From positions 16,542-80,541 of the forward strand of contig JAFNIQ010000001.1 of NCBI GenBank assembly GCA_017601395.1: a DNA stretch of 64,000 nucleotides. The letters run 5' to 3'. Source of the stretch: Candidatus Brockarchaeota archaeon. Lineage in GTDB: Archaea > Thermoproteota > EX4484-205 > JAAOZP01. The translations under genes and the position numbers were made by a program. A model generated the notes under the pieces. That model had not been told where the DNA came from. It worked only from the letters and a program-made list of their open reading frames with translations, and did no database searches. Below, piece by piece: positions 1 to 64,000 of the stretch; position 1 is the stretch's first letter; every line of letters begins with the position of its first letter.

Positions 1-195
1 GTATACCTTAGGCTTAGGTATATGACTCTTGCTGTTGACCGCCCGAGGATAGCGCACGAAATAAACAGGAGGATATTCGAAGAGTTCCAGGAGAACGAGA
101 AGGTGGACTTCGCGATCCCATTCATATACTCCTACAAGAAGGGTGAGAAGGCCTTTAGAACTCTTGGAGACTCTGAGGCCCCGTCTTAAAGCTTT
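1..195 (+). CDS. 3' end of a CDS that starts upstream of the window; the C-terminal fragment may be the soluble C-terminus of a mechanosensitive-channel (MscS-like) protein
   Basis: Frame 1 is open from position 1 to a TAA at 193-195 (…VDFAIPFIYSYKKGEKAFRTLGDSEAPS*). The family guess comes from weak similarity to MscS C-terminal regions. Confidence 0.3.
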
Positions 196-216
196 TAACT
201 CGGAAACCAGAAAAAT

Positions 217-945
217 ATGCGTGAGACCTTGAATTACAGGGAGTTCATCAGAAAGGGTTTACACTTAGTTCTTTCACTGATACTGCTTTTACCGTTGGTA
301 CTAAGCCATTTCGAAATAACTTTTAACGCTTCGGTTTTCTACTCGGTCTTAAGCATAGTGGCCCTGACTCTGAATGCAATCCAGATTAAACGGCCTCTCT
401 TAAGGAGTGAGGTTAAGAGCTTCATGAGGGAGAGAAGGGAGAAATTCTTCAACGATATCAGAAACTATATCCCTTTGAAAAGCAGGGTTACCAGTCAGGT
501 TGTAGACAGGATTGAGGAGAAGATCCGCGGGGTAGAGGACCTTATAGACCACCAGTTGACGACTCTTGAGAGAGACTATGAGAAGAGAGGCGGATACATA
601 GGTTTAACCTACGGGATCCTCGGCGTAACCCTATCCTACTTCCTATTTGAAAAGTACGCGTTCTACGGGGTTATTTCCTTAGCGACTACCGATGCTGTAG
701 CGACAATGGTAGGTGAGCTGAGGGGTGCTCACAGGCTTCCTTTAACAAGTAAGACTTTTGAGGGAAGTGTTTCAGGCTTCGCAACCTTTTTCACTGTTTT
801 AATTTTAACGGGTGTTTCCCCACTCGCCTCGCTTATTCTCTCAACCGTGGCTGCAGTGGTTGAGGCTTACACGGTGGAGGATAATCTGCTCCTGCCGATA
901 GCTGTGTCCTTCCTGTCAACATTCATCGTCAAAGGGTTTCCTTGA
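217..945 (+). CDS. Polytopic membrane protein of the CTP-dependent lipid kinase/cytidylyltransferase superfamily (CdsA / dolichol-kinase-like)
   Basis: Several predicted TM helices. The C-terminal motif TTDAVATMVGELRG…KTFEGSVSGFATFF resembles the K-T/S-x-E-G signature of the CdsA/DUF92/dolichol kinase family. Confidence 0.5.
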   Translation: MRETLNYREFIRKGLHLVLSLILLLPLVLSHFEITFNASVFYSVLSIVALTLNAIQIKRPLLRSEVKSFMRERREKFFNDIRNYIPLKSRVTSQVVDRIEEKIRGVEDLIDHQLTTLERDYEKRGGYIGLTYGILGVTLSYFLFEKYAFYGVISLATTDAVATMVGELRGAHRLPLTSKTFEGSVSGFATFFTVLILTGVSPLASLILSTVAAVVEAYTVEDNLLLPIAVSFLSTFIVKGFP

Positions 946-1699
946 ACCATTCTGTCGTAACCTGTATAACCCTGTCTTCCCAGTCTCTCCGGCTGAAAGT
1001 ATGGTCTGCCCCCTCTATTATTACGAGCTTCTTAGGCTCCCCCGCCTTATCGTAGAGCATATGCGCGTGTGTAACTGGGACAACAGCGTCTTCTGAGCCA
1101 TGTATAATAAGCAGGGGCCTTGGTGAAATCTTTGAACAACTATCCAATATGTCGTGTTTCAAAACGTCTGTGAAGAAATCTCTACCAACCCTGTAGCCAC
1201 TGGGCAGGTCGACGTAACCCTTTTCTAAAATGCTTTTCAAATCCATTCCGAAAGCCTTCTCACCGTCCGAGATGAGCCTGAATTCAGCGGGGGAGGACCA
1301 TGTGCACACGGCCTTCACACTCTGGTTTCGTACAGCAGTTAAGATGGAGACTGCTCCGCCTAAGCTTAACCCTAAAACGCCAATTTTATCGCGAGCAACC
1401 TCGCTCCTTTCAAGCAGGAAGCTTAAGACACCGTTCAGATCACTGATTTCTGAGGAGACAGTCATTTTTTCAAACTCGCCCTCGCTCTCGCCGGACCCTC
1501 TGAAGTCGAACCTAACTGCAGCGATTCCTTCTCTACTCATTTTCCTAGCGGCACGTACAAATAGCCTATGTGCCTCAATCCTGTTTCCCGTGAAACCATG
1601 GCAGAAGACGACTGTCGGCGCGGGTGTTACGTTGGGAACATGCATAACGCCATGTATTCTCCCCCCCATAACGTTTACAAAGATCGGTATCTCCTCCAT
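929..1699 (-). CDS. Alpha/beta-fold hydrolase (dienelactone hydrolase / prolyl-oligopeptidase-like esterase)
   Basis: HGFTG oxyanion-type motif, a nucleophile elbow GLSLGG, a C-terminal His (GADH), and a length of about 256 aa. Confidence 0.75.
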   Translation of the reverse strand: MEEIPIFVNVMGGRIHGVMHVPNVTPAPTVVFCHGFTGNRIEAHRLFVRAARKMSREGIAAVRFDFRGSGESEGEFEKMTVSSEISDLNGVLSFLLERSEVARDKIGVLGLSLGGAVSILTAVRNQSVKAVCTWSSPAEFRLISDGEKAFGMDLKSILEKGYVDLPSGYRVGRDFFTDVLKHDILDSCSKISPRPLLIIHGSEDAVVPVTHAHMLYDKAGEPKKLVIIEGADHTFSRRDWEDRVIQVTTEWFKETL

Positions 1700-1775
1700 T
1701 TCTGTGGAATCAGGCTATAAACACTATTTATAAATATGAGTATTAAGCACGCTGGAAACCCTAGCCTTAGAGGGT

Positions 1776-2720
1776 TTACTCAAACTCTATTGTTGCAGGA
1801 GGTTTGTCAGAAATATCGTAAAGCACCCTGGAGACTTCAGGGATATTCCTAATTATCATGTCCCTTACCCCATCAAGCTTGGTCCAGTCTAGCCTAACGT
1901 ATTTTGCAGTAATAGCGTCTTCAGACTCAACTATTCTCAGGGCAATCATGTATCCATATTTCCTGGTCGAATCCCTGTCTAACCCTGTAGCCCTGCCCTC
2001 GAGAAGAACAGGGAAAGCCTGGAAACACTCTACGTCTTCAAGCTCATCGTCAACTATGGCCGTTGCCTTCTTTATTATTGAAAGCTTCTCCTCAGTGACC
2101 TCGCCGAGTATTCTGATTGCCAGCCCCGGCCCAGGGAACGGTCTTCGATTAACTATCTCGTCGGGAAGCCCGAGTTCTCTCGCAACCATTCTAACCTGGT
2201 TCTTGTAAAGCTCTTTCAACGGTTCAACTATTTTAAACCCGTATTTCTCAAGCGGATTTATGCCTATCTGCTCCAGCACGTTATGCTGGGTTTTCACTCC
2301 TCCAGCGGTCTCAACTATGTCCGCTGCTATCGTTCCCTGCAGAATAATCTTTGCACCCGCCTGTCCAGCGATCCTTGAAAAAGTCTTGTAGAAGGTGTCT
2401 CTGAAGGCCTTCCTCTTATCCTCAGCATCCCTAATGCCTTTTAAAGCCGTTAAAAATTCTCTTTGAACATTATGCACATCCACGTTGATTCCAAGGTTTC
2501 TGAAAACCCTGCTAATCTTCTCAGCCTCCCCTATCCGCATGAAGCCATCTTCGAGAAAAACCGCCCTCAGGTTTTTGCCAACCGCCTTGAACCCTAATAC
2601 GGCTGTTACGGAGCTGTCGACTCCGCCGGATAGGGCGACAATAGCCATTTCTCCACCGATCTCTCTTCTTAAAAAACCTATTTTTTCATCGATGAATTCT
2701 CGCGGGTTGAACTGCATCAT
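1776..2720 (-). CDS. guaA: GMP synthase (glutamine-hydrolysing) subunit B (ATP pyrophosphatase subunit), split archaeal form
   Basis: PP-loop SGGVDSS near the N-terminus. The 314-aa length matches the separately encoded GuaA-B subunit typical of archaea. No GATase domain is attached. Confidence 0.85.
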   Translation of the reverse strand: MMQFNPREFIDEKIGFLRREIGGEMAIVALSGGVDSSVTAVLGFKAVGKNLRAVFLEDGFMRIGEAEKISRVFRNLGINVDVHNVQREFLTALKGIRDAEDKRKAFRDTFYKTFSRIAGQAGAKIILQGTIAADIVETAGGVKTQHNVLEQIGINPLEKYGFKIVEPLKELYKNQVRMVARELGLPDEIVNRRPFPGPGLAIRILGEVTEEKLSIIKKATAIVDDELEDVECFQAFPVLLEGRATGLDRDSTRKYGYMIALRIVESEDAITAKYVRLDWTKLDGVRDMIIRNIPEVSRVLYDISDKPPATIEFE

Positions 2721-2811
2721 GCTGTCCTCCTTCCCGACACGGGCTTAATTTAAGTTTTCCCGTGGTTCTGTTTCTGAAAATATTCAGCACATCATTTTCA
2801 ATCAACCGCTT

Positions 2812-3819
2812 TTACGCTTTTATCCTTTTGTTGAAAACCTTTGCGAAGCCTATCTTCATAAGAGCCGGTAGCCCTATTAGATCAGTCGCTGTATAGAAGA
2901 ACCGGTAGAGAAGCGATACGGACACGCCGTGCGAGAGAGGAGTGCCGAACAACTGTAGCAATGCTGCTAAAACGCCTTCCTGCACACCTAGGCCAGCTAG
3001 GGTTAAAGGTAGGTAGGTGAAGCTTGAAACAAGCGAGTATATGAAGATGAATAAACCAGGGTTCAACTCAACGCCGACGGAGAGGGAGAGAAAGTAGAGG
3101 GCCATCGAGTCCAGGATGGATGTTGACAACATTGATAAGACAACCGGCCCCAGGGCCCTCTTTGCTTTAATACTCTCCCTCTGGAATTTTTCAATTCTCT
3201 CCAAGTAAGGGTTTAGAACTCTACTTACAATTCTGAACGAGCTTAGCCTTAACGCGAGCTTCCTAGGCTTATCGGACCAGAGGAGTGCTGCGAAGCATAA
3301 GGCACTGGTTGCCAGAATAACGGCACTTAAAACAACAATCAACCTGACTCCTGAAATTGATTCAATAGGGCCTATTAAATATGCTACTGAAACTATTGTC
3401 AGTAAAGCCCTTATGAGGAAGTCAATCATTCCAGATAGGACTGTCGCCACCAAGCATGCTTCAAAAGGTGTTTCGCCGAGCGCCTCCATTACGAATGGGG
3501 TTATGAAGTATCCTGCACGTCCAGGTGTAAGGTCACTCGCCAACTGGCCTGCAAAATTTGCTTGGATACAGCTTGACAGACTTGCTTTGTATTTTAGTGA
3601 TGAAAGGATGAAGAAGAAGGATAACGCGATCATCGTTGAAGCCGCTATTATCAGGGAAGAGCCGATTATGACGTATTTGGTATCGGCTTTAAGCAGGGCT
3701 TTAAAAGTCTCTTCAAAATTTGCCTGCTGAAGCAGGATTATCAGGATGAGTAGGCCTAGTGCTAACTGGCAGATTACTAAAACCCCCTTCTTGGCGCCTT
3801 CCTCATATCTCATGCTCAT
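2812..3819 (-). CDS. Flippase-like polytopic membrane protein (UPF0104 / lysyl-phosphatidylglycerol-synthase TM-region family)
   Basis: About 8 TM helices. The LTLAGLGVQEGVLAALLQLFG segment is typical of the UPF0104 family. Confidence 0.5.
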   Translation of the reverse strand: MSMRYEEGAKKGVLVICQLALGLLILIILLQQANFEETFKALLKADTKYVIIGSSLIIAASTMIALSFFFILSSLKYKASLSSCIQANFAGQLASDLTPGRAGYFITPFVMEALGETPFEACLVATVLSGMIDFLIRALLTIVSVAYLIGPIESISGVRLIVVLSAVILATSALCFAALLWSDKPRKLALRLSSFRIVSRVLNPYLERIEKFQRESIKAKRALGPVVLSMLSTSILDSMALYFLSLSVGVELNPGLFIFIYSLVSSFTYLPLTLAGLGVQEGVLAALLQLFGTPLSHGVSVSLLYRFFYTATDLIGLPALMKIGFAKVFNKRIKA

Positions 3820-3975
3820 GTCACCTGGAGGATGCGAGGATTATTAATGGTTGCTGGCTGACACTGGGCAAGATCACTGCTGCGTGTATCGAGTTAAGAG
3901 TCTTAATCACTCCAGACACCGGTTTTCCCTGTTCGCTCAACTGCCTCCAGTAAAGGTTCCCGTTATAGTTTAGAT

Positions 3976-4767
3976 TCAACTCTGCTGGGAAAGATCTTTC
4001 TCAGCTAAGCTGTTCAATATTATCTTCCTCTCGGTCTCAAGCTCATCCAGCATTTTTCGAAGCCTCGCGCTCAGCCTATCATATGCTTCTCCAGATATTA
4101 TGTTATCCTTCTTCTCATCCTCCAAAACAATTAGAAAGGCCCTGATTCTCGTCATCTCCTCTTCTACAACGTTTAGACTGGTTGACAGGTCTGGTGCTGT
4201 TGGCTCGGATACTTGAGAAGGCTCAGCCGAAGAAATTTGAGCCTCCTCTTTTGTGCCTGATAATGGTTTAAAGAGATCTATAGGTGGGCCGGATGTTTCC
4301 ACAACCTCCTCAACAGGCGGCTGGGTTACTGCTGAAACAACCTTTCTCCTAGCGTTAGGCCTAAGCTTGCCTATTATGATTGCAGCCGCGGAGGCTGCCC
4401 AGACGACGAAATAACCTGCTCCGTAGCTTGGAACGTTAAAGCCCAATACAGGGTTGAAGACGGTTACTGTGGTTACGAGTACCATTCCAAGAATACCTAT
4501 GACACCGGAGCGCAATGGATAGAGCCCTAGGGCTCCGGCAGCAGTCAGGATTATGAATGATGCTAGAATTATGATCTCATAGATTAAAAGGTTCATGGGC
4601 TGTTGTATGCCGCTTGCAACGTTTTCAATAAATTGTACCACCATGCTGAATAAGGTTGCTTGCCCAGGCTGGCCGGAGGGAAGTAGAAAGGAGCCGAAAG
4701 GCAGTAGGAATGTTGCTAGAATCATCACCAAGCCCAGTGTTATCCCGGCAATCCTGTCCATATCCAT
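3976..4767 (-). CDS. Hypothetical membrane protein (N-terminal TM helices plus an acidic, coiled-coil C-terminal tail)
   Basis: ORF with 4-5 hydrophobic helices followed by a Pro/Glu/Ser-rich linker and a heptad-like segment (…RLSARLRKMLDELETERKIILNSL…). Confidence 0.5.
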   Translation of the reverse strand: MDMDRIAGITLGLVMILATFLLPFGSFLLPSGQPGQATLFSMVVQFIENVASGIQQPMNLLIYEIIILASFIILTAAGALGLYPLRSGVIGILGMVLVTTVTVFNPVLGFNVPSYGAGYFVVWAASAAAIIIGKLRPNARRKVVSAVTQPPVEEVVETSGPPIDLFKPLSGTKEEAQISSAEPSQVSEPTAPDLSTSLNVVEEEMTRIRAFLIVLEDEKKDNIISGEAYDRLSARLRKMLDELETERKIILNSLAEKDLSQQS

Positions 4768-4878
4768 CTTTACATTATTTTAATCTTGTTGAAAACATAT
4801 ATTAAGCTTCCTTTTCAGCATTCCCTGGGGTTAAAGCTGGAGAATGCTGATTCCCGCCTTACGTGCTGTTTTTTCCTG

Positions 4879-7479
4879 CTACGCTGGAGGAGGTGGAGGC
4901 GGCGGAGGGAGTGGTTGGGCGTAGGAAGGCTTCCTTCTTCTCAGCAGGAGTATGGCAATGATGACAACAATTAGAGCTAAGACAGCTGCGTATAGCCAAA
5001 TAGGTATGCCGACGGTGTATTTTGACACGGGTGTTCTGGCCTCATTGCCCACGTTATCAACCGCCTCAACATAGTACTGGACCTCTTTGAAGAACATTTG
5101 AGAAGGTATGGAGCCCCTGTAAACCCCTTCTTCAAGAACCATCGCGACCTTTGTCCAGGAGGAGCCTCCGTCTGTTGAGTAGTAAAGGCCGGCCTCCTTG
5201 ACTCCTGAAACCGCGTCTGAAACCTGGCATATTATTGTTGTTTGTTCTCCGAAGACAGGGTTTGAGGGCGCTGACAAGCCTGTGATCATGGGCGGAGAAT
5301 TGTCCACCTTAAGCGTGAAAGAGCCGCTCCAAGACGCCGCATTATCCATGTTGTCAACTGCCTCAACACTCCAATTGTGGCTTCCCTCGGAAAGGGTTAT
5401 TGTCTTAGAATACTCGCTGCCGCCAGCCATGGTTCCCTGCGGAATCCCGTCGACAGTGAGCCTAACCTCCTTAACCCCTGAGCCGGCATCCTCAACCCTG
5501 ACTGTGAACTTTACGGACGTTGAGCCCATGACTATGCTTCCGGTGGGTGAAACGCCACTTATGGCGGGAGGAGTGCTATCAAGGATTACGGATACTGTTT
5601 TCTCAGCCTCATTGTTATCGGCCCTGTCTATACTGTAGTATCCTATCGTATGGGGACCGTCTGAAAGGGCTGAGAGAGTAAAGCCTGATGTATAGATATT
5701 CCAAGAGCCGCCATCAATCCTATACTTAGTCTGTTTAACCCCGCTCGCATCGTCTGTCGCTGAAAGCTCGAACAACGTTGAGCCTGAAACAAAGATTGTT
5801 GCACCACTCGAATGCTTGGGATCATAGCTTATGGTTGTTACTGGAGGATTTGTATCAGGGATGACTGTGACTGTTGCTGTGCTGAGGGTTAGGCCTGTGG
5901 CTGAGGCTGTTAAGATCCATGTCCCTCCTTTCACATCGTAATAGTCAACCTTAACCATGCTTGAGCCCGCTAGAATTGTTATGCTCGTTATCCTGGTTGT
6001 GGTTCCGAATTTTCTGAACTCTCCCTCAGGCGATGTTGTTGAAAGGCTTACGATTATGGGTGTGGCGGTGGTGGTTTCATAGCCGTTAGCATCCCTGATA
6101 GAGATGTTGAGGTATGAGTATGTTACTCCAGCAGCCATGGTGAAGCTTGAAGGCGTTAAAGCAAGCTTCTCTGGAGGACCCGCCTTAACGTTGAAGGGGT
6201 TGCTCTCACCAGTCTTACCCGCGCCGCTAGTAGAAATCTTAACACTGTCCCCTATCCTGCTTATAGTCACCATGCCGGTCCACTTCCCGTTTACGAACGC
6301 ACCTGTTAACCTGGGCTCTATGGTTCCAGTGGTGTCTGAAAGGGTGTTTGTCCCAGTGTAGTCGGTCTTAACATTGCCATAGGCATCATAGGCAGTAATG
6401 GTTATTGAGAATGGCACTGCAACCTGCTTCGGCGAAGTTATGGTGTCGAATGCGAAACGGTCAAGCGGCCCCGGCTTAACGGTCAACTGTTTAGTATCGT
6501 CTCCGTAATTAGGCACGAAAATTATGAAGCCGCCGCTCCAAGTAAAATACATGTAATCGTCTGTCCAAACATGAATATCCCATGTCCCAGCCTTATCATC
6601 ATAATACCAGAACTCTTTAGAGTTTCCATCGGATTCAGATATTGTCAGCTCCGTTATCGCTGACCCGCCTTGGGTTAGAGAGAACTTCTTGTTGGCTGAG
6701 GTTGAGGTTGAGCTAAGCTTAACCTTTAAATCTCCACGGGTCACGGGCTCACCGTTATAGGTTTTCCGGGCGACGGTCAACTTAACCCATTTACCAGCTT
6801 CAAGCGTGGTGCTTGCAAGACTAAGCTCCAAGTGAGGAGGATAATACTTAACCTCAAGGTAGGGACGCAGGCTTGAATCATCGTGTTCCTTAGAATACAT
6901 ATACCAATAAATTTGAGTAGCGGCCGATTCAGTGCTGTCCTTAAGCCTCCAACCGAAGTTTGGCATCGCGCCAGCAATATCCTTCGACGCAAACTTTTCA
7001 ACTGAACTCTTCACATCAACACTAAGCCAAACGTTTGAAGTGGTGCCGACTGTTATGGATGATACTGAAACCATGGCTGGAGGCTGATTGTTCCACGTGA
7101 TTGTTCCCTCGTCCCAACCATCTGCATTAACAAGATGACACGCCAACGTTCTGCTTGAAGAAGGAGCTTTATACATGAATAGCTTGAGGCTGGCTGAAAC
7201 GATTACTGAGCCCGGAGGAATCGTGTTCAGATCAAACTTTATGAAGGAGCGCCAAACTTGAGAATCGCTGGAACCAGCGCTAACCCCTATATGTGTAAGA
7301 GCACCGTAATTGTTACTGCTAAAGGATCCTCCTGCAACTAACGCGTCCCCTACAGGGGAGAAGCGTCTGGTTAGCAGAGGAACCTCGTCACCTGCTACTC
7401 TCGTAACGATGCATGGTGTTTCCGAGCATACGATTATTATGATTATTAAAAGGCCTAATATTAGACTTGACTTATTCAA
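4879..7479 (-). CDS. Large cell-surface protein: signal peptide, DNRLRE-like N-terminal domain, multiple Ig-like domains including three tandem ~95-aa repeats, a C-terminal TM anchor and a poly-Pro tail
   Basis: N-terminal hydrophobic signal. Residues ~75-130 read WRSFIKFDLNTIPPGSVIVSASLKLFMY…TWNNQP (DNRLRE-domain-like). Three repeats carry D-x-SGVK and (S/T)xDGGSW motifs. The C-terminus reads IWLYAAVLALIVVIIAILLL-RRRK followed by PLPPPPPPPPA. Confidence 0.7.
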   Translation of the reverse strand: MNKSSLILGLLIIIIIVCSETPCIVTRVAGDEVPLLTRRFSPVGDALVAGGSFSSNNYGALTHIGVSAGSSDSQVWRSFIKFDLNTIPPGSVIVSASLKLFMYKAPSSSRTLACHLVNADGWDEGTITWNNQPPAMVSVSSITVGTTSNVWLSVDVKSSVEKFASKDIAGAMPNFGWRLKDSTESAATQIYWYMYSKEHDDSSLRPYLEVKYYPPHLELSLASTTLEAGKWVKLTVARKTYNGEPVTRGDLKVKLSSTSTSANKKFSLTQGGSAITELTISESDGNSKEFWYYDDKAGTWDIHVWTDDYMYFTWSGGFIIFVPNYGDDTKQLTVKPGPLDRFAFDTITSPKQVAVPFSITITAYDAYGNVKTDYTGTNTLSDTTGTIEPRLTGAFVNGKWTGMVTISRIGDSVKISTSGAGKTGESNPFNVKAGPPEKLALTPSSFTMAAGVTYSYLNISIRDANGYETTTATPIIVSLSTTSPEGEFRKFGTTTRITSITILAGSSMVKVDYYDVKGGTWILTASATGLTLSTATVTVIPDTNPPVTTISYDPKHSSGATIFVSGSTLFELSATDDASGVKQTKYRIDGGSWNIYTSGFTLSALSDGPHTIGYYSIDRADNNEAEKTVSVILDSTPPAISGVSPTGSIVMGSTSVKFTVRVEDAGSGVKEVRLTVDGIPQGTMAGGSEYSKTITLSEGSHNWSVEAVDNMDNAASWSGSFTLKVDNSPPMITGLSAPSNPVFGEQTTIICQVSDAVSGVKEAGLYYSTDGGSSWTKVAMVLEEGVYRGSIPSQMFFKEVQYYVEAVDNVGNEARTPVSKYTVGIPIWLYAAVLALIVVIIAILLLRRRKPSYAQPLPPPPPPPPA

Positions 7480-7638
7480 CTCTTTTCATCTTAAAGGCGG
7501 CTTCCTAGGATATAAACGTTTCCATGTTAAAGCGAATATCTTGGCTCATCCTTTTTCTTCCAAACATCTTTTTCACTACTTCTTAAGAAGTCGTATAATA
7601 ATTAAGCGACTGTGCTTTAAAAAGTTAAATAACTCCTT

Positions 7639-10638
7639 ATGGCTAGTCAATTTAAAATGATAGAAGAAAATAAATTTAGAAAACCTGTTTCAATATTCAA
7701 GGGCGCTCCATTCTGGTCGATAAACGACCTGTTAACTGAGGATAAAGTTAGGAGGGAGGTTCAGTCCCTGGGCAGTGCTGGATACGGAGGCGCGTTCTTT
7801 CACGCTAGAGAAGGCCTCGTCACACCGTTCCTAAGCGAGGAATGGTTTAATGCTTTCAGAGTTGCGGTTGAAGAAGCGGAGAAAAACGACATGTTAATCT
7901 GGATTTACGACGAGCTCTGGTGGCCCTCCGGCTTCGCAGGGGGGCTTGTTCCTTTTTTAGGCTCTAAACACAGGGCTAAGGCACTGGTCATGATGGTTGA
8001 CACTAGAAGCTACAAGGGGGAAGACATCATAGCGGGCTTCGAATGTGTTACAGATGGAAACGGGCTTCCGACAGAATTTAAGAGGGTTTTCGAAGAGAAG
8101 GCGGATTCGGAGAAGCTCTATCTGACATTTCTGAGGTACGTGGCGCCAGTCGGGGAGGCCTGGTACAATAGCTCATGCTACGTTGACCTTCTTGATTACG
8201 GGACAGTCAAGCAATTCTTAAACCTGGCCTACAAGCCTTATGTCGACCTTTTTCAGAAGGATATTGGAAGGACTATTCCAGGGGTTTTCACGGATGAGCC
8301 CAACTTCTCGTCAAGCAGGCCGCCCCCTAGGCAAGCCATGCCCCCAAGAGGGCCGAGGATACCGCCCTTCTCAGTGCCCTGGACAGAAGTGCTTCCGGAG
8401 AGGTTTAGGGAGGTCAACGGGTATGATTTAATAGATCATCTTCCGAAGCTTTTCTTCGACGTCGGCGACTATATGAAGGTGCGGTATGACTTCTGGAGAA
8501 CTGTTACTCTTCTTTTCTTAGAGTCTTTCTCGAAACAGGTATACGAGTGGTGCGATAGGAATAATCTGAAGTTTACTGGCCACTATTTAAGCGAGGACGA
8601 CCTTCTTGGTCAAACAATCCGCATAGGTGCAGCGATGCCTCATTATGAGTATCAGCATGTTCCTGGAATAGATCACTTGGGTATGCATGTCTGGAGGAGC
8701 CTGCTAACCGCTAAACAGGTTTCCTCGGCGGCGAACCAGCTTGGAAAAGAAAGGGTTCTATGCGAAGTCTACGGCTGCACCGGAAACTACCCGACTTTCG
8801 AGGACAGGAAGTGGATTGGCGACTGGCTTATAACGATGGGCGTGAACCTGATGTGCCACCACTTGGTTCCCTACTCGATGAGGGGTAGGAGGAAAAGGGA
8901 CTACGGGTTGAACTTCCACTGGGGTCAACCATGGTGGGATTACAACGAGTACATAGAGGATCATTTCTCAAGACTGTGCTACGTGCTTTCCATCGGGAGG
9001 AGGATCGTAAACGTGCTCGTTGTCCATTCGATTGGAAGCGCCTGGGCAAGCTATTCTCCGCTGAACGATTCCACTGTAAGGGTTCTGGACAGTCAGCTTA
9101 AAGGATTGCTAATGTCCCTTCTGAAACTACATGTTGACTTCGACCTTGGCGACGAGATGCTTATGGAGAAACACGCTAGTGTCGAAGGATCTAGGCTTAA
9201 GGTTGGGAATGCTTTCTACGACGTCGTGGTTGTACCGCCTTGTCTAACGCTTGCTGGAAGCACGGTTAGGCTTTTAAAGAAGTTTAAAGACTCAGGGGGA
9301 GAATTAGTGTTCGTTAAACCGCTTCCGAGCCTGGTTGATGGGAAGCCGAGCGTAGAACTGGCGGAGCTCATCAACAGGTGTACAGTTAAAGAGGATTATA
9401 ACACAGGGTCTTTGAGCGACGTTTTGCCGGACCACTGTAAAATTTTGAAAATAGATGGCGATGAAGAGGGTAATCTCCTATACCATTTAAGGAGAGACGA
9501 TTCTGGCGACATGGTTCTGTTCGTTTTTAACGTGAGCAGGGATAAGGCTGTGAACGCTAGAATCGGGCTTCGCGGTTCTTTCAGCATTAAACTGTTAGAT
9601 ACTCTAAGCGGTTTAACATCGGAGTTTGAAGGCTATGTGGAAAACGGTTGGACGTATCTGGAGCATGTTTTCCAACCTGTTTCCTCGCTCCTGCTCGCTT
9701 TCTCGCCTGGAAAGCCGAAGAAAATGTCCGTCAAGCCTAGGAAAACCTTAGAAATCCCACTGTCTTCAGACTGGAGTGTTAAACGGATTGATCCTAACGT
9801 GCTGGTTTTAGATTACTGTAGGTACAGGACGAGTGGTGATTGGAGTGAAAAAATGCCTCTTTGCAAGGCTAGAAAACAGATAGTTGCAGAAGGTGTTGGA
9901 ACAAGGTTTACTTTAAAATTCGATTTCGAGTTGAAAACTACTCCTCTAGGTAAGAGTATTAAGCTGGCCATGGAGACACCCCACTTGTTCAGGATTAGGA
10001 TAAACGGGAAAGACGTTCTCTGGAAGGATGAAGGAAACTGGGTTGACGACTGCCTCAGGGTGATGAGTGTAACCGAATATTTGAGAGAAGGTATGAACGA
10101 GATTGAGCTTGAAGGGCTCGTCGGAATCGAGCCTGAGATGGAGAACATTTTCCTCATCGGCGAGTTCGGGGTTGAGCTTCCCCCTGGGAAAAATCCAGTG
10201 GTTGTCGAGGAGCTTGCTCGGGTTGAGACTAGGGATCTGGCTAAACAGGGCTACCCGTTTTACGTCGGCTCCTTCGAACTGTGCAACGAGTTTCGATATG
10301 GTGAAGACCCTGGCAGTAAGACGGTCGTCCTGAGGCTGGATGGCTTAAAGGCTGCGCTCGCCGTAGTCTATATTAACGGTCAGGAGGCTGGCAAGGTCTT
10401 CATGCGTCCTTTCACTCTTGACGTGACAAGGCTTGTTAGAAAGGGGTTGAACGAGCTTAAAGTGAAGATCGTTGGGACGCTGAGAAATGCTTTCGGACCG
10501 CTGCACTACGTGGGAGGAGACCCGCTATACATAGGCCCGGAGACTTTCGAGGATGAGAGACACTGGACTGATGAGTACGTTTTAAAACCGTTTGGGCTGG
10601 AGAAAGCGGAAATCATTATTTACGAGAAAAGCCTTTAG
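7639..10638 (+). CDS. Large putative glycoside hydrolase (999 aa). The N-terminal catalytic-type domain resembles GH106-like alpha-L-rhamnosidase-family proteins. The C-terminal region resembles a GH2-type sugar-binding jelly roll.
   Basis: N-terminal KGAPFWSINDLLTEDKVRREVQSLGSAGYGGAFFHAREGL…EEWF block. C-terminal …LRLDGLKAALAVVYINGQEAGKV… beta-sandwich-like region. No signal peptide. The family assignment is from memory only. Confidence 0.5.
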   Translation: MASQFKMIEENKFRKPVSIFKGAPFWSINDLLTEDKVRREVQSLGSAGYGGAFFHAREGLVTPFLSEEWFNAFRVAVEEAEKNDMLIWIYDELWWPSGFAGGLVPFLGSKHRAKALVMMVDTRSYKGEDIIAGFECVTDGNGLPTEFKRVFEEKADSEKLYLTFLRYVAPVGEAWYNSSCYVDLLDYGTVKQFLNLAYKPYVDLFQKDIGRTIPGVFTDEPNFSSSRPPPRQAMPPRGPRIPPFSVPWTEVLPERFREVNGYDLIDHLPKLFFDVGDYMKVRYDFWRTVTLLFLESFSKQVYEWCDRNNLKFTGHYLSEDDLLGQTIRIGAAMPHYEYQHVPGIDHLGMHVWRSLLTAKQVSSAANQLGKERVLCEVYGCTGNYPTFEDRKWIGDWLITMGVNLMCHHLVPYSMRGRRKRDYGLNFHWGQPWWDYNEYIEDHFSRLCYVLSIGRRIVNVLVVHSIGSAWASYSPLNDSTVRVLDSQLKGLLMSLLKLHVDFDLGDEMLMEKHASVEGSRLKVGNAFYDVVVVPPCLTLAGSTVRLLKKFKDSGGELVFVKPLPSLVDGKPSVELAELINRCTVKEDYNTGSLSDVLPDHCKILKIDGDEEGNLLYHLRRDDSGDMVLFVFNVSRDKAVNARIGLRGSFSIKLLDTLSGLTSEFEGYVENGWTYLEHVFQPVSSLLLAFSPGKPKKMSVKPRKTLEIPLSSDWSVKRIDPNVLVLDYCRYRTSGDWSEKMPLCKARKQIVAEGVGTRFTLKFDFELKTTPLGKSIKLAMETPHLFRIRINGKDVLWKDEGNWVDDCLRVMSVTEYLREGMNEIELEGLVGIEPEMENIFLIGEFGVELPPGKNPVVVEELARVETRDLAKQGYPFYVGSFELCNEFRYGEDPGSKTVVLRLDGLKAALAVVYINGQEAGKVFMRPFTLDVTRLVRKGLNELKVKIVGTLRNAFGPLHYVGGDPLYIGPETFEDERHWTDEYVLKPFGLEKAEIIIYEKSL

Positions 10639-10743
10639 CAAAACATCTTTCACACCGTTTTCATATTTCTGCTAACTTTTTTTAACGCGATTCAAATGGA
10701 AGGTTTAAAAGCCTCTTTAAAAGCCTCCGTTCGGTAAAAACGG

Positions 10744-11538
10744 TTGCTGAAAATAATTGTTCTCATAAAACAGGTTCCGGATATCGAGAGGGTAAGGTTC
10801 GACGTGGAAACAGGGAGAATAGATAGGAGTTCAGCGCCGGCAGAGATAAACCCGTTCGACCTGAACGCTCTCGAGGCGGCTGTACAGATTAAGGAGAAGG
10901 TGGGAGGTTTCATCACTGCCTTAAGCATGGGTCCGATGCAGGCCCTAAGCTCTCTGAGGGACGCTATGGCTAGGGGCGCTGACGACGCGATCCTTCTTGA
11001 GGACAGGAGGTTCGCCGGAGCCGATACTTTGGCTACTTCCAACACTCTCGCTGCTGCAATTAGAAAGATCGGGCCCTACGATATTATTCTCTGCGGAGAG
11101 AAGACTGTCGACGGCGACACCGGGCAGGTTGGCGCAGAGGTTGCCCAGCTTCTTGAAATCCCTCATGTCTACTATGTTTCGAGGATTGTTAACGTTTCTG
11201 GAAACTCTATTACCGTCGTCTCCGAGACGGAGGATGCTTCCTACGTTTTGGAAACGGGTTTCCCGGTTCTAGTCAGCGTCACGAGGGATGTCAACAAGCC
11301 TAGGCTGCCAACATTGAAGAGCAAGATGAAGGCGATGAAAAGCGAGGTTAAAATATGGCATGCTGAGGACTTGAGCGGTTTTCTAGACCTGGATAAGGCT
11401 GGTTACGCCGGCTCTCCTACATGGGTTCACAAGGTTGTTGTTCAAAGGGAGAAAACCAGACAGGTTAGGATATACAGGCAGGTTGAAGACGGGATTCAAG
11501 AGTTGATGCGCCTCTTAGAGTCTAAAGGGTTGATTTAA
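10744..11538 (+). CDS. etfB: Electron transfer flavoprotein beta subunit
   Basis: The N-terminus MLKIIVLIKQVPD… is canonical for EtfB. Length 264 aa. It is immediately followed by etfA. Confidence 0.85.
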   Translation: MLKIIVLIKQVPDIERVRFDVETGRIDRSSAPAEINPFDLNALEAAVQIKEKVGGFITALSMGPMQALSSLRDAMARGADDAILLEDRRFAGADTLATSNTLAAAIRKIGPYDIILCGEKTVDGDTGQVGAEVAQLLEIPHVYYVSRIVNVSGNSITVVSETEDASYVLETGFPVLVSVTRDVNKPRLPTLKSKMKAMKSEVKIWHAEDLSGFLDLDKAGYAGSPTWVHKVVVQREKTRQVRIYRQVEDGIQELMRLLESKGLI

Positions 11539-11540
11539 AA

Positions 11541-12545
11541 ATGGAGGGTAAAGGCTCAGGTGGAAAAGTACTCGTTGTCGCGGAGCTCAGGGGGGAGGCA
11601 ATACACCCTGTTACTTTCGAGCTTCTCGGAAAAGGCAGGGAGATAGTGGAGCATACTGGTGGAGAACTCTGGAGTGTGGTTTTCGGCAGCAACGTGGATA
11701 AGGCTAAGGCTTCAGAGCTAATATATTACGGTGCAGACCGGGTTTTCCTCTTCAACGACCCTGTTTTTTCCAGTTTAAACACGATGGTTTACGCACACAA
11801 TCTCACTAGGCTTTGTAGGGAGGAGAAGCCGGACATAATCCTGATAGGGGCAACATGCTTCGGAAGGTCTCTGGGCCCAAGGGTTGCGGCAGCGAGAGAA
11901 ACAGGTTTAACAGCAGACTGCATAGATTTAAGGATTGACGAGAACGGTGAGCTGATACAGATCAGGCCAGCATTCGTGGGAAACATCTTAGCGTACATTA
12001 AGACTAAGACTAAGCCCGTGATGTCTACTGTGCGGTACAAGGTTATGAGGGCTAGGGAGAAGGATAAGAGTAGAAGCGGCCTGATTATCGAAAAAACGGC
12101 TGAGAAATCTTTCCAAGACAGGATCAGGCTTGTTGGGGAGGCAATACCAAAGAAGCTTAACATAGCGGATGCTGAAATCATAGTTGCAGGCGGCAGGGGA
12201 CTGGGGTCGGCGGAAGGATTCAGGCTACTGGGGGAGCTTGCCAGCCTGCTTGGAGGAGTTGTGGGCTCAAGCAGGCCGCCTGTGGACGACGGGTGGATAA
12301 GGAAGGAGCATCAAGTCGGCTATAGCGGGAGCATAGTTAAGCCTAGGCTGTATATTGCTTGCGGAATCTCCGGCTCGCCGCAACACCTGTTCGGCATGAA
12401 GGATGCTGAAACCATCATAGCCATTAACAGCGACCCTTCGGCACCCATATTCAGGGTTGCTGACTACGGTATTGTGGGAGACCTTTATCAGATCATACCA
12501 CTTATGGTAAAAGAGATAAAAGCCAGGAGGAGCGGCTTAGGTTGA
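11541..12545 (+). CDS. etfA: Electron transfer flavoprotein alpha subunit (no N-terminal ferredoxin domain)
   Basis: C-terminal FAD-binding block …GGRGLGSAEGF…VVGSSRPPVDDGW…QVGYSGSIVKP…YIACGISGSPQH…. Length 334 aa. A 2-nt gap separates it from etfB. Confidence 0.85.
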   Translation: MEGKGSGGKVLVVAELRGEAIHPVTFELLGKGREIVEHTGGELWSVVFGSNVDKAKASELIYYGADRVFLFNDPVFSSLNTMVYAHNLTRLCREEKPDIILIGATCFGRSLGPRVAAARETGLTADCIDLRIDENGELIQIRPAFVGNILAYIKTKTKPVMSTVRYKVMRAREKDKSRSGLIIEKTAEKSFQDRIRLVGEAIPKKLNIADAEIIVAGGRGLGSAEGFRLLGELASLLGGVVGSSRPPVDDGWIRKEHQVGYSGSIVKPRLYIACGISGSPQHLFGMKDAETIIAINSDPSAPIFRVADYGIVGDLYQIIPLMVKEIKARRSGLG

Positions 12546-13906
12546 TGGAGGGTTTAGCGGAGCAACTTGAGGAAATCGTAGGCAGGGAGGCGGTGGTAAG
12601 CGGTAAAGACAAGATTGAGAGCTACTTGTCCGATGAAACGTGCTTTCCGGTGAGACCGTCTGCCGTATCAGACTGCATACTGGTTAAGCCTGCTAACAGC
12701 ACCGAGGTTTCAAGGATCCTTAGGCTGGCTAACGAAAAAAGGATTCCAGTATACCCTAGGGGAGGAGGGACAGGCCTTGTGGGAGGGGCTGTGCCGACTA
12801 GAAGCGGGATAATCGTTTCCCTGGAGAGGATGAATCGGATTGAAGTGGACGGAGAAAACCTGATGGCTGTCGCAGAAGCCGGGGCAACGCTGGGGGAGCT
12901 CCTGAAGGCTGCTGAGGAAGCAGGCCTCTCTTTCCCGCCGCATCCCGGGGACGAGGGTGCTCAGATAGGCGGCCTCGTAGCCTGCAACGCTGGCGGGGCT
13001 AGGGCTGTTAAGCATGGTGTTATGAGGAGCTTCGTAAAGGGCTTGGAGGTTGTACTGCCCACTGGGGAAATCGTAACTTTCGGCGGTAGGCTTCTGAAAG
13101 ACAACATGGGCTACAGCTTGATGCACTTGATCATAGGAAGCGAGGGCACACTTGGAATTATAACTAGGGTTGTTTTAAGGCTTAACCCTAAAGCGCCATA
13201 CTCCTTCACCCTGCTGCTTCCTTTCAACTCGAGGCATGACGCGCTTAATACTGTCCCGAGAATACTGCGCTCTGGGGTGACTCCCCTTGCTCTAGAGTAT
13301 GTCGAGAAGGAGTTGATGGAGCTGTCTGCTGAACACTTGGGCGAGAAATGGGTTTTCGAGGGAAAAGTCTTTCTCATAGCAATACTGGCGGGGGAGGAGA
13401 ACGTTGTCTACTCTGAGGCTGAAAAGCTTTCCCAGCTATGCGTTGAGAACAACGGGCTTGAGCCTTCAGTTGCAGAGAGAAGGGACGAGCAGGAATCCAT
13501 TTTGAGAATAAGAAGCAATATTTACACTGCTCTTAAACGCGACTCCATGGATATTCTTGACACGACGGTTCCACCATCTGCGATTGGAAAGCTGGCGGAC
13601 GCTATCGACACTATTGCCGAGAAATATGGCGCGCACATTCCTGTTTACGGTCATGCTGCAGATGGAAATGTTCACTCTCACATAATGAAGAAGGATGCTG
13701 AGAAATACGAGTTGATTAAGAGAGAAATATATGAGACTACGATAGGCCTTGGAGGAACCATCAGCGGTGAACACGGTGTTGGGAAAATCCGGGTGAAGGA
13801 GCTTTACCGGTTCACGCATCCGAAGAAAATCGAGCTTATGAAGGGGGTTAAAAGGCTTTTCGACCCGAATAATATTCTAAATCCTTCCACGGTGCTAGAG
13901 GTTTAG
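12545..13906 (+). CDS. FAD-binding oxidase (GlcD / D-lactate dehydrogenase-like, FAD_binding_4 plus FAD-oxidase C-terminal domain)
   Basis: RIPVYPRGGGTGLVGGAVP FAD-binding motif. C-terminal HAADGNVH…GGTISGEHGVG block. The ATG at 12545 overlaps the etfA TGA (TGATG). The ORF track begins 3 nt earlier at a TTG. Confidence 0.8.
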   Translation: MEGLAEQLEEIVGREAVVSGKDKIESYLSDETCFPVRPSAVSDCILVKPANSTEVSRILRLANEKRIPVYPRGGGTGLVGGAVPTRSGIIVSLERMNRIEVDGENLMAVAEAGATLGELLKAAEEAGLSFPPHPGDEGAQIGGLVACNAGGARAVKHGVMRSFVKGLEVVLPTGEIVTFGGRLLKDNMGYSLMHLIIGSEGTLGIITRVVLRLNPKAPYSFTLLLPFNSRHDALNTVPRILRSGVTPLALEYVEKELMELSAEHLGEKWVFEGKVFLIAILAGEENVVYSEAEKLSQLCVENNGLEPSVAERRDEQESILRIRSNIYTALKRDSMDILDTTVPPSAIGKLADAIDTIAEKYGAHIPVYGHAADGNVHSHIMKKDAEKYELIKREIYETTIGLGGTISGEHGVGKIRVKELYRFTHPKKIELMKGVKRLFDPNNILNPSTVLEV

Positions 13907-14051
13907 GAATTAACGGGTGAAAAACAGTAAACATAAGAGTTAAACCTTCCGTGAAGGATGTGGTATCCCTATAAGATGCAAGTCTTTATATACTGCCGGT
14001 TTGTCAGAGAAGGATTTGAAATGATAAAAACTGTTTGGTGCGTCACATTCT

Positions 14052-14309
14052 ATGTTTCCGAAACTTGAAGAGTGTAAACATGTTGCTTCAAAATCGCCGT
14101 CAGTGGAGTTTCTTGTTGAAAACGTGGAAAGGTTTTATGAGGAGTTAAAAGGTAAGGGTGTAAAGTTTATTAGGGAGTTGCATGAGGAGCCGTGGGGAGG
14201 GAAGCAAGCGACTTTTACAGACCCTGATGGAAACATTTTAGAGATAGTGCAGATCGATTGGGAGAAATACTTTAACGTATCTGCCCAAGGAGCGAAAAAG
14301 AGGGCATAA
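14052..14309 (+). CDS. VOC-family (glyoxalase/bleomycin-resistance-like) domain protein, single C-terminal module only; probably truncated or frameshifted
   Basis: The 85-aa ORF ends …WGGKQATFTDPDGNILEIVQ, typical of VOC C-terminal strands. A 16-codon ORF in another frame (14021-14068, MIKTVWCVTFYVSET*) resembles a VOC N-terminal strand. Confidence 0.45.
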   Translation: MFPKLEECKHVASKSPSVEFLVENVERFYEELKGKGVKFIRELHEEPWGGKQATFTDPDGNILEIVQIDWEKYFNVSAQGAKKRA

Positions 14310-14399
14310 GTATTAGCGTGTGCTACTATGAAGGCATGTAAAACCTCTCAGGGCCTTCCATAATGGATCTGTAACGCTACCCGCCCTAAAACAATACCG

Positions 14400-15539
14400 C
14401 TACGCCTCGAACAAGATTCCTCCTATGAGGGTCATTCGAACCCTGAAGTCTTCACCTATTACAACCATGTCAGCATCCTTCCCCTCTTCTATGCTTCCTT
14501 TACACTCTTCAACACCGAGCAATCTAGCCGGGTTATACGAGGCCACTTTGGCTACTGAGCTTAAAGGAACACCTGTAAACTTGGCGAAGCGTCTAGCCAG
14601 CTCGCTCATGCCTGCTGATGTTCCGATCAAAGTGCCGTCCACGTATCTCGCCGTCCCGTTTGAAGAGATGAATTCAATGCCATTGTAAACATACTTGCCG
14701 TCAGGTAAACCCGTTGACCTCACCCCGTCTGTTATCAATACGATTCGATCTTCACCTAAAATCCTCGTTGCGAATCTTACCATGGATGGGTGAATGTGAA
14801 CACCGTCGGATATTATCTGCACGGTCACATCCTTAGACTCGAATATGGCTATCGCCGGTCCTGGAGCCCTATGGTGAATAGGCGGCATAGTGTTGAAGAA
14901 ATGAGTAACATGCTTAACGCCAATTCTTATGGCTTTCAGGGTCTGCTCATAGTCTGCTGAAGAATGGCCGAAGGATACTATCACCCTGTTTTCAAGCAGA
15001 AGGCTTATAACCTGCTCCGAGCCCTCAAGCTCCGGAGCCAGAGTCATCATCTTCAGCCAGCCCTTACACTTATCCATTATCTCAGACAAGACTTTAACCG
15101 AAGGCTCGCAGACCGAGGATTCTTGGATCATTCCTCTTTTCTCCCTGGAGATGAACGGGCCTTCCAAATGGAATCCTAGAAACCTAGCTCCGTTTAAGCC
15201 CTTCGAGAACCCGTTCAACGCAGCCTCTAAATGCTTGTTTTCAAAACCCGGCTTATAGACGGTGGTTGCAAGAAAACCTGTGACTCCAAACTTGACGCAT
15301 GTTTCAGATATAGTGCTAACTGCTTCCTCATCCTCGTCGAGAATGTCAGCTCCTCCTGCACCCTGTATGTGAACATCTATAAAGCCTGGGAACAAAAAGT
15401 CACCTTCCAGATCAATACTCTCGCCCTCCATGTAGCCGTAGAGTGGTTTACCGATCTTCCTTATCCTCCCACGGTCGATTAGAACGTCTCCAAACGTTTC
15501 CCCCCAAGGGTTAACTATCCTCGCGTTTTTAATCAGCAT
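14400..15539 (-). CDS. nagA: N-acetylglucosamine-6-phosphate deacetylase (amidohydrolase superfamily)
   Basis: GFIDVHIQGAGGAD metal-binding motif plus downstream conserved His/Asp positions. Length 379 aa. Confidence 0.8.
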   Translation of the reverse strand: MLIKNARIVNPWGETFGDVLIDRGRIRKIGKPLYGYMEGESIDLEGDFLFPGFIDVHIQGAGGADILDEDEEAVSTISETCVKFGVTGFLATTVYKPGFENKHLEAALNGFSKGLNGARFLGFHLEGPFISREKRGMIQESSVCEPSVKVLSEIMDKCKGWLKMMTLAPELEGSEQVISLLLENRVIVSFGHSSADYEQTLKAIRIGVKHVTHFFNTMPPIHHRAPGPAIAIFESKDVTVQIISDGVHIHPSMVRFATRILGEDRIVLITDGVRSTGLPDGKYVYNGIEFISSNGTARYVDGTLIGTSAGMSELARRFAKFTGVPLSSVAKVASYNPARLLGVEECKGSIEEGKDADMVVIGEDFRVRMTLIGGILFEA

Positions 15540-15811
15540 TCAACACTGGTTTAAGCCCATTGAGCTATTAAATCTTCCTCCTTTGGAAACAACAGGTCTC
15601 TAAAAACCGAACAGACTTTTTGAAATCGAGCACTTCCACCTCAATCTCCTGCCTCGTGTTTTTAAACCTCATCCAGTAATTGTAACCGCCTTGAAGCTCA
15701 AGATTCCCAACTGTTTTCAACCTGTTTTCCAAAAGCCTTCCGTAGGGTTTAAGCCCCATTTTTCATCCTCACAAACATGTATTTTTCATCGTCAATGTTC
15801 TTATGATTATT

Positions 15812-15827
15812 AAAAAAATTTATATTT
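15812..15827 (+). promoter_or_regulatory. Putative archaeal BRE/TATA element (aaaaaaatttatattt) about 27-30 nt upstream of the small ORF start at 15854
   Basis: Purine-rich run followed by TTTATATT. The spacing to the ATG is consistent with a leaderless or very short-leader transcript. Confidence 0.35.
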
Positions 15828-15853
15828 GAGCTCAAACATAAAATAAATCCGAA

Positions 15854-16009
15854 ATGAAATTCGTACCTCTCCAAAAAGGAAGTACACCAGAGCCTGGTAC
15901 AAGGCCGCTCACATGTTGTGGTAGTAATTTCCATTTTGGAACGTATTGCACGCCAGTAAAGGGGCCGACCCAGATTATCAGCGATATTAAGGCGCTTAGG
16001 GAAGACTAA
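15854..16009 (+). CDS. Unannotated 51-aa small ORF, candidate RiPP precursor peptide (MKFVPLQKGSTPEPGTRPLTCCGSNFHFGTYCTPVKGPTQIISDIKALRED)
   Basis: ATG at 15854. The TAA at 16007-16009 overlaps the ATG (16009-16011) of the radical SAM/SPASM gene as TAATG. Three Cys sit in a Gly/Thr/Ser-rich stretch. A TATA-like box lies upstream. The ORF is below the length cutoff of the ORF track. Confidence 0.4.
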   Translation: MKFVPLQKGSTPEPGTRPLTCCGSNFHFGTYCTPVKGPTQIISDIKALRED

Positions 16010-17340
16010 TGAAAGTGAAAGCTTCTAGGTTTAATTTTTTTATACCTTTCTCAGATGGTTATTTAATATACAACACGTTTAATGGTGCACTGGCTTTTAT
16101 TGATGCGGAACTTAAGAACTTAGAGGCCAGCGACTTTCAAAAATTGCCTCCCAATCTTTTAAAAAGTCTCTTAGATCAGGGATTCTTAATCGAGGAGTTC
16201 GTCGATGAATTGCTAATGTACGAGTATTATTTCAACCTAGCAAGATACTTAACAAGTTCTGTAGGCTTTCTTCTATTAACTACGTATGATTGCAACTTTA
16301 ATTGTGTTTATTGTTATGAGAGACCTGTTATTTCCAAAGTTTATATGGATCTTGATGTCGCAAGAAGAACCGCTACTCATATTACCAAATTTACTGATGG
16401 GAAAATGGCTAAACATGTTGAGATAACTTTGTATGGTGGTGAACCCTTGCTGAATCTCAACATAGCTCAGGTAGTGTTAGATGAAGTTTTGAAATGGTGT
16501 CAGAAAAATGGTGTATCGTTGGATATCAATCTCGTAACAAATGGCTCACTTATAACTCCTGAAGTTGTTAATAGTCTTAAAGCATACAATCTTAACTCCG
16601 TTCAAGTGACGATGGATGGTCCAAAGGAAATTCACGATAAAAGAAGACCCTTTCGAAACGGCATGGGTTCTTTTGATGTAATAATGTCAAATGTTCTTAA
16701 TTGTATAGATAGTCTGCCCATAACTATAAGGGTCAATGTTGACAAGGGAAACGTCTCTTATTTCCCTGCTTTTTTGGATTTACTAGACGATTTGGGTCTA
16801 AAAAATAAAGCGGGATTATGGATTGCAATGCTTCATGGATTAGATGACTATTGTAAAACTATGAAATTTAATGATAAAGAAGCAAACGAAATACGTTACA
16901 ATATGTGGAGGCTTGCTCTCAAAAGAGGCTTCAAATTCGGATGGTATCCCTCAAGATTCCATTTATGCGATGCGATGAGGGACAACGCTCAGATAATCGA
17001 TCCTAAGGGCAATATATATAAATGTTGGAGTTTTGTAGGACTTGAAGAGTGTACTGTGGGTAAAATAGGAGAAGGAACTTACAAGCCTTATTTTTATGAA
17101 TTGTTAACTAGGAATCCTATAAGAGACGCAAAATGCAGCAGATGTAATGTACTGCCATACTGTAATGGGGGGTGCCTATATGAAGCTTACTGCCATACTG
17201 GGAATAGATCTAATTTTGTATGCGGTGTTCTTCAGGGAAAGGAAGCGTTAGAGAGCATGCTTACTCTACATGTTATTAGTATGTACAAGGAAAAACTTGT
17301 AAAGAGTGAAGTAAGCGTAGGCAATGAAATCTATGATTAA
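16009..17340 (+). CDS. Radical SAM enzyme with C-terminal SPASM domain (peptide-modifying maturase family; anSME-like)
   Basis: CNFNCVYCYERP (CxxxCxxC) near residue 95. C-terminal …YKCWSF…ECTVGK…CSRCNVLPYCNGGCLYEAY auxiliary-cluster (SPASM) cysteines. Confidence 0.85.
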   Translation: MKVKASRFNFFIPFSDGYLIYNTFNGALAFIDAELKNLEASDFQKLPPNLLKSLLDQGFLIEEFVDELLMYEYYFNLARYLTSSVGFLLLTTYDCNFNCVYCYERPVISKVYMDLDVARRTATHITKFTDGKMAKHVEITLYGGEPLLNLNIAQVVLDEVLKWCQKNGVSLDINLVTNGSLITPEVVNSLKAYNLNSVQVTMDGPKEIHDKRRPFRNGMGSFDVIMSNVLNCIDSLPITIRVNVDKGNVSYFPAFLDLLDDLGLKNKAGLWIAMLHGLDDYCKTMKFNDKEANEIRYNMWRLALKRGFKFGWYPSRFHLCDAMRDNAQIIDPKGNIYKCWSFVGLEECTVGKIGEGTYKPYFYELLTRNPIRDAKCSRCNVLPYCNGGCLYEAYCHTGNRSNFVCGVLQGKEALESMLTLHVISMYKEKLVKSEVSVGNEIYD

Positions 17341-18412
17341 TGCCATTGTTACAGAAGAGCTTACAAGAATTTTCAAAACCTATGTCCTAAAGGGTTACTA
17401 TGAAAGCGGTTGGGAACATGGAGGGGTTTTTCTTTACAATATATGGAAAAGACTTAGAGCTGAGAAGACAATGGTTCAAGCTCTAAAGGGAATTAACCTC
17501 AGAGTTAGAGAGGGAGAGTTCGTTTTCCTCGTAGGTCCGAACGGCTCCGGTAAGACTACGTTGATAAGGATATTAGCAACTTTTCTCCTACCTACCAGCG
17601 GAAAGGCCTTCGTAGCGGGATATGATGTTACGCATCAGAAAAGAGAAGTCTTGAAAAACATTAGTTACATACCCTCTCTTCTCGCAGGGGCTGCTTGGGC
17701 CCATGTAGGGCTTACAGTGGGAGAAAACCTAAAAATAATGGCAAGGCTCTTCGGCTACTCGGAGAAAACATTAGACGAAGCCTTACGGACGTTGGAAATA
17801 GAGGATCTTAAGAATAGAGTCTTCGGATCCCTTTCCACGGGCCAGCAAGCCCGGGTCGTTCTAGCTTTAGGCATGATCAAGAATGCTCCAATCTTCCTTC
17901 TAGATGAGCCAACGTTAGGTCTAAGCCCTGAAGCCGTGCGGATAGTCCTAGATTATTTAAAGTATCTAAATGAAAAGATGAAGGTTACAATTCTTTACGC
18001 CACTCATCACCTTATGGAGGCTCAGAAAATGGCTGATCGAGTGGTCTTCCTGAAAGACGGTACCATATTGGTCGATGGAGATCCAAAAAGCATAATTAGG
18101 AGCGTGGGAATTACAGAAACAATAATATTGGAGATTCATCATGCATACTTCGATATTGGCAAAGTCCTACATGAAATTGAGGACCGCTGTATATTTACCA
18201 ATGCCGAGTTATTGGAATCTGAAACGGGTGAATACGTCGTCAAGCTCGGTGTAAAGGATAGTGGGGAGGTTCTCCCCGAGATAATCCACAAGCTAGTGTC
18301 GAGAGGTTCAAGAATTAAGAATGTGAAAGTGTTGGAACCCTCTTTAGAAGATGCGTTTATGTATTATGCGAGGAGGGGTCCTGGGAGTGCGGAAATACAA
18401 GGAAATAGTTAG
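17324..18412 (+). CDS. ABC transporter ATP-binding protein
   Basis: Walker A GPNGSGKTT, signature LSTGQQARV, Walker B IFLLDEPT. The start overlaps the rSAM gene by 17 nt. Confidence 0.85.
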   Translation: MKSMINAIVTEELTRIFKTYVLKGYYESGWEHGGVFLYNIWKRLRAEKTMVQALKGINLRVREGEFVFLVGPNGSGKTTLIRILATFLLPTSGKAFVAGYDVTHQKREVLKNISYIPSLLAGAAWAHVGLTVGENLKIMARLFGYSEKTLDEALRTLEIEDLKNRVFGSLSTGQQARVVLALGMIKNAPIFLLDEPTLGLSPEAVRIVLDYLKYLNEKMKVTILYATHHLMEAQKMADRVVFLKDGTILVDGDPKSIIRSVGITETIILEIHHAYFDIGKVLHEIEDRCIFTNAELLESETGEYVVKLGVKDSGEVLPEIIHKLVSRGSRIKNVKVLEPSLEDAFMYYARRGPGSAEIQGNS

Positions 18413-19241
18413 GGTCAATCTCCGACATGTTCTCAGCTTCTACAAGGAGGAGGTGAGTGTAACTACTGCTTGGTGGGCTTGGAACATACCGTTTCAGCTT
18501 GCCAGTATCCTAATATCCTTACTCATCTATTACTATTATGCATTAGCGTTTGGAGGCTATAGCCCTCTTTTTGGAGAAAACTTCATGACATTCATAATAG
18601 TGGGGCTCATGATGAACACTTATCTAGATATTTCTATGGATGCTTATTACTCCGCGATCAGCGCGCTCTATATGGGCAAAGAGGGTATAGGTGGACTAGC
18701 TATAAGTAGAATGGACTACCTTAGTCTGGCAGGAATTTCGCCTTATGTATTTATCTTTGCGAGGATCAGCTATTATTACATAACGCAGACTATCGTATTC
18801 CTTTTGTATTTTCTGGCTGGACAGTTTTTCGGCGTTAGTATCCCTTTTTTAGAGAATCTCGGTTTGGTCGTGATAGCCATGATGCTTGGTATAATTGCTT
18901 GCAGTGGCATAGGGCTGATATCGGCTAGCATGTATTGGCTTGCTGGTAGCTATAGGGGTGTTGAACCAATTAGATGGACTATAAGGATGCTTGTACCGCT
19001 TCTCTCCGGGATATTTGTACCTCTTCATGTTTTACCAGAATCGATCAGAGCAATAAGCATATTGCTTCCTCAGACTCATACATTACAAGCAGTCAGAGCA
19101 TCTCTTGCAGGAGCTACCTTATCTCAGATACTTCTGAACTTAGAAGCACTGATAATATTCTCGGTAGTACTCGTACCGGTCGGATTATTACTGCTTAAAT
19201 ACTCACTTAATCTGGAGAGAAAAAGAGGCACGATCTACTAA
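18351..19241 (+). CDS. ABC-2 type transporter permease (6 TM). The true start is probably an internal Met or GTG a few codons downstream.
   Basis: Six hydrophobic helices and an ABC-2-like length. It overlaps the preceding ATPase gene. Confidence 0.7.
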   Translation: MRLCIMRGGVLGVRKYKEIVRVNLRHVLSFYKEEVSVTTAWWAWNIPFQLASILISLLIYYYYALAFGGYSPLFGENFMTFIIVGLMMNTYLDISMDAYYSAISALYMGKEGIGGLAISRMDYLSLAGISPYVFIFARISYYYITQTIVFLLYFLAGQFFGVSIPFLENLGLVVIAMMLGIIACSGIGLISASMYWLAGSYRGVEPIRWTIRMLVPLLSGIFVPLHVLPESIRAISILLPQTHTLQAVRASLAGATLSQILLNLEALIIFSVVLVPVGLLLLKYSLNLERKRGTIY

Positions 19242-19366
19242 ATAATGGCTTAGCCCGCGCATGTCTCCAACGATTTCCTCTCTGGTTAACTCGAATCTAT
19301 GCATGCCGGTGGGGCATACGAGAGGTCAAATATTTAGGTTTTTAGAAACCGATTAATTGACCTTAA

Positions 19367-20728
19367 TCATACTTGTGAGACAAGTTTTCTTGCTCTTTCA
19401 GCAAGTTCCGCGCGTTTCCACATTATATCCTTCGGCAGGGTTAATGAGGCAGCGGTGAGAACCACGGCGCATATCGACCAGGTTATGGTTATTATCACCA
19501 CCATTCCCCATTCCAATCCTATGATGTCTGCCAAGTAGCCAGTAATAAGCGGGGCAAAAGCGGAGCCTGCGTTTTCAACGAATACCTGTACTGATTGAAT
19601 GGTGCTCCTGACCTCGGGAAGAGCTATGTCTTGAAGGGAAGCTGTTACAGCAGGGCCCGCCATAGGAATGAAGAAGCCGGTAAGCGCTCCGAACGCGGCG
19701 AAGAGCTCCACGCCACCCTTCGTCAAAAGCGTCAGGTCGAAAAAGACCAGGCCCACGGCCACCGATATCCCGGCGAAAATCGCCCTCCCTTTCAAAGTCT
19801 TCCTGAACGCCCAGTCGCTCGTTATTCCTGCAACAACGTTACCGGCAACCATCGCTGCAATCGCAACAAGCATTATGAACAGCTGTGAATCCGGGTCGAA
19901 CCCCCTCTCATAAGTCATGTAGGCAAAAAGCCAATAGGTTATTATCTGCCAAGGGAAGACTCCGAAGAAGCCCTGCGTAAAAAGGAAGATCATCGATTTT
20001 CTCCTCAGCACTTCGATCAACGACTCCTTTCTAAAAGTATCTTTCAACTTATCCTTCACAGCAAGCAGTTCCGGCTCAGTGGAACCCCTCGGCTTGTCTC
20101 TTAACGTGGCCACTATTAGAACTGCCAATAGCAAGCCGGGCACCCCAGTTATCATGAAGGCGCTGCGCCACCCTAGGGTGCTGCCCATGATGGTTCCAAT
20201 AATGGTTCCAAGTAGGGCCCCGATTGCAGCGGAAGTATTCAGTATGCCGAAAGCTGTAGACCTTTTCTCAGGTGGGAAATGGTCGCCAATGAACGAGACT
20301 ATCCCGCTAGTCGCCTCATTATCAATCCCGGTTAAGGCCCTGGTAAAGGCCAGCTCCACGAAATTCCTTGAGAAGGTTGAGAACACGGTTGTTCCCCCCC
20401 AGATAGCGCTGGCTAAAGCGGCTAGGTGGGGTCTAGCGTACTTGTCGAAAAGGTAGCCCCAGAGGGGCATGAAAATCACTGCAACTACTGCGGCGCCAGT
20501 CTGTATGGCGCCCAGCTGAGTATATGAGAGAGTAAACTCATCCTTTATCGAGGGAAGGAGCGGCGAGATTAGAAACTTATCCGAATTATGGAGCACCATG
20601 AATAGGAAGAACACGAAGACCGCGTACCAAGCTTCGCGCGATATACTGTAGGATGGAATCCTAGCCATCCTGTGCCCACCCCTACCTAAGGTCCCTCCAG
20701 CCAACCAGAGTGAAACCCAGTTCCTCAA
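19367..20728 (-). CDS. MFS transporter. The start is probably at the internal Met 60 nt downstream (about 20668).
   Basis: 12 predicted TM helices. The motif G-x-L-x-D-K-Y-A-R-P after TM2 is typical of the major facilitator superfamily. Confidence 0.75.
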   Translation of the reverse strand: MRNWVSLWLAGGTLGRGGHRMARIPSYSISREAWYAVFVFFLFMVLHNSDKFLISPLLPSIKDEFTLSYTQLGAIQTGAAVVAVIFMPLWGYLFDKYARPHLAALASAIWGGTTVFSTFSRNFVELAFTRALTGIDNEATSGIVSFIGDHFPPEKRSTAFGILNTSAAIGALLGTIIGTIMGSTLGWRSAFMITGVPGLLLAVLIVATLRDKPRGSTEPELLAVKDKLKDTFRKESLIEVLRRKSMIFLFTQGFFGVFPWQIITYWLFAYMTYERGFDPDSQLFIMLVAIAAMVAGNVVAGITSDWAFRKTLKGRAIFAGISVAVGLVFFDLTLLTKGGVELFAAFGALTGFFIPMAGPAVTASLQDIALPEVRSTIQSVQVFVENAGSAFAPLITGYLADIIGLEWGMVVIITITWSICAVVLTAASLTLPKDIMWKRAELAERARKLVSQV

Positions 20729-21557
20729 CTATTTGTCGAGCCTCCTTAGAGGTGACCAGCTGGTAATCCAGATACCTGTCTACGTGGCTCGTCACGCCAT
20801 GGCTAGGTATTATTGCCTTCATCTCCTCTTCGGGAAGGCCAAGGTGTACTATTATCTGAGTCAATGTTCCAGGCTTAATATCCTTCAAAACATCTCTAAA
20901 CCATTTTATTCTTTCCTGCAGGTCGGAGCCGAATGTAATGCCGATGAAATTATCAAGCATAGACGTACCGGATTTAAGAATCCTGCTTACAAGATCATCT
21001 GATATAGTTATGCCCATCTGCTTAGCCACTTCGAACGCGCTGTCAGTGGGTTTAATCAACATCGGGATAAGGCCGTTATCCAAGGCAACCTTCACATAGG
21101 TCTCTAAGAGATCCGGCCTGAAGAAAACAGTGCCCATGTGAGTATCAAGATGAGAGGGCTGTAGACCAAGGTCGAAAGCCCTTTTCACCTGCACCCTCAG
21201 CTCAGCCTCAACCTCCTTCCGCGAGGCTTTTGCAGCATCCTTCGCCTCCTTATGCAGGTATCCCTGCTCATCTAAGAGGGTTGGAACCTCGCTCCTTGAA
21301 CTAACCGGGCCCCACCTGTAGAGCCTCCACTCGCTCGTCAGCGTCGAATGTATCCCGTAGTCGTAACCCGGGTTCTCCTTGAAGAACTCAACCGCTTCGA
21401 GTATCCATGGGCATGGCATCATAAGGCTGCAGCTTGAAACCACGCCGTTTTGAAACCCTAGGAAGGTTGCCTTATTCTCTGCGTGACACATGCCGACATC
21501 GTCTGCATGGATAATCAGAAGCTTGTCATTCCGGTCGAAGCCGCCAGTCAACGGCAT
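20682..21557 (-). CDS. YdjC/ChbG-family carbohydrate deacetylase
   Basis: The N-terminal LLIIHADDVGMCHAENKA motif, with its metal-binding Asp and His, is characteristic of YdjC-like deacetylases. Confidence 0.75.
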   Translation of the reverse strand: MPLTGGFDRNDKLLIIHADDVGMCHAENKATFLGFQNGVVSSCSLMMPCPWILEAVEFFKENPGYDYGIHSTLTSEWRLYRWGPVSSRSEVPTLLDEQGYLHKEAKDAAKASRKEVEAELRVQVKRAFDLGLQPSHLDTHMGTVFFRPDLLETYVKVALDNGLIPMLIKPTDSAFEVAKQMGITISDDLVSRILKSGTSMLDNFIGITFGSDLQERIKWFRDVLKDIKPGTLTQIIVHLGLPEEEMKAIIPSHGVTSHVDRYLDYQLVTSKEARQIVEELGFTLVGWRDLR

Positions 21558-21783
21558 ACTTGTGAGCTAGAAATGCTAAAATATAAATTTTTAAAAAACA
21601 AGGCAGTTTCTCGCCATGTATGCAACATATTACTGCATCCTCAATAAACTCCTCATCTTAAGATAGTGGAATAATCCTTAAGTATTAACAGTCTCGCTGC
21701 ACTATCTTTTAGAGACAGGTCGACTTTCCGAAGCGTTTTAGCTTAAATGACTAAAATATTCGCTTTTTCAAGACGCGCAAAAA

Positions 21784-23055
21784 TTACGACTCAGCGTATT
21801 GCTTGATTCTGATTCGATACGTCAGTAAAGCTAAAGCCAAGAGTATAGCAGTCGAGGAAAATATCTTAACAGAGTCTAGAATCAGGGTCTCGGCAAAAGT
21901 TTCGAACACGAGTATCCTGCGGCTGGTCTCAATACTCCAGGCTGGGGGAAAGATTACAGCCAGCAATCTTACGGGTTGAGGCATCCATTCCAAGGGAAAC
22001 CAGATCCCGGTGGTAAAACTAAGAAGAAGGCCGAGGACGGTACCCATGCCTGAAGCACCTCTCACCGTTTTTGATAACAGTGAGACTAGGGCTCCGATGC
22101 TCATGCTCATCAGGGCTCCGCAGACCATGAAGGCGACAGCTAGAAGGTGTATCGGATTCAATGGGTCTAAAACGATGCGTGCCCCCACAGCTGGAGAGAT
22201 TCCTACAAGTATCAGTATCAATGCGGATATTAGTAGGGTCGTTAATTGAGATAGGAAGCTTCCAACTATAAACTCTCCTTCAGTAAGCGGGGTTGAGAAA
22301 AGCTTCCTAAGAGTCCCCCTCTCCTTCTCGGAGACTATGAGTATCGCGCCGCTGTTAAACCCGAAGTAGAGGAACATCATGCCTATTGCTCCAATCGTAT
22401 ACCAGCCCAGTGTTCTCACACGGTCTTCAAAGAACTCTGGAGATACGTGGTCAATAGTTAAGTCTAATGGTCGCATGATGCCTTGTACAGTAGCGTTAAA
22501 CCACCGTTTCTCCTCCTCTGAGACAGGCAACCATTTGATTATGTTCACTGCTTTTTCAACCCTCTTAAACGAGATTCCTTCAGAGAACCTTTCGAGAAAG
22601 CCTATTATTATTGAGGAAGATATTTGTGCAGACTCCGGGGTTCTTGAACCAACGTATGCGTGAAGCCTTGCTTTCTCAACCGGATTGATTACAGCGTAGC
22701 CTAATCCTTCAGGCACAACTATTACGCCGTCAAGCTCACCTCTCCTCAAAGCCCGTAACGCTTCCTCCTCAGATTGATAGGATTTCACGTTAAACAGCTT
22801 TGAATCGTTATACTCTGCCTCCTCCAAGAACTTAATTAAAGACGAGCCGTTAAGCGGCGTTTGAGAGCTGTCTAAGTTTACAATCCCAAGGTTAAGCACT
22901 ATTGTTCCCCCGTCACCGGTCGGCGGCACGAAAATGTATGCAGTCATGAAGATCCATATCAGCGGCCATGCTACGAGCCAGAAAACAAACGTCTTATCTC
23001 TAATCATCAGCTTTAAATCACGAATGATGAATGAAACCATTGGTTTTATTCTCAT
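21784..23055 (-). CDS. ABC-2 family permease with a large extracytoplasmic loop (YhgE/Pip-like topology)
   Basis: N-terminal TM, an extracytoplasmic domain of about 170 aa, then 5-6 C-terminal TM helices. It is translationally coupled to the upstream ATPase with a 4-nt overlap. Confidence 0.65.
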   Translation of the reverse strand: MRIKPMVSFIIRDLKLMIRDKTFVFWLVAWPLIWIFMTAYIFVPPTGDGGTIVLNLGIVNLDSSQTPLNGSSLIKFLEEAEYNDSKLFNVKSYQSEEEALRALRRGELDGVIVVPEGLGYAVINPVEKARLHAYVGSRTPESAQISSSIIIGFLERFSEGISFKRVEKAVNIIKWLPVSEEEKRWFNATVQGIMRPLDLTIDHVSPEFFEDRVRTLGWYTIGAIGMMFLYFGFNSGAILIVSEKERGTLRKLFSTPLTEGEFIVGSFLSQLTTLLISALILILVGISPAVGARIVLDPLNPIHLLAVAFMVCGALMSMSIGALVSLLSKTVRGASGMGTVLGLLLSFTTGIWFPLEWMPQPVRLLAVIFPPAWSIETSRRILVFETFAETLILDSVKIFSSTAILLALALLTYRIRIKQYAES

Positions 23056-24005
23056 TCCTCCAGCCTCCTTCCGGTTAGCTTTAGAAAAACATCTTCAAGC
23101 GTAGGCTTGACTACGCTTACACTCAACACCCTTACTCCTTTCTCACCGAGGATTAGTATGGTCTTAGGCAGATCCTCGTCGGGGTCGTCAGTATGAACAC
23201 GTACTTCGCCGTTACAACTATAAACGTTTCCCCAACGGCTCTTTAAAACAGCAGAAGCATTCTCGACTTGTTCAGGAACGGGCTTAATCACTAGCACAGC
23301 TGGCGGGGCATAGAGTTTTTTAAGCTCCTCAGCACTGCCCTCCGCGATTAACTTACCCTTGTCTATTATTGCAACCCTGTTTGCAAGTCCTTCTGCCTCG
23401 TCAACAAGATGAGTCGCCATGAGGATGGTAACTCTGTTTGAAACTTTTTTGCGTAACAATTCTAGGACGCTTCTGCGCATAGCCGGGTCTAAAGCTGTAG
23501 TCGGCTCATCAAGTATCAGCAGCTCAGCCTCAATGGCTAGGGACAGTATGATTGAAGCGAGTTTCATCTGCCCCGTTGACAGTTTGGAAGAGAGCTTGGT
23601 TGCCAACTCCTGAACACCCAATTTTTCAAAAAGCCACTTAGCCTCCTGGCGGACAGTATTCCTGTTAAAACCGTATAACGATGCGTAGAAATCAACATTC
23701 TCCATTACTGTTAGCCAAGGATATAGTGGTGGAGTCGCTGGAAGATAGGAGATTTTTAAACGCGTTGACGGATCGAAAGGACTACCCCCAAGAACCCTAA
23801 TGCTTCCAGACGTCGGCTTCATAACGCCAGCTATAATGTTGAACAACGTTGACTTGCCTGCACCATTCGGCCCTATGAAAACGTATACCTCGCTAGGCCT
23901 AACCGTGAAGCTGACCGCGTCCAGCGCGACGACACTGTTATATGATTTAGAAATTCCTTGAGCAGCAACCACTTCCTGCCCCATGATTCTATCACATTGT
24001 TTCAA
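23052..24005 (-). CDS. ABC transporter ATP-binding protein
   Basis: Walker A GPNGAGKSTLFN, signature LSTGQMKLA, Walker B LILDEPT. Confidence 0.85.
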   Translation of the reverse strand: MKQCDRIMGQEVVAAQGISKSYNSVVALDAVSFTVRPSEVYVFIGPNGAGKSTLFNIIAGVMKPTSGSIRVLGGSPFDPSTRLKISYLPATPPLYPWLTVMENVDFYASLYGFNRNTVRQEAKWLFEKLGVQELATKLSSKLSTGQMKLASIILSLAIEAELLILDEPTTALDPAMRRSVLELLRKKVSNRVTILMATHLVDEAEGLANRVAIIDKGKLIAEGSAEELKKLYAPPAVLVIKPVPEQVENASAVLKSRWGNVYSCNGEVRVHTDDPDEDLPKTILILGEKGVRVLSVSVVKPTLEDVFLKLTGRRLEE

Positions 24006-24490
24006 TCGCTATCTTTAAGTCTTATTCTTAATCTATTATCCTAAAAGATTAGGCTCATATTGCATAATGTGCAAGCCATATGGAAATCTATATCGGGTTG
24101 TTTAATCTGGAACCCATGTATGTGCCTAAACGTACGTTCAGACTACTTGAGCTAAAAATTTCGAAAATATGATTAAGGCTATTGGGTTTGAGGAGCAGGA
24201 TAGTTTTCCCATATGGGACTACGTAGACGATTTGCAAGTTAGGGATTATTTCACCCCCAGGTGGATAAGGATTTGCTTAACGCTCAAGGTTAGAACGACC
24301 TAGGTTTTGATTTGTGCAGGGTTCAGCCCTAGCTATAACTCGGAAGAAAACTGGATTGAAGAGGCTAAACGACTTATAAAGTGGCTTCCCAAATGGAGGT
24401 CATTTCATCGGTTCCTCTAACGAGATGCGCCCGCTCCACTCCTTGAAAACATGTTTCTAAACTGTCGAGCAATCGGTATCCTGTTATCAA

Positions 24491-24994
24491 CTATCTTCTC
24501 GCTTCTCTGACCATGTGGCCGATTTCAGGAAGTATCAGCCTCCTAATCGCTAATTCCACAGCGTTCTTCGAACCCGGTAGACATATAAGTATCTTTCCCT
24601 TTACAACTCCTGCGAACGCTCTTGTAAGCATCGCAGCCGTACCTATTTCACTGTAGCTGAGGAACCTGAAAAGCTCGCCGAACCCCTCAATCCTCTTCTC
24701 AACTGTTTTAGAGACTGTTTCAACCGTAACGTCCCTCCTGCTCAACCCGGTTCCTCCAATAGTCAGTATAACGTCGATTCCCCCGTTGCTAAGCAGCTCT
24801 TCAATGATCCTCCTTATCTCCCCCTCGTCGTTCGGCACGATAATCCTCTTACACACCTCGTGCCCACTGCTCTTCAAAATATCCTCCGCTATCCTACCGG
24901 ATTCGTCTGTTTCAACCGTTCTGGAGTCGCTTACAGTAACCAGTGCGAAAACGAGGCTTCTGGGAGAAGCCTTCCTATGTTCTAAATAGTCCAA
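24491..24994 (-). CDS. moaB: Molybdenum cofactor biosynthesis protein B (MogA/MoaB family)
   Basis: GGTGLSRRD motif, 167 aa, MogA/MoaB fold signature. Confidence 0.8.
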   Translation of the reverse strand: MDYLEHRKASPRSLVFALVTVSDSRTVETDESGRIAEDILKSSGHEVCKRIIVPNDEGEIRRIIEELLSNGGIDVILTIGGTGLSRRDVTVETVSKTVEKRIEGFGELFRFLSYSEIGTAAMLTRAFAGVVKGKILICLPGSKNAVELAIRRLILPEIGHMVREARR

Positions 24995-25443
24995 TCCTTA
25001 ACCTTCTCCTCGATAACTATGCTTTCTATCGCTGTGAACGGATACTGCCCTTTCTCATCCTTCTCAATCTCCTTAACCATGTCCCAGACCGTTAGTAAAG
25101 CTGCAGCCACCCCGGTTAAAGCCTCCATCTCCACACCGGTCTTAGACTCTGAGACAACCCGACATACTACTGAAACCCTGTCTTCCCCTGTTTGAAACTC
25201 GACAGCTATATGTGTTAGAGGAATAGGGTGGCAGCCGGGTATCAGCTCAGGAGTCTTCTTAACAGCTAGGATTGCTGAAACCTTTGCAACAGTAAGAACA
25301 TCGCCTTTCGCAATCCCACCGGTTTTCAACGCATCCACTGTTTCGCGCCTAAGCCTTATCCATCCTTTCGCAACAGCCATCCTGCGCGAAGGCTCCTTGC
25401 CGCTTATGTCGACCATCTCCAGCCCCTTTTCGTTCCAGTTCAA
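24982..25443 (-). CDS. moaC: Cyclic pyranopterin monophosphate synthase accessory protein MoaC
   Basis: MVDISGKEPSRRMAVAKG N-terminus and …GVEMEALTGVAAALLTVWDM… block. Length 153 aa. Confidence 0.85.
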   Translation of the reverse strand: MNWNEKGLEMVDISGKEPSRRMAVAKGWIRLRRETVDALKTGGIAKGDVLTVAKVSAILAVKKTPELIPGCHPIPLTHIAVEFQTGEDRVSVVCRVVSESKTGVEMEALTGVAAALLTVWDMVKEIEKDEKGQYPFTAIESIVIEEKVKDWTI

Positions 25444-25446
25444 GGT

Positions 25447-25857
25447 TTAAACAGCCTCCTTAACCCATCTTTCCCCTCTGGGTGTAACCTCTTTTTTCCA
25501 TATTGGTGCACGCGCCTTAACCTCGTCTATAATCCAGCTGCAGGCTTTGAAAGCCTCCCTCCGACTTTCGGCTGAGGCGGCCACCAGAACAATGTTTTCA
25601 GCCTGCTTCAGTCTTCCAACCCTGTGAATAATGGCTGCATCAATTATTCTGAATTTTTCTAAAGCGTTTCTCCTTATTTTTTCAAGCTCCGCCTCCGCAG
25701 CCTCCCTGTATGCTTCGACAATCATCTCGCTAACGGTCTCCCCCTCCCTAAACCCCTTCACAACACCTAGGAAAAACACTATCGCGCCGGTTTCCATTCC
25801 CTTCAGTGTTGAAGCAACCTCGTCTATTGAGAAATCATCCTCGGTAACGCGGATCAT
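25447..25857 (-). CDS. moaE: Molybdopterin synthase catalytic subunit MoaE
   Basis: Length 136 aa with the conserved …GAIVFFLGVV…IVEAYREAA… MoaE-like blocks. Adjacent to the MoaD-like gene. Confidence 0.7.
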   Translation of the reverse strand: MIRVTEDDFSIDEVASTLKGMETGAIVFFLGVVKGFREGETVSEMIVEAYREAAEAELEKIRRNALEKFRIIDAAIIHRVGRLKQAENIVLVAASAESRREAFKACSWIIDEVKARAPIWKKEVTPRGERWVKEAV

Positions 25858-25858
25858 T

Positions 25859-26098
25859 CTAACCGCCTCCTGCTGGAGGGAACACGGCTACTACATCTCC
25901 CTCGTTTAAACAGGTGTTCAAATCCACCGTTCTCCCGTTAACAGCTATAAGGAAGTTCTCCCCAGCCAGGTCAGCATGCCTACCCCTGAGTTTTTCAACG
26001 ATTTTCCCAACGGTTGTCCCCTCGTCAACCTCCAGTGTCTCCTTCTCGCCGATTTTCTCCCTAATCCAAGCGTAATATTTTACTTCGATCCTCATCAT
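25859..26098 (-). CDS. moaD: MoaD/ThiS-type small sulfur-carrier (ubiquitin-like) protein; C-terminus …PPAGGG
   Basis: Length 79 aa, a beta-grasp-like pattern, and a Gly-Gly(-Gly) C-terminus. Immediately upstream of moaE. Confidence 0.65.
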   Translation of the reverse strand: MMRIEVKYYAWIREKIGEKETLEVDEGTTVGKIVEKLRGRHADLAGENFLIAVNGRTVDLNTCLNEGDVVAVFPPAGGG

Positions 26099-26171
26099 TA
26101 TTCCTCCGGCTAACGTAATGATTTAAAGCTGGCTATAAAAGGTTTCTAACAGAAAAGCGTTTAAGCATGCT

Positions 26172-28643
26172 CTAGTAGTGCGATACTGTTATTCTCTTCC
26201 TGAGCTCTGGTTTTGAGAGCGGCCTATCCAGCTTTACCAGAATCCTTTTCTCAACACGCGGGGGAAGGTCGAAGAAGTTATCGCTGAACTCTGCTTTCAC
26301 CCCTCTAATCCTTACTTCGCATGCTTTTACAACATTGTTCGAAACCAGGGTTAGCTCATAGGTTGCACCGTCCTTTCTGCCAAGCTTCATTCTAATTCTA
26401 GGCTTGGGAAGCGTAATATGCTTCACTTTTTCAAGGAATACCACGTCATACCTTGGCTCAGAGTCTTCAGGCTCGAAAACGCATACTAGAAAATTGCTGA
26501 ACCTGTCTTTCACTCTTAACTCGCTTAGGCTTAGCTCCATACAGGGCTTTGAAGAATTCGCCTGTACAACAACCTCCATCTCTACTCCTGCCTTCCTGTT
26601 CCCCTTCAGGTCGAAAGACATGATCCTAAGCCTGCCCTTCACAGGTTTAAGAAGATCATTGCAAACCCAGGCCTCCACCTTATCCTGCTTAACAAGCAGG
26701 CTAACGTTAACGGGGTCGAATGCCCTCTTCACGTAGTAGTATGAAGCCTTAAGGTTACCGTAATAGTCGATCAGGCTCCAGCTGAGCACTGGCCAACAGT
26801 CGTTGAGCTGCCATATCAAAGCTCCCCCCGTCTTAAACTTCCTCCTCCTCCAGTGTTCTACACCCGTCTTCATAGCTTCCCCTTGGTTTATTTGAGTCAA
26901 GTAGACAAACCTGCTCAGGTTTACAGCCAGCTTGAAATGCAACAGAATGAAAAGCCAGAGTCTCTCCTGCCCAAAATGCTGCTTATTATGGAATTCGATG
27001 ACCCTGCTCTGCGGATCCCTGTCCCCGGGAAGAGTGAACCTTCTAATCGTTTCCATCGAGGGTGCCGACTGGAAGCCGAATTCGCTTATGAACCTACCCT
27101 TATCATTAAGGTACTCCGTGTAATCTCTTAGCATAGACCAAACCTCCCAGTTATGCCTGTCTCCCTCGCTTTGCGAATTAGGATCGTCACCCCCATATGG
27201 GCTACTCGGCCAGTAGAAGGTTGCAGGGTCAAGTTTAGAGCAAACCTCTGGAAGTATCTTGTGATAGATCGTCTCGCCATAGAACCTATCCTTCATGCCG
27301 TACCAATGCGCCTTGAACCCCCAGTGATTCTCGTTGTTACCACACCATATTGCTAGGCAAGCGTGATTCCTGAGCCTCCTCACCACTTTCTCAGCCTCCT
27401 TTCTAACTAATTCGAAGAACCATTCTTCCTCAGGGTACTCTGCGCATGCGAACATGAAGTCCTGCCAGACAAGTATCCCCTTCTCGTCGCAAAGCTCGTA
27501 GAAAGCCTCATCCTCATACACACCGCCGCCCCAGACTCTTACCATGTTCATATGCGCCTCCTTCACCCTGCTTAGAAGATAATCGTAAACCTTCCTGCTG
27601 ACCCTAGTTAGGAAGGAGTCTGCAGGAACCCAGTTTACCCCTTTACAGAAAACTGGAACATTGTTAACTCTGAAGAAGAACGTTTTACCCTCTTCATCCT
27701 TCTCCTGAACCACTTCGATCCTTCTTATTCCAACTTTCTTTTTAACCATGTCTAAAACACCCTTCGAGCCCTCAACAACAATCTCCAAGTCGTAAAGGTT
27801 TTGCTCACCATAACCGTTTGGCCACCATAGTTTCGGATTCTGAATGTTAAACTCGATTTTAACATCGTTTAATCCGGGTGAAACATCCACATGTTCCTCC
27901 CTAACCTGTTCTTCGCCGAAACCCTTCACCCGAGTCATCAGCTTCACACCACCCGTTTCGAAGGCCTCTATAGAGACGCTTACACTTATCTTCGAGCTTT
28001 TAAGGTCGCTGCTAAGTTCGCTGGAAAAATGGAAGCTTTCAATCTTACACACATCGTAAGCTTTAAGCTCCACGCTTCGCCAAATCCCTGAGGTTCCCAG
28101 TCTCGGGCCCCAATCCCAGCCGAAGGAGTATTGCGCCTTCCTACCGTAAGCGACTGGGGGATAGAACGCTCCACCCAGCTTAACGCTGCTCTTGTCATAC
28201 ATTTCCTCAAGAACCCTTTTAGGCGAATCAAGCCTAACTACTAGTGTGTTTTTCCCTTCTTTTAAAAGATCTTTAACATTAAACTCATGCTCGTGAAACA
28301 TGTTGGCTGTCCTGCCGACCTCTTTCCCATTGAGCCAGATTGTTGCAAAAGTATCCAAGCCGTGAAACTTGAGCTCAACATGGTCATGGTTGAGAAAGTC
28401 TTTGCCTACGTGAAACTCTTTCATATACCACCAATCCTTATCCTCCACCCAAGCTACCTCAAGCTCGTTCATTCTGAAGAACGGGTCGGGGATCTTTCTA
28501 TTCCTCAAAAGGTCAAGATGGACAACGCCCGGCACGGTTGCCTTCAACCATGGGCCTGAGCTCGGCGGCGTCTTCTCATCTCTCCCGCATTCTTTGAAAA
28601 ACCATTCCCCGTTAAGACTTATGGTTTCCATGAGTTTCCGCAA
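26172..28643 (-). CDS. Glycoside hydrolase family 2 (beta-mannosidase-like)
   Basis: N-terminal GH2 sugar-binding block (WLNGKEVGRTANMFHEHEFNV). The acid/base region …AIWCGNNE… matches the GH2 WxGxNE motif. Length 823 aa, no signal peptide. Confidence 0.75.
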   Translation of the reverse strand: MRKLMETISLNGEWFFKECGRDEKTPPSSGPWLKATVPGVVHLDLLRNRKIPDPFFRMNELEVAWVEDKDWWYMKEFHVGKDFLNHDHVELKFHGLDTFATIWLNGKEVGRTANMFHEHEFNVKDLLKEGKNTLVVRLDSPKRVLEEMYDKSSVKLGGAFYPPVAYGRKAQYSFGWDWGPRLGTSGIWRSVELKAYDVCKIESFHFSSELSSDLKSSKISVSVSIEAFETGGVKLMTRVKGFGEEQVREEHVDVSPGLNDVKIEFNIQNPKLWWPNGYGEQNLYDLEIVVEGSKGVLDMVKKKVGIRRIEVVQEKDEEGKTFFFRVNNVPVFCKGVNWVPADSFLTRVSRKVYDYLLSRVKEAHMNMVRVWGGGVYEDEAFYELCDEKGILVWQDFMFACAEYPEEEWFFELVRKEAEKVVRRLRNHACLAIWCGNNENHWGFKAHWYGMKDRFYGETIYHKILPEVCSKLDPATFYWPSSPYGGDDPNSQSEGDRHNWEVWSMLRDYTEYLNDKGRFISEFGFQSAPSMETIRRFTLPGDRDPQSRVIEFHNKQHFGQERLWLFILLHFKLAVNLSRFVYLTQINQGEAMKTGVEHWRRRKFKTGGALIWQLNDCWPVLSWSLIDYYGNLKASYYYVKRAFDPVNVSLLVKQDKVEAWVCNDLLKPVKGRLRIMSFDLKGNRKAGVEMEVVVQANSSKPCMELSLSELRVKDRFSNFLVCVFEPEDSEPRYDVVFLEKVKHITLPKPRIRMKLGRKDGATYELTLVSNNVVKACEVRIRGVKAEFSDNFFDLPPRVEKRILVKLDRPLSKPELRKRITVSHY

Positions 28644-28779
28644 TATTGTCGCAAATATAAAACTTTATGCCTTTCAGTTTAAGAATCAAATAATGGGTTT
28701 GCAAGCTCTTATCGAACCCTTTTAACTTGAGTCGAAAATCGGCGATTGAGAAAACCATATATACTGCGAACAATGAGGG

Positions 28780-30369
28780 TTGGGAAGCCAACGGGAAAAA
28801 GGGAAATTGTCCAGAGAAGCCTCTTCAAAAAGGCAGGATGGCGGAAAGAAAATAGTGTTAACCGCGTCTGCAGTGGAAATGAGCGATTTCAACCTGAACC
28901 CGTTCATAGCCTTTTCAGCAGGGTTCCCCCTGCCGTTTTCTAAGAGGCTCCTCAGGGAAAGGCTTTATCCTCCGCCACCGTTAAACGATGATGGAACCGT
29001 TAAGCACGCCCCCTACGGCTTGAGAAAAATAGAGTCTCTCCTTATAGACGAGTTTGGCGAGGAGAATGTTGCAACCGTTTACCCAACCATGCTTGAAATG
29101 TTCGTTGGGAAGGAAACAAGGGTTGTAGGGATTTCTTCCATGGATCCGTTGGGGATAGGCTTTGTAAGCAGGACCTACACGAGCCTTATCGGTATAGACG
29201 GTAAGCCCGTCACGAGAGTGGAGTTTGAAACACTTCTTTCCAACCCTGTTTTCAAGAAGTATAGGCCTAAAGTAGTTTTGGGCGGAAGCGGTGCTTGGCA
29301 GGTTGTCAAGACAGGGGTTCAGCAGAAGCTAGGGATAGACAGCGTAGTGATGGGCGAGGCTGAGGAGGATGTTGTAAACCTCTTCAGAAAAGCCTTGAAC
29401 GGTGAAGAGCTTCCGAAGCAGCTGGTGTGTAGCAGGCCTGAGCTTGAAAAAGTTCCGTGCATTAAGAAAGCATCCCTGTTCGGTGTTGTTGAAGTCACGC
29501 GGGGATGCGGAAGAGGATGTCAATTCTGCTCTCCGACGCTTAGACAAAGATACTCCTTTCCTCTGGAACACGTATTGAAAGAAGTTGACATAAACGCTAG
29601 AAGCGGAACCAGGATGATAACTCTTCAGACGGACGATATATTTCTGTATAAGGCGGATTCTAGTTTCACGCCGAACGGGGATGCGGTGTTTGAACTGGTC
29701 GACTCAGTAGCTAAAGTTAAAGGAGTAAAGTATATTCAGGTGGCGCACGCGGCTCTTACGCCCGTAGTCTATGATCATGGGCTTGTTGAAAAAATAGCGC
29801 CCACGCTCGTTGAGAAGTCCAGATGGACTTACTTGAACAATCAGAGGTATGCGACTTTCGAAATAGGTATTGAAACCGGGAGTGTCAGACTGATAGAGAA
29901 ATACATGAGGGGGAAGGTGCTGCCATACACGCCTGAACAGTGGCCGGATATTGTGGTTCAAGCTCTTGGGATACTTAACGACAACCAGATATATCCTTTA
30001 GCAACACTCGTAATGGGTCTTCCCACTGAAAACGAGGAGGACGTTACTGCAACCCTTGAGCTGCTCGACAGGTTGAAGAATAATAGGGTCTTCTTCGTCC
30101 CCCTGCTCTTCACATCTGAGGAGGATTGCATTTTAAACAGGGAGAACCATGCCGACTTGCATAGTTTATCAGAGCTTCACTGGGATGTTTTCTCAACGTG
30201 TTGGAGGCACAACGTGAAAACATGGAGGGGAAACGGCTTTCAACATTTGATCAGAATCGGAGGATTATTCGCCTACTTGGTTTACTACAGGCGGCTGCAC
30301 GGCCCCAAGGTTCTAAAACATATTCTAAAGGTTTCAGGTTGGGGTGAAGAACTGCAAGAGAGGTTCTAA
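28780..30369 (+). CDS. B12-binding-domain radical SAM protein
   Basis: N-terminal Rossmann-like B12-binding region (KKIVLTASAV…) and VTRGCGRGCQFCSP (CxxxCxxC). The exact start is uncertain. Confidence 0.75.
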   Translation: MGSQREKGKLSREASSKRQDGGKKIVLTASAVEMSDFNLNPFIAFSAGFPLPFSKRLLRERLYPPPPLNDDGTVKHAPYGLRKIESLLIDEFGEENVATVYPTMLEMFVGKETRVVGISSMDPLGIGFVSRTYTSLIGIDGKPVTRVEFETLLSNPVFKKYRPKVVLGGSGAWQVVKTGVQQKLGIDSVVMGEAEEDVVNLFRKALNGEELPKQLVCSRPELEKVPCIKKASLFGVVEVTRGCGRGCQFCSPTLRQRYSFPLEHVLKEVDINARSGTRMITLQTDDIFLYKADSSFTPNGDAVFELVDSVAKVKGVKYIQVAHAALTPVVYDHGLVEKIAPTLVEKSRWTYLNNQRYATFEIGIETGSVRLIEKYMRGKVLPYTPEQWPDIVVQALGILNDNQIYPLATLVMGLPTENEEDVTATLELLDRLKNNRVFFVPLLFTSEEDCILNRENHADLHSLSELHWDVFSTCWRHNVKTWRGNGFQHLIRIGGLFAYLVYYRRLHGPKVLKHILKVSGWGEELQERF

Positions 30370-30719
30370 GGGTCTGCAATCATATCTCTAAGCGCTTTAT
30401 CAACTATTCTCGCTATCTCGACTAGCCCAACCAGTATGCAGGGCACTCCCCTGAGCCTAGCCAAGTCAGCCGTCATCTGGTCCTGCGTGATGATTACGAG
30501 GCTGTTTCTAGCCGCGTGTTCAACTATTATCTCGTCCTCCGCTCCCTTTAAACCCACGTCGTCAACCGTCTGAGCGTCCCACCCAAGTGTTTTAAGAAAC
30601 GGCTTTAAACCGGAGTACATTTCGTCCAATAGTATCTTGACGTTTTTCACGAAGAGTATCTTGTTCAGGCTTTTCTTTAATCTTTTCTGTACTAAAGTTG
30701 AAAACAATCTTAAACGCAA
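30366..30719 (-). CDS. Mut7-C/DUF82-like (PIN-like) small protein. The true start is probably internal, at V/M near KILLDEM.
   Basis: KILLDEMYSGLKPFLKTLGWD…DEIIVEHAARNSLVIITQDQ…GVPCIL matches the Mut7-C RNase-domain pattern (LxDxMLGxLxRxLRxLGYD…DxxIL…A…R…LTRD). Confidence 0.5.
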   Translation of the reverse strand: MRLRLFSTLVQKRLKKSLNKILFVKNVKILLDEMYSGLKPFLKTLGWDAQTVDDVGLKGAEDEIIVEHAARNSLVIITQDQMTADLARLRGVPCILVGLVEIARIVDKALRDMIADP

Positions 30720-30745
30720 AAGTCTTATAAAAGAGAGGCTGCATT

Positions 30746-31879
30746 ATGATTCGGCGTCGGATGTGGGTTCTCAGAAGCGATGCGATAACCGTGTGGAACA
30801 ATAAGGATGTTCAGAAAAGGCTCTCATGGTATAGGGCTGTTATGAAAAACCTTAAACCAGCCAAATTCCTAATAGCTAAAAGCATCCCGGCACAGGTCGG
30901 GGTTAAGGATCTAGAGAACATGAAGGAGGAGGAGCTCTGGAGGCTTCATGAAAAGCTTAGTTTAGAGTTCAGGAGAATCCATGAGTCTGTGAAGACAGGT
31001 AAGGCTGGTGAGACCACCCCTACAGAAGTAAGCTTCCTAGATGTAAAGATAATGCTCTCCGAAAGACTCGTTGAACACTGCGAATTTTGCGAGAGAAGAT
31101 GCAGAGTGAACCGGAGGAGGGGGGAGCTGGGGTTCTGCAGAGTAGGGTATGTAAGCAGGGTTTCAACATGGTTCCACCACTTCGGGGAGGAGGGACCGTT
31201 AATAGGCGAGGGAGGCTCCGGAACAATATTCTTCGCAGGCTGCAACTTCGGGCCTTGCGTCTACTGTCAGAACTGGGATATCTCTTCAGACCCTGGGAAC
31301 GGGGGCGAGGTTAATCCGAGAACACTGGCGCTAATCAGCAGGAGGCTTAGCGCTGAGAATGCTGCAAACATAAACTACGTGGGGGGAGACCCGACGCCGA
31401 ATCTCCATACAATACTCTCATCCCTTAAACATTTGGATGTAAACATTCCGCAGCTCTGGAACAGCAACATGTATTGCAGCACTGAGGCTATGAGGCTTCT
31501 CGCTGAAGTCATAGACATATGGCTACCGGACTTCAAGTATGGCAGCGACGATTGCGCCAGAAGGCTTTCAAAGGTGGAAAAATATTTCGAAGTGGTGGCG
31601 AGAAACCACAGGATTGCCTACGAGAACGGCGATATGATAATAAGACACCTGGTTCTTCCTAACCATCTAGAGTGTTGCACCAAGCCTGTTTTAAAATGGA
31701 TATCTGAAAACACTCCTAACGTTCTCGTGAACATAATGGGCCAGTATCATCCGGATTACTTGGTGGCGAGAAACCCTGGAGCGTATCCAGATATCGCTAG
31801 AAGGCCTAGTGCGAGAGAGATGCAGGAAGCCTATGATTACGCGAGAAGGCTTAACATAGTTTTCGAACCCGTGTCCTAG
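30746..31879 (+). CDS. Radical SAM protein of the PflX-like (COG1313, PFL-activating-enzyme-related) family
   Basis: N-terminal CEFCERRCRVNRRRGELGFC Cys cluster. The GSGTIFFAGCNFGPCVYCQNWDIS block shows a Cx4Cx2C spacing. Length 377 aa. Confidence 0.7.
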   Translation: MIRRRMWVLRSDAITVWNNKDVQKRLSWYRAVMKNLKPAKFLIAKSIPAQVGVKDLENMKEEELWRLHEKLSLEFRRIHESVKTGKAGETTPTEVSFLDVKIMLSERLVEHCEFCERRCRVNRRRGELGFCRVGYVSRVSTWFHHFGEEGPLIGEGGSGTIFFAGCNFGPCVYCQNWDISSDPGNGGEVNPRTLALISRRLSAENAANINYVGGDPTPNLHTILSSLKHLDVNIPQLWNSNMYCSTEAMRLLAEVIDIWLPDFKYGSDDCARRLSKVEKYFEVVARNHRIAYENGDMIIRHLVLPNHLECCTKPVLKWISENTPNVLVNIMGQYHPDYLVARNPGAYPDIARRPSAREMQEAYDYARRLNIVFEPVS

Positions 31880-32802
31880 CTAACCCGGTTATCCCAATAT
31901 GGTTTTTTCAACATAATTGCCTCCATAAACCTCCTTTTTAAATCATCATCGCCGCCGCCTGAACGCATCAACCCCACTATGTCTACCAAATTATCGTTTC
32001 TCAACAAGCAGGGCTTCAGCCTCCCGTCGCAAGTAACCCTTAGCTTGTAGCAGTGGGAGCAGAAGTCAGGATTCCCAGTTGGCGAGACTATTTCGACTAG
32101 AACTGTCCTTCCGTTTCTGGGGAGCATGTAGATGGAGCGTTGTCCAGTGTAGTTGACAGTTTTCCCGGCTGATTTTGAGGAGATGGTTTTTTCAACATCC
32201 TTAAGGCTGACGTGAAACTCTTGGAAAACCTTCTCGCCACCCGGAATCGGCTGGAGCTCTATGAGCTGGAGAACAGCCCCAATGGAGCCAGCGTAATCCA
32301 GCATCTCTTCAACATCCTCCTCGTTAACCCCTTTCAGAACAACCATGTTTATCTTAACCGGGTTTAGGCCAGTCTCTAATGCGGCATTTATCCCTTTGAA
32401 AACCCTTGAAACATCCCCACCCCCAGTTATCCGGCTGTACTTTGAAGAATCGAGACTAGGAAGGTTAACGTTAACTCTTGCTAGTCCCGCATCCTTAAGG
32501 TCCCCAGCGTATTCCTCAAGGAGGACACCGTTTGTAACGAGCGAAACCTCGCTGACGAGCGGGGAGATCGCTTTCACCATGTCGACAACGTCTTCTCTAA
32601 CCAATGGTTCCCCACCCGTTATCTTAACAGTTTCAACGCCTGTGCTGCTAGCGACCTCGACGATTTTTCTAACCTCGTTTAGAGTCATGCTTCCCCTAGG
32701 AGGAGGGTTCCATTCCCTGTGGCAGAAGAAGCAATTAAGGTTGCAGTTATCCGTAACAGATATCCTGAGGTTTTTCAAGGGTCTGCCGGCCTGTTGAAAC
32801 AT
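31876..32802 (-). CDS. moaA: GTP 3',8-cyclase MoaA (molybdenum cofactor biosynthesis radical SAM)
   Basis: LRISVTDNCNLNCFFC (CxxxCxxC) near residue 20 and C-terminal auxiliary-cluster Cys (CSHCYKLRVTCDGRLKPC). Length 308 aa. Confidence 0.85.
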   Translation of the reverse strand: MFQQAGRPLKNLRISVTDNCNLNCFFCHREWNPPPRGSMTLNEVRKIVEVASSTGVETVKITGGEPLVREDVVDMVKAISPLVSEVSLVTNGVLLEEYAGDLKDAGLARVNVNLPSLDSSKYSRITGGGDVSRVFKGINAALETGLNPVKINMVVLKGVNEEDVEEMLDYAGSIGAVLQLIELQPIPGGEKVFQEFHVSLKDVEKTISSKSAGKTVNYTGQRSIYMLPRNGRTVLVEIVSPTGNPDFCSHCYKLRVTCDGRLKPCLLRNDNLVDIVGLMRSGGGDDDLKRRFMEAIMLKKPYWDNRVS

Positions 32803-32858
32803 TGCGACAATACTAAAACTCTGTTATAAAAAATTTTACTGGTTGCTATAAATGGTGA

Positions 32859-34964
32859 ATGTTTAAGCTTTACAAAACGCCTCCTGAAAACGTCTTTAGT
32901 TTAAAAAAAGGATGGCCTAAGGATTTTTATACCCTAAAACTTTATAAGTTCGCAATAAGTATTTTATGTGGTGAAAAGAGTTTGAGTGAGACTAAAACGG
33001 TCTCCGTCATAGAAGAGTTAAAAGCAGGTTTTACCGTTAAGGCAATAATCCTTGCAATAGTCTTCGGCATTATAGGACTCTTCGCAAACATAGCTACATG
33101 GTGGGGCCTAGGGATAAGCTTGGAACCTGTTTTTGCAGGTAGGGTAGGGGCGCCAATATACCCCCCATACGGGCTCGTTTTTATACTGGTTCTTGTAAGC
33201 CTATTCATGAAGGCCCTGACAATCCAGGAGATTGCGGTGATCACTACAATAGCGTTCATAACTGCAGACAGCCCGTTCGTCATCGGCGCCTTCTTACAAT
33301 TCATATTTGCAGGAACCTACTTGGTTAAGACCAACCCGAACGTGGAGGCCCTGCTTAAGTATTACCCGCCGCTGTGGACCCCGGGCGACTATGACCTGAT
33401 CGCCCCAGCTTGGGCGGGAGGGGCAGCCGTACCATTGGGCAGGTTGCTCCCCTACCTAGCGTTCTGGATGATAATGATAATCATTTGGTGTCTAATGATG
33501 GTTTTCCAAGCCGCGTTAATCAGGCTGCAGCTGATTAAAAAAGAGAGGCTCCCGTTCCCAATGATGATTCCGATTAACGAGATGCTTTCACAGCATCAGA
33601 AAGGAACCTTTACGCAATACATGAAGAAGCTTCCGTTCATAGCAGGGATAATACTAGGATGCATAATAGGAATACTTGGGGCTTTAAACTATATTATTAA
33701 ATTCACGACAGTGTTCTTCGCATTCGGACAGTTCTACCAGCAATGGTTCGCCGACCTTATGAGCTCGATCTCTCAAAACACGATACAATCCTGGTGGATG
33801 TTCATACCCGCGGATGCTGCAATCATGTACCTTGCCCCCTTAGACATTCTTTCCTCAATAGTCATCTGGCTGTTCATCTTCCAAATTCTGTTCCCACTGG
33901 TCCTCGTCAACACTGGGGTGATAACGCCTAACACGAACCCGGCTGGTACAGGTCCCTTCCCATGGCTAAACTTCAGCTACTACTGGGCCCCGTTGGCGAT
34001 AGGCATCTGGACAATAGTCTTCGGCTACAAGACTTATGCTGAGAGCTTGAAGAAGAAGGAGTTTGCCCCGGGTGAGCTCCCCAATTCAATCGCATGGTAC
34101 GGCTTCGCAGCCACATGGCTTCTCTGGCTAATCCTGTGGGTCATATTCGGAGCAAACGTTCTCCCGTTGCTAGTGGGCTTCATCGTGTGGTTCCTGTATA
34201 CGACGGGTATGGTTGCTGTCTGCGGGGCAACAGGTACCTGGGTAGCTGGAGGAGACGCTGTTCCCGCGAGATTCTTAGCGTGGGGAGTAGGCACTGGAAT
34301 AGGCCTGTTCCCAGCAAGCGGTGCGGCTGCTAAAACTCAATCCGCGTGGGCAACGATGGCCGGCGTCAGCATAACTGCCAGCATGGGTGGAGTGATTCAT
34401 CAGAACACGCATTCCGCTTGGGCCTACACGTCAACCTACACGATGGTTGAACCAGCTAAGGTGAAGGAAACAGACATTCTAAAGTCGCACATCCTAGGAA
34501 TACTTATAACGGTGCTTATCGGTGTTCCAGTTGCCGTCTACATAATCTACGGGACTGGAATAGGCCAGTTGAAGGCCTGGGGCCTCGGCAGCGGTGCAAA
34601 CATCACCGGCTTCCAAGTGCCGTGGGTAGTGGCTGATTCAGCACCGCCTGCGGGCTTCCACTGGTGGATGTTCCCACTGGCTATAGTCGTGGTCGGCATC
34701 TTGTTCTTCCTGAGAGCTAGGTTCGCATGGTTCTTCTTCAGCCCGTATGCGTTATTCTTCTACTCTGGAATGTGGCTGATAAACGCCGGGGTAGCGTGGA
34801 TACTTAAACTCATAACGCTTAAAGTGTTCGGAGCAAAGGCCTACGAAGAGGTTGGAGTACCCGTAGCAATAGGCTTCATGGTTGGCGTCACTCTCATGGC
34901 CACTATAATCATGGGAGTGAACTCTGCTACCGGAGGAATATCCGTAGGACCGACAGGCTATTAG
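32859..34964 (+). CDS. Hypothetical giant polytopic membrane protein (701 aa, more than 14 TM), paralogue A; family not assigned
   Basis: Hydrophobic helices run the full length. It shares an E-R-L-P-F-P…I motif with the 639-aa protein at 39638..41557. Confidence 0.6.
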   Translation: MFKLYKTPPENVFSLKKGWPKDFYTLKLYKFAISILCGEKSLSETKTVSVIEELKAGFTVKAIILAIVFGIIGLFANIATWWGLGISLEPVFAGRVGAPIYPPYGLVFILVLVSLFMKALTIQEIAVITTIAFITADSPFVIGAFLQFIFAGTYLVKTNPNVEALLKYYPPLWTPGDYDLIAPAWAGGAAVPLGRLLPYLAFWMIMIIIWCLMMVFQAALIRLQLIKKERLPFPMMIPINEMLSQHQKGTFTQYMKKLPFIAGIILGCIIGILGALNYIIKFTTVFFAFGQFYQQWFADLMSSISQNTIQSWWMFIPADAAIMYLAPLDILSSIVIWLFIFQILFPLVLVNTGVITPNTNPAGTGPFPWLNFSYYWAPLAIGIWTIVFGYKTYAESLKKKEFAPGELPNSIAWYGFAATWLLWLILWVIFGANVLPLLVGFIVWFLYTTGMVAVCGATGTWVAGGDAVPARFLAWGVGTGIGLFPASGAAAKTQSAWATMAGVSITASMGGVIHQNTHSAWAYTSTYTMVEPAKVKETDILKSHILGILITVLIGVPVAVYIIYGTGIGQLKAWGLGSGANITGFQVPWVVADSAPPAGFHWWMFPLAIVVVGILFFLRARFAWFFFSPYALFFYSGMWLINAGVAWILKLITLKVFGAKAYEEVGVPVAIGFMVGVTLMATIIMGVNSATGGISVGPTGY

Positions 34965-34975
34965 ATCCAAAACCT

Positions 34976-34991
34976 CTTTTTTTGTTTTTTT
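34976..34991 (+). terminator. Oligo-T tract (ctttttttgttttttt) 12 nt after the stop of the 701-aa membrane protein; archaeal-type intrinsic terminator candidate
   Basis: A T-rich run of about 15 nt directly downstream of the TAG at 34962-34964. Confidence 0.4.
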
Positions 34992-35120
34992 GAGCTAAAG
35001 GCTTAGTTGCTTCCATTCGCCTTAAGCCTCCCTATCGACCCTTGAGGGCATGGGCTTTAAAAACATTAGGAGGTTTTAACGACGTAAAGTTTAAATCAAT
35101 CTTGATGGAGTTCCACGTTA

Positions 35121-38100
35121 ATGATAGTGGTTCGACGAAAGCATTTGCTTGTTATTGTGTTTTTAATGATGCTTGTTGCCCCTCTCATAGTAATACAGGG
35201 GAATCGGGAGGCCGTTGAAGAAAAAACTTGGTTAAACCAGGAAGCCCCATTGGTTTCAGCAGACAGGATAAGGGACTATGTAGCGTTGTTTTCGTCAATA
35301 CAGTCAAGGTTCACAGGCTATCCTGGGTCCCTAGAAGCAGCCCAAATCATAATGGACAAGTTTAACGAATCTGGGCTGAAAGTTAGCCTTTTCGAATACA
35401 CGGTGCTGGTTCCGTATGACTCAGGCTCATACATGAAAGTGGGCGGCAGAATGATTAAGGCCTATGGGCTCTACCCTAATGTCGTAGCCACGGGTTTGAA
35501 AAAGGCTTCCGGAAGGCTTGTCTACGCTGGTCACGGTACTCCGGAGGAGCTTAGGGGACTTAACGTGAATGGTAACATAGTCCTCCTCGAGTTTAACTCA
35601 GGGTCTGCATGGGTAGACATGGTTAAGCTTGGTGCATCTGGAATCGTTTTCCTGGAGGACGGTGACACGAATCGCTTTGAAGCATTGAGAAAAATCTCTT
35701 CTGTCCCACTGGATACTCCAAGAATATATGTAGTGGGCCAGGAAGCGTCTCAGCTCAGAGAAATCGCTAGAAATAATCCGGATGCAGAGCTTTTTAACGG
35801 TATGGAGTGGAGAGAAGTTGAGGCTGTTAACGTGATTGGGGAAATGAAGGGTGTCGAAGACCCGTCTAAAGTAATCATTATAACGGTGAACTATGACTCC
35901 GGGTCGATTGTCCCAGGGATCGCTCCGGGGGCTGATGAAGCCATAGGTATTTCTGTCATGCTCGAATTCATCAGATCTTTGAAACAGCAGGGCCTCTCGC
36001 CGAGATACACAGTGCTTTTTATAGCGATGTCTGGACATTGGCAGGCCCTAGCCGGTGCTAGAAGCTTCGTGGAACAATTCTACTTTAACAATTCCGCTAT
36101 AGGCAGGGAAGTCTTCCCGTATCTCGTCATAGACATTAAGATTAGCTCAGGAAGCCCGCACTTAAACCTTGTTTACAGCGGCATGATGTACTCCATTAAT
36201 ACTCAGTATATTGCAAGCAGGTTCAGAGACCTCCGAATATTTTTTGCAAATTCAATTAAATCTTTCATTAACTCTTTCCCAAGCTATGGCAAAAAGGTTT
36301 TGACCAGCAACCTATACCCCGGCCTCTACGGCATCGCGTATGACTCGGCCAGTCCCGGTTTTCAGAAGGGCCTTGCCTTCAAGCATATTCTCGAAATGGA
36401 GCCTTTTGAGCTGGCTAACAGCATTGGGCTCGGAATAATTACTTTCGACGACTTCAGGTATCGCGTTTTCACCCCGTCTGACAGGCTGGATTTCATCGAT
36501 TTCCAGAACGTCATACCTCAAGCACAGCTAACATTCCAGATCCTGTTCGACCTGTTGAATGCTCCGGTTGAAGAATGGTATCCAGGCAGTTGGGAGGGTT
36601 TAAGACCGTTGAGAATGGGTGAAACCTACACTGGAGTTGGTTTCACTGTGTTAAAGGTTGAAGTAGTTGAATACGACCCTACTACGCCAGGCCTATACAG
36701 CCCGGTTTCAAACGCTTTCGTCACGGTGGGGAGCACGTTGGACCAATTCACGCTGATGTTTTCCAAATCGGATTCCTCAGGCTTCGCAGTGTTCAGGGGT
36801 TTAAGGCCATATCCTGAGGCGACGACTGCGTTGCAAACCCCTATTCAGAGTTACGTGATCGACGAGGAGGGGAGAATAATCTATGCTCCAGACAGGGGAC
36901 AGCATGGTGCCGGAACATATCCTTCAAGCGTAACGATAGTCTCACCTGAACAATTCACGAGGAACGTTGTGTTTAAATGCGGGAGCGCCGTCATGTTCGA
37001 TTTAACCGACCCGGACACTCTGCAGGCTGCAGTCTCTCCAAGCTCGATGTTTGGAACCACGAATGCTTATTCGGCGCAACTCAGGAATTACGGTGGCTAC
37101 GAGACCCCGCTAACGATAAGCGTGATGGTGATGCAGATACCTGGATACTCTATTCTAGACTCGTTCGGCTACGAGTTCGACCCCATTCTGTCGGTTGCAC
37201 AGGTTTACGCCCCGCCCCGCATCAGGTTCGGCTTCGTTGTTAAAAGCACGTCTATGGCTAAAACGGTTGCAGTCTATACGAATGTGACTCTGCAGAACCA
37301 GGATGGGTACGGGTATTATTTGGGTAAAGAGGGGGACAGGCTGCTCGTAAAGGGTGGAATACCCGGCATGTTCATGGAGATGTTGACATTAGCATATGGC
37401 AGGTATTTGGCTCAAGCAGACATTCAAGTCCTGGACCCAAAGACGATGGAGAATTTGAATTATGCGATAATGTTTAACCAGACGCTTCTTCAGACGGCTT
37501 CGAAAAAGGATTACAGCGGGTTCTTGACGAGCGCTTTAATGGCTTGGGGGTTCTCCAGCAAGGCTTACCAAAGCTCTTTGAGCGTTGTCCGCGACGCGGT
37601 TACGAGCATAATTCTCGTATTCGCTTTAGCAATACCCTTCATCCTTCTGTTTTCCTCCCTTGTTTACAATTTGAGCAGCGGCTTCAGAAGCGTCGCCCTT
37701 ACTCTTGCTGTGGCGCTGTCCGTGGCGTTGCTTTTAACAGTATTCCACCCGGGTTTTGGGTTAGCGGTAAACGTGCCTGCAATATTCATAGGGACACTGA
37801 TAGTTGCCCTGGTTATTCCAGTGATGTTCTTCCTGTTCTCCAACTTCTCCACAGGGCTTTCCAGGTTGAGGAGAGAAGTTCTTGGTGCACACTTCCTTGA
37901 GAGAAGCGGATTCGACGTTTCGTTTTCAGCCGTATCCATAGGAATAGGCAACTTGAAGAAGCGTAAGTTTAGAACAGTATTAACGATGCTGTGCATAGTA
38001 ATCATAAGTTTCTCGCTTTCGTCTCTGACTTCCGTGACGGAGATAAGGGCTTTAAGAGTTACCCCGACGCCCACCGAGGTTACTTGCAACGGAGTGCTGC

Positions 38101-39638
38101 TGAGAACAGCTAACTTCGCCCCGTTAAACAGGAAGTTGATCGACCTAGTGTCAACCTACATATCTGGCAAGACACTTTATGCTCCGAGGTACTGGGTTTA
38201 TCTTCCTTCCACTCCTGGAGAGGGGACTGCTGGCACAATAGTGATATCCTCTGAGAAAAGCAAGGCTTTGATCTACGCGGCTGTCGGAATAAGCCCTGTA
38301 GAGTTGAAAGCATCTTTCAAGCAGTTTGAAAAAATACTTTTAGAAGGATCCATGTTTAAAGAAGAAGAGGTTTTCTCAGCATTATTGCCGAACAGTCTTG
38401 CGGAAAGCCTGGAGGTGAAGACAGGCGAATATGTCTGGGTTAACGGCTTCCGCTTAACAGTAGCAGGCATACTTAACACGACTGCAATTCTAGCATATGT
38501 GAAGGATTCAGATGGTTTCGTGGACGTCCTGCCCATGGACACGTATATTCTTTCGAACGAGAGAACTCCTCCCCGTGCTGAGGCAGCGTTGAGCCCAGGA
38601 TCCGTAATATTCGTGCCCGCCGGCCTGGTTGAACTGATTCCGGAGGCATGCTTGACAAGCGTTTTCATACCGGCAGACGGGATGGTTTTCGAGGAACTTT
38701 ACGAGAAATGCGGCGAGGTTTTCTCAGCTTTCGAAGGTTTAAACATTTATCTGACGTATAACGGCACTGTATACCGGTTCTCCAAGGAGAACGTTATCTC
38801 GCTATTCGGCTTCCAGTTCATTCTAATACCCATGGTGATCGCGGGGCTGATAACTATGTCGACGATTCTAGGCGGAGTCATGGAGAGAATACGGGAGGGC
38901 TACATATATAGCAGTCTAGGCCTAGCACCGGTTCAAGTAGGCTTAATGTTCTTCGGGGAGAACATCATATACGCTATCGTAGGCTCGATGACGGGCTATC
39001 TCGGCGGAATCTCAGCCTCATACTTGACGAGGAAAATAGGCTTGATAAACCTCCCTGTGAACTACACGTCGTCATTCGTCATGATAGCTGTCGGTCTGGT
39101 GATAGTGCTGGTTCTGGCAGCGTCGCTCTACCCGTTCTACAGAGTCTCCGTCACAGTAACCCCGTCTCTAGAGAGGAAGTGGCGTCTCCAGACTAAGCCG
39201 AAGGGAGACTCGTGGGACATACCGATACCTTTCCGTATAAAGGAGGATGATAGGGCTGCAGGAATGGCTGTTTTCCTCCATGAGTATCTCTGGAACAAGA
39301 GGATAGAGAGGGCAGGAGTCTTCTCCATTGAAAACGTTGAGGTCAGCAAGATAGAGTCTGGAATTAGTGTTAAGTCAAGAGTATGGCTGGCGCCATTCGA
39401 GCAGAACATAAAGCAGGATATGAACATAGTGATATTGAAGAGCAAGACGGAGCAGAATTTCCTTATTTTAATGAATCTAACCAGGGTGTCCGGACCCTAC
39501 GACTCATGGGTCAGGTTCAACTATCCCTTTATTGATGAGATAAGGAAGCAGATGCTGATATGGAACGTTCTCAATCCAGAGGAGCGGGAGAAATACATAC
39601 GTATGGCTAGGGATCGTAGCCTGGTAGGTGAGAAATAA
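35121..39638 (+). CDS. Giant membrane protein (1505 aa): signal/anchor, M28-peptidase-like (possibly non-catalytic) ectodomain, large beta-rich middle region, and an FtsX-like permease module (TM plus extracytoplasmic domain plus 3 TM)
   Basis: M28-like blocks (NVIGEMKGVEDPSKVIIITVNYDSGS…GADEAIGISVMLEF). An FtsX-type N-terminal TM (LKKRKFRTVLTMLCIVIISFSLS). FtsX C-terminal helices (…VIAGLITMSTILGGVMERIREGYIYSSLGLAPVQVGLMFFGENIIYAIVG…). Confidence 0.7.
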   Translation: MIVVRRKHLLVIVFLMMLVAPLIVIQGNREAVEEKTWLNQEAPLVSADRIRDYVALFSSIQSRFTGYPGSLEAAQIIMDKFNESGLKVSLFEYTVLVPYDSGSYMKVGGRMIKAYGLYPNVVATGLKKASGRLVYAGHGTPEELRGLNVNGNIVLLEFNSGSAWVDMVKLGASGIVFLEDGDTNRFEALRKISSVPLDTPRIYVVGQEASQLREIARNNPDAELFNGMEWREVEAVNVIGEMKGVEDPSKVIIITVNYDSGSIVPGIAPGADEAIGISVMLEFIRSLKQQGLSPRYTVLFIAMSGHWQALAGARSFVEQFYFNNSAIGREVFPYLVIDIKISSGSPHLNLVYSGMMYSINTQYIASRFRDLRIFFANSIKSFINSFPSYGKKVLTSNLYPGLYGIAYDSASPGFQKGLAFKHILEMEPFELANSIGLGIITFDDFRYRVFTPSDRLDFIDFQNVIPQAQLTFQILFDLLNAPVEEWYPGSWEGLRPLRMGETYTGVGFTVLKVEVVEYDPTTPGLYSPVSNAFVTVGSTLDQFTLMFSKSDSSGFAVFRGLRPYPEATTALQTPIQSYVIDEEGRIIYAPDRGQHGAGTYPSSVTIVSPEQFTRNVVFKCGSAVMFDLTDPDTLQAAVSPSSMFGTTNAYSAQLRNYGGYETPLTISVMVMQIPGYSILDSFGYEFDPILSVAQVYAPPRIRFGFVVKSTSMAKTVAVYTNVTLQNQDGYGYYLGKEGDRLLVKGGIPGMFMEMLTLAYGRYLAQADIQVLDPKTMENLNYAIMFNQTLLQTASKKDYSGFLTSALMAWGFSSKAYQSSLSVVRDAVTSIILVFALAIPFILLFSSLVYNLSSGFRSVALTLAVALSVALLLTVFHPGFGLAVNVPAIFIGTLIVALVIPVMFFLFSNFSTGLSRLRREVLGAHFLERSGFDVSFSAVSIGIGNLKKRKFRTVLTMLCIVIISFSLSSLTSVTEIRALRVTPTPTEVTCNGVLLRTANFAPLNRKLIDLVSTYISGKTLYAPRYWVYLPSTPGEGTAGTIVISSEKSKALIYAAVGISPVELKASFKQFEKILLEGSMFKEEEVFSALLPNSLAESLEVKTGEYVWVNGFRLTVAGILNTTAILAYVKDSDGFVDVLPMDTYILSNERTPPRAEAALSPGSVIFVPAGLVELIPEACLTSVFIPADGMVFEELYEKCGEVFSAFEGLNIYLTYNGTVYRFSKENVISLFGFQFILIPMVIAGLITMSTILGGVMERIREGYIYSSLGLAPVQVGLMFFGENIIYAIVGSMTGYLGGISASYLTRKIGLINLPVNYTSSFVMIAVGLVIVLVLAASLYPFYRVSVTVTPSLERKWRLQTKPKGDSWDIPIPFRIKEDDRAAGMAVFLHEYLWNKRIERAGVFSIENVEVSKIESGISVKSRVWLAPFEQNIKQDMNIVILKSKTEQNFLILMNLTRVSGPYDSWVRFNYPFIDEIRKQMLIWNVLNPEEREKYIRMARDRSLVGEK

Positions 39639-41557
39639 TGGAAGAGGCTGCACGTGAAAAAGAAGCCTTCATCCCCGGGCTGACAATCGTATCGGTCTCC
39701 GCAGTATTGTTCGGGCTTGTGGTAATCGTGCCCGCAATAATCTATTTAGGCTGGGCTGTCGGCTCTTTAGGTGGAACCGAGAGGTTCATCCCGGTTTTCG
39801 TCACAATCCTCCTATTCACCGAGGCGGGGAGGCTCGTTAAGAGGTATATAACATCGCAAGAGGCTTACATAATATACTTCATGCTTCAAGCCATAGCCCT
39901 ATGGTTCGTCGGCGGAGGAATGTTCGGCGACTTCCTTATAAGGTATTACTACAGGTCCGCCCCTTACACTATCCTATATGGTATAGCTGAAAAGCTTCCC
40001 ACATGGTATGTCCCTGAGCTCGGGAGCTACGGCCCACTCCACAGGACTTTCCTCTCCCCAGACTGGGTGATTCCAATATCGATTTCTCTAGCTGTTAACG
40101 TTTGCGTGCTGATGATAGATTACGGTGTTTCTTTCATAACAAACATGCTCTACATAGAGATAGAGAAGCTCCCGTTCCCCGTCGCACCCATAGACTACCA
40201 GGCGATTTCAACCCTTACTGAGAGAACACCTGAGAAAATAATGTACTTCTCTTTCGCCGCTGTGATAAGCTTCATCTACGAGTTCGCCATCTACGGGATT
40301 CCAAACATAACCTCGATTTTCCTAGGCAGGGCTATAACCGTCATACCGTATCCCTGGGTGGACTTAACCACGGGGATTGAAAGAATCCTGCCGGGAGCAG
40401 TTTTTGCAGTCGGAACCGATATTGCTCAATACATGGTGGGCTGGCTTATCCCGTTTAACGCCGCGGTATGGATGTTCATCGGGTCGGTGGCAGTCTGGGT
40501 TTTCGGAAACTCTATAGCGCTCAGGATTGACCATCCCTACTTCAGCATGTGGCAGAGAGAATGGACTTACGGCGCGTCAATCCAATGGTGGTGGCAGAGA
40601 GCAATCTACGACCTGTGGGCAAGTCCACAAGTAGGTTTAACACTCGGGATCGCGCTTGGAATACTTGCTGTAGGAGCCAAAAACATTGCGCGAGCAATCC
40701 TCTCCCTCAGACATCTTTCGGCAGAGCAGCTTAAAACATCATACTTGCCTTTCAGCTGGATAGTTGCTTTAATCGCCGCCGGGTCTATAGGCGGGTTGCT
40801 TGTTTCAGTCTCCCTTGCCCCAGAACTATGGTTCGTCTGGGTGGTGACCTGGACGATAGTTCCGTTTATTCAAGGTATTCTGACAGCCAGGGCTACTGCT
40901 GAAACCGGGTTATCTGTCACCATACCCTACATTAGGGAAGCGTTCTTCGTTTCTTTCACAAGGCCTGGAGACGTGGTCCCGTGGGTGGTTCCGACGCATG
41001 TGACAAGCAGCGCCGGGATAATTACGCACAGGGTCTACGTGGCTAAGCTCCTGAAAGTCAGGCCCCTAGACTACTACAAGGCCTACCTCATATTCTTCAT
41101 AGTGGCTATTCTCCTATCCCTGCTGTACGTTTCAATATTCTGGGCGATGACGCCCATACCTTCTGCCTTCTACCCGTACGCCAGCTACTCCTGGCCTATT
41201 TCAGCCCTCTACTTCTCCCTATGGGTCTCTAGGTCGATCGAGATTTTCAAGGTGGACGTGATAGCTATCTCAAGCGTCTTATCCTTCATAATGGTCGTCG
41301 TCTCCTCCCGTTTCCCAACGCAATACTTCTCCCCAATAGGCTTCCTATACGGTTTTCAAAACATTCCCGCTTACACGCTTCCACCATTGATCGGAGCCCT
41401 GATCGGAAAATGGCTTGAGAGGAGAATGGGTAAGGATAAATGGGTTGTGCGGAGAGGAGTGATAATCGCCGGAACATTCTGCGGGATCGCGCTTGCAGTA
41501 GCAGCCGCTGTCGCCATCACTATAATGGGGAGAGCGATAACAGCTAAACCATTCTAA
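39638..41557 (+). CDS. Hypothetical giant polytopic membrane protein (639 aa), paralogue B. The start overlaps the upstream stop (TAATG).
   Basis: About 14 TM helices. It shares an E-K-L-P-F-P-V-A-P-I motif and overall architecture with the protein at 32859..34964. Confidence 0.6.
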   Translation: MEEAAREKEAFIPGLTIVSVSAVLFGLVVIVPAIIYLGWAVGSLGGTERFIPVFVTILLFTEAGRLVKRYITSQEAYIIYFMLQAIALWFVGGGMFGDFLIRYYYRSAPYTILYGIAEKLPTWYVPELGSYGPLHRTFLSPDWVIPISISLAVNVCVLMIDYGVSFITNMLYIEIEKLPFPVAPIDYQAISTLTERTPEKIMYFSFAAVISFIYEFAIYGIPNITSIFLGRAITVIPYPWVDLTTGIERILPGAVFAVGTDIAQYMVGWLIPFNAAVWMFIGSVAVWVFGNSIALRIDHPYFSMWQREWTYGASIQWWWQRAIYDLWASPQVGLTLGIALGILAVGAKNIARAILSLRHLSAEQLKTSYLPFSWIVALIAAGSIGGLLVSVSLAPELWFVWVVTWTIVPFIQGILTARATAETGLSVTIPYIREAFFVSFTRPGDVVPWVVPTHVTSSAGIITHRVYVAKLLKVRPLDYYKAYLIFFIVAILLSLLYVSIFWAMTPIPSAFYPYASYSWPISALYFSLWVSRSIEIFKVDVIAISSVLSFIMVVVSSRFPTQYFSPIGFLYGFQNIPAYTLPPLIGALIGKWLERRMGKDKWVVRRGVIIAGTFCGIALAVAAAVAITIMGRAITAKPF

Positions 41558-41571
41558 GTTAGCCTCTGTGC

Positions 41572-42660
41572 TTATTTCCTTTTTAGCGCGCCTATCTCGG
41601 AAGTATAGAGAATTAGTCGGTCTACCTCCGTGCTCCATCCAAGCTCCCTGGTGTGGTTCGGATCCACCGCCTCAACCCATATTAGCCACCTGTCGCCCCT
41701 TATCCTGTCGAATAAGGCTTGAGCATAAGTGTGAATCGGGTACTCGCCGTGTTCGAAACGTGAAAGCGGTGTCCAAACTTTTTCGAAAATGGTTTCTAAA
41801 TTAAGCCTTCCTAAATCAATACTGTAGGCGACAAAATGTTTGGTAAGCGCGTTCCCCCTTATCACATCCAGCGTTTTCGTGCCGATGAAAATCAGACCCG
41901 TTGAGCCTGGGATTATTGAGCCGCTCAGCAGGAAGAAGTCCGGTTGACTCTTACCGTCAACAGTAGGCACTCCAAGCTTAACCCAGTTCTTCCCATCGCT
42001 ACCGACAGCCAACGCCGTCTTCACGATGCTTGTGCCCGCCCTCCTAGCCTTGTAGAGGCAGAAGTATCTGCCATCAACTATGTCTATAGTAGCGTCTCTC
42101 GATTCTCCGCTGTCGTATTCCTCGCTTCCTCTGATTACGAAGCCTTCAGGCTCCCATGGGCCGGAAGGATCTTCCGAAGTCAGTAGAAAGGTTTCCCACC
42201 TGCTCTCCGTGAAAGCCTCTCCCTCGACAACCAAGTTCTCCCTTGAAACATTCAGCGAAAGATAAAGATGGTATCTCCCACTCAAGGGGTCTTTTAAAAG
42301 CTGCTGGTTCTCAATGCTTAGAATCTGGTTTTTCGTCATCTCGCTCAACTCCTCCTTAGTGATCCATGTTACCAGATCATAATTCTCACCATCCTTCGAC
42401 CTGTATATTTCAACAGCGTACCCCCTCCTCATCTCCTTCATCTCTCTCGGCCTACTCGTCAACCAGTATTCACTATTCTCCTCATCGATCCACATTTTTC
42501 CAGCGCCGCACCAAGAGCCGGGGTTGAAATTGGGAGGGTCGAGGAGCACCTTCATAAACCTTCTTTTGGAGAAGATGGCTTGAGGTGGGTATAGGCCACA
42601 CCAGCTCATAACAACGTTGAGAAAAGAAATGTTATTTAAGGCTTTCGCCATTGTTTTCAC
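41572..42660 (-). CDS. Hypothetical protein, possibly a beta-propeller glycosidase-like fold (GH43/GH32/GH130-type?). The start may be the internal Met (MKVLLDPP…).
   Basis: ORF of 362 aa with no TM. Repeated beta-strand-rich segments. It sits among glycoside hydrolase genes. No firm family motif was recognised. Confidence 0.35.
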   Translation of the reverse strand: MKTMAKALNNISFLNVVMSWCGLYPPQAIFSKRRFMKVLLDPPNFNPGSWCGAGKMWIDEENSEYWLTSRPREMKEMRRGYAVEIYRSKDGENYDLVTWITKEELSEMTKNQILSIENQQLLKDPLSGRYHLYLSLNVSRENLVVEGEAFTESRWETFLLTSEDPSGPWEPEGFVIRGSEEYDSGESRDATIDIVDGRYFCLYKARRAGTSIVKTALAVGSDGKNWVKLGVPTVDGKSQPDFFLLSGSIIPGSTGLIFIGTKTLDVIRGNALTKHFVAYSIDLGRLNLETIFEKVWTPLSRFEHGEYPIHTYAQALFDRIRGDRWLIWVEAVDPNHTRELGWSTEVDRLILYTSEIGALKRK

Positions 42661-42695
42661 TTTCTATATTGCGGATCGTAGTCTTTTCCACTCAT

Positions 42696-43810
42696 CTATG
42701 AAAGCCTGAGCATTCTACCTGGCCACTGCTCGCGGATAGAGGGCACTGCGTGAAGAATGAAGCCTCTTCGGCCGAAAACTTGGAAAGCATTCTGAACTGC
42801 TTTACGCACAGTCTCTGGCTTCCCCTGGCCTATGTGGACGGGCGCGCTAACACCTCCCCCAGATACGCTTTCTACCGCCAAGCTTCTGAGCCAGGATCTT
42901 CATGTCTTGGTTTCCAAGAGCCGGCTCGATGCCGTCATAAGCGTCGAAGGGGAGTTCAGCCAAATAGTCTAATATGGGCATCACGCCTGTGCAAACCGTG
43001 TAGCTGCAAACCCTGTCGGCGGAATGTACCTGCTCAGCCTCCTCTCGCAACCTTTCCCCCTGAAAGGTTTGTAGCTGCCTAGGCTCCAGAAATCCGTGGT
43101 CTCGTAGAAGCCGTTGCGGCGCACAATATCCACGCCATTTTCGAGAGCTAACTCCAATTGGTGCGTTGTTGTCTCATGCTCAATTTCCAAGAATCATTCT
43201 ATTACCTTGGGGTGTTTAATTGAAAGGTAGATACTCCTTGTGCCAAAAAGCAGGAAAGCCGCTGTTAGCTCCATGTCGATTGTAGCCATAGTGGCTGACC
43301 CTAACTGTTCGACCAAGGCTCTAGCCTTCACCATTTTTTCCTGAAAGGCTGCAACCTCCCGCCTTCTTGGGGGCATGTGCACATAAGCCCAGCGCTCAAC
43401 GTCCTCCATGTTTTCAAGCCAAGGCTTAACGAAGATGGAGACGTTGAAGTCTGAGAGTAGCGGTATTTCCATGCCATGTGGCCAATCAGGGGTTCTCCTA
43501 ACAGCGGCGGTAAGAGGCCCGGCGGGAGTCATGATCTCCTTGTGAAGAATGGGATAGAGCTCACGCAGGTTCTCCCAAACCCTAAAAGATACTTCAGGAC
43601 GCTGGCCCGCTGGAACACCCAAGGGTATAACAGGGTCGATGCCCCGCTCCTCCACTTGGAACCGGAGTGCTTGCTCACCATATGGGTCTTGCCGTTGCCA
43701 GTCCCTATACCTACCAGGCTCAACCTGGGACTCATGAAAAAAGTTGAGAGCGGCACGTAGTCCACATCCCCTCGACGCATAGCTACTATTACGCGTTCAC
43801 GAGGGTTCAT
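42696..43810 (-). pseudogene. Disrupted uroporphyrinogen-decarboxylase-family (MtaA/CmuA-like) gene, split over at least 4 reading frames
   Basis: Minus-strand fragments 43529..43810 (MNPRERVIVAMRRGDVDYVPL…), 43194..43655, 42981..43190, 42847..43050 and 42696..42881 align colinearly with successive segments of the intact paralogue at 47364..48461. One example is …CTGVMPILDYLAELPFDAYDGIEPALGNQDMKILAQKLGG… against TDGNVNLLIPKLIEAGFTALQPMEVKAGMDVVELKEKYG. Confidence 0.55.
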
Positions 43811-43920
43811 CCATTTCTACCTAATTTACATCCAGCGACTTGCTTACATATATGTTTTTGAATTATGTTTTAATCAACCTTTAACGGATATTCAAAAGTG
43901 GCATCGTATTAAACTCAGAT

Positions 43921-45051
43921 TTAGAATATGTCTTCCGCGTAGGCTACACCTGCCGCATGTATGCCCCATTCTCGATATTTTAAGCATGTGGCTGAGTAAT
44001 AAGCCGTATAGATGGTTCCGTCATCAAGCTGGACACTACTTGGGTATCCGCAGTCAGCGTCTGTCGCATAAGAGACTAAGGCGGCTCTCCTGTTAAACAT
44101 CCATGATCGGCCGCCGTCGAGGCTTATCACTGCATGAACCCCGTAAGGCACCCTCCGGTGTCCAAAGGTTAGCAAAACCTTCCCGCTCTTAAGGTAACAA
44201 AGGTCCCCGGGGTGTTCACCGCCAACAGTCACCTGTTTAGGCTCAGACCATGTGTAACCCATGTCTCGAGAGCGACTGATGGCAACGCATTCGCCGCCAC
44301 CCTGAGCATGAGGTCCGCGGAGGGCTGCCAACAAGTCTCCATCGGGTAATTGTAGAAGAGCAGTTTCATTATATCCTTTAGCGACGATGGTTAAATCCTT
44401 CCATGTGAAACCATTGTCTTCGGAGCGTAGAATATAGCTGGTCTCTATCGAGCCTTCTACAGTATATTCTTGAGAGTAAACAGACATAAGAATAGTTCCA
44501 TCATCTGTCTGAAGCATTCTCCCATAGGGTGAAACCGCCCCTTTAAACGGAAACTCCAGCGGCTCGGGCTTACTCCACTCCCTACCACCGTTGGTCGACC
44601 TCGTTACGAACATTTGCCACCTCATCCCATTCCTCTTCCACAACCCATTCTCATAACCCCAGACTCTTACAAAGGCAACCAGCAGAGTACCGTCCTTCAA
44701 TTGACATAAGGCCGGATTCCTATCATCAGTCTGAGAAACGGTTACAATTCTTGGCATTGTCCATGTCTTACCCCCGTCTTTAGATAACGAGAGCTCTAAG
44801 CGGCCTCGTTGACCAACATGGTAATCCCCCATGCGGAAGACAACTGCTAGGTTTCCGTCACGGAGTTTAGTCAAAACCGGGAAATATCCACCCATAGGAG
44901 TTATAAGATATCTTCTCACCCGCTTGAGGGAACCAACCATCGCCTCATCGCAAAACTGCATTCCATACTTGAACTCCTCATCGGCTTTCATGTTTTTCCA
45001 CGGCCAACCGTTTTTCCGTATGCGGGCGTTCTTATTAATTTTGATGTTCAT
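43921..45051 (-). CDS. BNR/Asp-box repeat beta-propeller protein (sialidase/exo-alpha-sialidase-like glycosidase fold)
   Basis: Five Asp-box motifs (SKDGGKTW, STNGGREW, SEDNGFTW, SRDMGYTW, SLDGGRSW) spaced about 60 aa apart. Confidence 0.7.
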   Translation of the reverse strand: MNIKINKNARIRKNGWPWKNMKADEEFKYGMQFCDEAMVGSLKRVRRYLITPMGGYFPVLTKLRDGNLAVVFRMGDYHVGQRGRLELSLSKDGGKTWTMPRIVTVSQTDDRNPALCQLKDGTLLVAFVRVWGYENGLWKRNGMRWQMFVTRSTNGGREWSKPEPLEFPFKGAVSPYGRMLQTDDGTILMSVYSQEYTVEGSIETSYILRSEDNGFTWKDLTIVAKGYNETALLQLPDGDLLAALRGPHAQGGGECVAISRSRDMGYTWSEPKQVTVGGEHPGDLCYLKSGKVLLTFGHRRVPYGVHAVISLDGGRSWMFNRRAALVSYATDADCGYPSSVQLDDGTIYTAYYSATCLKYREWGIHAAGVAYAEDIF

Positions 45052-45188
45052 GTTTGCGGTATAAGTATCACCATTGCCCTTCGTATCCGCGTGCTAGCTG
45101 TGTAGGTGAGCTTTTCCTCACTATAGTCGCAGAACGTTAGCGCAAGAAACTAGGAATTTTAAGGTTTTTTTCACACGCATCAAACGTT

Positions 45189-46037
45189 TTATTCTGCCCT
45201 AACCAATAACGCTATGGTTTGAGGCCCGATTTGGAGTGCTAATGCCTTTAGTTTTTCTCTACAGTAAAACGGAGAATAAATTATCGTCACGTTTCCCTGC
45301 TTTAAAACATACTGTGCGAATTCTCCACCATCCCGGGTCCAAGGCAGAATAGGGATTATCTCAAACGATCCATCCTCATACTCCACTTTAACCCCGGCGG
45401 AGAACATCTCAACCTCAGATACGGATGTATTGCCGTAAAAACATTCATGGAGGCGGAGTATTGTTGACGCAAGGTAGGTGAAGACTACTCCTCTGAAGAC
45501 TATTTTCGTACCGTTCTCCAGCTCGCTCGCCGTTACCAGCAGGTATCTGAACCTTAAGCCTCCCACTGTGACAAAACCTTCTGAAAGATCCAGGTTTTCG
45601 TAGAGCGGTATTTGCCTTGACGCAACCCGATGAATCTCAGGGATCGTCACCGCTGATAGCAGGACAACGATTACAACTAAACTTAGAATATTAAGCATCC
45701 TACTCTTTCTTACACTCATCTGTTCAACGAGCTGTGTAAACCGTAAAGCCTCCCTCCCATCGTCACTTATCACATACTTTCCATAGGCGTCCTGTTTCAC
45801 AAGGTCTCTCAGCCTCTCTAAGTGGTACTGAAGATGGCCACTGCTCTCCATCCCCAGAGCCCTTTTAAGCTCCGAAAAGCCCATGGGTTCCTGCTGAAGA
45901 ACCTTCAATATCCTTATCCTCACAGGATGCGCGAGAACGTCGAAGAGCCCAGCCCTTCTTATAGAATCATCCCTCTCCATTGATTCCGAATGTTTCACAT
46001 ATGATTTAAGGCTTTTCAAGTCTAAAATTCTGGACAA
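45189..46037 (-). CDS. ArsR-family HTH transcriptional regulator fused to a TM helix and a C-terminal extracytoplasmic domain
   Basis: The N-terminal VLAHPVRIRILKVLQQEPMGFSELKRALG is a winged-HTH ArsR signature. It is followed by a hydrophobic helix (ILSLVVIVVLLSAVTI) and a domain of about 150 aa. Confidence 0.55.
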   Translation of the reverse strand: MSRILDLKSLKSYVKHSESMERDDSIRRAGLFDVLAHPVRIRILKVLQQEPMGFSELKRALGMESSGHLQYHLERLRDLVKQDAYGKYVISDDGREALRFTQLVEQMSVRKSRMLNILSLVVIVVLLSAVTIPEIHRVASRQIPLYENLDLSEGFVTVGGLRFRYLLVTASELENGTKIVFRGVVFTYLASTILRLHECFYGNTSVSEVEMFSAGVKVEYEDGSFEIIPILPWTRDGGEFAQYVLKQGNVTIIYSPFYCREKLKALALQIGPQTIALLVRAE

Positions 46038-46105
46038 GCAGGAATATAGATACCTGATTAGGTCTAGAAGAGAGGCATTATATATGCACTTCCAAATACT
46101 CCTTA

Positions 46106-46834
46106 ATGGAAGGAAGTGAGAAGATGAGAACAGTAAAAGTGCTGTCTAGGAGAAGTTCTACTATCTTAAGTTTTGCTCTAATTTCCTTTCTCGCGGCAAT
46201 AGTGCTGTTACAGGGTAAGGTGAGGAGTCAAGCGGCCGGTCCAGAAAAATTAATCCCGATCAATATTCAAGCAATAAAGCTCGAGAATCCTACAAACGAT
46301 CCGTACAAATGGCCCCCTCCATTCCTAAGGGAAATCATGTTGGATGACGGAAGAGTATTGAAAGTTAACCTCTGGGGCTTCATCCTCAGGGCTACAGGGC
46401 AACTTTTTAAAGAGGAGGGGTATTTCTGGATTGCATCTTGGAAGTTCATGTATATTGCCGGACCCCCTAAAGGTTCAAGCTCCGCGAAAGCCACCTTTCA
46501 TTTCAAATTCTTGACCTTTGAGAGGCCGGAGCCATCTTCAATAGGCGAACCAACCGGAGGAGTGCTTTCTACTCGAGAAGCTCGCATACATGGCGGTTTC
46601 TATGAACCGGCGGGTGTACCGATATGGGTAACAATCACGTGGGAACCAGCGGATAAGCCAATAATAGTATCTGCCTACTGCGCCGAAACCAGAAGAGGGC
46701 AAGGCTATCAAATCACTGGAGGTAGCTGGACCGGAAACCTGACGGTACTCGACTCGGGAATCAACTATGTTGTAGTGGGGAACCCAAATGACGATGTCAC
46801 TATAACGTATTCAGGCGAGTTAATCTGGCCATGA
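46106..46834 (+). CDS. Hypothetical secreted protein with an N-terminal signal/anchor
   Basis: Hydrophobic N-terminal segment (ILSFALISFLAAIVLL). No recognisable motif. It is divergent from the ArsR-like gene. Confidence 0.45.
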   Translation: MEGSEKMRTVKVLSRRSSTILSFALISFLAAIVLLQGKVRSQAAGPEKLIPINIQAIKLENPTNDPYKWPPPFLREIMLDDGRVLKVNLWGFILRATGQLFKEEGYFWIASWKFMYIAGPPKGSSSAKATFHFKFLTFERPEPSSIGEPTGGVLSTREARIHGGFYEPAGVPIWVTITWEPADKPIIVSAYCAETRRGQGYQITGGSWTGNLTVLDSGINYVVVGNPNDDVTITYSGELIWP

Positions 46835-47363
46835 TCCAACTCTATACTCAATCTCCTCTCTCTTATTTTTCCGCTTCACTGTTTTAAACACGACATTCTC
46901 TTAATAAATTTGAGACCATGTTTATGGAATAAGTATCAGCGTCATCCCTTATATTCTGTCAGGCGATATGCGCTAAATAGTGATGCAGCGCACCTATACG
47001 ATTGCTGCCCCTTCTTGAGAGAAAATGTTCATGATGTTTCCTATGACCTTTGGCGTCAATCTGCATAGACAGTTATTGCCGCGAAGAGTAAGGGGCCTCT
47101 TACTAAAACCAAAAATAGGAATAGGGCAGAAATATTTCACTTTCTTTCCAATTTCAGAAGGAAACTGGATGCAATTTTGAAATCAAGAATGAGTTAAACG
47201 CTTCCCTACTGGATTTTAGATTTAGCTGATGAAGTTACAGGTCTCATAAAACTTCTAGAGAGGCTTAAATACATGAGGCTTGAATGATGCTGGGCAAACA
47301 AATTCAAATATTAGAAAATGGCAGATGAAATAAAAATGAGGGCATGAGGTTTAGGAAGGGTCT

Positions 47364-48461
47364 TTATGTATATGCTCCGTATTTTCTGATCAGCTTTATG
47401 TATTCTTGAAATGCGCTGAAAGAAACATCAGGCGGCACACTGTGGTCTGAACATGCTATGTATCCCCCGCCCTTTTTTGCGGCGGGTATCTTGCGGGATA
47501 TTTCAACCTCAATCTCCATGGGGTTGCCAATCTTCCTCGCATCGAGGTTTCCGATGAAGGAAAGGGTCTTCCCATATTTCTCTTTCAGCTCGACAACGTC
47601 CATTCCCGCCTTAACTTCCATCGGCTGTAAGGCCGTGAAACCAGCTTCGATCAATTTGGGGATCAACAGGTTCACGTTGCCGTCAGTATGCAATATGGTC
47701 GGCATATTCCTCACCCTATAGGCAGAGGTCATTTGAGCATGCGCCGGCTTCACGAACTCGTCGTAAACCTTCGGGGAGAAGAACGGCCCCTTGTTGTAAC
47801 CTATATCATCCCAAACCCACAGTCCGTCAACTCCTAGCTTAAGATAGGTTTCCACGATCCTTGAGAAATACTGGCCCAAATGTCTGAAAATATACTTAAC
47901 GAGGCCCGGATCCCTGTGGATCGCGACCAACACCTTGTCCACGCTTTCCCCAAGTATATGTCTAGTTGCTTCAAAAGGACCTATTATCGAGCAGAATACG
48001 GCGTAACGCTCCTTCAACCTCCTTATGCCTTCCTCAAGCTCCCTCTTAAACGGGTATTTGCTGCTTGAAACCCTGATTGGCAGCTCAGGGTCTAATAGGG
48101 GCTCAAGCTTCTCTTTAAAATCCTCAATCGTCGAGACCGATGGTGGTCCAGCAGGATGAGGCGTACCGCTCCTACCGATCCAAGCCTTCACCCTCACGCC
48201 CCAGGAATCTATGTATGTTCTAAACTTATCATTCTCCTCGAGTATGATGGTGTCGTACTTAGGACTTACATCCGGACCTATTAGGTAGATATCGTAGCCA
48301 AAATAATCATGTAAGGAGACTCCTCTAGGCAGGCCCTCGCTATACCATCTCTCAAGGGTTTCGCCCCATGGGAAATCTATGAAGGGAACCCTGTCTGCCT
48401 CCTCGTGGTTTAACACTCTTAACACCCGTTCTCTCGAATCCATGTTTTTCAAAAATCCCAC
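47364..48461 (-). CDS. Uroporphyrinogen decarboxylase family protein (URO-D / MtaA-CmuA-like methyltransferase fold), intact
   Basis: N-terminal SRERVLRVLNHEEADRVP motif, TIM-barrel-length 365 aa, C-terminal …GGGYIACSDHSVPPDV… block. Confidence 0.7.
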   Translation of the reverse strand: MGFLKNMDSRERVLRVLNHEEADRVPFIDFPWGETLERWYSEGLPRGVSLHDYFGYDIYLIGPDVSPKYDTIILEENDKFRTYIDSWGVRVKAWIGRSGTPHPAGPPSVSTIEDFKEKLEPLLDPELPIRVSSSKYPFKRELEEGIRRLKERYAVFCSIIGPFEATRHILGESVDKVLVAIHRDPGLVKYIFRHLGQYFSRIVETYLKLGVDGLWVWDDIGYNKGPFFSPKVYDEFVKPAHAQMTSAYRVRNMPTILHTDGNVNLLIPKLIEAGFTALQPMEVKAGMDVVELKEKYGKTLSFIGNLDARKIGNPMEIEVEISRKIPAAKKGGGYIACSDHSVPPDVSFSAFQEYIKLIRKYGAYT

Positions 48462-48510
48462 TTATTACTTAAATCTATCCCTAAGACAAAAAGGGATGAG
48501 CCACATGTTC

Positions 48511-49698
48511 TCAAGCGGCTTTTCTAACTAGTAAAAACAATAGGGTTGAGAGCAGTGTTAAAACGCTGGCTGCGTAAAATATGGATGTCGGCCCAAGGCT
48601 TTCCCAGAGAAGGCCTCCCAGTATTCCTCCAAAAACCCCACCCAAACCATTGCTTAACTCTATGAATCCCATTGCTTCCCCAAGGTTTTCACCGTGGCAA
48701 ATCTCTGCTGTGAGAGTCCTCCTGGCGGGGAGGTCCATCGCCCCTACGAGACCGAAAACAAAAACGTAAAGCCCCATGGATGTAAAACTATCTGATAAAG
48801 CGAGAATAATCCAGGTTGGCGAGGATGCTGCCAGATGCGTCAACATCATTCTCCAGCTTCCCTTTCTTGTTGTGACCCATGCCCAGGGAAGGAAGCCGGC
48901 CGCCAGCCCAATGTTCCAAATCGAGATGACCATTCCGACTCCCGCCATGTCTAACCCAACGATTCTCTGGGCGAAAAGACTGATGTATGGGGAGATCATG
49001 AAGAAACCCAGTTCGTGAAAGAAGATTGAGAAACCGTAGAAGATTAGCCGTGGATTCTGCCTAAGCATGTGTAACGTTTTTCTAATGTCGACTGAGCTCG
49101 CTAAAACTTTCAGCCTGTTTCCAGGGGGTCTGCTTTTTCCTCCAGCAATATAGAGAGAATAAATCGGGACGGATAAGAGAAAAAATATTGAGGCGGTAAA
49201 AAACGGGAGTTCTACTGTAAAGATTTTTGAAAGCCAGCCTGCTAAAAATGAGCTCAGCGACGACCCGGCTAGGGTTGCAAGATAGAAAACTGCGAAGAAG
49301 AGTGGAGCCTTAGAGGATTCCGTGCTTTCAAATATCAGGGCACTATTGTTAGGCGTGAATAAGGCTGTCGAAAAACCGATTAGAATATAGAGTGATAAGG
49401 CTGTGAAAATGTTTGCTGCGAAATACACCAGTATGCATGCTACGGCGCCCAGAATACTGGAAACTATGAGTGGGGTACGTCTACCGGTGAAGTCGGAGAG
49501 TCTGCCGAACGGCATGGAGGTGAAACTGATGATGCCCCAGCTGACTGAGTTTAATACACCTATTTGACTAGGAGAGACCCCCTTGCTGTTGAAAAATGGG
49601 GAGGCTATTGCCCCCTGCATTGAGGAGGCTGCCTGATGGAGCAGGCCGCCTGCAAGAACACCTTTGAAATCCCTGTTTATCCCTTCTTTCAAACCCAT
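48511..49698 (-). CDS. MFS transporter
   Basis: 12 TM helices and a G-R-L-S-D-x-x-G-R-R motif after TM2. Confidence 0.7.
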   Translation of the reverse strand: MGLKEGINRDFKGVLAGGLLHQAASSMQGAIASPFFNSKGVSPSQIGVLNSVSWGIISFTSMPFGRLSDFTGRRTPLIVSSILGAVACILVYFAANIFTALSLYILIGFSTALFTPNNSALIFESTESSKAPLFFAVFYLATLAGSSLSSFLAGWLSKIFTVELPFFTASIFFLLSVPIYSLYIAGGKSRPPGNRLKVLASSVDIRKTLHMLRQNPRLIFYGFSIFFHELGFFMISPYISLFAQRIVGLDMAGVGMVISIWNIGLAAGFLPWAWVTTRKGSWRMMLTHLAASSPTWIILALSDSFTSMGLYVFVFGLVGAMDLPARRTLTAEICHGENLGEAMGFIELSNGLGGVFGGILGGLLWESLGPTSIFYAASVLTLLSTLLFLLVRKAA

Positions 49699-49740
49699 TG
49701 AGGAGATCCCGTCTAATCCTTCTTTAAATTTTTAGAACTT

Positions 49741-49971
49741 CTATCTGACCCTTAAACTTGGAAACCTGTCTCTCACGAAGTTTTCAGTAGACCTGTCATA
49801 TGTTTTCTCAGCCTCCTTGGAGAAGAAGCATGCTGGAAGCTCTCCGCGTACCCTATGGTAACTTATGCATTCGCAGCATATTCCCTTCCTAACGCAATCG
49901 GGCCATGTGCAAGGACAGTTCTTCAAGTTTTTTTCTCTTTTGCAATCCATGGTGGAAAAGCTGGGCCTCAA
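49741..49971 (-). CDS. Small Cys-rich protein (76 aa; C-x8-C-x-C-x4-C-x5-CC-x-C … C), putative metal-binding
   Basis: Eight Cys in the first 48 residues in a pattern (NCPCTWPDCVRKGICCECISYH) that recalls DUF6485-type small proteins. Confidence 0.4.
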   Translation of the reverse strand: MRPSFSTMDCKREKNLKNCPCTWPDCVRKGICCECISYHRVRGELPACFFSKEAEKTYDRSTENFVRDRFPSLRVR

Positions 49972-50049
49972 GTATTTTAATTTTTAGTTTAGTTTTTGAA
50001 CTTGGCTGACAAATAAGTTTATAATAATCGAAACCTCATCTGAAAACGA

Positions 50050-51420
50050 GTGATCATGGTTAAGATAACTGTTATTGGAGCAGGAAGCCTAGCTTGGTCG
50101 GCGACGCTGGTTCGCGACTTATGTTTGACTCCGAGCCTGAGAGGTTCAACAGTAGTGTTCATGGATATAAACAAGGAAAGGCTGAGCCTGATTGACGCTT
50201 TCGCTAAGAGGTATGCTTCCGAGGTTAAAGCCAACCTGGTTTTTGAGAAAACAACCGACAGGAGGGCTGCGTTAAAGGATTCAGACGTGGTGATAAACAC
50301 AGCCATGGCTGGGGGCCACTCTTACTATGAAAACATGAGAATGATTTCAGAGAAGCATGGCTACTATAGGGGGATAAACAGTGTTGAGTGGAACATGGTT
50401 TCAGACTACCATACTATATGGGGATACTACCAGTTTAAACTTGCCTTGGATATCGCGAGGGATATTGAGGAATTAAGCCCAGAAGCATGGCTTCTCCAGC
50501 TCGCCAACCCTGTTTTCGAGCTAACCACTCTAATAAGCAGGGAGACTAAGACAAGGATCATAGGTCTTTGCCACGGCCACCTGGGTTATCTAGAGATATC
50601 CAGTATCCTAGGGCTTAACCCTAGGAATATTGATTTCGAGGCCATAGGTTTTAACCACGTCATCTGGCTAACCAGGTTTAAACATGATGGGGAAGACGCT
50701 TACCGTTTCATAGACGACTGGATTAGAAACAAGGCTGAAGAATACTGGAGGATTTGGCGCGAGGATCAAGTAAACCCGTTCGACATACAGATGTCTCCAG
50801 CAGCCGTCGACATGTACAGGACCTACGGGCTTTTCCCGGTAGGGGACACTGTTAGAGGTGGAACGTGGAAGTATCATTGGAACCTTGAGACTAAGAGAAA
50901 ATGGTACGGCTCTCTAGCGGGCCCGGATTCTGAAACCGGTTGGAAAGTATACTTAGATATGCTTCAGTACAACTTTGACACGATAGCTGCGGCGATAAAG
51001 GATCCGGCGCCTTTGACAAGAGTGCTTCCCCCAAATCTTAGCCGGGAATCAGTTGTCCCAATAATAGACTCTTTGATGAACGATAAGGTGGGAACCTACC
51101 AGGTTAACGTTTTAAACATGGGTGTGATAGCTGATTTGCCTGATGACGTTGCCGTCGAGATTCCGGCTAAGGTTGACGGGAGAGGCGTGCACAGGATGAG
51201 GGTTGAAAAACTGCCTAGGCGAATAGTAAACTATGTTCTCCGGCCAAGAATGATGAGAATGGAGTGGGCTCTTGAAGCTTTCTTAGATGGTGGTCGTGAC
51301 ACTCTTTTCGAATGGCTGGTGACAGACACTAGGACAAAGTCTACAGAGCAGGTTAACCAGGTCATAGACGACATTCTTTCAATGCCGGAGAACCTGGAGA
51401 TGGCGAAACATTTCAAGTGA
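50050..51420 (+). CDS. Glycoside hydrolase family 4 (NAD+/Mn2+-dependent alpha-glucosidase/galactosidase or 6-phospho-glycosidase)
   Basis: N-terminal Rossmann KITVIGAGSLAWS, a GLCHG catalytic Cys-His motif, and a length of 456 aa. Confidence 0.8.
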   Translation: MIMVKITVIGAGSLAWSATLVRDLCLTPSLRGSTVVFMDINKERLSLIDAFAKRYASEVKANLVFEKTTDRRAALKDSDVVINTAMAGGHSYYENMRMISEKHGYYRGINSVEWNMVSDYHTIWGYYQFKLALDIARDIEELSPEAWLLQLANPVFELTTLISRETKTRIIGLCHGHLGYLEISSILGLNPRNIDFEAIGFNHVIWLTRFKHDGEDAYRFIDDWIRNKAEEYWRIWREDQVNPFDIQMSPAAVDMYRTYGLFPVGDTVRGGTWKYHWNLETKRKWYGSLAGPDSETGWKVYLDMLQYNFDTIAAAIKDPAPLTRVLPPNLSRESVVPIIDSLMNDKVGTYQVNVLNMGVIADLPDDVAVEIPAKVDGRGVHRMRVEKLPRRIVNYVLRPRMMRMEWALEAFLDGGRDTLFEWLVTDTRTKSTEQVNQVIDDILSMPENLEMAKHFK

Positions 51421-51536
51421 ATCCTTGCTTGTTAAAGTGTTTTCTGCCGCGTTGTCCAAGCTTATTTGACTGAAAGAGGTTCGGCGGGAGGATTAACGTG
51501 GGAAAATATGGGAAGCGTTACAGGGTGCTGAGTAAA

Positions 51537-52343
51537 CTACGCTAGGGCAAGACCCTCCTTCTTAGCCTTTCTCTCCAAATGGAATATTGCAGCTTTCGCT
51601 AGAAGGCCGAAACCTAGTGTGAAGGCGATTAGCATTCCGATCTCGATTTCCACAGGCCACACGGTGCTGGTTCCCATTATGAAGTGGCGTGAAAGATCAA
51701 TCCCGTGGGTTAGAGGTATTAGGAATGCGATGATTTTCAACGGGTCAGGCATAAACTGGAGGGGTACGAACATTCCCGTGGCTATTTGAAAGAGGAAATT
51801 TAGGATGGACATCACCGCTGAAACATCTTTGAAAAGCAGTATGGCGCTGGACATTATAACACCTATCTGGCATAGGGCTAGGAAGGTTAGGAGTAGCGTG
51901 ATGCAGGTCATTAAGAAAGCAGGTAGAGGTGGAAAACTGCCTAGGAGGATGAATGCTGTCGCAAACATAGGTATTATGCCGAACAATGTTCCAACAACAG
52001 CCTGGGAGACGGATGAGGAAAGCATGTAGACATATCTGGAGACTGGCGAGGCAAACGTATACTCGATCTGCCCCCTAGTTAACTCGTCCCTTATCTCCCA
52101 GGCTCCCCAGGTTGCAGCACCCTGGTAGTTTTGGAAAGCAACCCCGATTAATAGAAATACCGCGTAATTCGTGCTTCCAATCGAGCCGAGTTTAGCAGGG
52201 TCTATTACGAACCCGAATATCATGAGGCCAAGACCCCATATGAAGCTCATTATCAACTCGACCGTGAAATTCAGCTTGTAACGCGTTATCTCTCTTATTC
52301 TCCTCCAGACTGTCATCCTGATCATTGTCAGAATATTGCTCAT
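51537..52343 (-). CDS. ABC-2 type transporter permease
   Basis: Six TM helices. A 4-nt overlap with the upstream ATPase gene. Confidence 0.65.
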   Translation of the reverse strand: MSNILTMIRMTVWRRIREITRYKLNFTVELIMSFIWGLGLMIFGFVIDPAKLGSIGSTNYAVFLLIGVAFQNYQGAATWGAWEIRDELTRGQIEYTFASPVSRYVYMLSSSVSQAVVGTLFGIIPMFATAFILLGSFPPLPAFLMTCITLLLTFLALCQIGVIMSSAILLFKDVSAVMSILNFLFQIATGMFVPLQFMPDPLKIIAFLIPLTHGIDLSRHFIMGTSTVWPVEIEIGMLIAFTLGFGLLAKAAIFHLERKAKKEGLALA

Positions 52344-53350
52344 CCTCCCCCACCCTCAACCATTATTTTAAACGCTTCTTCAAGCGTTAGATTCTCTATC
52401 CTTATTCCAGGCCTCTGTCCTTTGTCTTTTAAAAGCTTGATCACAACCGGCAGAGTTTCATAAGCATCCTTACAGTAAATCCTAAGATCAGAGTTCTCCC
52501 GTTGAACGCTGATAACTCCCTCGACATGGGTCAGCTGCTTCACGAGTTCTTCGTGAACATTATTCCCGTTTATCTGAATGACCTCGGTTCTAGTGACTGA
52601 TTCCCTCATTTTCTCCGGTGCACCGTCGAATATAATCTTGCCCTTGTTCATCATGATAACCCTATCGCCTATCTCTTCAGCCTCCTTCATGTTGTGGGTT
52701 GTGACGATTATTGCTGCCTCTCTATTCTGAGCGTAATCCTTCAAATATTTTCTAACTTTAGAGGCAGTAAGGGGATCAAGAGATTTAGAAGGCTCATCCA
52801 TGAACACGATCCTCGGCCGGGTTATTAGAGACCTCATTATTACGAAAGTCTGCTTCTGTCCTCCTGAAAGAGCAATGAAATACTGGTCCAGGCAATCTTT
52901 AAAATCGAACTCCCTAGCCATCTCCTCAATCCTCTCGTGAGCCTCAGACCTGTGTAACCCGTGGAAAGCAGTGGCGAAGAAAATCAGGTTCTCCCTAGCG
53001 GTCAACCTGAAGAAAGCGGATCTCTCACTATCTTGGCCAGCGTAACCTATTATTCTCCTAACCCTGTCGGCCTGAGAAACCACGTCGTAGCCGCCGACCC
53101 ATGCTTGTCCCTCGTCTGGAAACAGGAGGGTGCTCAATATCTTTACTAAAGTAGTCTTGCCGGCTCCATTAGGCCCGAGAAGACAGACTATTTCCCCCTG
53201 TCTGACACTGAAGCTGACGCCTTGAAGCGCAACCGTCTGCTTTCCACCGGACCTATATGTCTTGCGAAGACCCGTAGCCTGAACCAGGGTTCTCGAAACC
53301 GGTTTTTCCATGACGGTTGTCTCGGCTGCGGCTCTTGCTTTAACACTCAT
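52340..53350 (-). CDS. ABC transporter ATP-binding protein
   Basis: Walker A GPNGAGKTTLVK, signature LSGGQKQT, Walker B VFMDEPS. Confidence 0.85.
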   Translation of the reverse strand: MSVKARAAAETTVMEKPVSRTLVQATGLRKTYRSGGKQTVALQGVSFSVRQGEIVCLLGPNGAGKTTLVKILSTLLFPDEGQAWVGGYDVVSQADRVRRIIGYAGQDSERSAFFRLTARENLIFFATAFHGLHRSEAHERIEEMAREFDFKDCLDQYFIALSGGQKQTFVIMRSLITRPRIVFMDEPSKSLDPLTASKVRKYLKDYAQNREAAIIVTTHNMKEAEEIGDRVIMMNKGKIIFDGAPEKMRESVTRTEVIQINGNNVHEELVKQLTHVEGVISVQRENSDLRIYCKDAYETLPVVIKLLKDKGQRPGIRIENLTLEEAFKIMVEGGGG

Positions 53351-53580
53351 GTTTTCATCACCAGACCAATAACACTGTTTTTAAAAATGACTCACGAAAT
53401 GTGAATTCTGAATGTAATTGTCTGAAGAGAGTCGCCCAATGCCTTCCAGGGTTGTTTCCCGCCATTTCAGAAATGCTTCTCTATGAATGCTTTTAAGAAT
53501 TTTGCAACTTTTTACCCAAGTATTTGCCCACCCGGCGCGTGTTGCATTATGAATGACGATTATCTACCTCGATCTAACTT

Positions 53581-54987
53581 TTACCTTTCTTCCACGAGTG
53601 TTAACTCTCCGTCCTTTTTAACCACCACGAATAGCGCTGCCAGAGCTGTGCATGTCGATAGTGCTCCCATGTATCGCGTAAGGCCAGTTAAATCAACTGT
53701 CTGAGACGCTACTTTGAACACGTAGTTGATCGGCTCGCTCTCCACAATCCGGTATAGCTGTCCATATAAGACGATGCTTACTGCCCGCGTTGTCAGGTTT
53801 CCCTCGCCACTCCTCAGGAACCCGTCGGAATCATAGGTTCCAGTAAAATAATGTATAGTCGTATTCACGTTGACAACGCTGACTGTCGACCCCCCTCTCA
53901 CCATTACTGGGAGTCTAATGCTCTTACTGCTTAAAATTATCTGCCTGTTAGAATTGGCTGCATTGTAAAGCAATCCCGCCGTGTTCAACCTGTTTAGCAA
54001 TATTCTCGTAGTGTCCAAAGATACGCTGGCAATCTGAGACTCCAGGTCTGGCAGCTGTATGCCCACGTAGTCAACGTAGGGGGCTCCTTCACACGTATAT
54101 TGAATTGTTGTTGACTTTACAGTGCCTTGAACAGCTAACCCTGAGGAGGCGTAGGCTGCTCCAGCTAAAAGCAGAACCATGAAAACTGTGGTAATGGCTT
54201 TGGAGAAAAAGCCTAGTCCCCTCGTCTTCAGGTTGATAGGCATCAAGTAGGGGAGGAGGCTGTATGCCCGCAGCATTCTAAACATGGCAATCCTCCTTTT
54301 ATCGACAATGAGCGGAAGCAACGCTATTCCCATTACGAATCCCCCTGCGTGAGCAAAAACTGCTGTGCTTCCCGCGGTCTTGGTGAAGCCGTAAATCACC
54401 TGTGTTGCAAACCAGAATATTATGTAGTAGGCGGCCTTGATTCTGAAAAACATTGGGAAGAGTATGAAGCTCCAGCCTACTATGAGATATGTACCCGGGT
54501 AAAATATGAGGTACGCCCCCAGGATTCCGCTGATCGCTCCAGACGCGCCGATTGCAGGAACCGTGTATGCTGAAAAACCACCTAGAAAGCTGAACGCGGT
54601 GTGGAATATGGATGCTGCAACTCCTGCCGTCAAGTATAAAAGTAGGAATCTTAACTTGCCTAGGATGCTTTCAACAGCCCTGCCGAAAACATATAGGAAA
54701 TACATGTTGAAGAGTATGTGGAAGAAATCGGCATGGAGAAACATGGATGTAAAAACCCTATACCACTGGAAGGGGGTTTCTATAAGCGAAGGGATGAAAC
54801 CACCTATGCTCACCCAGTATTCACTGGTCTCTATGAAGAAACTCTCGTAGGAGGTTAAGACGTATGTTAAAACATTAACCATTATTATGATTATTGTAAC
54901 CGTCGGCTTGGTTTTAAAACCAGCTGGACTACCAATCGGTATGCCGAAACTCGTTCTAAATCCGCCGGAAGCCATTTCCCTACTCAT
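53581..54987 (-). CDS. Rhomboid-family intramembrane serine protease fused to an extra TM and a C-terminal extracytoplasmic domain of about 200 aa
   Basis: Catalytic GASGAISG (GxSG) and FAHAGGF His motif, plus an HxxxN-type segment (FLHADFFHILFNM). The C-terminal half is non-rhomboid and soluble-like. Confidence 0.75.
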   Translation of the reverse strand: MSREMASGGFRTSFGIPIGSPAGFKTKPTVTIIIIMVNVLTYVLTSYESFFIETSEYWVSIGGFIPSLIETPFQWYRVFTSMFLHADFFHILFNMYFLYVFGRAVESILGKLRFLLLYLTAGVAASIFHTAFSFLGGFSAYTVPAIGASGAISGILGAYLIFYPGTYLIVGWSFILFPMFFRIKAAYYIIFWFATQVIYGFTKTAGSTAVFAHAGGFVMGIALLPLIVDKRRIAMFRMLRAYSLLPYLMPINLKTRGLGFFSKAITTVFMVLLLAGAAYASSGLAVQGTVKSTTIQYTCEGAPYVDYVGIQLPDLESQIASVSLDTTRILLNRLNTAGLLYNAANSNRQIILSSKSIRLPVMVRGGSTVSVVNVNTTIHYFTGTYDSDGFLRSGEGNLTTRAVSIVLYGQLYRIVESEPINYVFKVASQTVDLTGLTRYMGALSTCTALAALFVVVKKDGELTLVEER

Positions 54988-56257
54988 ACCTCAGTGCATC
55001 GACAGGTTTAAGTTTTGAGGCTTTCCAAGCAGGGTAGAGAGCGAACACCATGGTGACCGTCAGGCCGAAGACGAGGGCTCCAAGTATAACTGTTGGAGTT
55101 AGGACCGGTGTTATCGTGATGCCGTTTGATACTCCAGCCTGGTTTCCCTGCCGTATGATGCCCACTCTATCCGAGGAGCCGAATATCCTTAAAACAATTT
55201 GCGCTAAGCTCCATCCTGCACCGATCCCGATTAAAGTCCCTAGCAAACCTATTATGGCTGCCTCGCACAAGAATATCAGTAGCACCTGGTGGTTCTTCAT
55301 GCCTAAAGCCTTCAGTATGCCTATTTCCCTGGTTCGCTCCATTACAGATACGATCATAATGTTCATTATGCCTATTCCTGCTACAAGAAGCGAGATTGCC
55401 GCGATCCCCGCTAGGAAGAGCTCAACCGTTGAGAATACGCTTGAAATAATGTTTAAGATGGCTGTTGAAGAAGTGACTGATACACGGCCTCCTAAGGCTT
55501 CCTTTATGGCCTTCGCCGCACTGTCGATTGTAGCCCTATCGTCATTCCTCAACTTAACGATTATCATCTCGCAGGTTTCAGTTCCGAAGAAGCTTTGAGC
55601 CTTCGAAATCGGAATATATATCCTGTTGTCTGAGGGGCCACCGATGGTGAATCCCCCGATCTCACGGAGAACAGCCGCAACTCTACCTACATACGTTTCG
55701 TTTCTAAGTGGTCTTGCGGTCGTGTTGGTCCAAAGTATCTCTAACGTGTCGCCAGTCCTGCAGAGAATTGTTCCATTACCCCAAGGGTTGCTCACCTGCT
55801 TTCCTATTACGATAGCATCGTCTTCAGGGTTTAACGGGATTTCCCCCTCCTCGGCTGCGAACGCGCTGCTGTAAATCTCCCTGTAGGCGGCAAAATCGAC
55901 GCCGGTTACCGTTACTCGACGCGTCTGCCCGTTTGGCATTCTTATATAGCATATTCTTTGGATCACTGCTATTGAGGCAGTAACGTTGTCCATCTCTTTT
56001 ATTGTTTGAGCATCCTTAACCAGCAAGTTGAACTCGTTTACGCCACCCAAACCCCCGCCTGCGGTGACGATTAGAGTGTCTGTTGCAAAACCTCTCTGAA
56101 GCTGTGCGGATATTGCTACTTGAAGCCCCTGAGTTATTGAAAGCAGTGCCACTATTGCGGCTATTCCAATGACTACGCCTAGCGTCGTTAAACCTGCTCT
56201 GAGTTTACGCAGCTTTATCGCGCTGAAAGCATATGAAAACACGTCTATTATCCTCAT
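54980..56257 (-). CDS. ABC transporter permease, FtsX/MacB-type (N-terminal TM, periplasmic-type core domain, 3 C-terminal TM)
   Basis: N-terminal TM (LTTLGVVIGIAAIVALLSI), an extracytoplasmic domain of about 230 aa, and FtsX helices (…GIGIMNIMIVSVMERTREIGILKALG…). Confidence 0.75.
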   Translation of the reverse strand: MRIIDVFSYAFSAIKLRKLRAGLTTLGVVIGIAAIVALLSITQGLQVAISAQLQRGFATDTLIVTAGGGLGGVNEFNLLVKDAQTIKEMDNVTASIAVIQRICYIRMPNGQTRRVTVTGVDFAAYREIYSSAFAAEEGEIPLNPEDDAIVIGKQVSNPWGNGTILCRTGDTLEILWTNTTARPLRNETYVGRVAAVLREIGGFTIGGPSDNRIYIPISKAQSFFGTETCEMIIVKLRNDDRATIDSAAKAIKEALGGRVSVTSSTAILNIISSVFSTVELFLAGIAAISLLVAGIGIMNIMIVSVMERTREIGILKALGMKNHQVLLIFLCEAAIIGLLGTLIGIGAGWSLAQIVLRIFGSSDRVGIIRQGNQAGVSNGITITPVLTPTVILGALVFGLTVTMVFALYPAWKASKLKPVDALRYE

Positions 56258-56258
56258 T

Positions 56259-56945
56259 TCAATTCACCGTCTCCCTGACAATCATGCCGTCAAGCATGTA
56301 CACTATTCTCTTAGCTTCCGTAGCCAGCTGCTGATCATGGGTAACCATTATTATTGTTACACCCTTATCCTCGTTAAGCCTTTTTACGAGCCTTATTATT
56401 TCGTAAGCGTTTTTAGAATCTATGTTTCCAGTGGGTTCATCCATAAGCAAGAATCTCGGGTTGTTGGCTAGGGCTCTGGCAATCGCGACGCGTTGCTGCT
56501 CACCCCCGCTGAGCTCCGTCGGCTTATGATTCATCCTGCTTGCTAAACCAACCATTTGCAAGAGTTCCTCAGCCCGTTTTCTCCTCTCGCCCTTGCTTAA
56601 GCCGGCTATCGACATGGGTAGTTCAACGTTCTCCCTTGCTGTGAACCTTGGAATAAGGTTGAAGAATTGGAAGACAAACCCTATTTTCATCCTTAAATCC
56701 GCAAGCTGGTTATCGTTCAGGGCTGACACATCAATGTTTTCGATGAAAAGCTTTCCCCCCGTAGGCTTGTCTAAAGCTCCTATCAGGTTTAGAAGAGTCG
56801 ACTTTCCGCTTCCCGAGGGCCCTAGTACTGAGAGAAACTCGCCCTCCTTCACTTCAAGGTTTACTTCCCGAAGAGCCTCAACAGGAATCTTGCCCTGCAT
56901 GTAGGTTTTCCTAAGATCAACAGTTTTAATGATGGTCTTAGCCAT
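56259..56945 (-). CDS. ABC transporter ATP-binding protein (MacB/LolD-type)
   Basis: Walker [13 protein letters not shown], signature [15 protein letters not shown], Walker [11 protein letters not shown] 1-nt gap to the FtsX-type permease gene. Confidence 0.85.
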
Positions 56946-56960
56946 TTCTCCAACACCATC

Positions 56961-57920
56961 CTACTTAGACAGGTATCTCCAGGAAAGCACTATTCCTATT
57001 GAAGAAAGCACGGTGGCGAAGAAACCTAGGTACATAAAGTCAGTGATAAGCTTAGAAACGTCTAAAGTCAGGATTGTCAACTGTCTTAAAGCGTCTGTCA
57101 GATAGCTAAGCGGGTTTACATAAGCCACTGCCTGCAACCAGTCCGGCATTAAAGTGATTGGTAATAAGGTGTTGCTTGCAAACATCAGCGGCATAGTGAT
57201 TAAGCTTATGAATTGCATTGGCCTCTCCAACTTAGTTGATCTTAAAGAGAATGCTAGGAAAACCGATGAAAGCCCTACGCTGAGTAGGAATATTGCAGCG
57301 TAAACCCCAAATATGTTAATCAGGGTGAAGCTTGGGCTCAACTGCAACCCTAGTACTGTTGCGAGAGTCAGGATTATCGTGGCCTGAAGCATCGCTCTTA
57401 AAGTCGCGTTAAGAACCTTCGAAAAGATTATGGCCCCGCGGGGCACAGGCGTGCTCAAAACTTTATCTAGGAACCCTAGACGCCTATCCCAAACTATAGA
57501 CATTCCGCTGAACATAGTCGTGGTCATAACTATCATTGAAATCATGCCGATGGACATGTAGCTGAAGTAATCCGTTACTCCGAAAACATTCCTCATAACG
57601 TTAGCACCAATATCTGAAACCGTCTGCTGGATTATCTGGGAAACCATTGTGCCGCTAACATATATCACTCCGTTAGCCGGAGGAATCACGTAGTTTCCCG
57701 GTATCGGAATTTTCTCCGGAACCTCTATGTTGCCCAGGTTGCTTGCTGAGAACATTGCACCCAGGTTCATCGACTTCCCTAGAAGCCCCATCCAGATTAA
57801 AGGCTGGATTACGAGCATTAGAAGCATTATGGGGTCGTTTAACCATTTTTTAAGCTCCCTGACCGTTAAAGCCCACAGGCCACGGAGAAGGCTCGGATGA
57901 TACTCGTTCACTCTGCTCAT
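56961..57920 (-). CDS. ABC-2 type transporter permease
   Basis: Six TM helices. A 4-nt overlap with the upstream ATPase gene. Confidence 0.65.
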   Translation of the reverse strand: MSRVNEYHPSLLRGLWALTVRELKKWLNDPIMLLMLVIQPLIWMGLLGKSMNLGAMFSASNLGNIEVPEKIPIPGNYVIPPANGVIYVSGTMVSQIIQQTVSDIGANVMRNVFGVTDYFSYMSIGMISMIVMTTTMFSGMSIVWDRRLGFLDKVLSTPVPRGAIIFSKVLNATLRAMLQATIILTLATVLGLQLSPSFTLINIFGVYAAIFLLSVGLSSVFLAFSLRSTKLERPMQFISLITMPLMFASNTLLPITLMPDWLQAVAYVNPLSYLTDALRQLTILTLDVSKLITDFMYLGFFATVLSSIGIVLSWRYLSK

Positions 57921-58921
57921 CTTGCCCTCGCCCTCCTGATGGTAATCCTCTGGCTTCGAAAAGCCTCTTTAGACTCCTCCGTGTCTCGCATAGACCTGCC
58001 GGTGTATTCTAGGTAAACCTCGTTTAAAGTTGGTTCTGTAAGCGAAAGCCTGGTCACAGTATAGCCGTTCCTTCTGAGAGCCTCGATTATCAGAGGAGCA
58101 GTTTCCTCCCCCGACTCCACCTTAATCCTGTAGGAACCGTTTTCGTTTCTAACCTCCTTAACGTTTTCAACGCTCCGGATTATGCTACTGATGTCAACAT
58201 CCTCCTTTATGCTTATCGTTATGATGTCGCCGCCTAAACTATGCTTCAATTCTTCAGGGTCTCCAGTTACGATGATTTTCCCGTAGTCGATTATTGCTAT
58301 ACGGTCGCACAGGGTGTCAGCCTCCTCCAAGTAGTGCGTCGTCATGAAAATAGTCATGTCATATTCCTCTTTCAAACGTTTAATGTAGTTCCATGTTGCA
58401 GCCCTAGTTTGGACGTCTAAACCTAGCGTTGGCTCGTCTAGGAAAAGAACCCTCGGCCGGTTTATCAGGCCACTTGCAAGCTCGAGTCTTCGCCTCATCC
58501 CTCCGGAATAGGTTTCAACCTTCTTATCTTTGAAGCTGGTGAGTTCAACGAGCTCCAGCAGCTCAACAGCCCTCTTCTTCGAGACTTCTCGTGGAATGCC
58601 GTAGAGGTCTGCACATAGAATGATGTTCTCGTAGCCTGTTAAATCCTCGTCTGCCGTGTACTCTTGTGGAACAACGCCTATAACCTTCCTAACCTCGTTA
58701 GCCTGCTTCACAACGTCGTATCCTAGAATTGAGGCTGTACCTTCTGTCGGCCTTAAAACAGTTATCAGCATATTTATGGTGGTTGTCTTACCGGCGCCAT
58801 TAGGACCGAGGAAACCGAAGATTTCACCGTGTTTAACGCTGAAGCTCACATGGTCGACTGCAACCAGATTCTTGTTGAAAACCTTAGTAAGGCCTCTAGC
58901 AACTATGACTTCCTCAGACAC
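57917..58921 (-). CDS. ABC transporter ATP-binding protein (DrrA-like)
   Basis: Walker A GPNGAGKTTTIN, signature YSGGMRRRLELA, Walker B LFLDEPTLG. Confidence 0.85.
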   Translation of the reverse strand: MSEEVIVARGLTKVFNKNLVAVDHVSFSVKHGEIFGFLGPNGAGKTTTINMLITVLRPTEGTASILGYDVVKQANEVRKVIGVVPQEYTADEDLTGYENIILCADLYGIPREVSKKRAVELLELVELTSFKDKKVETYSGGMRRRLELASGLINRPRVLFLDEPTLGLDVQTRAATWNYIKRLKEEYDMTIFMTTHYLEEADTLCDRIAIIDYGKIIVTGDPEELKHSLGGDIITISIKEDVDISSIIRSVENVKEVRNENGSYRIKVESGEETAPLIIEALRRNGYTVTRLSLTEPTLNEVYLEYTGRSMRDTEESKEAFRSQRITIRRARAR

Positions 58922-58928
58922 TCTGAAT

Positions 58929-59465
58929 CTACCCCCTAATCCTCTTGTTTAACTCTTCTATTTTTCCTGCAGCTTCCTCAAGCACCCTGCCTACTTCTGC
59001 AAGATCCTCTTCAGTCGCCCTGCCTCTTGAAAGAATCATGAATTCCCTGAAGGCGGCGAAAAGACGTTTAATAGGATCATGAAGCCCCCCAAGTCTATCC
59101 TCTGGAAACCTGCCGACGAAAGGAGGCGGTGGAAGTAGGAGAGGGAAGGAAACCATTCTTTCGACAAGCCTTTCCCTTATCTTACCCTTCTCCTCAAGGA
59201 GTTTTCTACCCTTGTCAGTCAACTCGTAGCGTTTAACCCCTGTCTCATCCCTTGGAAGAGCCTTTATGAATCCTTTTTCATGCAGCCATGTGAGCAGGGG
59301 GTAGATTGAGCCTGGGCTCGGTCTCCAAGCCCCGTGGCTTTCCTCCTCAATCCTATCCATTATTTCAGAGCCGGACATGGGCTTCTCACTCAGCTTTTCT
59401 AGAACCAAGTATCTTAGAAGACCCTTTGGCGCGTAAGCCATGTGCCTCATCCAGTGCCTAAACAT
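58929..59465 (-). CDS. PadR-family transcriptional regulator
   Basis: Winged-HTH block …GSEIMDRIEEESHGAWRPSPGSIYPLLTWLHEKGFIKA… typical of PadR. It is the first gene of the 8-gene minus-strand operon. Confidence 0.75.
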   Translation of the reverse strand: MFRHWMRHMAYAPKGLLRYLVLEKLSEKPMSGSEIMDRIEEESHGAWRPSPGSIYPLLTWLHEKGFIKALPRDETGVKRYELTDKGRKLLEEKGKIRERLVERMVSFPLLLPPPPFVGRFPEDRLGGLHDPIKRLFAAFREFMILSRGRATEEDLAEVGRVLEEAAGKIEELNKRIRG

Positions 59466-59571
59466 GTCGCTGTCGATATCGATAACGATATATAAACTTT
59501 ACTGTTTTTTCCAAATTTCTTACGAGTAGGCTCACGCTAAAGATATAAACCCTTAAAAACAAATAGTCGCC

Positions 59572-60834
59572 ATGCTCGTTAAGATACCTTTCGGAAAGGG
59601 CTTTGAAGAGTGCGAGGTTGAGGATTCCAGGATCCATGCTTATCTCGAGCCGTCTTGGCCCACGCCTGGTAACCCTGATTTTTTCATTGAAAACGCTTTA
59701 TCAAATCCAATAGGGTCTAAAAGCCTTGATGAGCTCGCCGAGAAGGCGGGCAGAATACTAATTATTACTAGTGATAACACTAGGCCCGTTCCGAGTAAAA
59801 CTACTCTTCCAAGGCTTATCGCAAAAATGAAGAAGGCGTCACCACAGGCTTCTATACGGCTGCTGGTGGCTACCGGGCTACACGAATGGTCTCCCAGTGG
59901 AAGCGAGTTGAAAGAGAAGTTCGGTCAGGCGCTGGACTATTTAGATGAGTTTATTATTCACTCGGCTAAAAACATTGGTTCGCTGGTTAACCTTGGATCG
60001 TTGTCAACCGGCAACAGGCTTTACGTAAACACTCTTTTAAAAGAGGCTGACCTAGTGGTTTCCGAGGGATATATTGAGGGCCACTTTTTCGCAGGCTTCA
60101 CCGGGGGGCCGAAGAGTATTCTCCCCGGCGTTTCAGGGGTTGAGACTATAATGAACAATCACTCTCCGGGAAACATTGATCACCCGAACGCCAGGTGCGG
60201 TGTTGCTGAGGGAAACCCTATATACGAGGAGATGCTGGAGGCAGCAAACATGGCAAAACTCCGCTTCATTCTGAACGTCGTGTTAGACGGTAGGAAGCGG
60301 ATGCTTTCAGCCTTCGCAGGAGACCCGCTTGAAGCACATAGAAGTGGCCGTGTCTTCACTTTAAAATACTGTGGTGTGAAACCAGTCCCAGGCGATATAG
60401 TAATAACTTCAAACGGCGGTTATCCTTTAGACCGAAACCTCTACCAGCTTGTTAAAGGTATTTCAAACGGTGCCCTGACGGCTAGGGAGGACGGTGTAAT
60501 CGTGGCGTGCGGCGAATGCGTAGACGGGGTTGGGCACCAAGGGTTCTACGAGATGCTTGCCTCCTCAAGCAGCCCAGGCGAGTTTCTAAGGAGACTTAGG
60601 TCTGGAGAAATATGGAGGGAGGCACAATGGGAGGCCCAGGTTTTGGCGAGAGTCTTAGAGAAGTTTCGCGTGATAGTTGTCTCAAGAGGCGTGGATTCGA
60701 AAACAGTTGAATCCATGCATATGATGCATGCGAAAAGCCTGAAAGAGGGTTTGGAAATCGCTCTTAGCCTCAAGCCTCTGGGCAGGATAACTCTTCTCCC
60801 CGACGGCCCTTCTACAATACCTCTTCCGCAATAA
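59572..60834 (+). CDS. larA: LarA-like nickel-pincer-cofactor-dependent lactate racemase family protein (DUF2088)
   Basis: …EGHFFAGFTGGPKSILPG… (the Lys that tethers the cofactor) and …NNHSPGNIDHPNARCGVAEGNPIYEEM… (second catalytic His region). Length 420 aa. Confidence 0.7.
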   Translation: MLVKIPFGKGFEECEVEDSRIHAYLEPSWPTPGNPDFFIENALSNPIGSKSLDELAEKAGRILIITSDNTRPVPSKTTLPRLIAKMKKASPQASIRLLVATGLHEWSPSGSELKEKFGQALDYLDEFIIHSAKNIGSLVNLGSLSTGNRLYVNTLLKEADLVVSEGYIEGHFFAGFTGGPKSILPGVSGVETIMNNHSPGNIDHPNARCGVAEGNPIYEEMLEAANMAKLRFILNVVLDGRKRMLSAFAGDPLEAHRSGRVFTLKYCGVKPVPGDIVITSNGGYPLDRNLYQLVKGISNGALTAREDGVIVACGECVDGVGHQGFYEMLASSSSPGEFLRRLRSGEIWREAQWEAQVLARVLEKFRVIVVSRGVDSKTVESMHMMHAKSLKEGLEIALSLKPLGRITLLPDGPSTIPLPQ

Positions 60835-60875
60835 GCGGTTAGCAGCATACTGTCTATGCGGATTATCTGCCTACA

Positions 60876-61499
60876 TTACCATCTGGTGAATTCAACCGTC
60901 TTATCTCTCTTAGGCGGGATGCCGGATGTGTGCACAAGATACCGGATCTGAGAGGAAGCCTCAATCATACAGGTGACGTGGTAAGCCTCTTCCAAGAGCT
61001 TAGCCGCGGCGAATGTTCCGTGACCCCTCACCACAACCCCCTTATAGTGTTTAAGCGCCTCCGAAACCTTTTCCTCAAGCTCCTTGGAGCCGCTCACCTC
61101 TTTGACAACAAGCACAGGTATTTTTCTAAGCACGTAGTCTCCCTCGGCATCCATCGGAATTATCTCGTCAAAGATCAGTGAGCAGACTATCGAGTAGGGT
61201 GGGTGAGCATGTACAACGGCCAGTGCTGAAGTATTAAGATATACGGCCCTGTGAACCATGGTTTCAGAAGAGCTTAATAGTATTGAACTATCCTCCTCGA
61301 AAAGGTCTACTTCAACAACGTCCTCCGGCCCTATCTCGTCGGCAGCCGCGCCCCTCCTTTTAATATACATCTTATTGCCAACCCTAACGCTTATGTTTCC
61401 GCTATGGCTAACCATGTAGCCTTTATCGAAAAGCTTCTTGCCATACTTGCTTATCTCCTTCCAAACCTCGCTTACACCACTAGGGTTCAATCCTCTCAA
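60876..61499 (-). CDS. Class II aldolase/adducin-family protein (L-fuculose-/L-ribulose-5-phosphate aldolase/epimerase-like)
   Basis: The MVSHSGNISVRV N-terminal motif and a His-rich metal site (…VVHAHPPYS…). Length 207 aa. Confidence 0.75.
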   Translation of the reverse strand: MRGLNPSGVSEVWKEISKYGKKLFDKGYMVSHSGNISVRVGNKMYIKRRGAAADEIGPEDVVEVDLFEEDSSILLSSSETMVHRAVYLNTSALAVVHAHPPYSIVCSLIFDEIIPMDAEGDYVLRKIPVLVVKEVSGSKELEEKVSEALKHYKGVVVRGHGTFAAAKLLEEAYHVTCMIEASSQIRYLVHTSGIPPKRDKTVEFTRW

Positions 61500-62199
61500 T
61501 TTTCCTCCTCATTAAAAGTATTATTTAAAGACTCTGGGCGTTACTACGCAACTCTTTCCCCCATCTTGTTTCACAATAAACCTGCCTGAACTAGTCTTCT
61601 CCTTGATAAAGATGAGGAGTTCGCTATGCTGTGGCTGGGAGACTAGGGTTATCTGAAATCTTAAAGAGGCTTGATAGGCCTGAGGAAAAACTAGGTTAGG
61701 CGTGGGAGAATCAGAATAAGCTTTGGGAAGAGGTTAGGAGCATAAGGAGCGTGATGCGATACGTGAGAGCCGAGGTTAAGAGCTTCGGAAGAGCTGTTGT
61801 AAGGACTTTAGAGGACTATACAATGGCATTCGTGGAAATTATCTTGGAAGAAAGGGGTTATCCTAGGGAAAAAATAAGGGGGGAGAAAGATGTGGGGAAG
61901 TTACGACTTACGTAGAGAGTTAGGAGAAAGCAATAGATGAGATAGGGAAGGTGTCAAGGAGAATAAACCTTGTGCAGAGAATGTTTGGAAGAAAAGTAGA
62001 GCACGCCTTCCTTGCCGTGGGGAACGTCTCGAAGGATGCTCTAGAAAAGCTTGAGGAGGAAGCCGGAAGAAACGGAATTGAGCTCATCTTTGGAAGAACG
62101 ATTGGAACGCAAGAACAATCATAGGGTTCTCGACACAATACTTGAGCTTTCTGATTAGAATATCTTGATATTTTTGTAATGCTTTAGTAATCGATGTCT

Positions 62200-62604
62200 T
62201 CAAACATTTCTTTTAGAATATGCTTCGAGTAAGCGATATGTAAAAGACCAGAAAGAAGGAAGCAAGAAAAATGCCCATATTAGTGCAATCACATAAGGCA
62301 TAGGCCATACGAGTCGATCAGTAAAATAGAGGTACTGAGAATAAATCACCAGTAAAACGCATAGGAACATGAATAAGAAGGAAAATGACAATATGATTCT
62401 GTTTTTAAAGTTAAACTGTTCTATACATACTCCAAAGAAATACGCTATAGCGAAACTAAAAGCTGACCCAAAGAAAAGCAAGCTCGCAAATGTTTGATCC
62501 AAGAAATAAAGCATTATGGTTATTGCCAAGTATAGAAAAATAAATCCCATAGACAAAACCGATATTCTGAATTTTATTGAAAAATATTTATTTCTTCGCA
62601 TCAT
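62200..62604 (-). CDS. Hypothetical small membrane protein (4 TM) in an AT-rich patch
   Basis: ORF of 134 aa with four hydrophobic helices. The local GC is clearly below the window average. Confidence 0.35.
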   Translation of the reverse strand: MMRRNKYFSIKFRISVLSMGFIFLYLAITIMLYFLDQTFASLLFFGSAFSFAIAYFFGVCIEQFNFKNRIILSFSFLFMFLCVLLVIYSQYLYFTDRLVWPMPYVIALIWAFFLLPSFWSFTYRLLEAYSKRNV

Positions 62605-62811
62605 CTCACCCTCACTAATGGTTTCACGCTCCCCAACTCCTAGGGATATTGGACATAGCTAGTATTTATTTTTTCTATTATGAATATAAAATAATCGTAT
62701 ACGTTGCATGTGGAAACTCATCCATTTTTGAAAAGAAGCTATCACTTCGGCTTCCCAGAAGCAAGCTTGTTGCCTTTATAAACATTATCTTCGAGTTTAA
62801 TCCCCTCTGCT

Positions 62812-64000
62812 CTAACTATCCAGGCCCAATTTCTCAAGCGTTCTCTTGGCTGGGCGTCCCTCGTCATCCCATCCTCTAGCCCTATAGTATTCATCCAACA
62901 TTTGATCTAATTCAACAACCTGGCCCTTAGTCGGTCCGATGGCCAGTGGCTCGCTCAGCAACCTTTTCGGAAGAGTATCATCCTTCCTACCGAATCCTTC
63001 TCTCAGGTTGAAGAGTTTCTCGAGATTCCATATTCTCTCGCCTATGAGCATGAGGTCTTCAGCCGTATATTTTACGCCGGTTGCAGCTGAAAGCATCCTT
63101 GAGTAGTATTCTTCGTCAAGCCCGTATCCTGTGAACCTGCAGGCTACTAGCGTATCCATGGCTGCGTAAAGGTTCTGCTGGTATATTACTAGGCCGGCCT
63201 TGTTGACTGTTGAAAACCTGTCTATCCTCTTCGGAACCCCAAGTATTTCCAAGCCTATCATGTACGACCTTAGGTGGCAGCCTCCCCTGTTGCTTGTGGC
63301 ATATGCTAACCCCTGTCCCTTCGCCCCCCGGGGGTCGTAGGCGGGCAGCTCCAAGCCTTTAACATGCATAGCTGCATCTGGATCCCCGTATTTCTCAGCG
63401 AGCCTACGCGAGCCCTCTGCAAGATCGTTTCCGAAACCCTTCCTGTAAGCGGTTTTCTCAATCAGCTCCATGATTTTATCCCCATCGCCCCACTTTACTT
63501 CCTCAGGCGTCAAGCCTTTTTCGCTAAGCTCCATCGCGCAGGCTATCGTAACGCCTGTTGAAATAGTGTCCAACCCTAGGTCGTTGCACAAATTGTTTGC
63601 CCTCCAAATGGTCTCGAGGTCCCAAAGCAGGCAGCAGGAGCCCAGTGAGAAGACTGTCTCATACTCCGGCCCCTCGCCCTCAGCACTGTCTAGACGAGTC
63701 CTCCTGCCGCACGATATCCCGCATCCGAAGCATGCCTTAGGTTTAACCAGCAGCCTCCTGGTTATCTCCTCTCCAGCAATATTCCTTGCCTCAGGCATGA
63801 AAGTTGCTTGGAAGTTTTTAGCCGGCAGCACGCCAAGCTCGTTCATAAGGTTTACTAAAACAGCCGTCCCAAACCTGGGTAGGGCTTTACTCGTGATAGG
63901 GTTCTGGCCGAAAACCCTGTTGCATTCTCTGACTATGAAGAGAAAATTCTCCTTGTCAGCGATTTCAACTGTCTTACTTCCTTTTGCGACGATTGCTTTC
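62812..64000 (-). CDS. aor: Tungsten-containing aldehyde:ferredoxin oxidoreductase (AOR family), 5'-partial; the N-terminal domain continues beyond the window end
   Basis: Domain 2/3 blocks (…CFGCGISCGRRTRL…, …GLCHLRSYMIG…-like segments). The minus-strand reading frame stays open past the first Met to position 64000 (…KAIVAKGSKTVEIADKENFLFIVRECNRVFGQNPITSKALPRFGTAVLVNLMNELGVLPAKNF). Confidence 0.8.
   Translation of the reverse strand, partial: KAIVAKGSKTVEIADKENFLFIVRECNRVFGQNPITSKALPRFGTAVLVNLMNELGVLPAKNFQATFMPEARNIAGEEITRRLLVKPKACFGCGISCGRRTRLDSAEGEGPEYETVFSLGSCCLLWDLETIWRANNLCNDLGLDTISTGVTIACAMELSEKGLTPEEVKWGDGDKIMELIEKTAYRKGFGNDLAEGSRRLAEKYGDPDAAMHVKGLELPAYDPRGAKGQGLAYATSNRGGCHLRSYMIGLEILGVPKRIDRFSTVNKAGLVIYQQNLYAAMDTLVACRFTGYGLDEEYYSRMLSAATGVKYTAEDLMLIGERIWNLEKLFNLREGFGRKDDTLPKRLLSEPLAIGPTKGQVVELDQMLDEYYRARGWDDEGRPAKRTLEKLGLDS

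Follow-up and report, generated by a model that had tools for sequence, protein, structure and literature searches.

A degenerate M28 peptidase fold fused to an FtsX-type permease is linked to two OPT-like permease genes in archaea and bacteria

Among proteins with an M28 peptidase fold, PSMA/GCPII is an active enzyme, whereas the transferrin receptor (TfR), nicastrin and nicalin are non-catalytic. In the Aeromonas aminopeptidase (AAP), the Zn1 site suffices for catalysis. In type VII ABC systems, a coupling-helix element between TM2 and TM3 docks the ATPase, and in the well-studied systems the ATPase gene adjoins the permease gene. Those OPT members that have been characterised couple the import of oligopeptides or of iron-siderophores/metal chelates to cations, and OPT genes in prokaryotes often adjoin peptidase genes (PMC3061005).

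We have analysed a 64,000-nucleotide stretch of a Candidatus Brockarchaeota genome (the window), in which one ORF, from ATG to stop at exactly 35121..39638 on the plus strand, encodes a 1505-aa protein that joins an M28 fold to an FtsX-type permease. A literature search for such a fusion family found no paper describing it. The fusion also occurs well beyond this genome: at least 514 representative clusters carry it at E<=1e-30. Full-length homologs share 24-97% identity with the window protein, nearly all of the best 150 family clusters are 1430-1620 aa long, and the hosts are Thermoproteota/Brockarchaeota-like archaea and some bacteria. Automatic annotation calls members, for example, 'FtsX-like permease family protein' or 'M28 family peptidase'. 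Recurrence in hundreds of sequence clusters confirmed that the architecture is not a product of chance. The gene, its parts and its two partner genes are the following (aa positions refer to the fusion protein):

32859..34964, + strand: partner gene 1, multi-TM DUF6785(/DUF6784) protein (PF20581, E=4e-14)
35121..39638, + strand: whole gene, pseudo-M28/PA ectodomain, FtsX-type permease and cytoplasmic tail, 1505 aa (ORF; Pfam M28 and FtsX; full-length homologs)
35145..35201, + strand: N-terminal signal anchor or signal peptide, aa 9-27, after the basic stretch MIVVRRKH (hydropathy peak 2.75)
35208..35465, + strand: first M28-fold segment, ~aa 30-115, boundaries approximate (profile alignment to 2ek8/6hc6 begins here)
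35466..35825, + strand: PA (apical) domain inserted in the M28 fold, ~aa 116-235, boundaries approximate (alignment to the PA-containing aminopeptidases 2ek8/6hc6; Foldseek TfR/GCPII)
35826..36620, + strand: M28 core with degenerate metal site, ~aa 236-500 (Pfam; alignments to AAP/2ek8/6hc6; family columns)
36621..37355, + strand: beta-rich middle ectodomain, ~aa 501-745 (AlphaFold secondary structure; no Pfam match)
37356..37571, + strand: membrane-proximal helical bundle, ~aa 746-817 (AlphaFold helices 720-787, model numbering)
37572..37862, + strand: extra three-TM cluster, aa 830-848, 857-875 and 888-906 (hydropathy; AlphaFold helices)
37863..38045, + strand: cytoplasmic loop with basic pre-TM1 helix (aa 915-948) and FtsX TM1 (aa 949-975) (hydropathy; AlphaFold; profile aligns to MacB pre-TM1/TM1)
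38046..38786, + strand: FtsX/MacB-type extracytoplasmic domain between TM1 and TM2, aa 976-1222
38787..39158, + strand: FtsX TM2-TM4, aa 1223-1346
39159..39635, + strand: cytoplasmic C-terminal tail, aa 1347-1505, alpha+beta helix-grip/TBP-like fold
39638..41557, + strand: partner gene 2, divergent OPT/YSL-family transporter, 639 aa (homology to the L003 protein)

From its N-terminus, the protein comprises an anchor and then ~790 aa of extracellular sequence, built from a PA-bearing M28 fold, a beta-rich part and a stalk of helices; these are followed by three additional TM helices, a four-TM MacB/FtsX unit and a cytoplasmic tail of ~160 aa. This anatomy, together with the gene association described below, is near certain.

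The M28 fold blocks claimed for the N-terminal domain were borne out by a Peptidase_M28 match (PF04389; aa 237-319, E=2e-8, 34.6 bits against a Pfam cut-off of 21.3 bits), which spans only positions 1-79 of the 193 in the profile. An AlphaFold model of the ectodomain (pLDDT 87.5, pTM 0.88) resembles PA-domain M28 aminopeptidases, TfR and GCPII; Foldseek matched it to 2ek8 at E=1e-25, and also to BSAP, TfR1, GCPII and PaAP. As modelled, the M28 fold of the N-terminal domain is complete. The first M28 segment carries a conserved S-R-x-T-G-Y-P-G motif (R63, G66 and G69 each in at least 94%), and the PA domain, annotated as PF02225 on the records of two homologs (P0030 and P0034), is the ectodomain segment best conserved against distant homologs (36.8% identity). 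The M28 domain is separated from the membrane by ~315 aa of beta-rich and helical ectodomain. The beta-rich part, ~aa 501-745, gave no match in a Pfam search and was modelled with pLDDT mostly above 80 (exception aa 635-664). The signal anchor, the inserted PA domain and this ~315-aa stretch had been overlooked in the first-pass annotation.

Residues were mapped onto the metal site by phmmer/hmmsearch alignments to AAP, 2ek8 and 6hc6. NYDS (aa 257-260), proposed to stand at the H-x-D-S site, does so, with N257 in place of the ligand His97 and D259 at Asp99. Likewise, MSGHWQ (aa 303-308) occupies the Glu-Glu pair, with H306 at the general-base position Glu151 and W307 replacing the ligand Glu152. 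GADEAIG (aa 270-276), on the other hand, is not the ligand loss it was taken for, since D272, equivalent to the bridging Asp117, survives; the segment differs from the canonical one in the residue after the bridging Asp and in a one-residue deletion. K340 replaces the Asp179 ligand and F450 the His256 ligand. The latter pairing is motif-based, as direct alignment gave no mapping, but because no conserved His column was found across the family in aa 348-558, the loss of the His256 equivalent holds whatever the alignment. Four of the five ligands (N257, W307, K340 and F450) and the general base have thus been changed, while the bridging Asp is the one ligand left in the window protein.

The family was surveyed in 179 full-length members. 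The canonical H..E..H set occurs in none of them (0/179), in agreement with the proposed loss of the co-catalytic zinc site; neither Asp nor Glu is ever found at position 307 (0/179), and the Zn1 ligands are missing in all. Every member examined lacks the two Zn1-specific ligands as well as the Glu general base, so the M28 domain cannot be a canonical co-catalytic zinc aminopeptidase, and the window's clade has in addition lost two of the three Zn2 ligands. The site is replaced by a conserved S-G-H-W-Q motif (67-95% per position) rather than simply decayed, and D259 is retained in 179/179. Of the non-catalytic analogues originally suggested, TfR is apt but PSMA/GCPII is not; because the latter is active, the proper comparisons are TfR, nicastrin and nicalin.

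The membrane half was also recognised correctly, albeit with some lengths to be revised. The C-terminal module is indeed a permease of the MacB/FtsX type: FtsX (PF02687) matched aa 1233-1343 (E=4.6e-11, 43.2 bits, Pfam cut-off 25.5 bits), within TM2-TM4, and the TM1 string KKRKFRTVLTMLCIVIISFSLS was found at aa 945-966. A confident AlphaFold model of the C-terminal half resembles YtrF, HrtB, FtsX, LolC and MacB, and the extracytoplasmic domain is Porter/Sabre-like. This domain measures ~250 aa instead of ~290, and the preceding TM cluster comprises three helices in ~97 aa (aa 818-914) instead of ~80; a family HMM of the cluster found no match outside the fusion family. The C-terminal domain of ~160 aa corresponds to the tail, which is helix-grip-like, lacks Walker motifs and is no NBD.

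The start codon of partner gene 2 overlaps the stop codon of the fusion gene (TAATG). Its product is 32% identical (E=2e-101) to an OPT-like protein at locus L003 that scores PF03169 (OPT) at E=8e-12; PF03169 is found in many of its homologs, and NCBI lists two homologs as 'OPT/YSL family transporter'. The DUF6785 protein encoded by partner gene 1 is probably a remote member of the OPT superfamily, as suggested by a single hhalign match between small alignments (probability 84.6%, E=6.8e-6, 505 columns). In all-against-all clustering of seven independent loci, only the fusion, DUF6785 and OPT-like families were common to 7/7. DUF6785 genes lie near the fusion gene in 19/20 loci, and a 17-locus check recovered DUF6785 in 17/17 and the OPT-like gene in 16/17. 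A reverse search from OPT-like homologs (26-50% identity) found an adjacent M28-FtsX fusion in 3/3 loci. The linkage is kept at 24-30% identity across archaea and bacteria, even where gene order and strand are rearranged (L003, L007, L008 and L009), and a Pfam tally of 115 other neighbour proteins revealed no further recurrent family. These data show that the only conserved neighbours of the fusion gene are these two OPT-like permease genes.

On the strength of this gene neighbourhood, and by analogy with other non-catalytic M28 folds, we tentatively propose, with a probability of roughly 40%, that the fusion protein is a non-catalytic surface receptor or scaffold subunit of an OPT-type, ion-gradient-driven uptake complex.

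The most credible alternative, though an unlikely one, is a type VII ABC mechanotransmission machine, in which a MacB/LolD/FtsE-type ATPase encoded in trans would dock on the coupling helix. ATP hydrolysis would move the FtsX extracytoplasmic domain and the fused ectodomain, extracting or expelling a substrate from the outer leaflet or switching the ectodomain between binding states, as FtsEX does with EnvC, which has a catalytically inactive LytM domain. In that case the OPT proteins would either be users further downstream or have no connection to the machine. Besides the FtsX fold, the TM2-TM3 loop motif E-R-x-R-E-x-x-I-Y-S-S-L-G-L-x-P is strongly conserved, and because this element docks the ATPase, a trans-encoded ATPase is possible; the solved relatives YtrEF, HrtBA, FtsEX, LolCDE, MacB, YbbAP and BceAB are all ATPase-dependent. 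However, a search for an FtsE-like ATPase showed that no ABC ATPase is co-conserved with the fusion gene. No ORF with Walker A/LSGGQ motifs adjoins it within the window, ABC_tran accounts for 4/115 neighbour proteins, and of 17 scanned loci just 3 (few of 20 overall) have ABC-type ATPase genes within 10 kb, at varying positions. At one locus (L024) the module is indeed followed directly by an FtsX gene and a pair of ABC_tran genes, and the window holds a MacB-type ATPase at 56259..56945, but the latter is ~16.6 kb away and already paired with its own adjacent permease. Moreover, the 160-aa tail lies directly behind TM4, where an NBD would sit, and the strict linkage to OPT-like genes is left unexplained.

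Genes around the module are more often carbohydrate-active than peptide-related, which raises the rather improbable alternative that neighbouring glycosidases release glycans or glycopeptides, which the PA and beta-rich ectodomain binds for import by the OPT-like permeases. GH2, GH43-like, BNR, GH4, GH106-like and CBM96 genes are found nearby in the window, in L003 the stop codon of the fusion gene is overlapped by a DUF6259 gene (weak match to GHL6), and further examples are CBM4_9, GH42 and GH3 (L008), a GH63-like gene (L009), three GFO/IDH/MocA genes and GH116 (L022) and an FGGY kinase (L001), in line with the many carbohydrate-degrading enzymes described for Brockarchaeota (PMC8065059). 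On the other hand, no single carbohydrate family is recurrent among the 115 neighbour proteins, and because host genomes are rich in such enzymes their adjacency may be background; two bacterial loci (L005 and L023) are without such neighbours. M28/PA folds are not known to bind glycans. The OPT substrates characterised so far are peptides and metal chelates (PMC3061005).

It is less probable still that the M28 domain remains a hydrolase, with a mononuclear metal at His257/Asp272/Asp340 and H306 as general base, trimming extracellular peptides for OPT import. The His/acidic/acidic positions (257, 272 and 340; a Zn2-like half-site) are kept in 92/179 members and H306 in 153/179. The best PDB sequence match is 2anp, the crystallised E151H variant of AAP, which reportedly retains some activity, and association of OPT and peptidase genes has precedent (PMC3061005). 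With half of the members keeping the half-site and H306, residual or alternative catalysis is possible in some of them. In the window's clade and a few others, however, the half-site is lost (N257 and K340 in the window protein), and where retained it corresponds to Zn2, not Zn1, while Glu152 and His256 equivalents are missing in all members. The triad positions vary freely (257 as H/Y/N, 340 as D/E/K/Q) and S-G-H-W-Q stays fixed, which fits binding better than metal catalysis.

A stand-alone envelope protein with merely inherited gene order, or an assembly or fusion artefact, is disfavoured as very improbable, since shared ancestry could explain the order among close relatives (L010-L015) but not a linkage that persists in distant and rearranged loci, is recovered from the OPT side and includes overlapping stop and start codons, and since the same ~1500-aa length recurs in hundreds of independent assemblies.

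In the receptor or scaffold role that we favour, the PA-capped pseudo-peptidase pocket would capture an oligopeptide-like ligand at the cell surface, as the non-catalytic M28 folds of TfR, nicastrin and nicalin do, although the ligand may be other than a peptide given the carbohydrate-active neighbours. The captured ligand would then be presented to the two OPT-like permeases for import, and the FtsX module and tail would serve as a membrane platform or conformational relay and not as an ATP-driven pump.

The fusion gene is an ATG-to-stop open reading frame of 1505 codons that occupies exactly window positions 35121..39638 (+), and all the residue strings singled out in the first-pass annotation were found in its product (NYDS at aa 257-260, GADEAIG at 270-276, MSGHWQ at 303-308 and KKRKFRTVLTML... 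at 945-966). Pfam identified FtsX at aa 1233-1343 (E=4.6e-11, 43.2 bits against a cut-off of 25.5), which bears out the earlier assignment of the C-terminal module, and Peptidase_M28 (PF04389) at aa 237-319 (E=2e-8, 34.6 bits, cut-off 21.3), the latter covering profile positions 1-79 of 193 only. A scan of NCBIfam returned sub-threshold matches only, and Pfam searches with sub-regions gave no meaningful match for the middle beta-region or the tail; a SecB match from these searches (E=0.2) was set aside as noise.

Layout of the fusion protein, from a hydropathy scan and an AlphaFold model of its C-terminal half.
aa 9-27, signal anchor
aa ~30-815, ectodomain
aa 830-848, 857-875 and 888-906, three extra TM helices
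aa 915-948, basic cytoplasmic loop
aa 949-975, FtsX TM1
aa 976-1222, extracytoplasmic domain
aa 1223-1346, TM2-TM4
aa 1347-1505, cytoplasmic tail

Since the basic N-terminus lies inside, both large soluble regions should be outside and the tail inside, as a MacB-type unit requires.

The C-terminal half belongs to the FtsX/MacB permease family. It comprises a four-TM unit with a large extracytoplasmic domain of the Porter/Sabre (MacB_PCD) type between TM1 and TM2, and matched YtrF (16.0), HrtB (14.5), FtsX (13.8), LolC (13.5), the MacB periplasmic domain (13.3) and YbbP (12.5). The TM2-TM3 loop, modeled with a short helix at aa 1257-1265, carries the coupling-helix motif E-R-x-R-E-x-x-I-Y-S-S-L-G-L-x-P, in which E1255 and R1256 are nearly invariant and G1267, L1268 and P1270 invariant. 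A homology search with the tail alone returned two fragments only and did not reveal any wider occurrence, and a PDB sequence search with the tail gave no match. Two of the loci with a fusion gene also encode FtsX paralogs of about 987 aa in the same clusters (L003:16490-19453 (-) and L009:17405-20374 (-)). These share the membrane plan of anchor, ectodomain, three TM helices, FtsX four-TM unit and a tail of about 160 aa, with an ectodomain of only about 300 aa in which no M28 domain was detected; HMMs of the fusion-family tail and three-TM cluster did not match them. They might pair with the fusion protein as heterodimers.

The N-terminal M28 fold proposed in the first-pass annotation is present in the predicted structure as a complete alpha/beta fold (pLDDT 87.5 and pTM 0.88 for the AlphaFold ectodomain model). 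With this model Foldseek retrieved the PA-domain aminopeptidase 2ek8 (E=1e-25), together with BSAP (6hc6), transferrin receptor 1 (TfR1), GCPII and PaAP, over 470-580 columns; the E values for 2ek8, 6hc6, GCPII and TfR1 range from 1e-25 to 1e-21. The family profile matched 2ek8 (E=3.9e-25) and 6hc6 (E=1.4e-20), and as the alignment runs from near the N-terminal end across a PA insertion into the M28 core, the M28 fold is complete. The apical PA domain inside the fold had been overlooked.

Residues of the metal site were mapped by alignment to the Aeromonas aminopeptidase (AAP) and to 2ek8/6hc6, and the corresponding columns were counted in 179 full-length family members.

Metal-site positions in the window protein, their AAP equivalents and the family counts (n=179).
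N257, AAP His97: lost; family H 106, Y 47, N 17
D259, AAP Asp99: kept; family D 179/179
D272, AAP bridging Asp117: kept; family D/E 130/179
H306, AAP general-base Glu151: replaced; family H 153, Tyr 14, Phe 7, with Glu not among the residues recorded
W307, AAP ligand Glu152: lost; family W 120/179, never acidic
K340, AAP Asp179: lost, by family alignment; family D/E 140, K 15
F450, AAP His256: lost (motif xTPxDT vs HTxxDT)

Among the five co-catalytic zinc ligands (AAP H97, D117, E152, D179 and H256) only the bridging Asp, D272, is kept in the window protein; the catalytic Glu is gone, and H306-W307 stands in place of the E-E pair. A PDB sequence search with the C-terminal M28 segment (aa 385-490) gave no match, so that the His256 equivalence is motif-based, and an alignment-independent census of His was therefore made. 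No column in aa 348-558 has His in even 15% of the 179 sequences, and hence the last His ligand is absent in any register. The earlier claim that the zinc ligands are replaced thus stands overall, with four of the five positions and the general base changed, although GADEAIG, which had been counted among the replacements, retains the bridging Asp. Judged by these aligned residues, the fusion protein has neither the full ligand set nor the general base that define an active M28 enzyme.

The same holds for the canonical ligand set throughout the family, where it occurs in 0 of the 179 members. A Zn2-like His/acid/acid triad is kept in 92 of them and lost in the clade of the window protein (N/S257, K340). 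The former catalytic centre has not simply decayed at random; it has a conserved A-x-S-G-H-W-Q-[AG]-L-A-G-A-R-x-F-V-E (G305 95%, H306 85%, G312 98%, R314 85%), and in distant homologs no part of the ectodomain is better conserved than the PA domain. Together, the replacement motif and the conserved PA domain argue that the pocket has kept a function, though a changed one, and speak against simple loss.

The family is large and nearly uniform in length. A word-indexed search gave 51 relatives with identities down to 24%, nearly all of about 1500 aa with both Pfam domains and mostly from Thermoproteota MAGs, with one from a Phycisphaerae bacterium. When 1.84 billion representatives were searched exhaustively by phmmer with the ectodomain as query, 514 clusters were found at E<=1e-30, and the length was 1430-1620 aa in almost all of the best 150 of these. 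A genome scan, which used a close alignment of eight sequences and yielded 12 archaeal loci only, placed a Candidatus Brockarchaeota MAG closest among named genomes (93%), followed by other Thermoproteota MAGs. Database entries for the family carry automatic names only.

The fusion gene is accompanied by two genes for multi-TM proteins, and the three are here referred to as the module.

32859..34964 (+), DUF6785 protein, upstream
35121..39638 (+), M28-FtsX fusion protein
39638..41557 (+), OPT-like protein of 639 aa, downstream, its ATG overlapping the fusion stop codon (TAATG)

The downstream protein is, by sequence, probably a divergent OPT/YSL transporter. It is itself too divergent to score in Pfam, where it had no match, but it aligns over its full length (32% identity, E=2e-101) with a protein that scores as OPT (PF03169, E=8e-12, profile positions 120-615 of 623). 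PF03169 was found in many of its homologs, two of which are named "OPT/YSL family transporter" by NCBI. For the DUF6785/DUF6784 protein a remote relationship to OPT is probable. This link comes from profile-profile comparison only: hhalign with small alignments gave 85% probability over 505 columns (E=7e-6), and an E-[KR]-L-P-F-P motif is common to both, while BLASTP between the DUF6785 and OPT-like proteins, asking for close paralogy, gave nothing significant, and PDB sequence searches with both profiles gave no match.

All-against-all clustering of the proteins around seven independent loci left exactly three common families, DUF6785/84, the fusion and the OPT-like protein. When 17 loci were checked, DUF6785 was found in 17 and the OPT-like gene in 16, the exception being a contig that ends before the OPT-like position. 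Starting instead from OPT-like homologs at 26-50% identity, one of them bacterial, the M28-FtsX fusion was found immediately upstream in three of three. The synteny sample comprised 20 loci, several of them closely related; in the distant lineages (L003, L007, L008 and L009) gene order and strand differ, and the linkage is therefore kept by selection and not as frozen synteny. No fourth conserved gene was found, and a Pfam tally of 115 other neighbour proteins showed no further recurrent family.

Some details of the module deserve mention. In the 157-nt spacer before the fusion gene (34965..35120) the DUF6785 stop codon is immediately followed by an oligo-T run, and TTTAAAT stands about 27 nt upstream of the fusion ATG. 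By inspection, the first may be an archaeal terminator and the second the TATA box of a leaderless transcript, in which case the fusion and OPT-like genes would form one unit, separate from DUF6785. The DUF6785 open reading frame was called at 701 aa in the window vs 660 aa in most archaeal loci, and its true start is probably internal, near codon 42, possibly a TTG. The fusion protein evolves faster than its partners (loci L010-L021 compared with window 32859..41557): in L011 the identities to the window proteins are 92.8% for the fusion, 96.7% for DUF6785 and 98.9% for the OPT-like protein, and in L018 they are 43.8% for the fusion and 56.0% and 60.6% for the two partners. The ectodomain of the fusion changes faster than its membrane half. 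One MAG (binchicken_co124_248) has two diverged copies of the module (L013 and L021), with both fusion proteins 58-60% identical to that of the window.

The wider surroundings vary. Carbohydrate-active genes are dense in the window (4879..10638, 26172..28643, 41572..45051 and 50050..51420) and include CBM96, GH106-like, GH2 beta-mannosidase-like, GH43-like (weak), BNR/sialidase-like and GH4 families. Sugar-related neighbours elsewhere are an FGGY kinase (L001), a DUF6259 gene overlapping the fusion stop (L003), CBM4_9, GH42 and GH3 (L008), a GH63-like gene (L009), and three GFO/IDH/MocA genes with GH116 (L022); no single carbohydrate family recurs. Just upstream of the window module, 24491..32802 contains genes for the molybdenum cofactor, namely MoCF_biosynth and, at 31876..32802, a MoaA-like radical SAM gene. 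Radical-SAM genes also lie at 28780..30369 and 30746..31879; none of this is conserved in the other loci. A DUF7347/ArsR-type HTH regulator is encoded no more than a few kb from the module both in the window (45189..46037 (-)) and in the distant locus L003 (5061-5495 (-)), where it adjoins an ABC ATPase gene. Rfam and tRNA scans of the window found nothing.

Going beyond anatomy and linkage, we infer every functional statement on the fusion protein, and the reading that we prefer, with a probability of roughly 0.4, is that of a surface receptor or scaffold of an OPT-type uptake complex, in which the pocket would capture the ligand and the FtsX unit relay. The PA-capped pseudo-peptidase pocket would take up an oligopeptide-like ligand and pass it to the OPT permeases, while the FtsX unit would be a platform or relay rather than a pump driven by ATP. 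We consider it unlikely, although worth stating, that the module is a new binding-protein-dependent secondary transporter, in which an ATPase-free MacB/FtsX receptor or relay feeds or gates paired ion-coupled permeases of the OPT superfamily. The dead M28/PA peptidase would then be the ligand-capture domain and the helix-grip tail a cytoplasmic sensor or anchor.

The alternative that survives best, which we still hold to be somewhat improbable, is an ATP-driven mechanotransmitter with an ATPase encoded in trans, and the conserved coupling helix speaks for it. No ABC ATPase is co-conserved across the 20 loci examined; ABC_tran was found in 4 of the 115 neighbour proteins, at variable positions. 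The fusion protein has no NBD, its tail included, and in the window no open reading frame with Walker A/LSGGQ adjoins its gene, five ABC-ATPase-like frames lying elsewhere. The closest ATPase of the MacB type lies at a distance of about 16.6 kb and has a permease of its own beside it.

56259..56945 (-), MacB-type ABC ATPase, the only one of the MacB class in the window
54980..56257 (-), FtsX/MacB_PCD permease, which pairs with this ATPase
53581..54987 (-), rhomboid-family protein of 467 aa, its start overlapping the end of the permease gene

The system thus lacks the fused or neighbouring cognate ATPase of a complete type VII ABC transporter. The MacB-class ATPase is a possible, unproven partner in trans for the fusion protein. 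At a single locus, L024, an FtsX gene (341 aa) and two ABC_tran genes (11325-14519) lie directly downstream of a module of DUF6785, fusion (1804 aa) and OPT-like (723 aa) genes, a possible sign that in some lineages an ATPase goes with the module.

A glycan or glycoconjugate as ligand, instead of a peptide, is suggested by the frequency of carbohydrate-active genes nearby, but these are heterogeneous and the genomes are rich in such enzymes, and we judge this unlikely. A residual non-canonical hydrolase is very unlikely for the family and less likely still for the window protein, in which the triad is broken by N257 and K340. That there is no functional linkage, or that the long open reading frame is an artefact, we regard as highly improbable.

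Known systems offer partial parallels. The PA-domain M28 aminopeptidases (2EK8, Aneurinibacillus AM-1; BSAP/YwaD, 6HC6, Bacillus subtilis; PaAP, 8AC7, Pseudomonas) have the same fold and domain order, with PA inserted in the M28 core, and the Asp of the HxD type (D259) and the bridging Asp (D272) are conserved. In the fusion, unlike these enzymes, Trp and Phe replace the Glu and His ligands of Zn1, and the general base reads His in place of Glu; in the window protein the His and Asp of Zn2 are missing as well. Nor is the fusion secreted; it is joined covalently to an eight-TM module and has about 315 aa of extra ectodomain. PSMA had been suggested as a non-catalytic analogue, but GCPII/PSMA is an active enzyme, and TfR1, nicastrin and nicalin fit instead. 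All three were detected by sequence profile, TfR1 also by fold search, and have an M28 fold without metal ligands on a membrane protein, with a PA/apical domain in TfR. They are ligand- or substrate-binding modules, and the resemblance in fold and sequence suggests, by analogy, that the fusion may bind too. Both nicastrin and nicalin form part of multi-pass membrane complexes. In contrast to these eukaryotic, single-pass proteins, the fusion is prokaryotic, sits on a MacB/FtsX-type permease and has a distinct conserved S-G-H-W-Q in the old catalytic centre; we found no evidence for a common descent of the inactivation.

The type VII ABC or MacB-FtsX systems (MacB, LolCDE, FtsEX-EnvC, HrtBA, YtrEF, YbbAP-TesA and BceAB) share with the fusion the four-TM FtsX fold, a Porter/Sabre-like domain between TM1 and TM2, and the TM2-TM3 coupling-helix motif. 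The LytM domain of EnvC is degenerate. Type VII ABC systems pass conformational change to extracytoplasmic partners, including those with hydrolase folds as in FtsEX-EnvC and YbbAP-TesA (PMC12646458). Unlike them, the fusion lacks a fused or co-encoded ATPase. It has one plus three added TM helices, 790 aa of N-terminal ectodomain, a helix-grip-like tail of 160 aa on the cytoplasmic side, and a constant genetic linkage to secondary (OPT-type) transporters, which no described member is known to have. The flanking genes belong, or are remotely related, to the OPT/YSL family (TC 2.A.67; PF03169) with DUF6785/DUF6784; we know of no characterised prokaryotic member of this OPT clade. Those OPT members that have been characterised import oligopeptides or iron-siderophores by cation coupling, and peptidase genes are often linked to OPT genes, frequently so in prokaryotes, or fused with them (PMC3061005). 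In the module, a dead peptidase fold carried on an FtsX permease takes the place of an active cytoplasmic peptidase.

In the literature we found no paper on the fusion, on DUF6785/DUF6784 (PF20580/PF20581) or on an FtsX-OPT association, and the published description of Brockarchaeota does not mention the protein. Familiar folds are combined here in a widespread architecture that has not been described, with an unexpected gene partnership. The protein is almost certainly not an M28 peptidase, and surveys of "extracellular peptidases" based on MEROPS or Pfam, as made for sediment and hot-spring archaea, would miscount it as one. It presents a clear prokaryotic M28 pseudoenzyme, in which catalysis was lost and a new conserved motif gained, in parallel to transferrin receptor, nicastrin and nicalin. 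MacB/FtsX proteins are understood as ATP-driven mechanotransmitters, and the known uses of the fold would be extended by a large conserved branch that is tied to secondary transporters and has no ATPase of its own. If the binding-protein-dependent reading were true, the type VII ABC fold would for the first time be seen to work without ATP, and OPT transporters would gain their first known accessory subunit. To our knowledge prokaryotic OPT transporters are essentially uncharacterised, and a constant accessory protein would provide a handle on their substrates and mechanism.

Follow-up and report, generated by a model that had tools for sequence, protein, structure and literature searches.

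The closest described relatives of the gene discussed here belong to the PF01208 superfamily, which includes HemE and the methylcobamide:CoM methyltransferases MtaA and MtbA, and with which it shares a single-domain length of ~350-390 aa. For the Brockarchaeota, MtaA was not found and an "undescribed" second methyltransferase was therefore postulated (De Anda et al., 2021; PMC8065059). In this article, I will describe a member of this superfamily, here called URO-D2, that no longer exists as a gene in 64,000 nucleotides of a Candidatus Brockarchaeota archaeon (GenBank assembly GCA_017601395.1, contig JAFNIQ010000001.1, positions 16,542 to 80,541; the whole of this stretch is referred to as the window). 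I put the probability at about 0.9 that URO-D2 is a unitary pseudogene, the remains of a long-resident URO-D-superfamily gene on which selection was relaxed and which sister lineages have lost in different ways.

Five open reading frame fragments lie on the minus strand in alternating frames at 43529..43810, 43194..43655, 42981..43190, 42847..43050 and 42696..42881 (93, 153, 69, 67 and 61 aa, the 153-aa one being the longest ORF to survive), exactly where a sequence-only reading of the same DNA had placed them, between 42696 and 43810. The whole pseudogene occupies 42664..43810 on the minus strand, from an ATG at 43810..43808 to an ancestral-frame TAG at 42666..42664 that is reached by a sixth short piece, so its 3' end lies ~30 bp past the earlier limit of 42696. 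Once the four single-base indels and the two nonsense codons are repaired (by three-frame translation and DNA alignments), URO-D2 reads as a protein of 381 aa that scores 28.7 bits against Pfam PF01208 (URO-D; cut-off 23.9, E 8.6e-7) over residues 195-373, a match spanning three frame changes, and none of the five fragments taken singly has a Pfam match at E<=1. The repaired protein finds 366 homologues, the best of which are intact proteins of 370-389 aa with 62-80% identity, 97-100% query coverage and E-values down to 4e-196, and most of the intact orthologues P0001-P0007 carry PF01208. Since the joined protein passes the URO-D threshold and matches intact homologues end to end, the fragments are parts of one former gene, and its homology to the URO-D family is far beyond chance; the suggestion of a multiply frameshifted URO-D/MtaA-family pseudogene is thus borne out by both the profile match and the intact orthologues. 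In the protein alignment nearly all family-invariant residues are retained, and the near-invariant positions that have changed are L60R, R132I and a GxGLT motif that now reads DMELT.

The reading frame is broken at six places: a single base has been lost at three of them and gained at one, and substitutions have made stop codons at the other two. The earlier count of "at least three or four" frameshifts or stops thus becomes four frameshifts and two in-frame stops. All six were positioned to the base in DNA alignments against the related loci L001, L022/L002, L023 and L024, and all are given here on the minus strand, in the order in which the gene would have been read. The first is a 1-bp deletion at 43734..43735 (alignment A1, column 97) that shifts the frame after codon 25; the window reads CA-TGA where relatives have CAGCGA or CAGTGA, the site is beside a T6 run and outside it, and the lesion is missing in L023, L001, L022 and the very close L029. 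The second, at 43194..43196 (A1, columns 636-638), is a nonsense TGA made by substitution where orthologues encode Ser (AGC) or Arg, in the context ...VIE[S/R]FLEIEH... of protein alignment A2. A further 1-bp deletion falls in a short C run at 43083..43084 (A1, column 749; A3, column 868), the window having GGAG-CCTAGG and relatives GGAGCCCTAGG or GGAGCCCCAGG, and it is missing in L023, L024, L001 and L022. The insertion lies in a G run at 42856..42860 (A1, column 973), G5 in the window and G4 in relatives, at a site where L023 carries a 1-bp deletion instead and L024, L001 and L022 are undamaged. The last deletion, at 42719..42720 (A1, column 1114; A3, column 1234), is outside any homopolymer (CCA-GGTAG in the window, CCATGGGAG in relatives) and is again missing in L023, L024, L001 and L022, and the sixth lesion is a nonsense TAG in the repaired frame at 42715..42717, seen in both the DNA and the protein alignments, where all relatives have GAG, the Glu of a conserved WPWEN motif. 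The TGA lesion falls inside a deletion in L023 and opposite unalignable sequence in L024, and among the lesions that are comparable none is common to the window and any relative.

Could such a gene still be expressed, through ribosomal frameshifting combined with stop read-through or through a TGA read as an amino acid? Programmed frameshifting does occur in archaea, and one of the stops in URO-D2 is indeed a TGA; however, expression by this route would need six separate events, five of the six lesions are comparable in the close relative L023 and missing from it, and L029 is without the first. TGA also terminates 14 of the 50 long ORFs in the window and is therefore an ordinary, unrecoded stop here, and an Rfam scan of the whole window returned no recoding element and no other RNA family. 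I consider recoding so improbable as to deserve next to no weight, and URO-D2, as a pseudogene, is presumably unexpressed.

A second URO-D-family gene, which I call UROD1, lies intact 4 kb away on the same strand (47364..48461, minus strand; Pfam URO-D 1.9e-20), and the sequence-only reading had taken it for the intact paralogue of a recently duplicated gene now in decay. As listed, UROD1 begins at a GTG at 48461 and encodes 365 aa; its orthologues are 359 aa long and start from the Met of MDSRERV, and going by this comparison translation of UROD1 probably begins at the ATG at 48443, which would make its product the same length. These orthologues are 84-91% identical and labelled Candidatus Brockarchaeota, and UROD1 has a dN/dS of 0.09 against L023. 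UROD1 and URO-D2 do share the superfamily fold, a similar length, strand and locus, and this is what makes a recent duplicate, decaying through redundancy, worth weighing; but the similarity between them is not of the BLAST kind. When the 365-aa protein was searched against the window by tblastn there was no match in 42600-43900 even at E<10, and BLASTP of the repaired URO-D2 against UROD1 aligned no more than 24 N-terminal residues (E 0.044), whereas hhalign aligned the two colinearly over 322 columns with 87% probability, an E-value of 3.6e-6 and 21% identity. The colinearity with the 365-aa protein that had been described is therefore real at the profile level and absent from tblastn and BLASTP, and the blank tblastn means that the basis originally given for it is not reproducible at BLAST sensitivity, where orthologues and profiles are required. 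The two also differ in motif, UROD1 reading LHTDGN where the URO-D2 family reads YTVCTG.

Furthermore, each of the two genes has its own syntenic orthologues in related genomes, diverged relatives included, and their nearest kin are found in different domains of life. UROD1 has its relatives among TACK archaea (Brockarchaeota, Thermofilaceae, Thermoprotei and Bathyarchaeota), while the intact relatives of URO-D2 come from bacterial MAGs labelled Anaerolineae/Chloroflexota, Planctomycetota, Armatimonadetes, Limnochordia, Latescibacterota and Omnitrophota, the closest of them on short contigs and all of these names being MAG binning labels. With ~21% identity, separate syntenic orthologues and relatives in different domains, URO-D2 is a unitary pseudogene and no fresh duplicate, so neither the paralogue nor the recent duplication stands. 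In addition, UROD1 is itself the decayed member of the pair in the clade that L001 and L022 form, and the ancestor of URO-D2 was long kept as a distinct functional gene, as the substitution rates given next indicate; a recent duplicate is very improbable indeed. The bacterial company of its homologues suggests that the URO-D2 gene was acquired from bacteria.

The history of selection on the pseudogene can be read from how it has diverged. Compared with its closest relative, L023, URO-D2 is 93.7% identical, against 97.8-98.7% for the flanking genes and 95.5% for the GH43-like gene downstream, and its dN/dS in the same comparison is 0.50, against 0.01-0.13 for four neighbours (an MFS gene has 0.64, on 15 changes). 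With L001 as outgroup, dN/dS comes to ~0.41 on the branch of the window and to ~0.49 on that of L023, both on small counts (24 and 16 substitutions), and these branch substitutions are spread over all codon positions with no concentration in the third. Over the longer term, dN/dS against L001 is 0.12-0.14 at a dS of ~0.73-0.76, like that of functional neighbours, and low long-term together with raised recent-branch values implies that URO-D2 was a working gene during the greater part of its history and escaped selection only recently. The timing of inactivation is only roughly bounded, because the recent values, at ~0.4-0.5, fall short of 1 and come from few substitutions. URO-D2 once encoded a ~380-aa URO-D/MtaA-superfamily enzyme in a carbohydrate-utilisation neighbourhood and was under purifying selection through most of the history of the group until that selection relaxed, after which the lineage of the window gained its six lesions, leaving no full-length product possible. 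Selection presumably relaxed when the function became dispensable across the group.

The related loci tell a similar story, each with its own kind of damage. In L023, URO-D2 has its own -1 and -2 frameshifts, a ~168-bp deletion, another -1 and a CAG-to-TAG change; in L024, all that is left is a ~545-bp remnant spread over three frames; a lone 2-bp deletion marks L022 and L002-L005, which represent four separate assemblies; and in L027 the gene is wholly deleted, with 111 bp between the flanking genes. L001 keeps an uninterrupted copy whose last ~12 codons have been replaced through a deletion, and L026 (P0008) ends early, after residue ~277, on a contig of 1974 bp that is too short for synteny or lesion assignment. 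In the species-representative genome set, archaeal URO-D2 loci are broken in 3/3 cases and the loci in bacterial MAGs are intact in 15/15. That the same gene has been lost by different lesions in sisters points to group-wide dispensability rather than a single accident, and the independent loss of URO-D2 in every related lineage sampled is largely shown. Several separate assemblies also break at or beside the gene, with L028 ending at window position 43909, L029 near 43715, and L004 and L005 at the 3' end of URO-D2; these breaks may reflect co-existing population variants of a decaying region. GCA_017601325.1 has 96.6% DNA identity to window 51430-43909.

It is against this background that a more mundane explanation has to be judged, namely that the organism carries an undamaged gene and that the frameshifts are homopolymer or consensus errors of sequencing or assembly. 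The window is a metagenome assembly, after all, and two of the four indels do fall within short homopolymers (C3/C4 and G4/G5). The other two indels are outside such runs, however, and both nonsense codons arose by base substitution, which removes most of the concern about homopolymer errors. Four indels and two nonsense substitutions fall within the 1.15 kb of URO-D2, while 50 non-overlapping ORFs of >=100 aa (median 334 aa) make up 90% of the window. A search of the window for other broken genes, as a control on assembly quality, found none, the three short ORFs at 24491-25857 proving to be normal genes for MoaB, MoaC and MoaE, so with the long ORFs intact and these short ones explained the breakage is confined to URO-D2 alone. 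The Logan contig L006 (SRR13673846) is identical base for base over 7131 bp that include URO-D2, although L006 may derive from the window's own reads, in which case a systematic read error at the two indels in homopolymers would be repeated in it; the lesions are presumably present in the reads. Raised non-synonymous divergence and the replacement of conserved residues (R132 to I, G-x-G-L-T to D-M-E-L-T) go beyond what indel errors could generate, and orthologues are damaged in at least five other assemblies, differently each time. An artefact is accordingly very unlikely, and genuine loss of URO-D2 remains the reading on which the rest of this article builds.

The neighbourhood of the pseudogene has itself been subject to turnover. 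Between 41572 and 51420 the window has the order GH4-MFS-UROD1-(ArsR-like, 242-aa)-BNR-URO-D2-GH43-like. Directly upstream of URO-D2 is an intact BNR/sialidase-like beta-propeller gene (43921..45051, minus strand; Pfam BNR_2 2.1e-26) whose position is kept across all related loci, and directly downstream is an intact 362-aa GH43-like gene (41572..42660, minus strand; Glyco_hydro_43 at E 0.0011, below the cut-off). Between the BNR gene and UROD1, Pfam recognizes an ArsR-type gene with HTH_20 and DUF7347 domains (45189..46037, minus strand) and finds no family for a 242-aa gene (46106..46834, plus strand), which agrees with the intervening genes as first described, a BNR-sialidase-like protein, a membrane ArsR-like regulator and a secreted protein. 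By blastn and tblastn, the ArsR-type and 242-aa genes do not survive whole in L001, L022 or L027: the 2.3-kb segment that holds them (45049-47370) is missing in L001 and L022 and leaves short remnants in L027. Because of those remnants the segment looks like an ancestral part of the locus that other lineages have deleted, not like an insertion in the window. UROD1 and the GH43-like gene show the opposite of the URO-D2 pattern: the window, L023 and L024 have both of them whole, whereas in the sister clade UROD1 has ten gaps and the GH43-like gene eight in L022, and both are deleted or truncated in L001. The stretch from GH4 to the GH43-like gene is a hotspot of lineage-specific gene decay.

Two side observations concern the surroundings of this hotspot. 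Glycoside hydrolases abound in the window, with GH106-like, GH2 beta-mannosidase-like and GH4 genes at 7639-10638, 26172-28643 and 50050-51420, and this richness fits the carbohydrate-degrading lifestyle proposed for Brockarchaeota. Adjoining the locus, at 35121-41557, are genes for a Peptidase_M28+FtsX protein of 1505 aa and for a membrane protein of 639 aa that matches no Pfam family, the latter being unusually constrained at 97-99.8% amino acid identity among relatives and a dN/dS of 0.01-0.03.

What, then, did the enzyme do before it was lost? The profile of the URO-D2 family matches the MtaA structure 4ay7 over its C-terminal half (E 6.5e-12), and nothing marks URO-D2 as HemE. In the HMMER alignment to 4ay7, MtaA reads LHICG and APGCG where the URO-D2 family has near-invariant YTVCTG and SAVPS, so that the HxC...C motif of MtaA, whose residues I take to be zinc-binding, is represented by T-x-C and P/S, two of its three positions differing (His to Thr, and the Cys gone). 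UROD1, for its part, reads LHTDGN and IACSDHS at the positions of the HxC and C motifs of MtaA. No gene for a corrinoid/B12-binding protein was found among the immediate neighbours of URO-D2 orthologues at six loci, L025 included, where the neighbours are Amidohydro_2, an ABC solute-binding protein, an SSF symporter, ZnuA/ABC-3, radical SAM and zinc alcohol dehydrogenase genes, and in the window URO-D2 is surrounded by the BNR, GH43-like, MFS and GH4 genes, with no MtaA-type (mtaBC-like) context. Given the differing zinc-motif positions and the lack of a neighbouring corrinoid gene, it is unlikely, as far as motifs and gene context can tell, that URO-D2 was a canonical MtaA. My best guess is that the family comprises cofactor-independent, URO-D-like TIM-barrel enzymes whose substrate would be a small carboxylated or methylated catabolite.

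One association among the orthologues deserves mention on its own. Directly upstream of the closest intact orthologues is an Amidohydro_2 gene (L025 6922-9164, L008 1369-3610, L010 4628-7140), which forms an operon with them, overlapping the URO-D2 orthologue by 4 bp in L025, and the three Amidohydro_2 proteins are mutually 61-70% identical. No homologue of it was found in the window (tblastn E<=1) or in the other 13 orthologue loci (tblastn E<=1e-5). The association is confined to one subclade, and it gives no ground for explaining why selection on URO-D2 relaxed.

The boldest version of the argument would have URO-D2 acquired from bacteria, selected for a long time and then discarded in parallel, with either URO-D2 or UROD1 being the "undescribed" methyltransferase of De Anda et al. 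This is a long shot, and the link to the postulated enzyme is speculation that is weakened further by the missing zinc-binding residues and by the lack of corrinoid genes nearby. If it were true, the parallel decay would mark a loss of methylotrophy in this subgroup. Whatever the activity was, there are consequences for annotation: 43810..42664 should be entered as one pseudogene and not as five hypothetical ORFs, and URO-D/MtaA-family genes in Brockarchaeota MAGs should be checked for intactness before they are counted as functional, a check that matters as the methylotrophy proposed for the phylum hinges on which methyltransferase genes are present. The seven related loci also form a natural series of gene death, with stages that run from a 3'-truncated copy through copies with a single frameshift, with six lesions and with lesions joined by a 168-bp deletion to a 545-bp remnant and lastly a clean deletion, and such a series could help to gauge the dynamics of indels and deletions in an archaeal lineage that is uncultured.

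Set beside the unitary pseudogenes already described from prokaryotes, URO-D2 looks familiar. Those genes, too, accumulate small indels and nonsense substitutions, show a raised dN/dS and diverge faster than their neighbours, and they proceed by progressive deletion to complete loss, as has happened in the relatives of URO-D2. This is ordinary pseudogenisation, and nothing about it differs in kind from known prokaryotic gene death; what sets it apart from the usual unitary pseudogene is how many times this one gene has been inactivated independently in a narrow group of archaea.

Follow-up and report, generated by a model that had tools for sequence, protein, structure and literature searches.

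The eight minus-strand genes analysed here appear to form two adjacent transcription units. The first, of six genes in this genome, would be a self-repressed, inducible operon for efflux and membrane homeostasis, headed by a PadR-family regulator and belonging to a module found throughout the Bathyarchaeia; the second would be a separately expressed ABC-2 exporter beside it. We put the probability of this joint explanation at roughly 0.55. The window, as used below, is the whole 64-kb stretch of Candidatus Brockarchaeota DNA that was analysed.

Gene content and organisation of the block

All eight ORFs of the preliminary description were recovered at the same positions (Table 1), and every family assignment in the block passed its Pfam gathering cut-off. 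From padR to the last permease the intergenic distances are +7, -4, +15, +1, -8, +230 and -4 nt, which agrees with the close spacing (-8 to +15 nt) and the 230-nt gap reported before. Gene order and spacing also bear out a PadR regulator at the head of closely packed ABC exporter genes. The genes between padR and the rhomboid gene have GGAGG-like Shine-Dalgarno motifs and are spaced by no more than 15 nt. Three exporter pairs had been described as three architectures; the pairs stand, but the architectures are two (ABC-2 twice, MacB/FtsX once). The window holds five ABC exporter pairs, two of them outside the block (17324-19241 and 21784-24005), which makes an extra adjoining ABC-2 pair less remarkable.

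The block had been taken for a single eight-gene operon. However, the last pair follows its 230-nt spacer with a TATA-like box of its own, lacks the PadR operator and is confined to the closest relatives. Intergenic TATA-like AT runs lie upstream of two cluster genes only, padR and the seventh gene. This layout argues for two adjacent transcription units rather than one. A clear oligo-T terminator was not found downstream of the rhomboid gene in the window sequence, and read-through into unit 2 is therefore possible. When the block genes were screened with PADLOC for known anti-phage defence systems, no system-specific components were identified: the ATPases showed generic ABC-ATPase similarity, the FtsX permease gave a generic LolE-TM match, and PadR, both ABC-2 permeases and the rhomboid had no matches.

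Table 1. Features of the eight-gene block and its two putative transcription units.
Feature	Position	Strand	Description
Unit 1 (putative)	59496 to 53581	-	padR TATA box through rhomboid gene, six genes
TATA box of padR promoter, TTTATATA	59489-59496	-	archaeal; purine-rich AAAG before it
Candidate PadR operator, TATCGTTATCGATATCGACAGCGACA	59465-59490	strand-neutral	TATC-N6-GATATC-N6-GATA, 26 bp
padR	58929-59465	-	PadR-family regulator, 178 aa
DrrA-type ABC ATPase	57917-58921	-	334 aa, with DrrA1-3_C domain
ABC-2 permease	56961-57920	-	319 aa
MacB/LolD-type ABC ATPase	56259-56945	-	228 aa, PF00005
MacB-type (type VII) permease	54980-56257	-	425 aa, MacB_PCD and FtsX
Rhomboid intramembrane serine protease fusion	53581-54987	-	468 aa
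Six-TM rhomboid core	54262-54903	-	part of rhomboid fusion
Rhomboid TM7	54145-54210	-	topology model
Rhomboid β-rich ectodomain	53692-54141	-	family-specific, predicted extracytoplasmic
Rhomboid TM8 and short cytoplasmic tail	53584-53691	-	topology model
230-nt spacer	53351-53580	-	without PadR operator
Unit 2 (putative)	53388 to 51537	-	TATA-like box and second ABC-2 pair
TATA-like box of unit 2, ATTTTTAAAAA	53378-53388	-	conserved in L001 and L002
Second DrrA-like ABC ATPase	52340-53350	-	336 aa, PF00005
Second ABC-2 permease	51537-52343	-	268 aa, PF12698 and PF01061

A conserved candidate operator at the padR promoter

TATA-like boxes occupy the equivalent place in the padR promoters of related loci. 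The intergenic region upstream of padR, singled out earlier as a place to look for PadR binding, does contain a strongly conserved candidate operator, which extends between the TATA box and the padR start codon, up to the A of the ATG. Two 14-bp dyads (TATC-N6-GATA) overlap within it and have the central GATATC in common, and the operator's first 24 bases have a single perfect match within the window. The 26-bp motif was found at 18/18 padR promoters examined, with 0-1 mismatches in its 14 fixed bases; no other occurrence with up to one mismatch was found in the 357 kb searched. It has been kept although the PadR orthologues are 44-49% identical, with the wHTH conserved, and the surrounding DNA differs. 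The padR mRNA is apparently leaderless.

PadR itself matches PF03551 over residues 21-92 (62.6 bits, cut-off 27). It is of subfamily-1 size and would be a two-domain protein, with approximately 75 residues after the wHTH; members of this subfamily are 19-22 kDa and have two domains, with a separate C-terminal domain for dimerisation (PMC5728393). Similarity to Bacillus subtilis PadR (5x11, PMC5728393) is weak (E = 1e-4), yet the two are alike in size class and in having a wHTH, followed here by a putative C-terminal domain, and of the three signature residues that contact DNA the PadR of the window retains two, the equivalents of Tyr42 (SIYPLL) and Lys67 (VKRY). The equivalent of Tyr20 is Ser in all orthologues across the Bathyarchaeia clade. 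B. subtilis PadR binds a palindromic operator, and the candidate operator here is also palindromic; however, the B. subtilis target is padC, whereas the target here would be an exporter operon.

PadR-family repressors leave DNA upon ligand binding and govern detoxification and ABC efflux genes (PMC3506622, PMC4534193, PMC5728393). In Lactococcus lactis the gene of one such repressor, LmrR, adjoins the ABC exporter genes that it controls, lmrCD, and LmrR also autoregulates by binding a dyad site at its own promoter (PMC4534193). The block shares this adjacency, and the dyad site in the padR promoter would likewise make PadR autoregulated. There are several differences. LmrR is a single-domain protein of subfamily 2, whereas the PadR here, at 178 aa, probably has two domains; LmrCD is a type-I/IV heterodimeric exporter, whereas the block encodes ABC-2 and MacB types; and the candidate operator, with TATC-N6-GATA repeated at 12-bp spacing, differs from the LmrR site. 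Unlike LmrR-LmrCD, moreover, the block has an archaeal promoter with a TATA box and includes a rhomboid protease.

Conservation across the Bathyarchaeia

Bathyarchaeia are a class of sediment and hot-spring archaea. The order PadR-ATPase-ABC2-[MacB pair]-rhomboid was found in about 19 of 25 loci from this class, a count made up of 14 of 16 genome loci and five further loci, among them the contig-truncated L129, in which PadR was not seen. Such recurrence makes the core arrangement more than chance. The genes that flank the cluster differ, giving at least four or five contexts: with larA and GH4, with pyrH and NUDIX, with DUF1847 and either SWEET or AdoMet decarboxylase, and with HSP20, rSAM and UbiA. 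Orthologues of the operon proteins are 79-96% identical in close relatives; across the Bathyarchaeia loci identity is 80-86% for the ATPase, 65-77% for the ABC-2 permease and 52-57% for the rhomboid. To judge from these loci, the module is a conserved, chromosomal and class-wide feature of the Bathyarchaeia, with a core of PadR-ATPase-ABC2 followed by the rhomboid.

The exporters of unit 1

The first ATPase matches PF00005 and PF13732 and passes the TIGR01188 drrA cut-off (393.5 bits against 312.45). Its permease matches PF01061 (101 bits), carries an insert of approximately 60 aa after TM1 and starts 4 nt before the ATPase stop. The pair thus resembles DrrAB, having an ATPase at drrA subfamily level with the DrrA C-terminal domain and a translationally coupled ABC-2 permease. 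However, the permease falls below the drrB cut-off (TIGR01247, 127.6 bits against 223.05; the other ABC-2 permease scores 42.9), the block has no antibiotic biosynthesis context, and the pair is chromosomal and class-wide. The best 120 homologues of the unit 1 permease are all at least 70% identical and come from Bathyarchaeia or Thermoproteota. Nothing close to it was found in the PDB, where a profile search matched an ABCG protein alone (E = 0.0065). The very high conservation of this pair would also fit housekeeping export rather than xenobiotic efflux.

In the second pair, the permease matches PF12704 (78.3 bits, residues 22-253) and PF02687 (87.6 bits, residues 285-418), with the MacB periplasmic core between TM1 and TM2 and the FtsX domain at the C-terminus, as in MacB. 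Its nearest PDB sequences are 5xu1 (an S. pneumoniae ABC permease), MacB, YtrF and LolC/E/F. The best NCBIfam models for the ATPase are LolD, DarD, MacB and FtsE, all below their cut-offs. A four-TM FtsX-type permease likens the pair to MacB, LolCDE, S. pneumoniae Spr0694-0695 and B. subtilis YtrEF, and the large extracytoplasmic MacB core and the separate LolD/MacB-like ATPase are those of type VII systems. However, the pair does not reach the equivalog cut-offs for LolCE, LolD or MacB (LolD TIGR02211, 248.2 against 307.75; LolC/E TIGR02212, 108.1 against 362.45), and the block has no MacA, TolC or LolA partner, because archaea lack an outer membrane. The pair is present in 12 of approximately 20 related clusters, and 3' remnants of the FtsX gene persist in L006 and L015. 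By this count it is an optional extra to the core, often lost and dispensable in about 40% of related clusters.

The rhomboid fusion and its place in the proposed operon

The rhomboid protein has the PF01694 domain with its catalytic dyad, Ser (GxSG, TM4) and His (TM6); the active-site residues are invariant among the relatives compared, and the protease is predicted to be catalytically competent. The topology model has 6+1 TM helices, then the ectodomain, then one more TM, and the charge distribution fits an external ectodomain. This domain is predicted to fold as a curved antiparallel β-sheet with two helices, and has no detectable relatives outside its own family. GlpG- and YqgP-type rhomboids and the 7-TM iRhoms differ from this layout, in which a β-domain of approximately 150 aa and an eighth TM follow TM7. 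The protein is neither a GlpG nor a rhombosortase equivalog (TIGR04239, 24.9 against 250; TIGR03902, 32.3 against 84). In the close relative L001 an ACG stands in place of the first ATG of the window's rhomboid gene, and the -8 overlap may therefore really be a +4 gap; the conserved start is probably Met5, at 54975.

Whether the rhomboid belongs to the functional unit can be argued either way. In most other Bathyarchaeia it is preceded by a conserved TATA-like box, AAATTATATAG, in a gap of 50-70 nt, and is thus independently expressible there. Members of its family occur without ABC genes in L008, L009 and L128, as well as in L081 and L082, where the rhomboid is about 39% identical, and the rhomboid evolves faster than the transporters. 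It is therefore possible, if doubtful, that the rhomboid is a long-standing downstream neighbour, an independent housekeeping gene which joined the transcript in one lineage, and that PadR-ATPase-ABC2(-MacB pair) is the functional unit. However, adjacency and orientation are kept across all those flanking contexts. Moreover, the lineage of the window has lost the rhomboid's own spacer and promoter, leaving the 4-nt gap or 8-nt overlap with a Shine-Dalgarno motif, a usual sign of selection for co-expression. A functional link between the rhomboid and the exporters is plausible.

A probable second, lineage-specific exporter unit

Among the related loci, orthologues of the unit 2 pair were found in L001 and L002 only; in L129, from a related Brockarchaeota, other genes separate the rhomboid from the same GH4 neighbour. 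The tttttaaaaa box reported earlier is present in the spacer, 27 nt upstream of the ATG at 53350. Mean column identity of the spacer among the window, L001 and L002 is 81%, with an almost invariant block at 53489-53530; neither an RNA structure signal (z = +0.40) nor an Rfam match was found in it. The second ATPase scores below the TIGR01188 cut-off (240.1 bits against 312.45), and its permease gene overlaps it by 4 nt. A further AT run upstream of the eighth gene sits inside the coding sequence of the seventh. The two ABC-2 pairs are distant paralogues (36% identity between ATPases, 24% between permeases). Unit 2 would appear to be a lineage-specific ABC-2 exporter added beside unit 1 with a promoter of its own.

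Proposed function and alternatives

Inducible efflux, together with homeostasis of the membrane or envelope, is the most likely role of the module. The analysis itself shows the gene content, its conservation, the operator motif and promoter-like elements, the catalytic residues and the topology model. That PadR binds, that expression is inducible, and which ligand class and substrates are involved is inferred, as is any physical tie between rhomboid and exporters. Transcription would start a few bases before the padR ATG, from the TATA box, and would thus give a leaderless mRNA. A PadR dimer, bound at the dyads between TATA box and start codon, would block recruitment of RNA polymerase, and the operon would therefore repress itself until PadR is freed by a ligand, for which a membrane-active compound of hydrophobic or aromatic character is most likely. 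Derepression would yield the DrrAB-like exporter, a MacB-type mechanotransmission ABC system working on the membrane's outer face, and the rhomboid, with its extracytoplasmic β-domain flanked by two additional TM helices. Under the same stress the rhomboid would process or remove membrane proteins.

Housekeeping surface biogenesis seems an unlikely role. Here the ABC-2 pair would export a lipid-, glycan- or cofactor-type envelope component, the rhomboid would mature surface proteins and PadR would give feedback control. The unusual conservation of permease and ATPase across the class, the ABCG profile match and the housekeeping genes at the flanks all fit, and exporters of glycans and lipids are known within the ABC-2 family (Wzm/Wzt, TagGH, ABCG/ABCA). 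Haloarchaeal rhomboids have been suggested to act in surface-protein maturation, and deletion of one alters motility and glycosylation (PMC11985538). However, inducible stress or efflux operons, and not constitutive biogenesis pathways, typically have an auto-repressed regulator as first gene and its operator over the start site, and genes for glycosyltransferases or lipid synthesis are not linked with any consistency in the loci examined.

More speculatively, and with rather little probability, rhomboid and exporters could form one machine for membrane-anchored surface proteins, induced through PadR under membrane stress. The rhomboid would clip a TM or lipid anchor, the ectodomain, a curved β half-barrel with a weak LolA/LolB-like resemblance, would hold the hydrophobic product, and the MacB/LolCDE-like and ABC-2 systems would extract or expel the fragments. 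In a variant, the C-terminal TM8, of type I and with small or Pro residues conserved close to its outer end, would be cleaved in cis and free the ectodomain. With such a machine, archaea would have a counterpart of EcsAB-RasP or LolCDE-LolA. In Bacillus and Staphylococcus the ABC transporter EcsAB is required for intramembrane proteolysis (PMC2996298), and this functional tie offers a possible model for the gene linkage. However, RasP is a site-2 metalloprotease, EcsB belongs to another permease family, and the EcsAB-RasP genes do not share an operon; Pfam showed no homology to them among the block proteins, and the likeness is one of possible working, not membership.

The preliminary description had suggested that the block provides self-immunity or export for a radical-SAM-modified antimicrobial peptide encoded in the island at 15.5-19.4 kb. 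Bacterial ABC-2 and MacB-type transporters do act in bacteriocin immunity or export, an rSAM gene lies in the same window (its SPASM domain named by an NCBI source label only), and there is weak, sub-threshold similarity to lantibiotic-protection, bacteriocin-export, darobactin-export and SagH models. All immunity-family scores are, however, far under their cut-offs (lantibiotic immunity ATPase TIGR03740, 135.5 against 309.75; SagH permease NF038293, 36.2 and 19.5 against 450). The island lies 32 kb away with its own ABC ATPase and ABC-2 permease, has a lower GC (0.39) than the rest of the window (about 0.47), and no PadR operator was found in front of its cassette in a search of the window. 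The expected co-occurrence fails, as the cassette is strain-specific: six syntenic relatives lack it, and on their contigs no island separates the same pair of nagA-like and MFS genes. Apart from itself, the rSAM protein has no homologue above 51% identity, and its homologues are in scattered, unrelated taxa. The operon, in contrast, has relatives whose proteins are 79-91% identical, is class-wide and is set among housekeeping genes, and as far as the data show its orthologues occur in genomes without a peptide cassette, which the preliminary description itself had held to count against this idea. We consider it very improbable, and a false lead is removed: in all likelihood the cluster does not serve the nearby island as an immunity system.

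To our knowledge, Bathyarchaeia are among the most abundant uncultured sediment archaea, and their gene regulation and envelope biology are almost uncharted. PadR and TATC-N6-GATATC-N6-GATA make a precisely defined candidate regulator-operator pair that is testable in vitro without culturing. The inducer of a class-wide exporter module could reveal a chemical stress that Bathyarchaeia sense, phenolic or lignin-derived compounds being, in our view, an obvious candidate. As far as we know, few natural substrates or partners of prokaryotic rhomboids have been established, so that a conserved genetic partner gives a useful starting point; in this module, a rhomboid protease that carries a new extracytoplasmic domain is linked genetically to ABC exporters.

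Gene organisation and exporter types

The ORF listing placed all eight minus-strand genes at exactly the coordinates of the preliminary description, and every family assignment passed the Pfam gathering score (see table). Successive genes, from padR to the eighth, are spaced by +7, -4, +15, +1, -8, +230 and -4 nt. The three exporter pairs had been read as three different architectures, but only two are present: one pair is of the MacB type, and the other two, both of the ABC-2 type, are only distantly related paralogs of each other (ATPases 36% and permeases 24% identical). The first ATPase passes the drrA subfamily cut-off and its ABC-2 permease fails that for drrB. Against the PDB, a single-sequence search with the ABC-2 permease found nothing and a profile search gave only one faint ABCG match. 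The MacB-type pair has type VII architecture, yet scores under the LolCDE and MacB equivalog cut-offs.

Genes of the cluster, with amino acid identity to related loci of the L003 type. No flanking stretch of the distant loci overlaps the window, which leaves no shared housekeeping genes from which to judge baseline divergence.
Feature	Position	Strand	Basis	Identity to L003-type loci
PadR	58929-59465	minus	ORF listing, Pfam	44-49%
ABC ATPase (first)	57917-58921	minus	ORF listing, Pfam	80-86%
ABC-2 permease (first)	56961-57920	minus	ORF listing, Pfam	65-77%
ABC ATPase (MacB-type pair)	56259-56945	minus	ORF listing, Pfam	76-82%
MacB_PCD+FtsX permease	54980-56257	minus	ORF listing, Pfam	60-75%
Rhomboid, 468 aa	53581-54987	minus	ORF listing, Pfam	52-57%
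ABC ATPase (seventh gene)	52340-53350	minus	ORF listing, Pfam	
ABC-2 permease (eighth gene)	51537-52343	minus	ORF listing, Pfam	

In total, the window holds five ABC exporter pairs, and the host genome is rich in such systems, unusually so in those of the ABC-2 type. The fifth pair (21784-24005, minus strand) combines a DrrA-type ATPase carrying a DrrA1-3_C domain with a 423-aa ABC-2 permease, and is kept in the related contig L089. Rfam and tRNA scans over the window were both empty, whilst a bacterial sigma-70 and terminator scan was uninformative for an archaeon and was disregarded. An anti-phage defence role was rejected, as a PADLOC scan gave generic ATPase matches only.

A candidate PadR operator at the padR promoter

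The encoded PadR has the size of subfamily 1 (178 aa). Alignment with Bacillus subtilis PadR showed that the equivalents of the DNA-contacting Tyr42 and Lys67 are kept, whilst the position of Tyr20 is occupied by Ser throughout the clade, which is consistent with an operator unlike those of bacterial PadR proteins. Upstream of padR lies an archaeal TATA box, TTTATATA (59489-59496), directly followed by TATCGTTATCGATATCGACAGCGACA, whose end is the A of the padR ATG. The latter follows the pattern TATC-N6-GATATC-N6-GAYA, i.e. two overlapping 14-bp dyads placed 12 bp apart. In all 18 loci for which that DNA was available, the motif follows a TATA-like box and precedes the padR ATG, at most one of its 14 fixed bases being mismatched; it was found nowhere else in the window and loci (357 kb). 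The intergenic DNA around it is not conserved between lineages, and the motif is therefore a selected site. This conserved dyad is the obvious candidate for the PadR operator. Three loci carry a third repeat with the same GATATC-spaced dyads and 12-bp periodicity (L007 5398-5435, L011 5407-5444 and L130 3381-3418), which suggests cooperative binding by a variable number of PadR dimers. Judging from its position over the start site, PadR bound here would block polymerase recruitment. Only 23 nt separate the padR TATA box from the ATG, leaving no room for a 5′ leader.

In the window and its two closest relatives (L001 and L002) only, a gene for a LarA-type lactate racemase (59572-60834, plus strand) is divergent from padR. 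It has its own TATA-like element some 25-35 nt 5′ of its ATG, the PadR operator lies about 80 nt away, and larA is probably not under PadR control.

Internal signals point to two transcription units

The eight genes had been presented as one operon; they probably form two units, the first running from padR to the rhomboid and the second comprising the seventh and eighth genes. Within the block, only padR and the seventh gene have a TATA-like AT run that is both intergenic and suitably distant. The run of the seventh gene is the AT box previously claimed for the 230-nt gap, which is indeed present (ATTTTTAAAAA, 53378-53388) 27 nt 5′ of the ATG at 53350. The AT run upstream of the eighth gene falls inside the coding sequence of the seventh. 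The internal genes have GGAGG-like Shine-Dalgarno motifs 5′ of their starts in place of TATA-like runs; in archaea, the first cistron is usually leaderless and internal cistrons are Shine-Dalgarno-led.

The three closest genomes share the 230-nt spacer at 81% conservation. A motif search found no PadR operator in it, inspection of the three-genome alignment revealed no conserved small ORF, and a riboswitch or sRNA was rejected since RNA folding gave no structure signal. A near-invariant 42-nt block, TGGGCAAATACTTGGGTAAAAAGTTGCAAAATTCTTAAAAGC (53489-53530, minus strand), is common to the window, L001 and L002 about 140-180 nt 5′ of the seventh gene. It too is without RNA structure signal or conserved ORF, and may be a regulator binding site or a second promoter.

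Most other Bathyarchaeia have a conserved AAATTATATAG box within a gap of 50-70 nt 5′ of the rhomboid, from which the gene could be expressed alone. The window, L001 and L002 no longer have this gap. As L001 has ACG at the position of the window's first ATG, Met5 (54975), 4 nt past the FtsX stop, is probably the real start.

Conservation across Bathyarchaeia

Nearly all homologs of the rhomboid and of the first ABC-2 permease derived from MAGs of Bathyarchaeia, Brockarchaeota or Thermoproteota. The eight proteins were mapped against 16 full-length family loci from species-representative genomes, 14 of which share PadR-ATPase-ABC2-[MacB ATPase-FtsX]-rhomboid in the same order and orientation. 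Protein look-ups added five loci with the same arrangement, except that in the Brockarchaeota locus L129 the padR region is beyond the contig end. The flanking genes vary between loci: larA and GH4 in the window's lineage; in most loci, pyrH/MBL upstream and NUDIX with HerA-NurA downstream; DUF1847 with nitroreductase upstream and SWEET or AdoMet decarboxylase downstream; and HSP20 with rSAM, UbiA and GT4. Both the operon and its linkage to a family-specific rhomboid are retained across Bathyarchaeia.

Of about 20 clusters, 12 have the MacB-type pair. Two loci without it retain the last FtsX codons (...PVEALRYE*) just 5′ of the rhomboid promoter (L006 ~2600-2700 and L015 ~9890-9990), and these relics indicate deletion, i.e. 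repeated secondary loss of this exporter. The third pair, formed by the seventh and eighth genes, occurs only in L001 and L002, and in L129 different genes separate the rhomboid from that same GH4 neighbour; the pair is therefore a lineage-specific addition. An ABC pair adjacent to the L127 rhomboid was rejected as its counterpart, being an unrelated paralog only 26-39% identical to either pair.

The family rhomboid lacks upstream ABC genes in L008, L009, L127 and L128, as do the distant members in L081 and L082 (~39% identity). In L127 (116-3998), genes for an MtaB-like methyltransferase, a B12-binding corrinoid protein and a RACo activase adjoin the stand-alone rhomboid, a methylotrophy cassette of the type reported for Brockarchaeota and Bathyarchaeia. 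In locus L132, PadR is encoded twice in tandem (110 and 190 aa; 4898-5930) ahead of the ABC-2 pair. Its rhomboid is followed (9545-15229) by genes for a radical-SAM protein, a UbiA prenyltransferase, a GT4 glycosyltransferase and an rSAM/SPASM protein, a possible hint of a lipid or glycan context.

The rhomboid and its ectodomain

All rhomboid catalytic motifs are present and invariant across 46 homologs. The AlphaFold model (pLDDT 80) comprises a six-TM core, a positively charged loop and TM7, then a β-rich domain (residues 283-432), TM8 and a short charged tail. The model places the β-domain outside the cell, with which conserved N-x-T sequons in the alignment agree. A fold search with the whole model returned rhomboid/iRhom matches and helical noise only, and the ectodomain was then modelled separately. 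What is known of the biology of archaeal rhomboids comes from Haloferax alone, in which mutants are affected in motility and glycosylation (PMC11985538).

No support for a link between the operon and the radical-SAM island

The operon had been suggested to provide self-immunity to a candidate peptide encoded by the radical-SAM island (16009-19241, plus strand). The island is a compact cassette of a radical-SAM gene (SPASM according to the NCBI source label) and, behind it, an ABC ATPase and an ABC-2 permease of its own. It has a GC content of 0.39 against ~0.47 elsewhere, and is flanked by genes for a nagA-like amidohydrolase and an MFS protein. These two genes also occur in six related metagenome contigs (L083, L084, L086-L089) at 80-87% identity but only 1.2 kb apart and with no cassette, compared to 3.8 kb in the window. 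Moreover, no homolog other than itself exceeds 51% identity to the rSAM protein, whose 167 homologs are scattered over unrelated taxa, whereas the operon proteins occur class-wide and have relatives at 79-96%. The island therefore appears to be a strain-specific insertion that carries an exporter of its own. The operon is independent of it, the expected co-occurrence does not hold, and peptide self-immunity is unsupported.

A probable PadR-controlled exporter operon linked to a rhomboid

The suggestion of efflux behind PadR is supported by the PadR-headed exporter genes and their conserved candidate operator, and the reading with the best support is an inducible exporter operon that PadR autorepresses. 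Bacteria offer known cases of PadR-controlled efflux, e.g. LmrR-LmrCD (PMC4534193; family overview in PMC3506622). A functional connection between rhomboid and exporter is favoured by a link kept in several genomic contexts, and by the fact that in this lineage the rhomboid no longer has a promoter to itself. That it has an independent promoter elsewhere, and that some family members stand alone, speaks for a loose connection. In Firmicutes, the ABC transporter EcsAB is required for intramembrane proteolysis by RasP (PMC2996298), a mechanistic analogy rather than homology. Our literature search found no description of a PadR-ABC-rhomboid cluster or link, nor of an archaeal PadR/ABC-2 system. 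All parts of the cluster belong to known families; what sets the cluster apart is their conserved combination, the defined operator and the new rhomboid ectodomain.

Follow-up and report, generated by a model that had tools for sequence, protein, structure and literature searches.

The window analysed here, a 64 kb stretch of DNA, comes from an uncultured hot-spring member of the Brockarchaeota and carries, close to its right-hand end, a gene for a protein of the LarA family. The gene is flanked by a divergent regulator and transporter unit on one side and by convergent aldolase and oxidoreductase genes on the other, and a cluster of the lactate dehydrogenase type lies at some distance. The features of the locus, in window positions, are the following.

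59572..60834, plus strand: larA, predicted lactate racemase dependent on the nickel-pincer nucleotide (NPN), 420 aa (Pfam, NCBIfam, PDB, signature residues and NCBI name)
59541..59549, plus strand: TATA-box-like core promoter element of larA, agatataaa (read from the sequence; conserved spacing)
58929..59465, minus strand: PadR-family regulator heading the ABC-transporter operon, a unit separate from larA (Pfam PadR, 3.5e-17)
57917-58921, 56961-57920, 56259-56945 and 54980-56257, minus strand: ABC ATPase and permease genes, tightly packed behind PadR
60876..61499, minus strand: FucA-like class II aldolase, convergent with larA (Pfam Aldolase_II, 2.2e-34)
62812..64000, minus strand: C-terminal part of an aldehyde:ferredoxin oxidoreductase (AFOR), whose gene runs past the window end (frame open to the window end)
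10744..13906, plus strand: etfB-etfA-lctD-like cluster, FAD lactate dehydrogenase of the Ldh-EtfAB type (domains)

The larA reading frame begins with an ATG and runs over 420 codons on the plus strand, exactly as the original prediction had placed it. Its translation carries the motifs HFFAGFTGGPKS, MNNHSPGNIDHPNARCG and MNNHSPGNIDHP. Pfam assigns residues 7-209 to Lar_N (PF09861, 8.5e-52) and residues 269-415 to LarA_C (PF21113, 2.3e-41), so that the protein shows the two-domain Lar_N (DUF2088) plus LarA_C architecture at a length of about 420 aa. Among solved structures, the closest is LarA of Thermoanaerobacterium (2yjg_A, E=4e-104, 352 bits), aligned over residues 3-416 of the window protein and 4-422 of the structure, followed by LarA of Lactiplantibacillus plantarum (5huq_A, E=4e-92, 312 bits). 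The structures of a broad-spectrum LarA (204 bits, 3e-59) and of the malate racemase Mar2 (190 bits, 7e-55) trail behind these two.

Of the NCBIfam models, NF033504, the lactate racemase equivalog, leads by a wide margin; its 454.3 bits are 6 short of the cut-off of 460. The non-lactate LarAH specificity models compared (NF052593, NF052595 and NF052525) remain far under their thresholds, with 328.8 bits against 500 for malate racemase LarAH6, 280 against 462 for another LarAH specificity, and 243 against 540 for LarAH10. Membership in the malate racemase group or in another of these LarAH groups was rejected on these scores and on the hydrophobic, lactate-type pocket of the protein.

An identical protein is present in GCA_017601305.1 (contig JAFNIR010000026.1) and in two Logan assemblies of hot-spring runs, and GenBank titles it 'MAG: nickel-dependent lactate racemase [Candidatus Brockarchaeota archaeon]'. 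A relative at 90% identity, JAWCCC01, is placed by the supplements of the Tengchong archaeal genome catalogue in the GTDB phylum Thermoproteota, class EX4484-205, genus JAAOZP01. In the paper on the Brockarchaeota and in its supplements, no mention of lactate, racemase or the KEGG numbers of lar genes was found. Judged from these matches, the gene encodes a full-length, intact LarA of an uncultured hot-spring Brockarchaeota archaeon, and its family is already correctly named in GenBank. The family assignment made earlier thus stands, with full-length Pfam, NCBIfam and PDB matches and with the catalytic and lactate-pocket residues kept.

For L. plantarum LarA, a signature of 20 positions has been published (PMC7583248), 14 of which, covering catalysis, cofactor binding and the lactate pocket, were mapped onto the window protein through alignment. 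All 14 are identical (L. plantarum numbering in brackets). More specifically, the catalytic residues D68, H104, H171 and K295 (Asp72, His108, His174 and Lys298) are present and invariant. The NPN-binding residues are likewise in place, with R71 (Arg75), the tethering lysine K181 (K184) and the nickel ligand H197 (H200), and the alignment thereby upholds the earlier claim that the cofactor lysine and the histidine are kept. The pocket residues F172, F173, I217, Y291, Q292, V294 and W353 (F175, F176, I220, Y294, Q295, V297 and W358) are all those of the L. plantarum enzyme. The remaining six positions of the published signature differ.

The same 14 positions are also identical in 28 relatives and essentially invariant over 117 homologues; R71, K181 and H197 are invariant in 25 clade members and 92 further homologues. 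Two substitutions, H73N and R183P in L. plantarum numbering, are themselves invariant within the clade and lie beside cofactor-binding residues. Across 16 clade members with 62-100% identity, 158 alignment columns are invariant, and comparison of the window gene with a 90%-identical orthologue gives a dN/dS of 0.10. On these figures, larA evolves under purifying selection. The original prediction had named a non-catalytic DUF2088 protein as the outcome that would overturn it; this scenario finds no support, because the residues are clade-invariant and dN/dS is 0.10.

By homology to the characterised enzymes, LarA would hold the NPN cofactor through Lys181, His197 and Arg71. His104 and His171 would in turn take and return the proton of the lactate hydroxyl, while a hydride would leave C2 of lactate for C4 of the pyridinium and then return to the pyruvate intermediate, resulting in the interconversion of L- and D-lactate. 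The protein is thus predicted to be a nickel-pincer-dependent racemase with a lactate-type pocket that works by proton-coupled hydride transfer.

The same cofactor chemistry could also serve another substrate, such as malate, 2-hydroxyglutarate, a short-chain or aromatic 2-hydroxyacid or a sugar acid, in which case the protein, still NPN-dependent, would belong to another specificity group of racemases or epimerases. The LarA superfamily covers many specificities (PMC7583248, PMC11770544), and the NF033504 score slightly under its cut-off, the clade-specific changes near the active site and the sugar-acid-type genes of a lineage with 70% LarA identity (KduI, an FGGY kinase and a glyoxylate-reductase-like dehydrogenase) can be read in this direction. 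The pocket itself points to lactate, with F175, F176, I220, V297 and W358 all equal to those of lactate racemase; the other LarAH groups would be expected to show charged pocket residues, such as Y/K for F175/F176 and K for W358. Furthermore, the malate racemase and LarAH10 models fall far short of their cut-offs, and the two top structures are both lactate racemases that score well above the broad-spectrum enzyme and malate racemase. On balance, we regard a different substrate as unlikely, and retain the lactate racemase assignment.

Upstream, the spacer between the PadR start codon (59465, minus strand) and the larA start codon (59572) spans 59466-59571, which matches the divergent intergenic region of 106 nt described before, and the minus-strand ABC genes do follow PadR in a PadR-headed operon divergent from larA. 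The TATA-like element within this spacer had been placed about 28 nt upstream of the larA ATG; its 3' end lies 22 nt away and its centre about 27 nt, in agreement with that estimate. The sequence A(A/G)ATATAAA, or a close variant of it, is found at a fixed distance from the larA ATG in 10 of 11 orthologous lineages. As this distance is kept while the flanks have diverged, the element is more than a chance AT-rich word. It is also kept where a gene with an MG2 domain replaces PadR as the upstream neighbour. From the geometry of archaeal promoters, we infer that the element acts as a promoter, and from its position the larA mRNA should have no leader or a very short one. Its conservation would fit a larA promoter that is independent of PadR.

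PadR has a TATA element of its own, the reverse complement of 59489-59496, about 45 nt from that of larA. Between this element and the PadR ATG lies a perfect 10-bp palindrome, tcgatatcga (59473-59482), which is proximal to PadR and about 60 nt from the larA TATA element. PadR regulators that head ABC exporter operons usually autoregulate their own operon, and it is plausible that the palindrome is such an autoregulatory operator.

The gene order around larA in related lineages bears on the same point. The PadR/ABC unit accompanies larA only in lineages with at least 83% LarA identity, and it is absent from the lineages at 68-70% identity (L004, L104 and L105). In the L006/L007 lineage, a gene of 772-792 aa with an MG2 domain is inserted between PadR and larA. 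The adjacency of PadR and larA is lineage-specific, and larA is not part of the PadR/ABC operon. Opposite strands, separate TATA elements, the PadR-proximal palindrome and the broken adjacency all speak against larA as a co-transcribed or co-regulated member of that operon.

A looser coupling would have PadR control both promoters, with the ABC operon serving, for example, the export of a compound tied to 2-hydroxyacid metabolism. The divergent layout with its 106-nt spacer, which the window shares with six of eight related species, and the presence of a perfect palindrome within that spacer are what one would expect from such an arrangement. The position of the palindrome, between the PadR TATA element and ATG, and the usual autoregulation by such regulators argue against it. 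The same is true of the MG2-domain insertion in L006/L007, which leaves the larA core promoter unchanged, and of the 68-70% lineages, in which PadR and the ABC genes are missing while the aldolase and AFOR are retained. Control of larA by PadR is therefore improbable in our view, more so than a different substrate. In the preferred reading, larA is transcribed alone from its own TATA element, as a leaderless or near-leaderless mRNA.

The original prediction had further stated that none of the cofactor biosynthesis proteins LarB, LarC and LarE is encoded in the window, and this was confirmed by Pfam, tblastn and our own profile HMMs. A Pfam scan of 51 long ORFs found none of the three in the 64 kb window. 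LarB, LarC1, LarC2 and LarE of L. plantarum, taken as queries from the annotated plasmid operon, have no counterpart in the window by tblastn. Profile HMMs were built for LarB, LarC and LarE from four divergent sources each, one of the seeds being a bacterial larE-larB-larC operon; those for LarB and LarC match nothing among the six-frame window ORFs of at least 50 aa. The sole match to the LarE profile within the window is a PP-loop ATPase at 1779-2720 on the minus strand. This candidate was rejected: its GMP_synt_C domain marks it as subunit B of GMP synthase, and it scores 45 bits on a profile on which true LarEs exceed 400 bits.

The search was extended beyond the window. None of the three genes was found in the adjoining 10 kb on the left or in about 10 kb on the right, and the stretch around larA without LarB, LarC and LarE thus amounts to about 84 kb in total. 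Similarly, none lies within ±10 kb of the larA orthologue in eight clade members that serve as GTDB species representatives, nor are larB, larC and larE adjacent to LarA orthologues or paralogues in four relatives with long contigs (up to 1.38 Mb in P0013 and 858 kb in P0002; also P0036 and P0031). Protein searches were carried out with two LarE queries, the first being the Methanococcus maripaludis LarE rebuilt from the alignment of PDB 8cnz and the second a Methanomethyliaceae LarE (P0154) found with it. No LarE named as Brockarchaeota stands among the best 120 hits of either search, and since the second comprises the best 120 of more than 7,800 hits, absence there says little. Among plasmids, no archaeal LarC records were found. 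In a scan of metagenome contigs with the LarC profile, the 80 loci listed are the top scorers with the bacterial query and are uninformative for the Brockarchaeota lineage.

Separation of larA from the cofactor genes is common. In another Thermoproteota genome, LarE occurs without adjoining LarB or LarC, and of 11,067 LarC loci surveyed, 2,108 have LarB and LarE nearby and no LarA within 20 ORFs (PMC13524815). Unlinked lar genes are ordinary on both of these grounds, and missing cofactor genes in the neighbourhood are no anomaly. The absence reported in the original prediction is therefore real, and it was given more significance than it deserves. Given the strict conservation of the cofactor residues, the scattered lar genes of the other Thermoproteota genome and the survey cited above (PMC13524815), we infer that larB, larC and larE are to be expected elsewhere in the Brockarchaeota genome.

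The opposite possibility is a genome without NPN biosynthesis, in which LarA would be a cofactor-less relic or a non-catalytic protein, or would use a scavenged or differently made cofactor. It would account for the lack of LarB, LarC and LarE in the 84 kb around larA and near every orthologue examined, as well as for the lack of a LarE named as Brockarchaeota among the best 120 hits of the two LarE searches. Against it stand the strong purifying selection and the clade-invariant cofactor-binding and catalytic residues, and a second LarA clade is also retained in Brockarchaeota. Moreover, the LarE hits inspected are the best 120 of more than 7,800, and Lar biosynthesis genes are often scattered. 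We hold this to be very improbable. Equally remote, in our judgement, is the specific case in which the lineage keeps a selected LarA without any genomic LarB, LarC or LarE and obtains NPN from community members or by an unfamiliar route. Biosynthesis from unlinked genes remains the preferred reading.

The downstream side of larA is where the gene order is conserved. The class II aldolase scores 230.8 bits on NCBIfam NF006413, above the cut-off of 203, and its top PDB match is the fuculose-1-phosphate aldolase 2fk5 (2e-27). It adjoins larA in every relative with an available flank, down to 68% LarA identity. The AFOR beside the aldolase is itself conserved in relatives, with 76-96% identity, and both AFOR_N and AFOR_C are recognised on the full-length orthologues in L001, L004 and L006. 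The order LarA, class II aldolase, AFOR is kept in the eight GTDB species representatives and in others with an available flank, again down to 68% identity. The conserved neighbourhood of larA is the aldolase/AFOR side and not the PadR/ABC side. In the 70% lineage, the neighbourhood comprises KduI, the FGGY kinase and a 2-hydroxyacid dehydrogenase. For the kinase and the dehydrogenase, the best-scoring assignments are xylulokinase and glyoxylate reductase, which would suit a route through glycolaldehyde better than one through lactaldehyde.

A third element of the context is the etfB-etfA-lctD cluster, which directly follows a GH106-like rhamnosidase. Its three proteins carry the Pfam domains ETF, ETF plus ETF_alpha, and FAD_binding_4 plus FAD-oxidase_C, respectively, and the closest solved relative of the oxidase is LctD of Acetobacterium woodii (7qh2_C, 2.3e-84). 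The distance to larA is 46 kb, and the genes do not form an lct-type cluster. Pfam ORF scans of the window revealed no lactate permease (PF02652) and no LutR-type regulator, nor were any isomerases or kinases for rhamnose or fucose identified there. The D-specific LctD of gut bacteria is fed by LctF, a LarA homologue, and strains that lack this racemase use D-lactate only (PMC8914356).

Taken together, these neighbours suggest a pathway in which LarA could take part. A deoxy-ketose phosphate would be cleaved by the FucA-like aldolase to give L-lactaldehyde, and AFOR would oxidise this aldehyde to L-lactate. LarA would then convert L-lactate to D-lactate, and the LctD/EtfAB-type dehydrogenase would oxidise the latter to pyruvate. 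This role of LarA is suggested by the gene neighbourhood, and its link to LctD by analogy with the bacterial lct clusters (PMC8914356). Counting against the pathway, the aldolase and AFOR genes converge on larA and are not co-transcribed with it, larA lies 46 kb from lctD, no deoxy-sugar isomerase or kinase was identified in the window, and the kinase and dehydrogenase of the 70% lineage resemble xylulokinase and glyoxylate reductase more closely. We consider the proposal as a whole, that is, a functional LarA with its own promoter, larB, larC and larE elsewhere in the genome and a role between lactaldehyde and pyruvate, to be likely.

If confirmed, the proposal would describe a ferredoxin-linked route by which uncultured hot-spring archaea turn lactaldehyde from deoxy sugars into pyruvate, with L- and D-lactate as intermediates. 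It would add a little to what is known of sugar catabolism in archaea and make a lactate racemase from a thermophile available for study. By itself, larA matters little, as the enzyme is well understood and the gene is one of its well-conserved archaeal orthologues; the modest added value lies in its gene context.

Among the known systems, the characterised lactate racemases of Thermoanaerobacterium thermosaccharolyticum (2YJG) and L. plantarum (5HUQ/6C1W) are the closest references. They share the two-domain architecture and the length of the window LarA, which is 41% identical to the L. plantarum protein, and the residues for catalysis (D, H, H, K), NPN binding (R, K, H) and the pocket (F, F, I, Y, Q, V, W) are identical. 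Unlike these enzymes, the window LarA belongs to an archaeal host (Brockarchaeota, GTDB class EX4484-205), and its gene stands alone, outside a larABCDE operon. Its clade further differs in the invariant H73N and R183P substitutions and in the NF033504 score 6 bits short of the cut-off, and it is known from sequence alone.

A second parallel is found in the lctABCDEF genes of Acetobacterium woodii and Anaerobutyricum, where LctF is likewise a LarA homologue that coexists with a dehydrogenase of the EtfB-EtfA-LctD type. In contrast to that single operon, larA and etfB-etfA-lctD are widely separated in the window, where neither a PF02652 permease nor a LutR-type regulator was seen. The third comparison concerns the lactaldehyde-to-lactate route of Methanocaldococcus jannaschii, which Grochowski and White reportedly described as consisting of a FucA-type aldolase and a lactaldehyde dehydrogenase. 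As judged from the gene neighbourhood, the window would resemble this route in having a short archaeal FucA-like class II aldolase able to yield L-lactaldehyde, which is then oxidised to L-lactate. The oxidising enzyme in the window would be a tungsto/molybdopterin AFOR, whereas that of M. jannaschii is said to be an NAD-dependent dehydrogenase. Finally, the window route would have a racemase attached and is proposed to be catabolic, whereas the M. jannaschii route reportedly serves the biosynthesis of F420.

The LarA-type lactate racemase of the window carries asparagine at position 69 and proline at position 180, equivalent to H73N and R183P in the numbering of L. plantarum LarA, and both residues are invariant among the members of its archaeal clade (25 of 25). 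Outside this clade the two substitutions are uncommon, with H73N occurring in 4 and R183P in 13 of 92 homologues. The two sites flank the cofactor-binding residues R75 and K184.

Another Brockarchaeota metagenome-assembled genome (GCA_017601265.1, locus L008, 10001-15813) encodes a LarA of a second clade, which shares 51% identity with the window protein and has the same residues at the catalytic, cofactor-binding and lactate-pocket positions. Next to this gene lie a cluster for a membrane-bound [NiFe] hydrogenase and the gene for the maturation protease HycI. At least two lineages of LarA are therefore maintained in Brockarchaeota, in differing genomic contexts.

Upstream of the divergently oriented PadR gene, a TATA-like tttatata is found as the reverse complement of positions 59489-59496. 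Between this element and the PadR start codon lies a perfect 10-bp palindrome, tcgatatcga (59473-59482), which is a candidate PadR autoregulatory operator.

Up to and including larA and the aldolase gene, the window is identical to contig JAFNIR010000026.1 of GCA_017601305.1 (locus L001), while an indel or divergent stretch separates the two at about 62500-62680, in the intergenic region ahead of the aldehyde:ferredoxin oxidoreductase (AFOR) gene. Hence the source of the window is an assembly or strain that is very closely related but distinct. About 4-7 kb past the right end of the window, L001 (15698-18901) encodes two DhnA-type aldolases followed by a second AFOR. One is a class I aldolase and the other carries a fused 2x[4Fe-4S] ferredoxin domain, an unusual combination. 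This region is a second aldolase and AFOR pair located next to the first. The several AFOR enzymes encoded within and just past the window fit with the pterin cofactor genes it contains:

24491-26098 and 31876-32802, minus strand: molybdopterin/tungstopterin cofactor genes (MoaB/Mog-like, MoaC, MoaE, ThiS/MoaD-like carrier and MoaA).

Further genes of the window are as follows:

16009-17340, 28780-30369, 30746-31879 and 47364-48461: three radical-SAM genes and one URO-D/MtaA-like methyltransferase-family gene.
35121-39638, plus strand: very large ORF (1505 aa) with peptidase M28 and FtsX-like permease domains.

The URO-D/MtaA-like gene and the further URO-D genes that lie just past the window may be related to the methylotrophy proposed for Brockarchaeota. 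Within the very large ORF, the only domains recognized were peptidase M28 near the N-terminus and FtsX-like permease near residues 1230-1340, and the next two ORFs (39638-41557 and 41572-42660) gave no Pfam match.

The following genes are located towards the left end of the window:

7639-13906, plus strand: GH106-like alpha-L-rhamnosidase; directly after it etfB, etfA and a FAD lactate dehydrogenase similar to LctD.
14052-14309, plus strand: 85-aa ORF just 3' of lctD, C-terminal half of a Glyoxalase/VOC domain.

The short ORF matches only profile positions 76-121 of 121; it may be a fragmentary gene, or its start may have been mis-called. The rhamnosidase (999 aa) matches GH106 weakly. An identical gene order, rhamnosidase-etfB-etfA-lctD, is found in a Logan contig (L097). 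The best PDB match of the dehydrogenase is 7qh2_C (2.3e-84), and etfB-etfA-lctD is the archaeal counterpart of an arrangement known from acetogens, the electron-confurcating Ldh-EtfAB.
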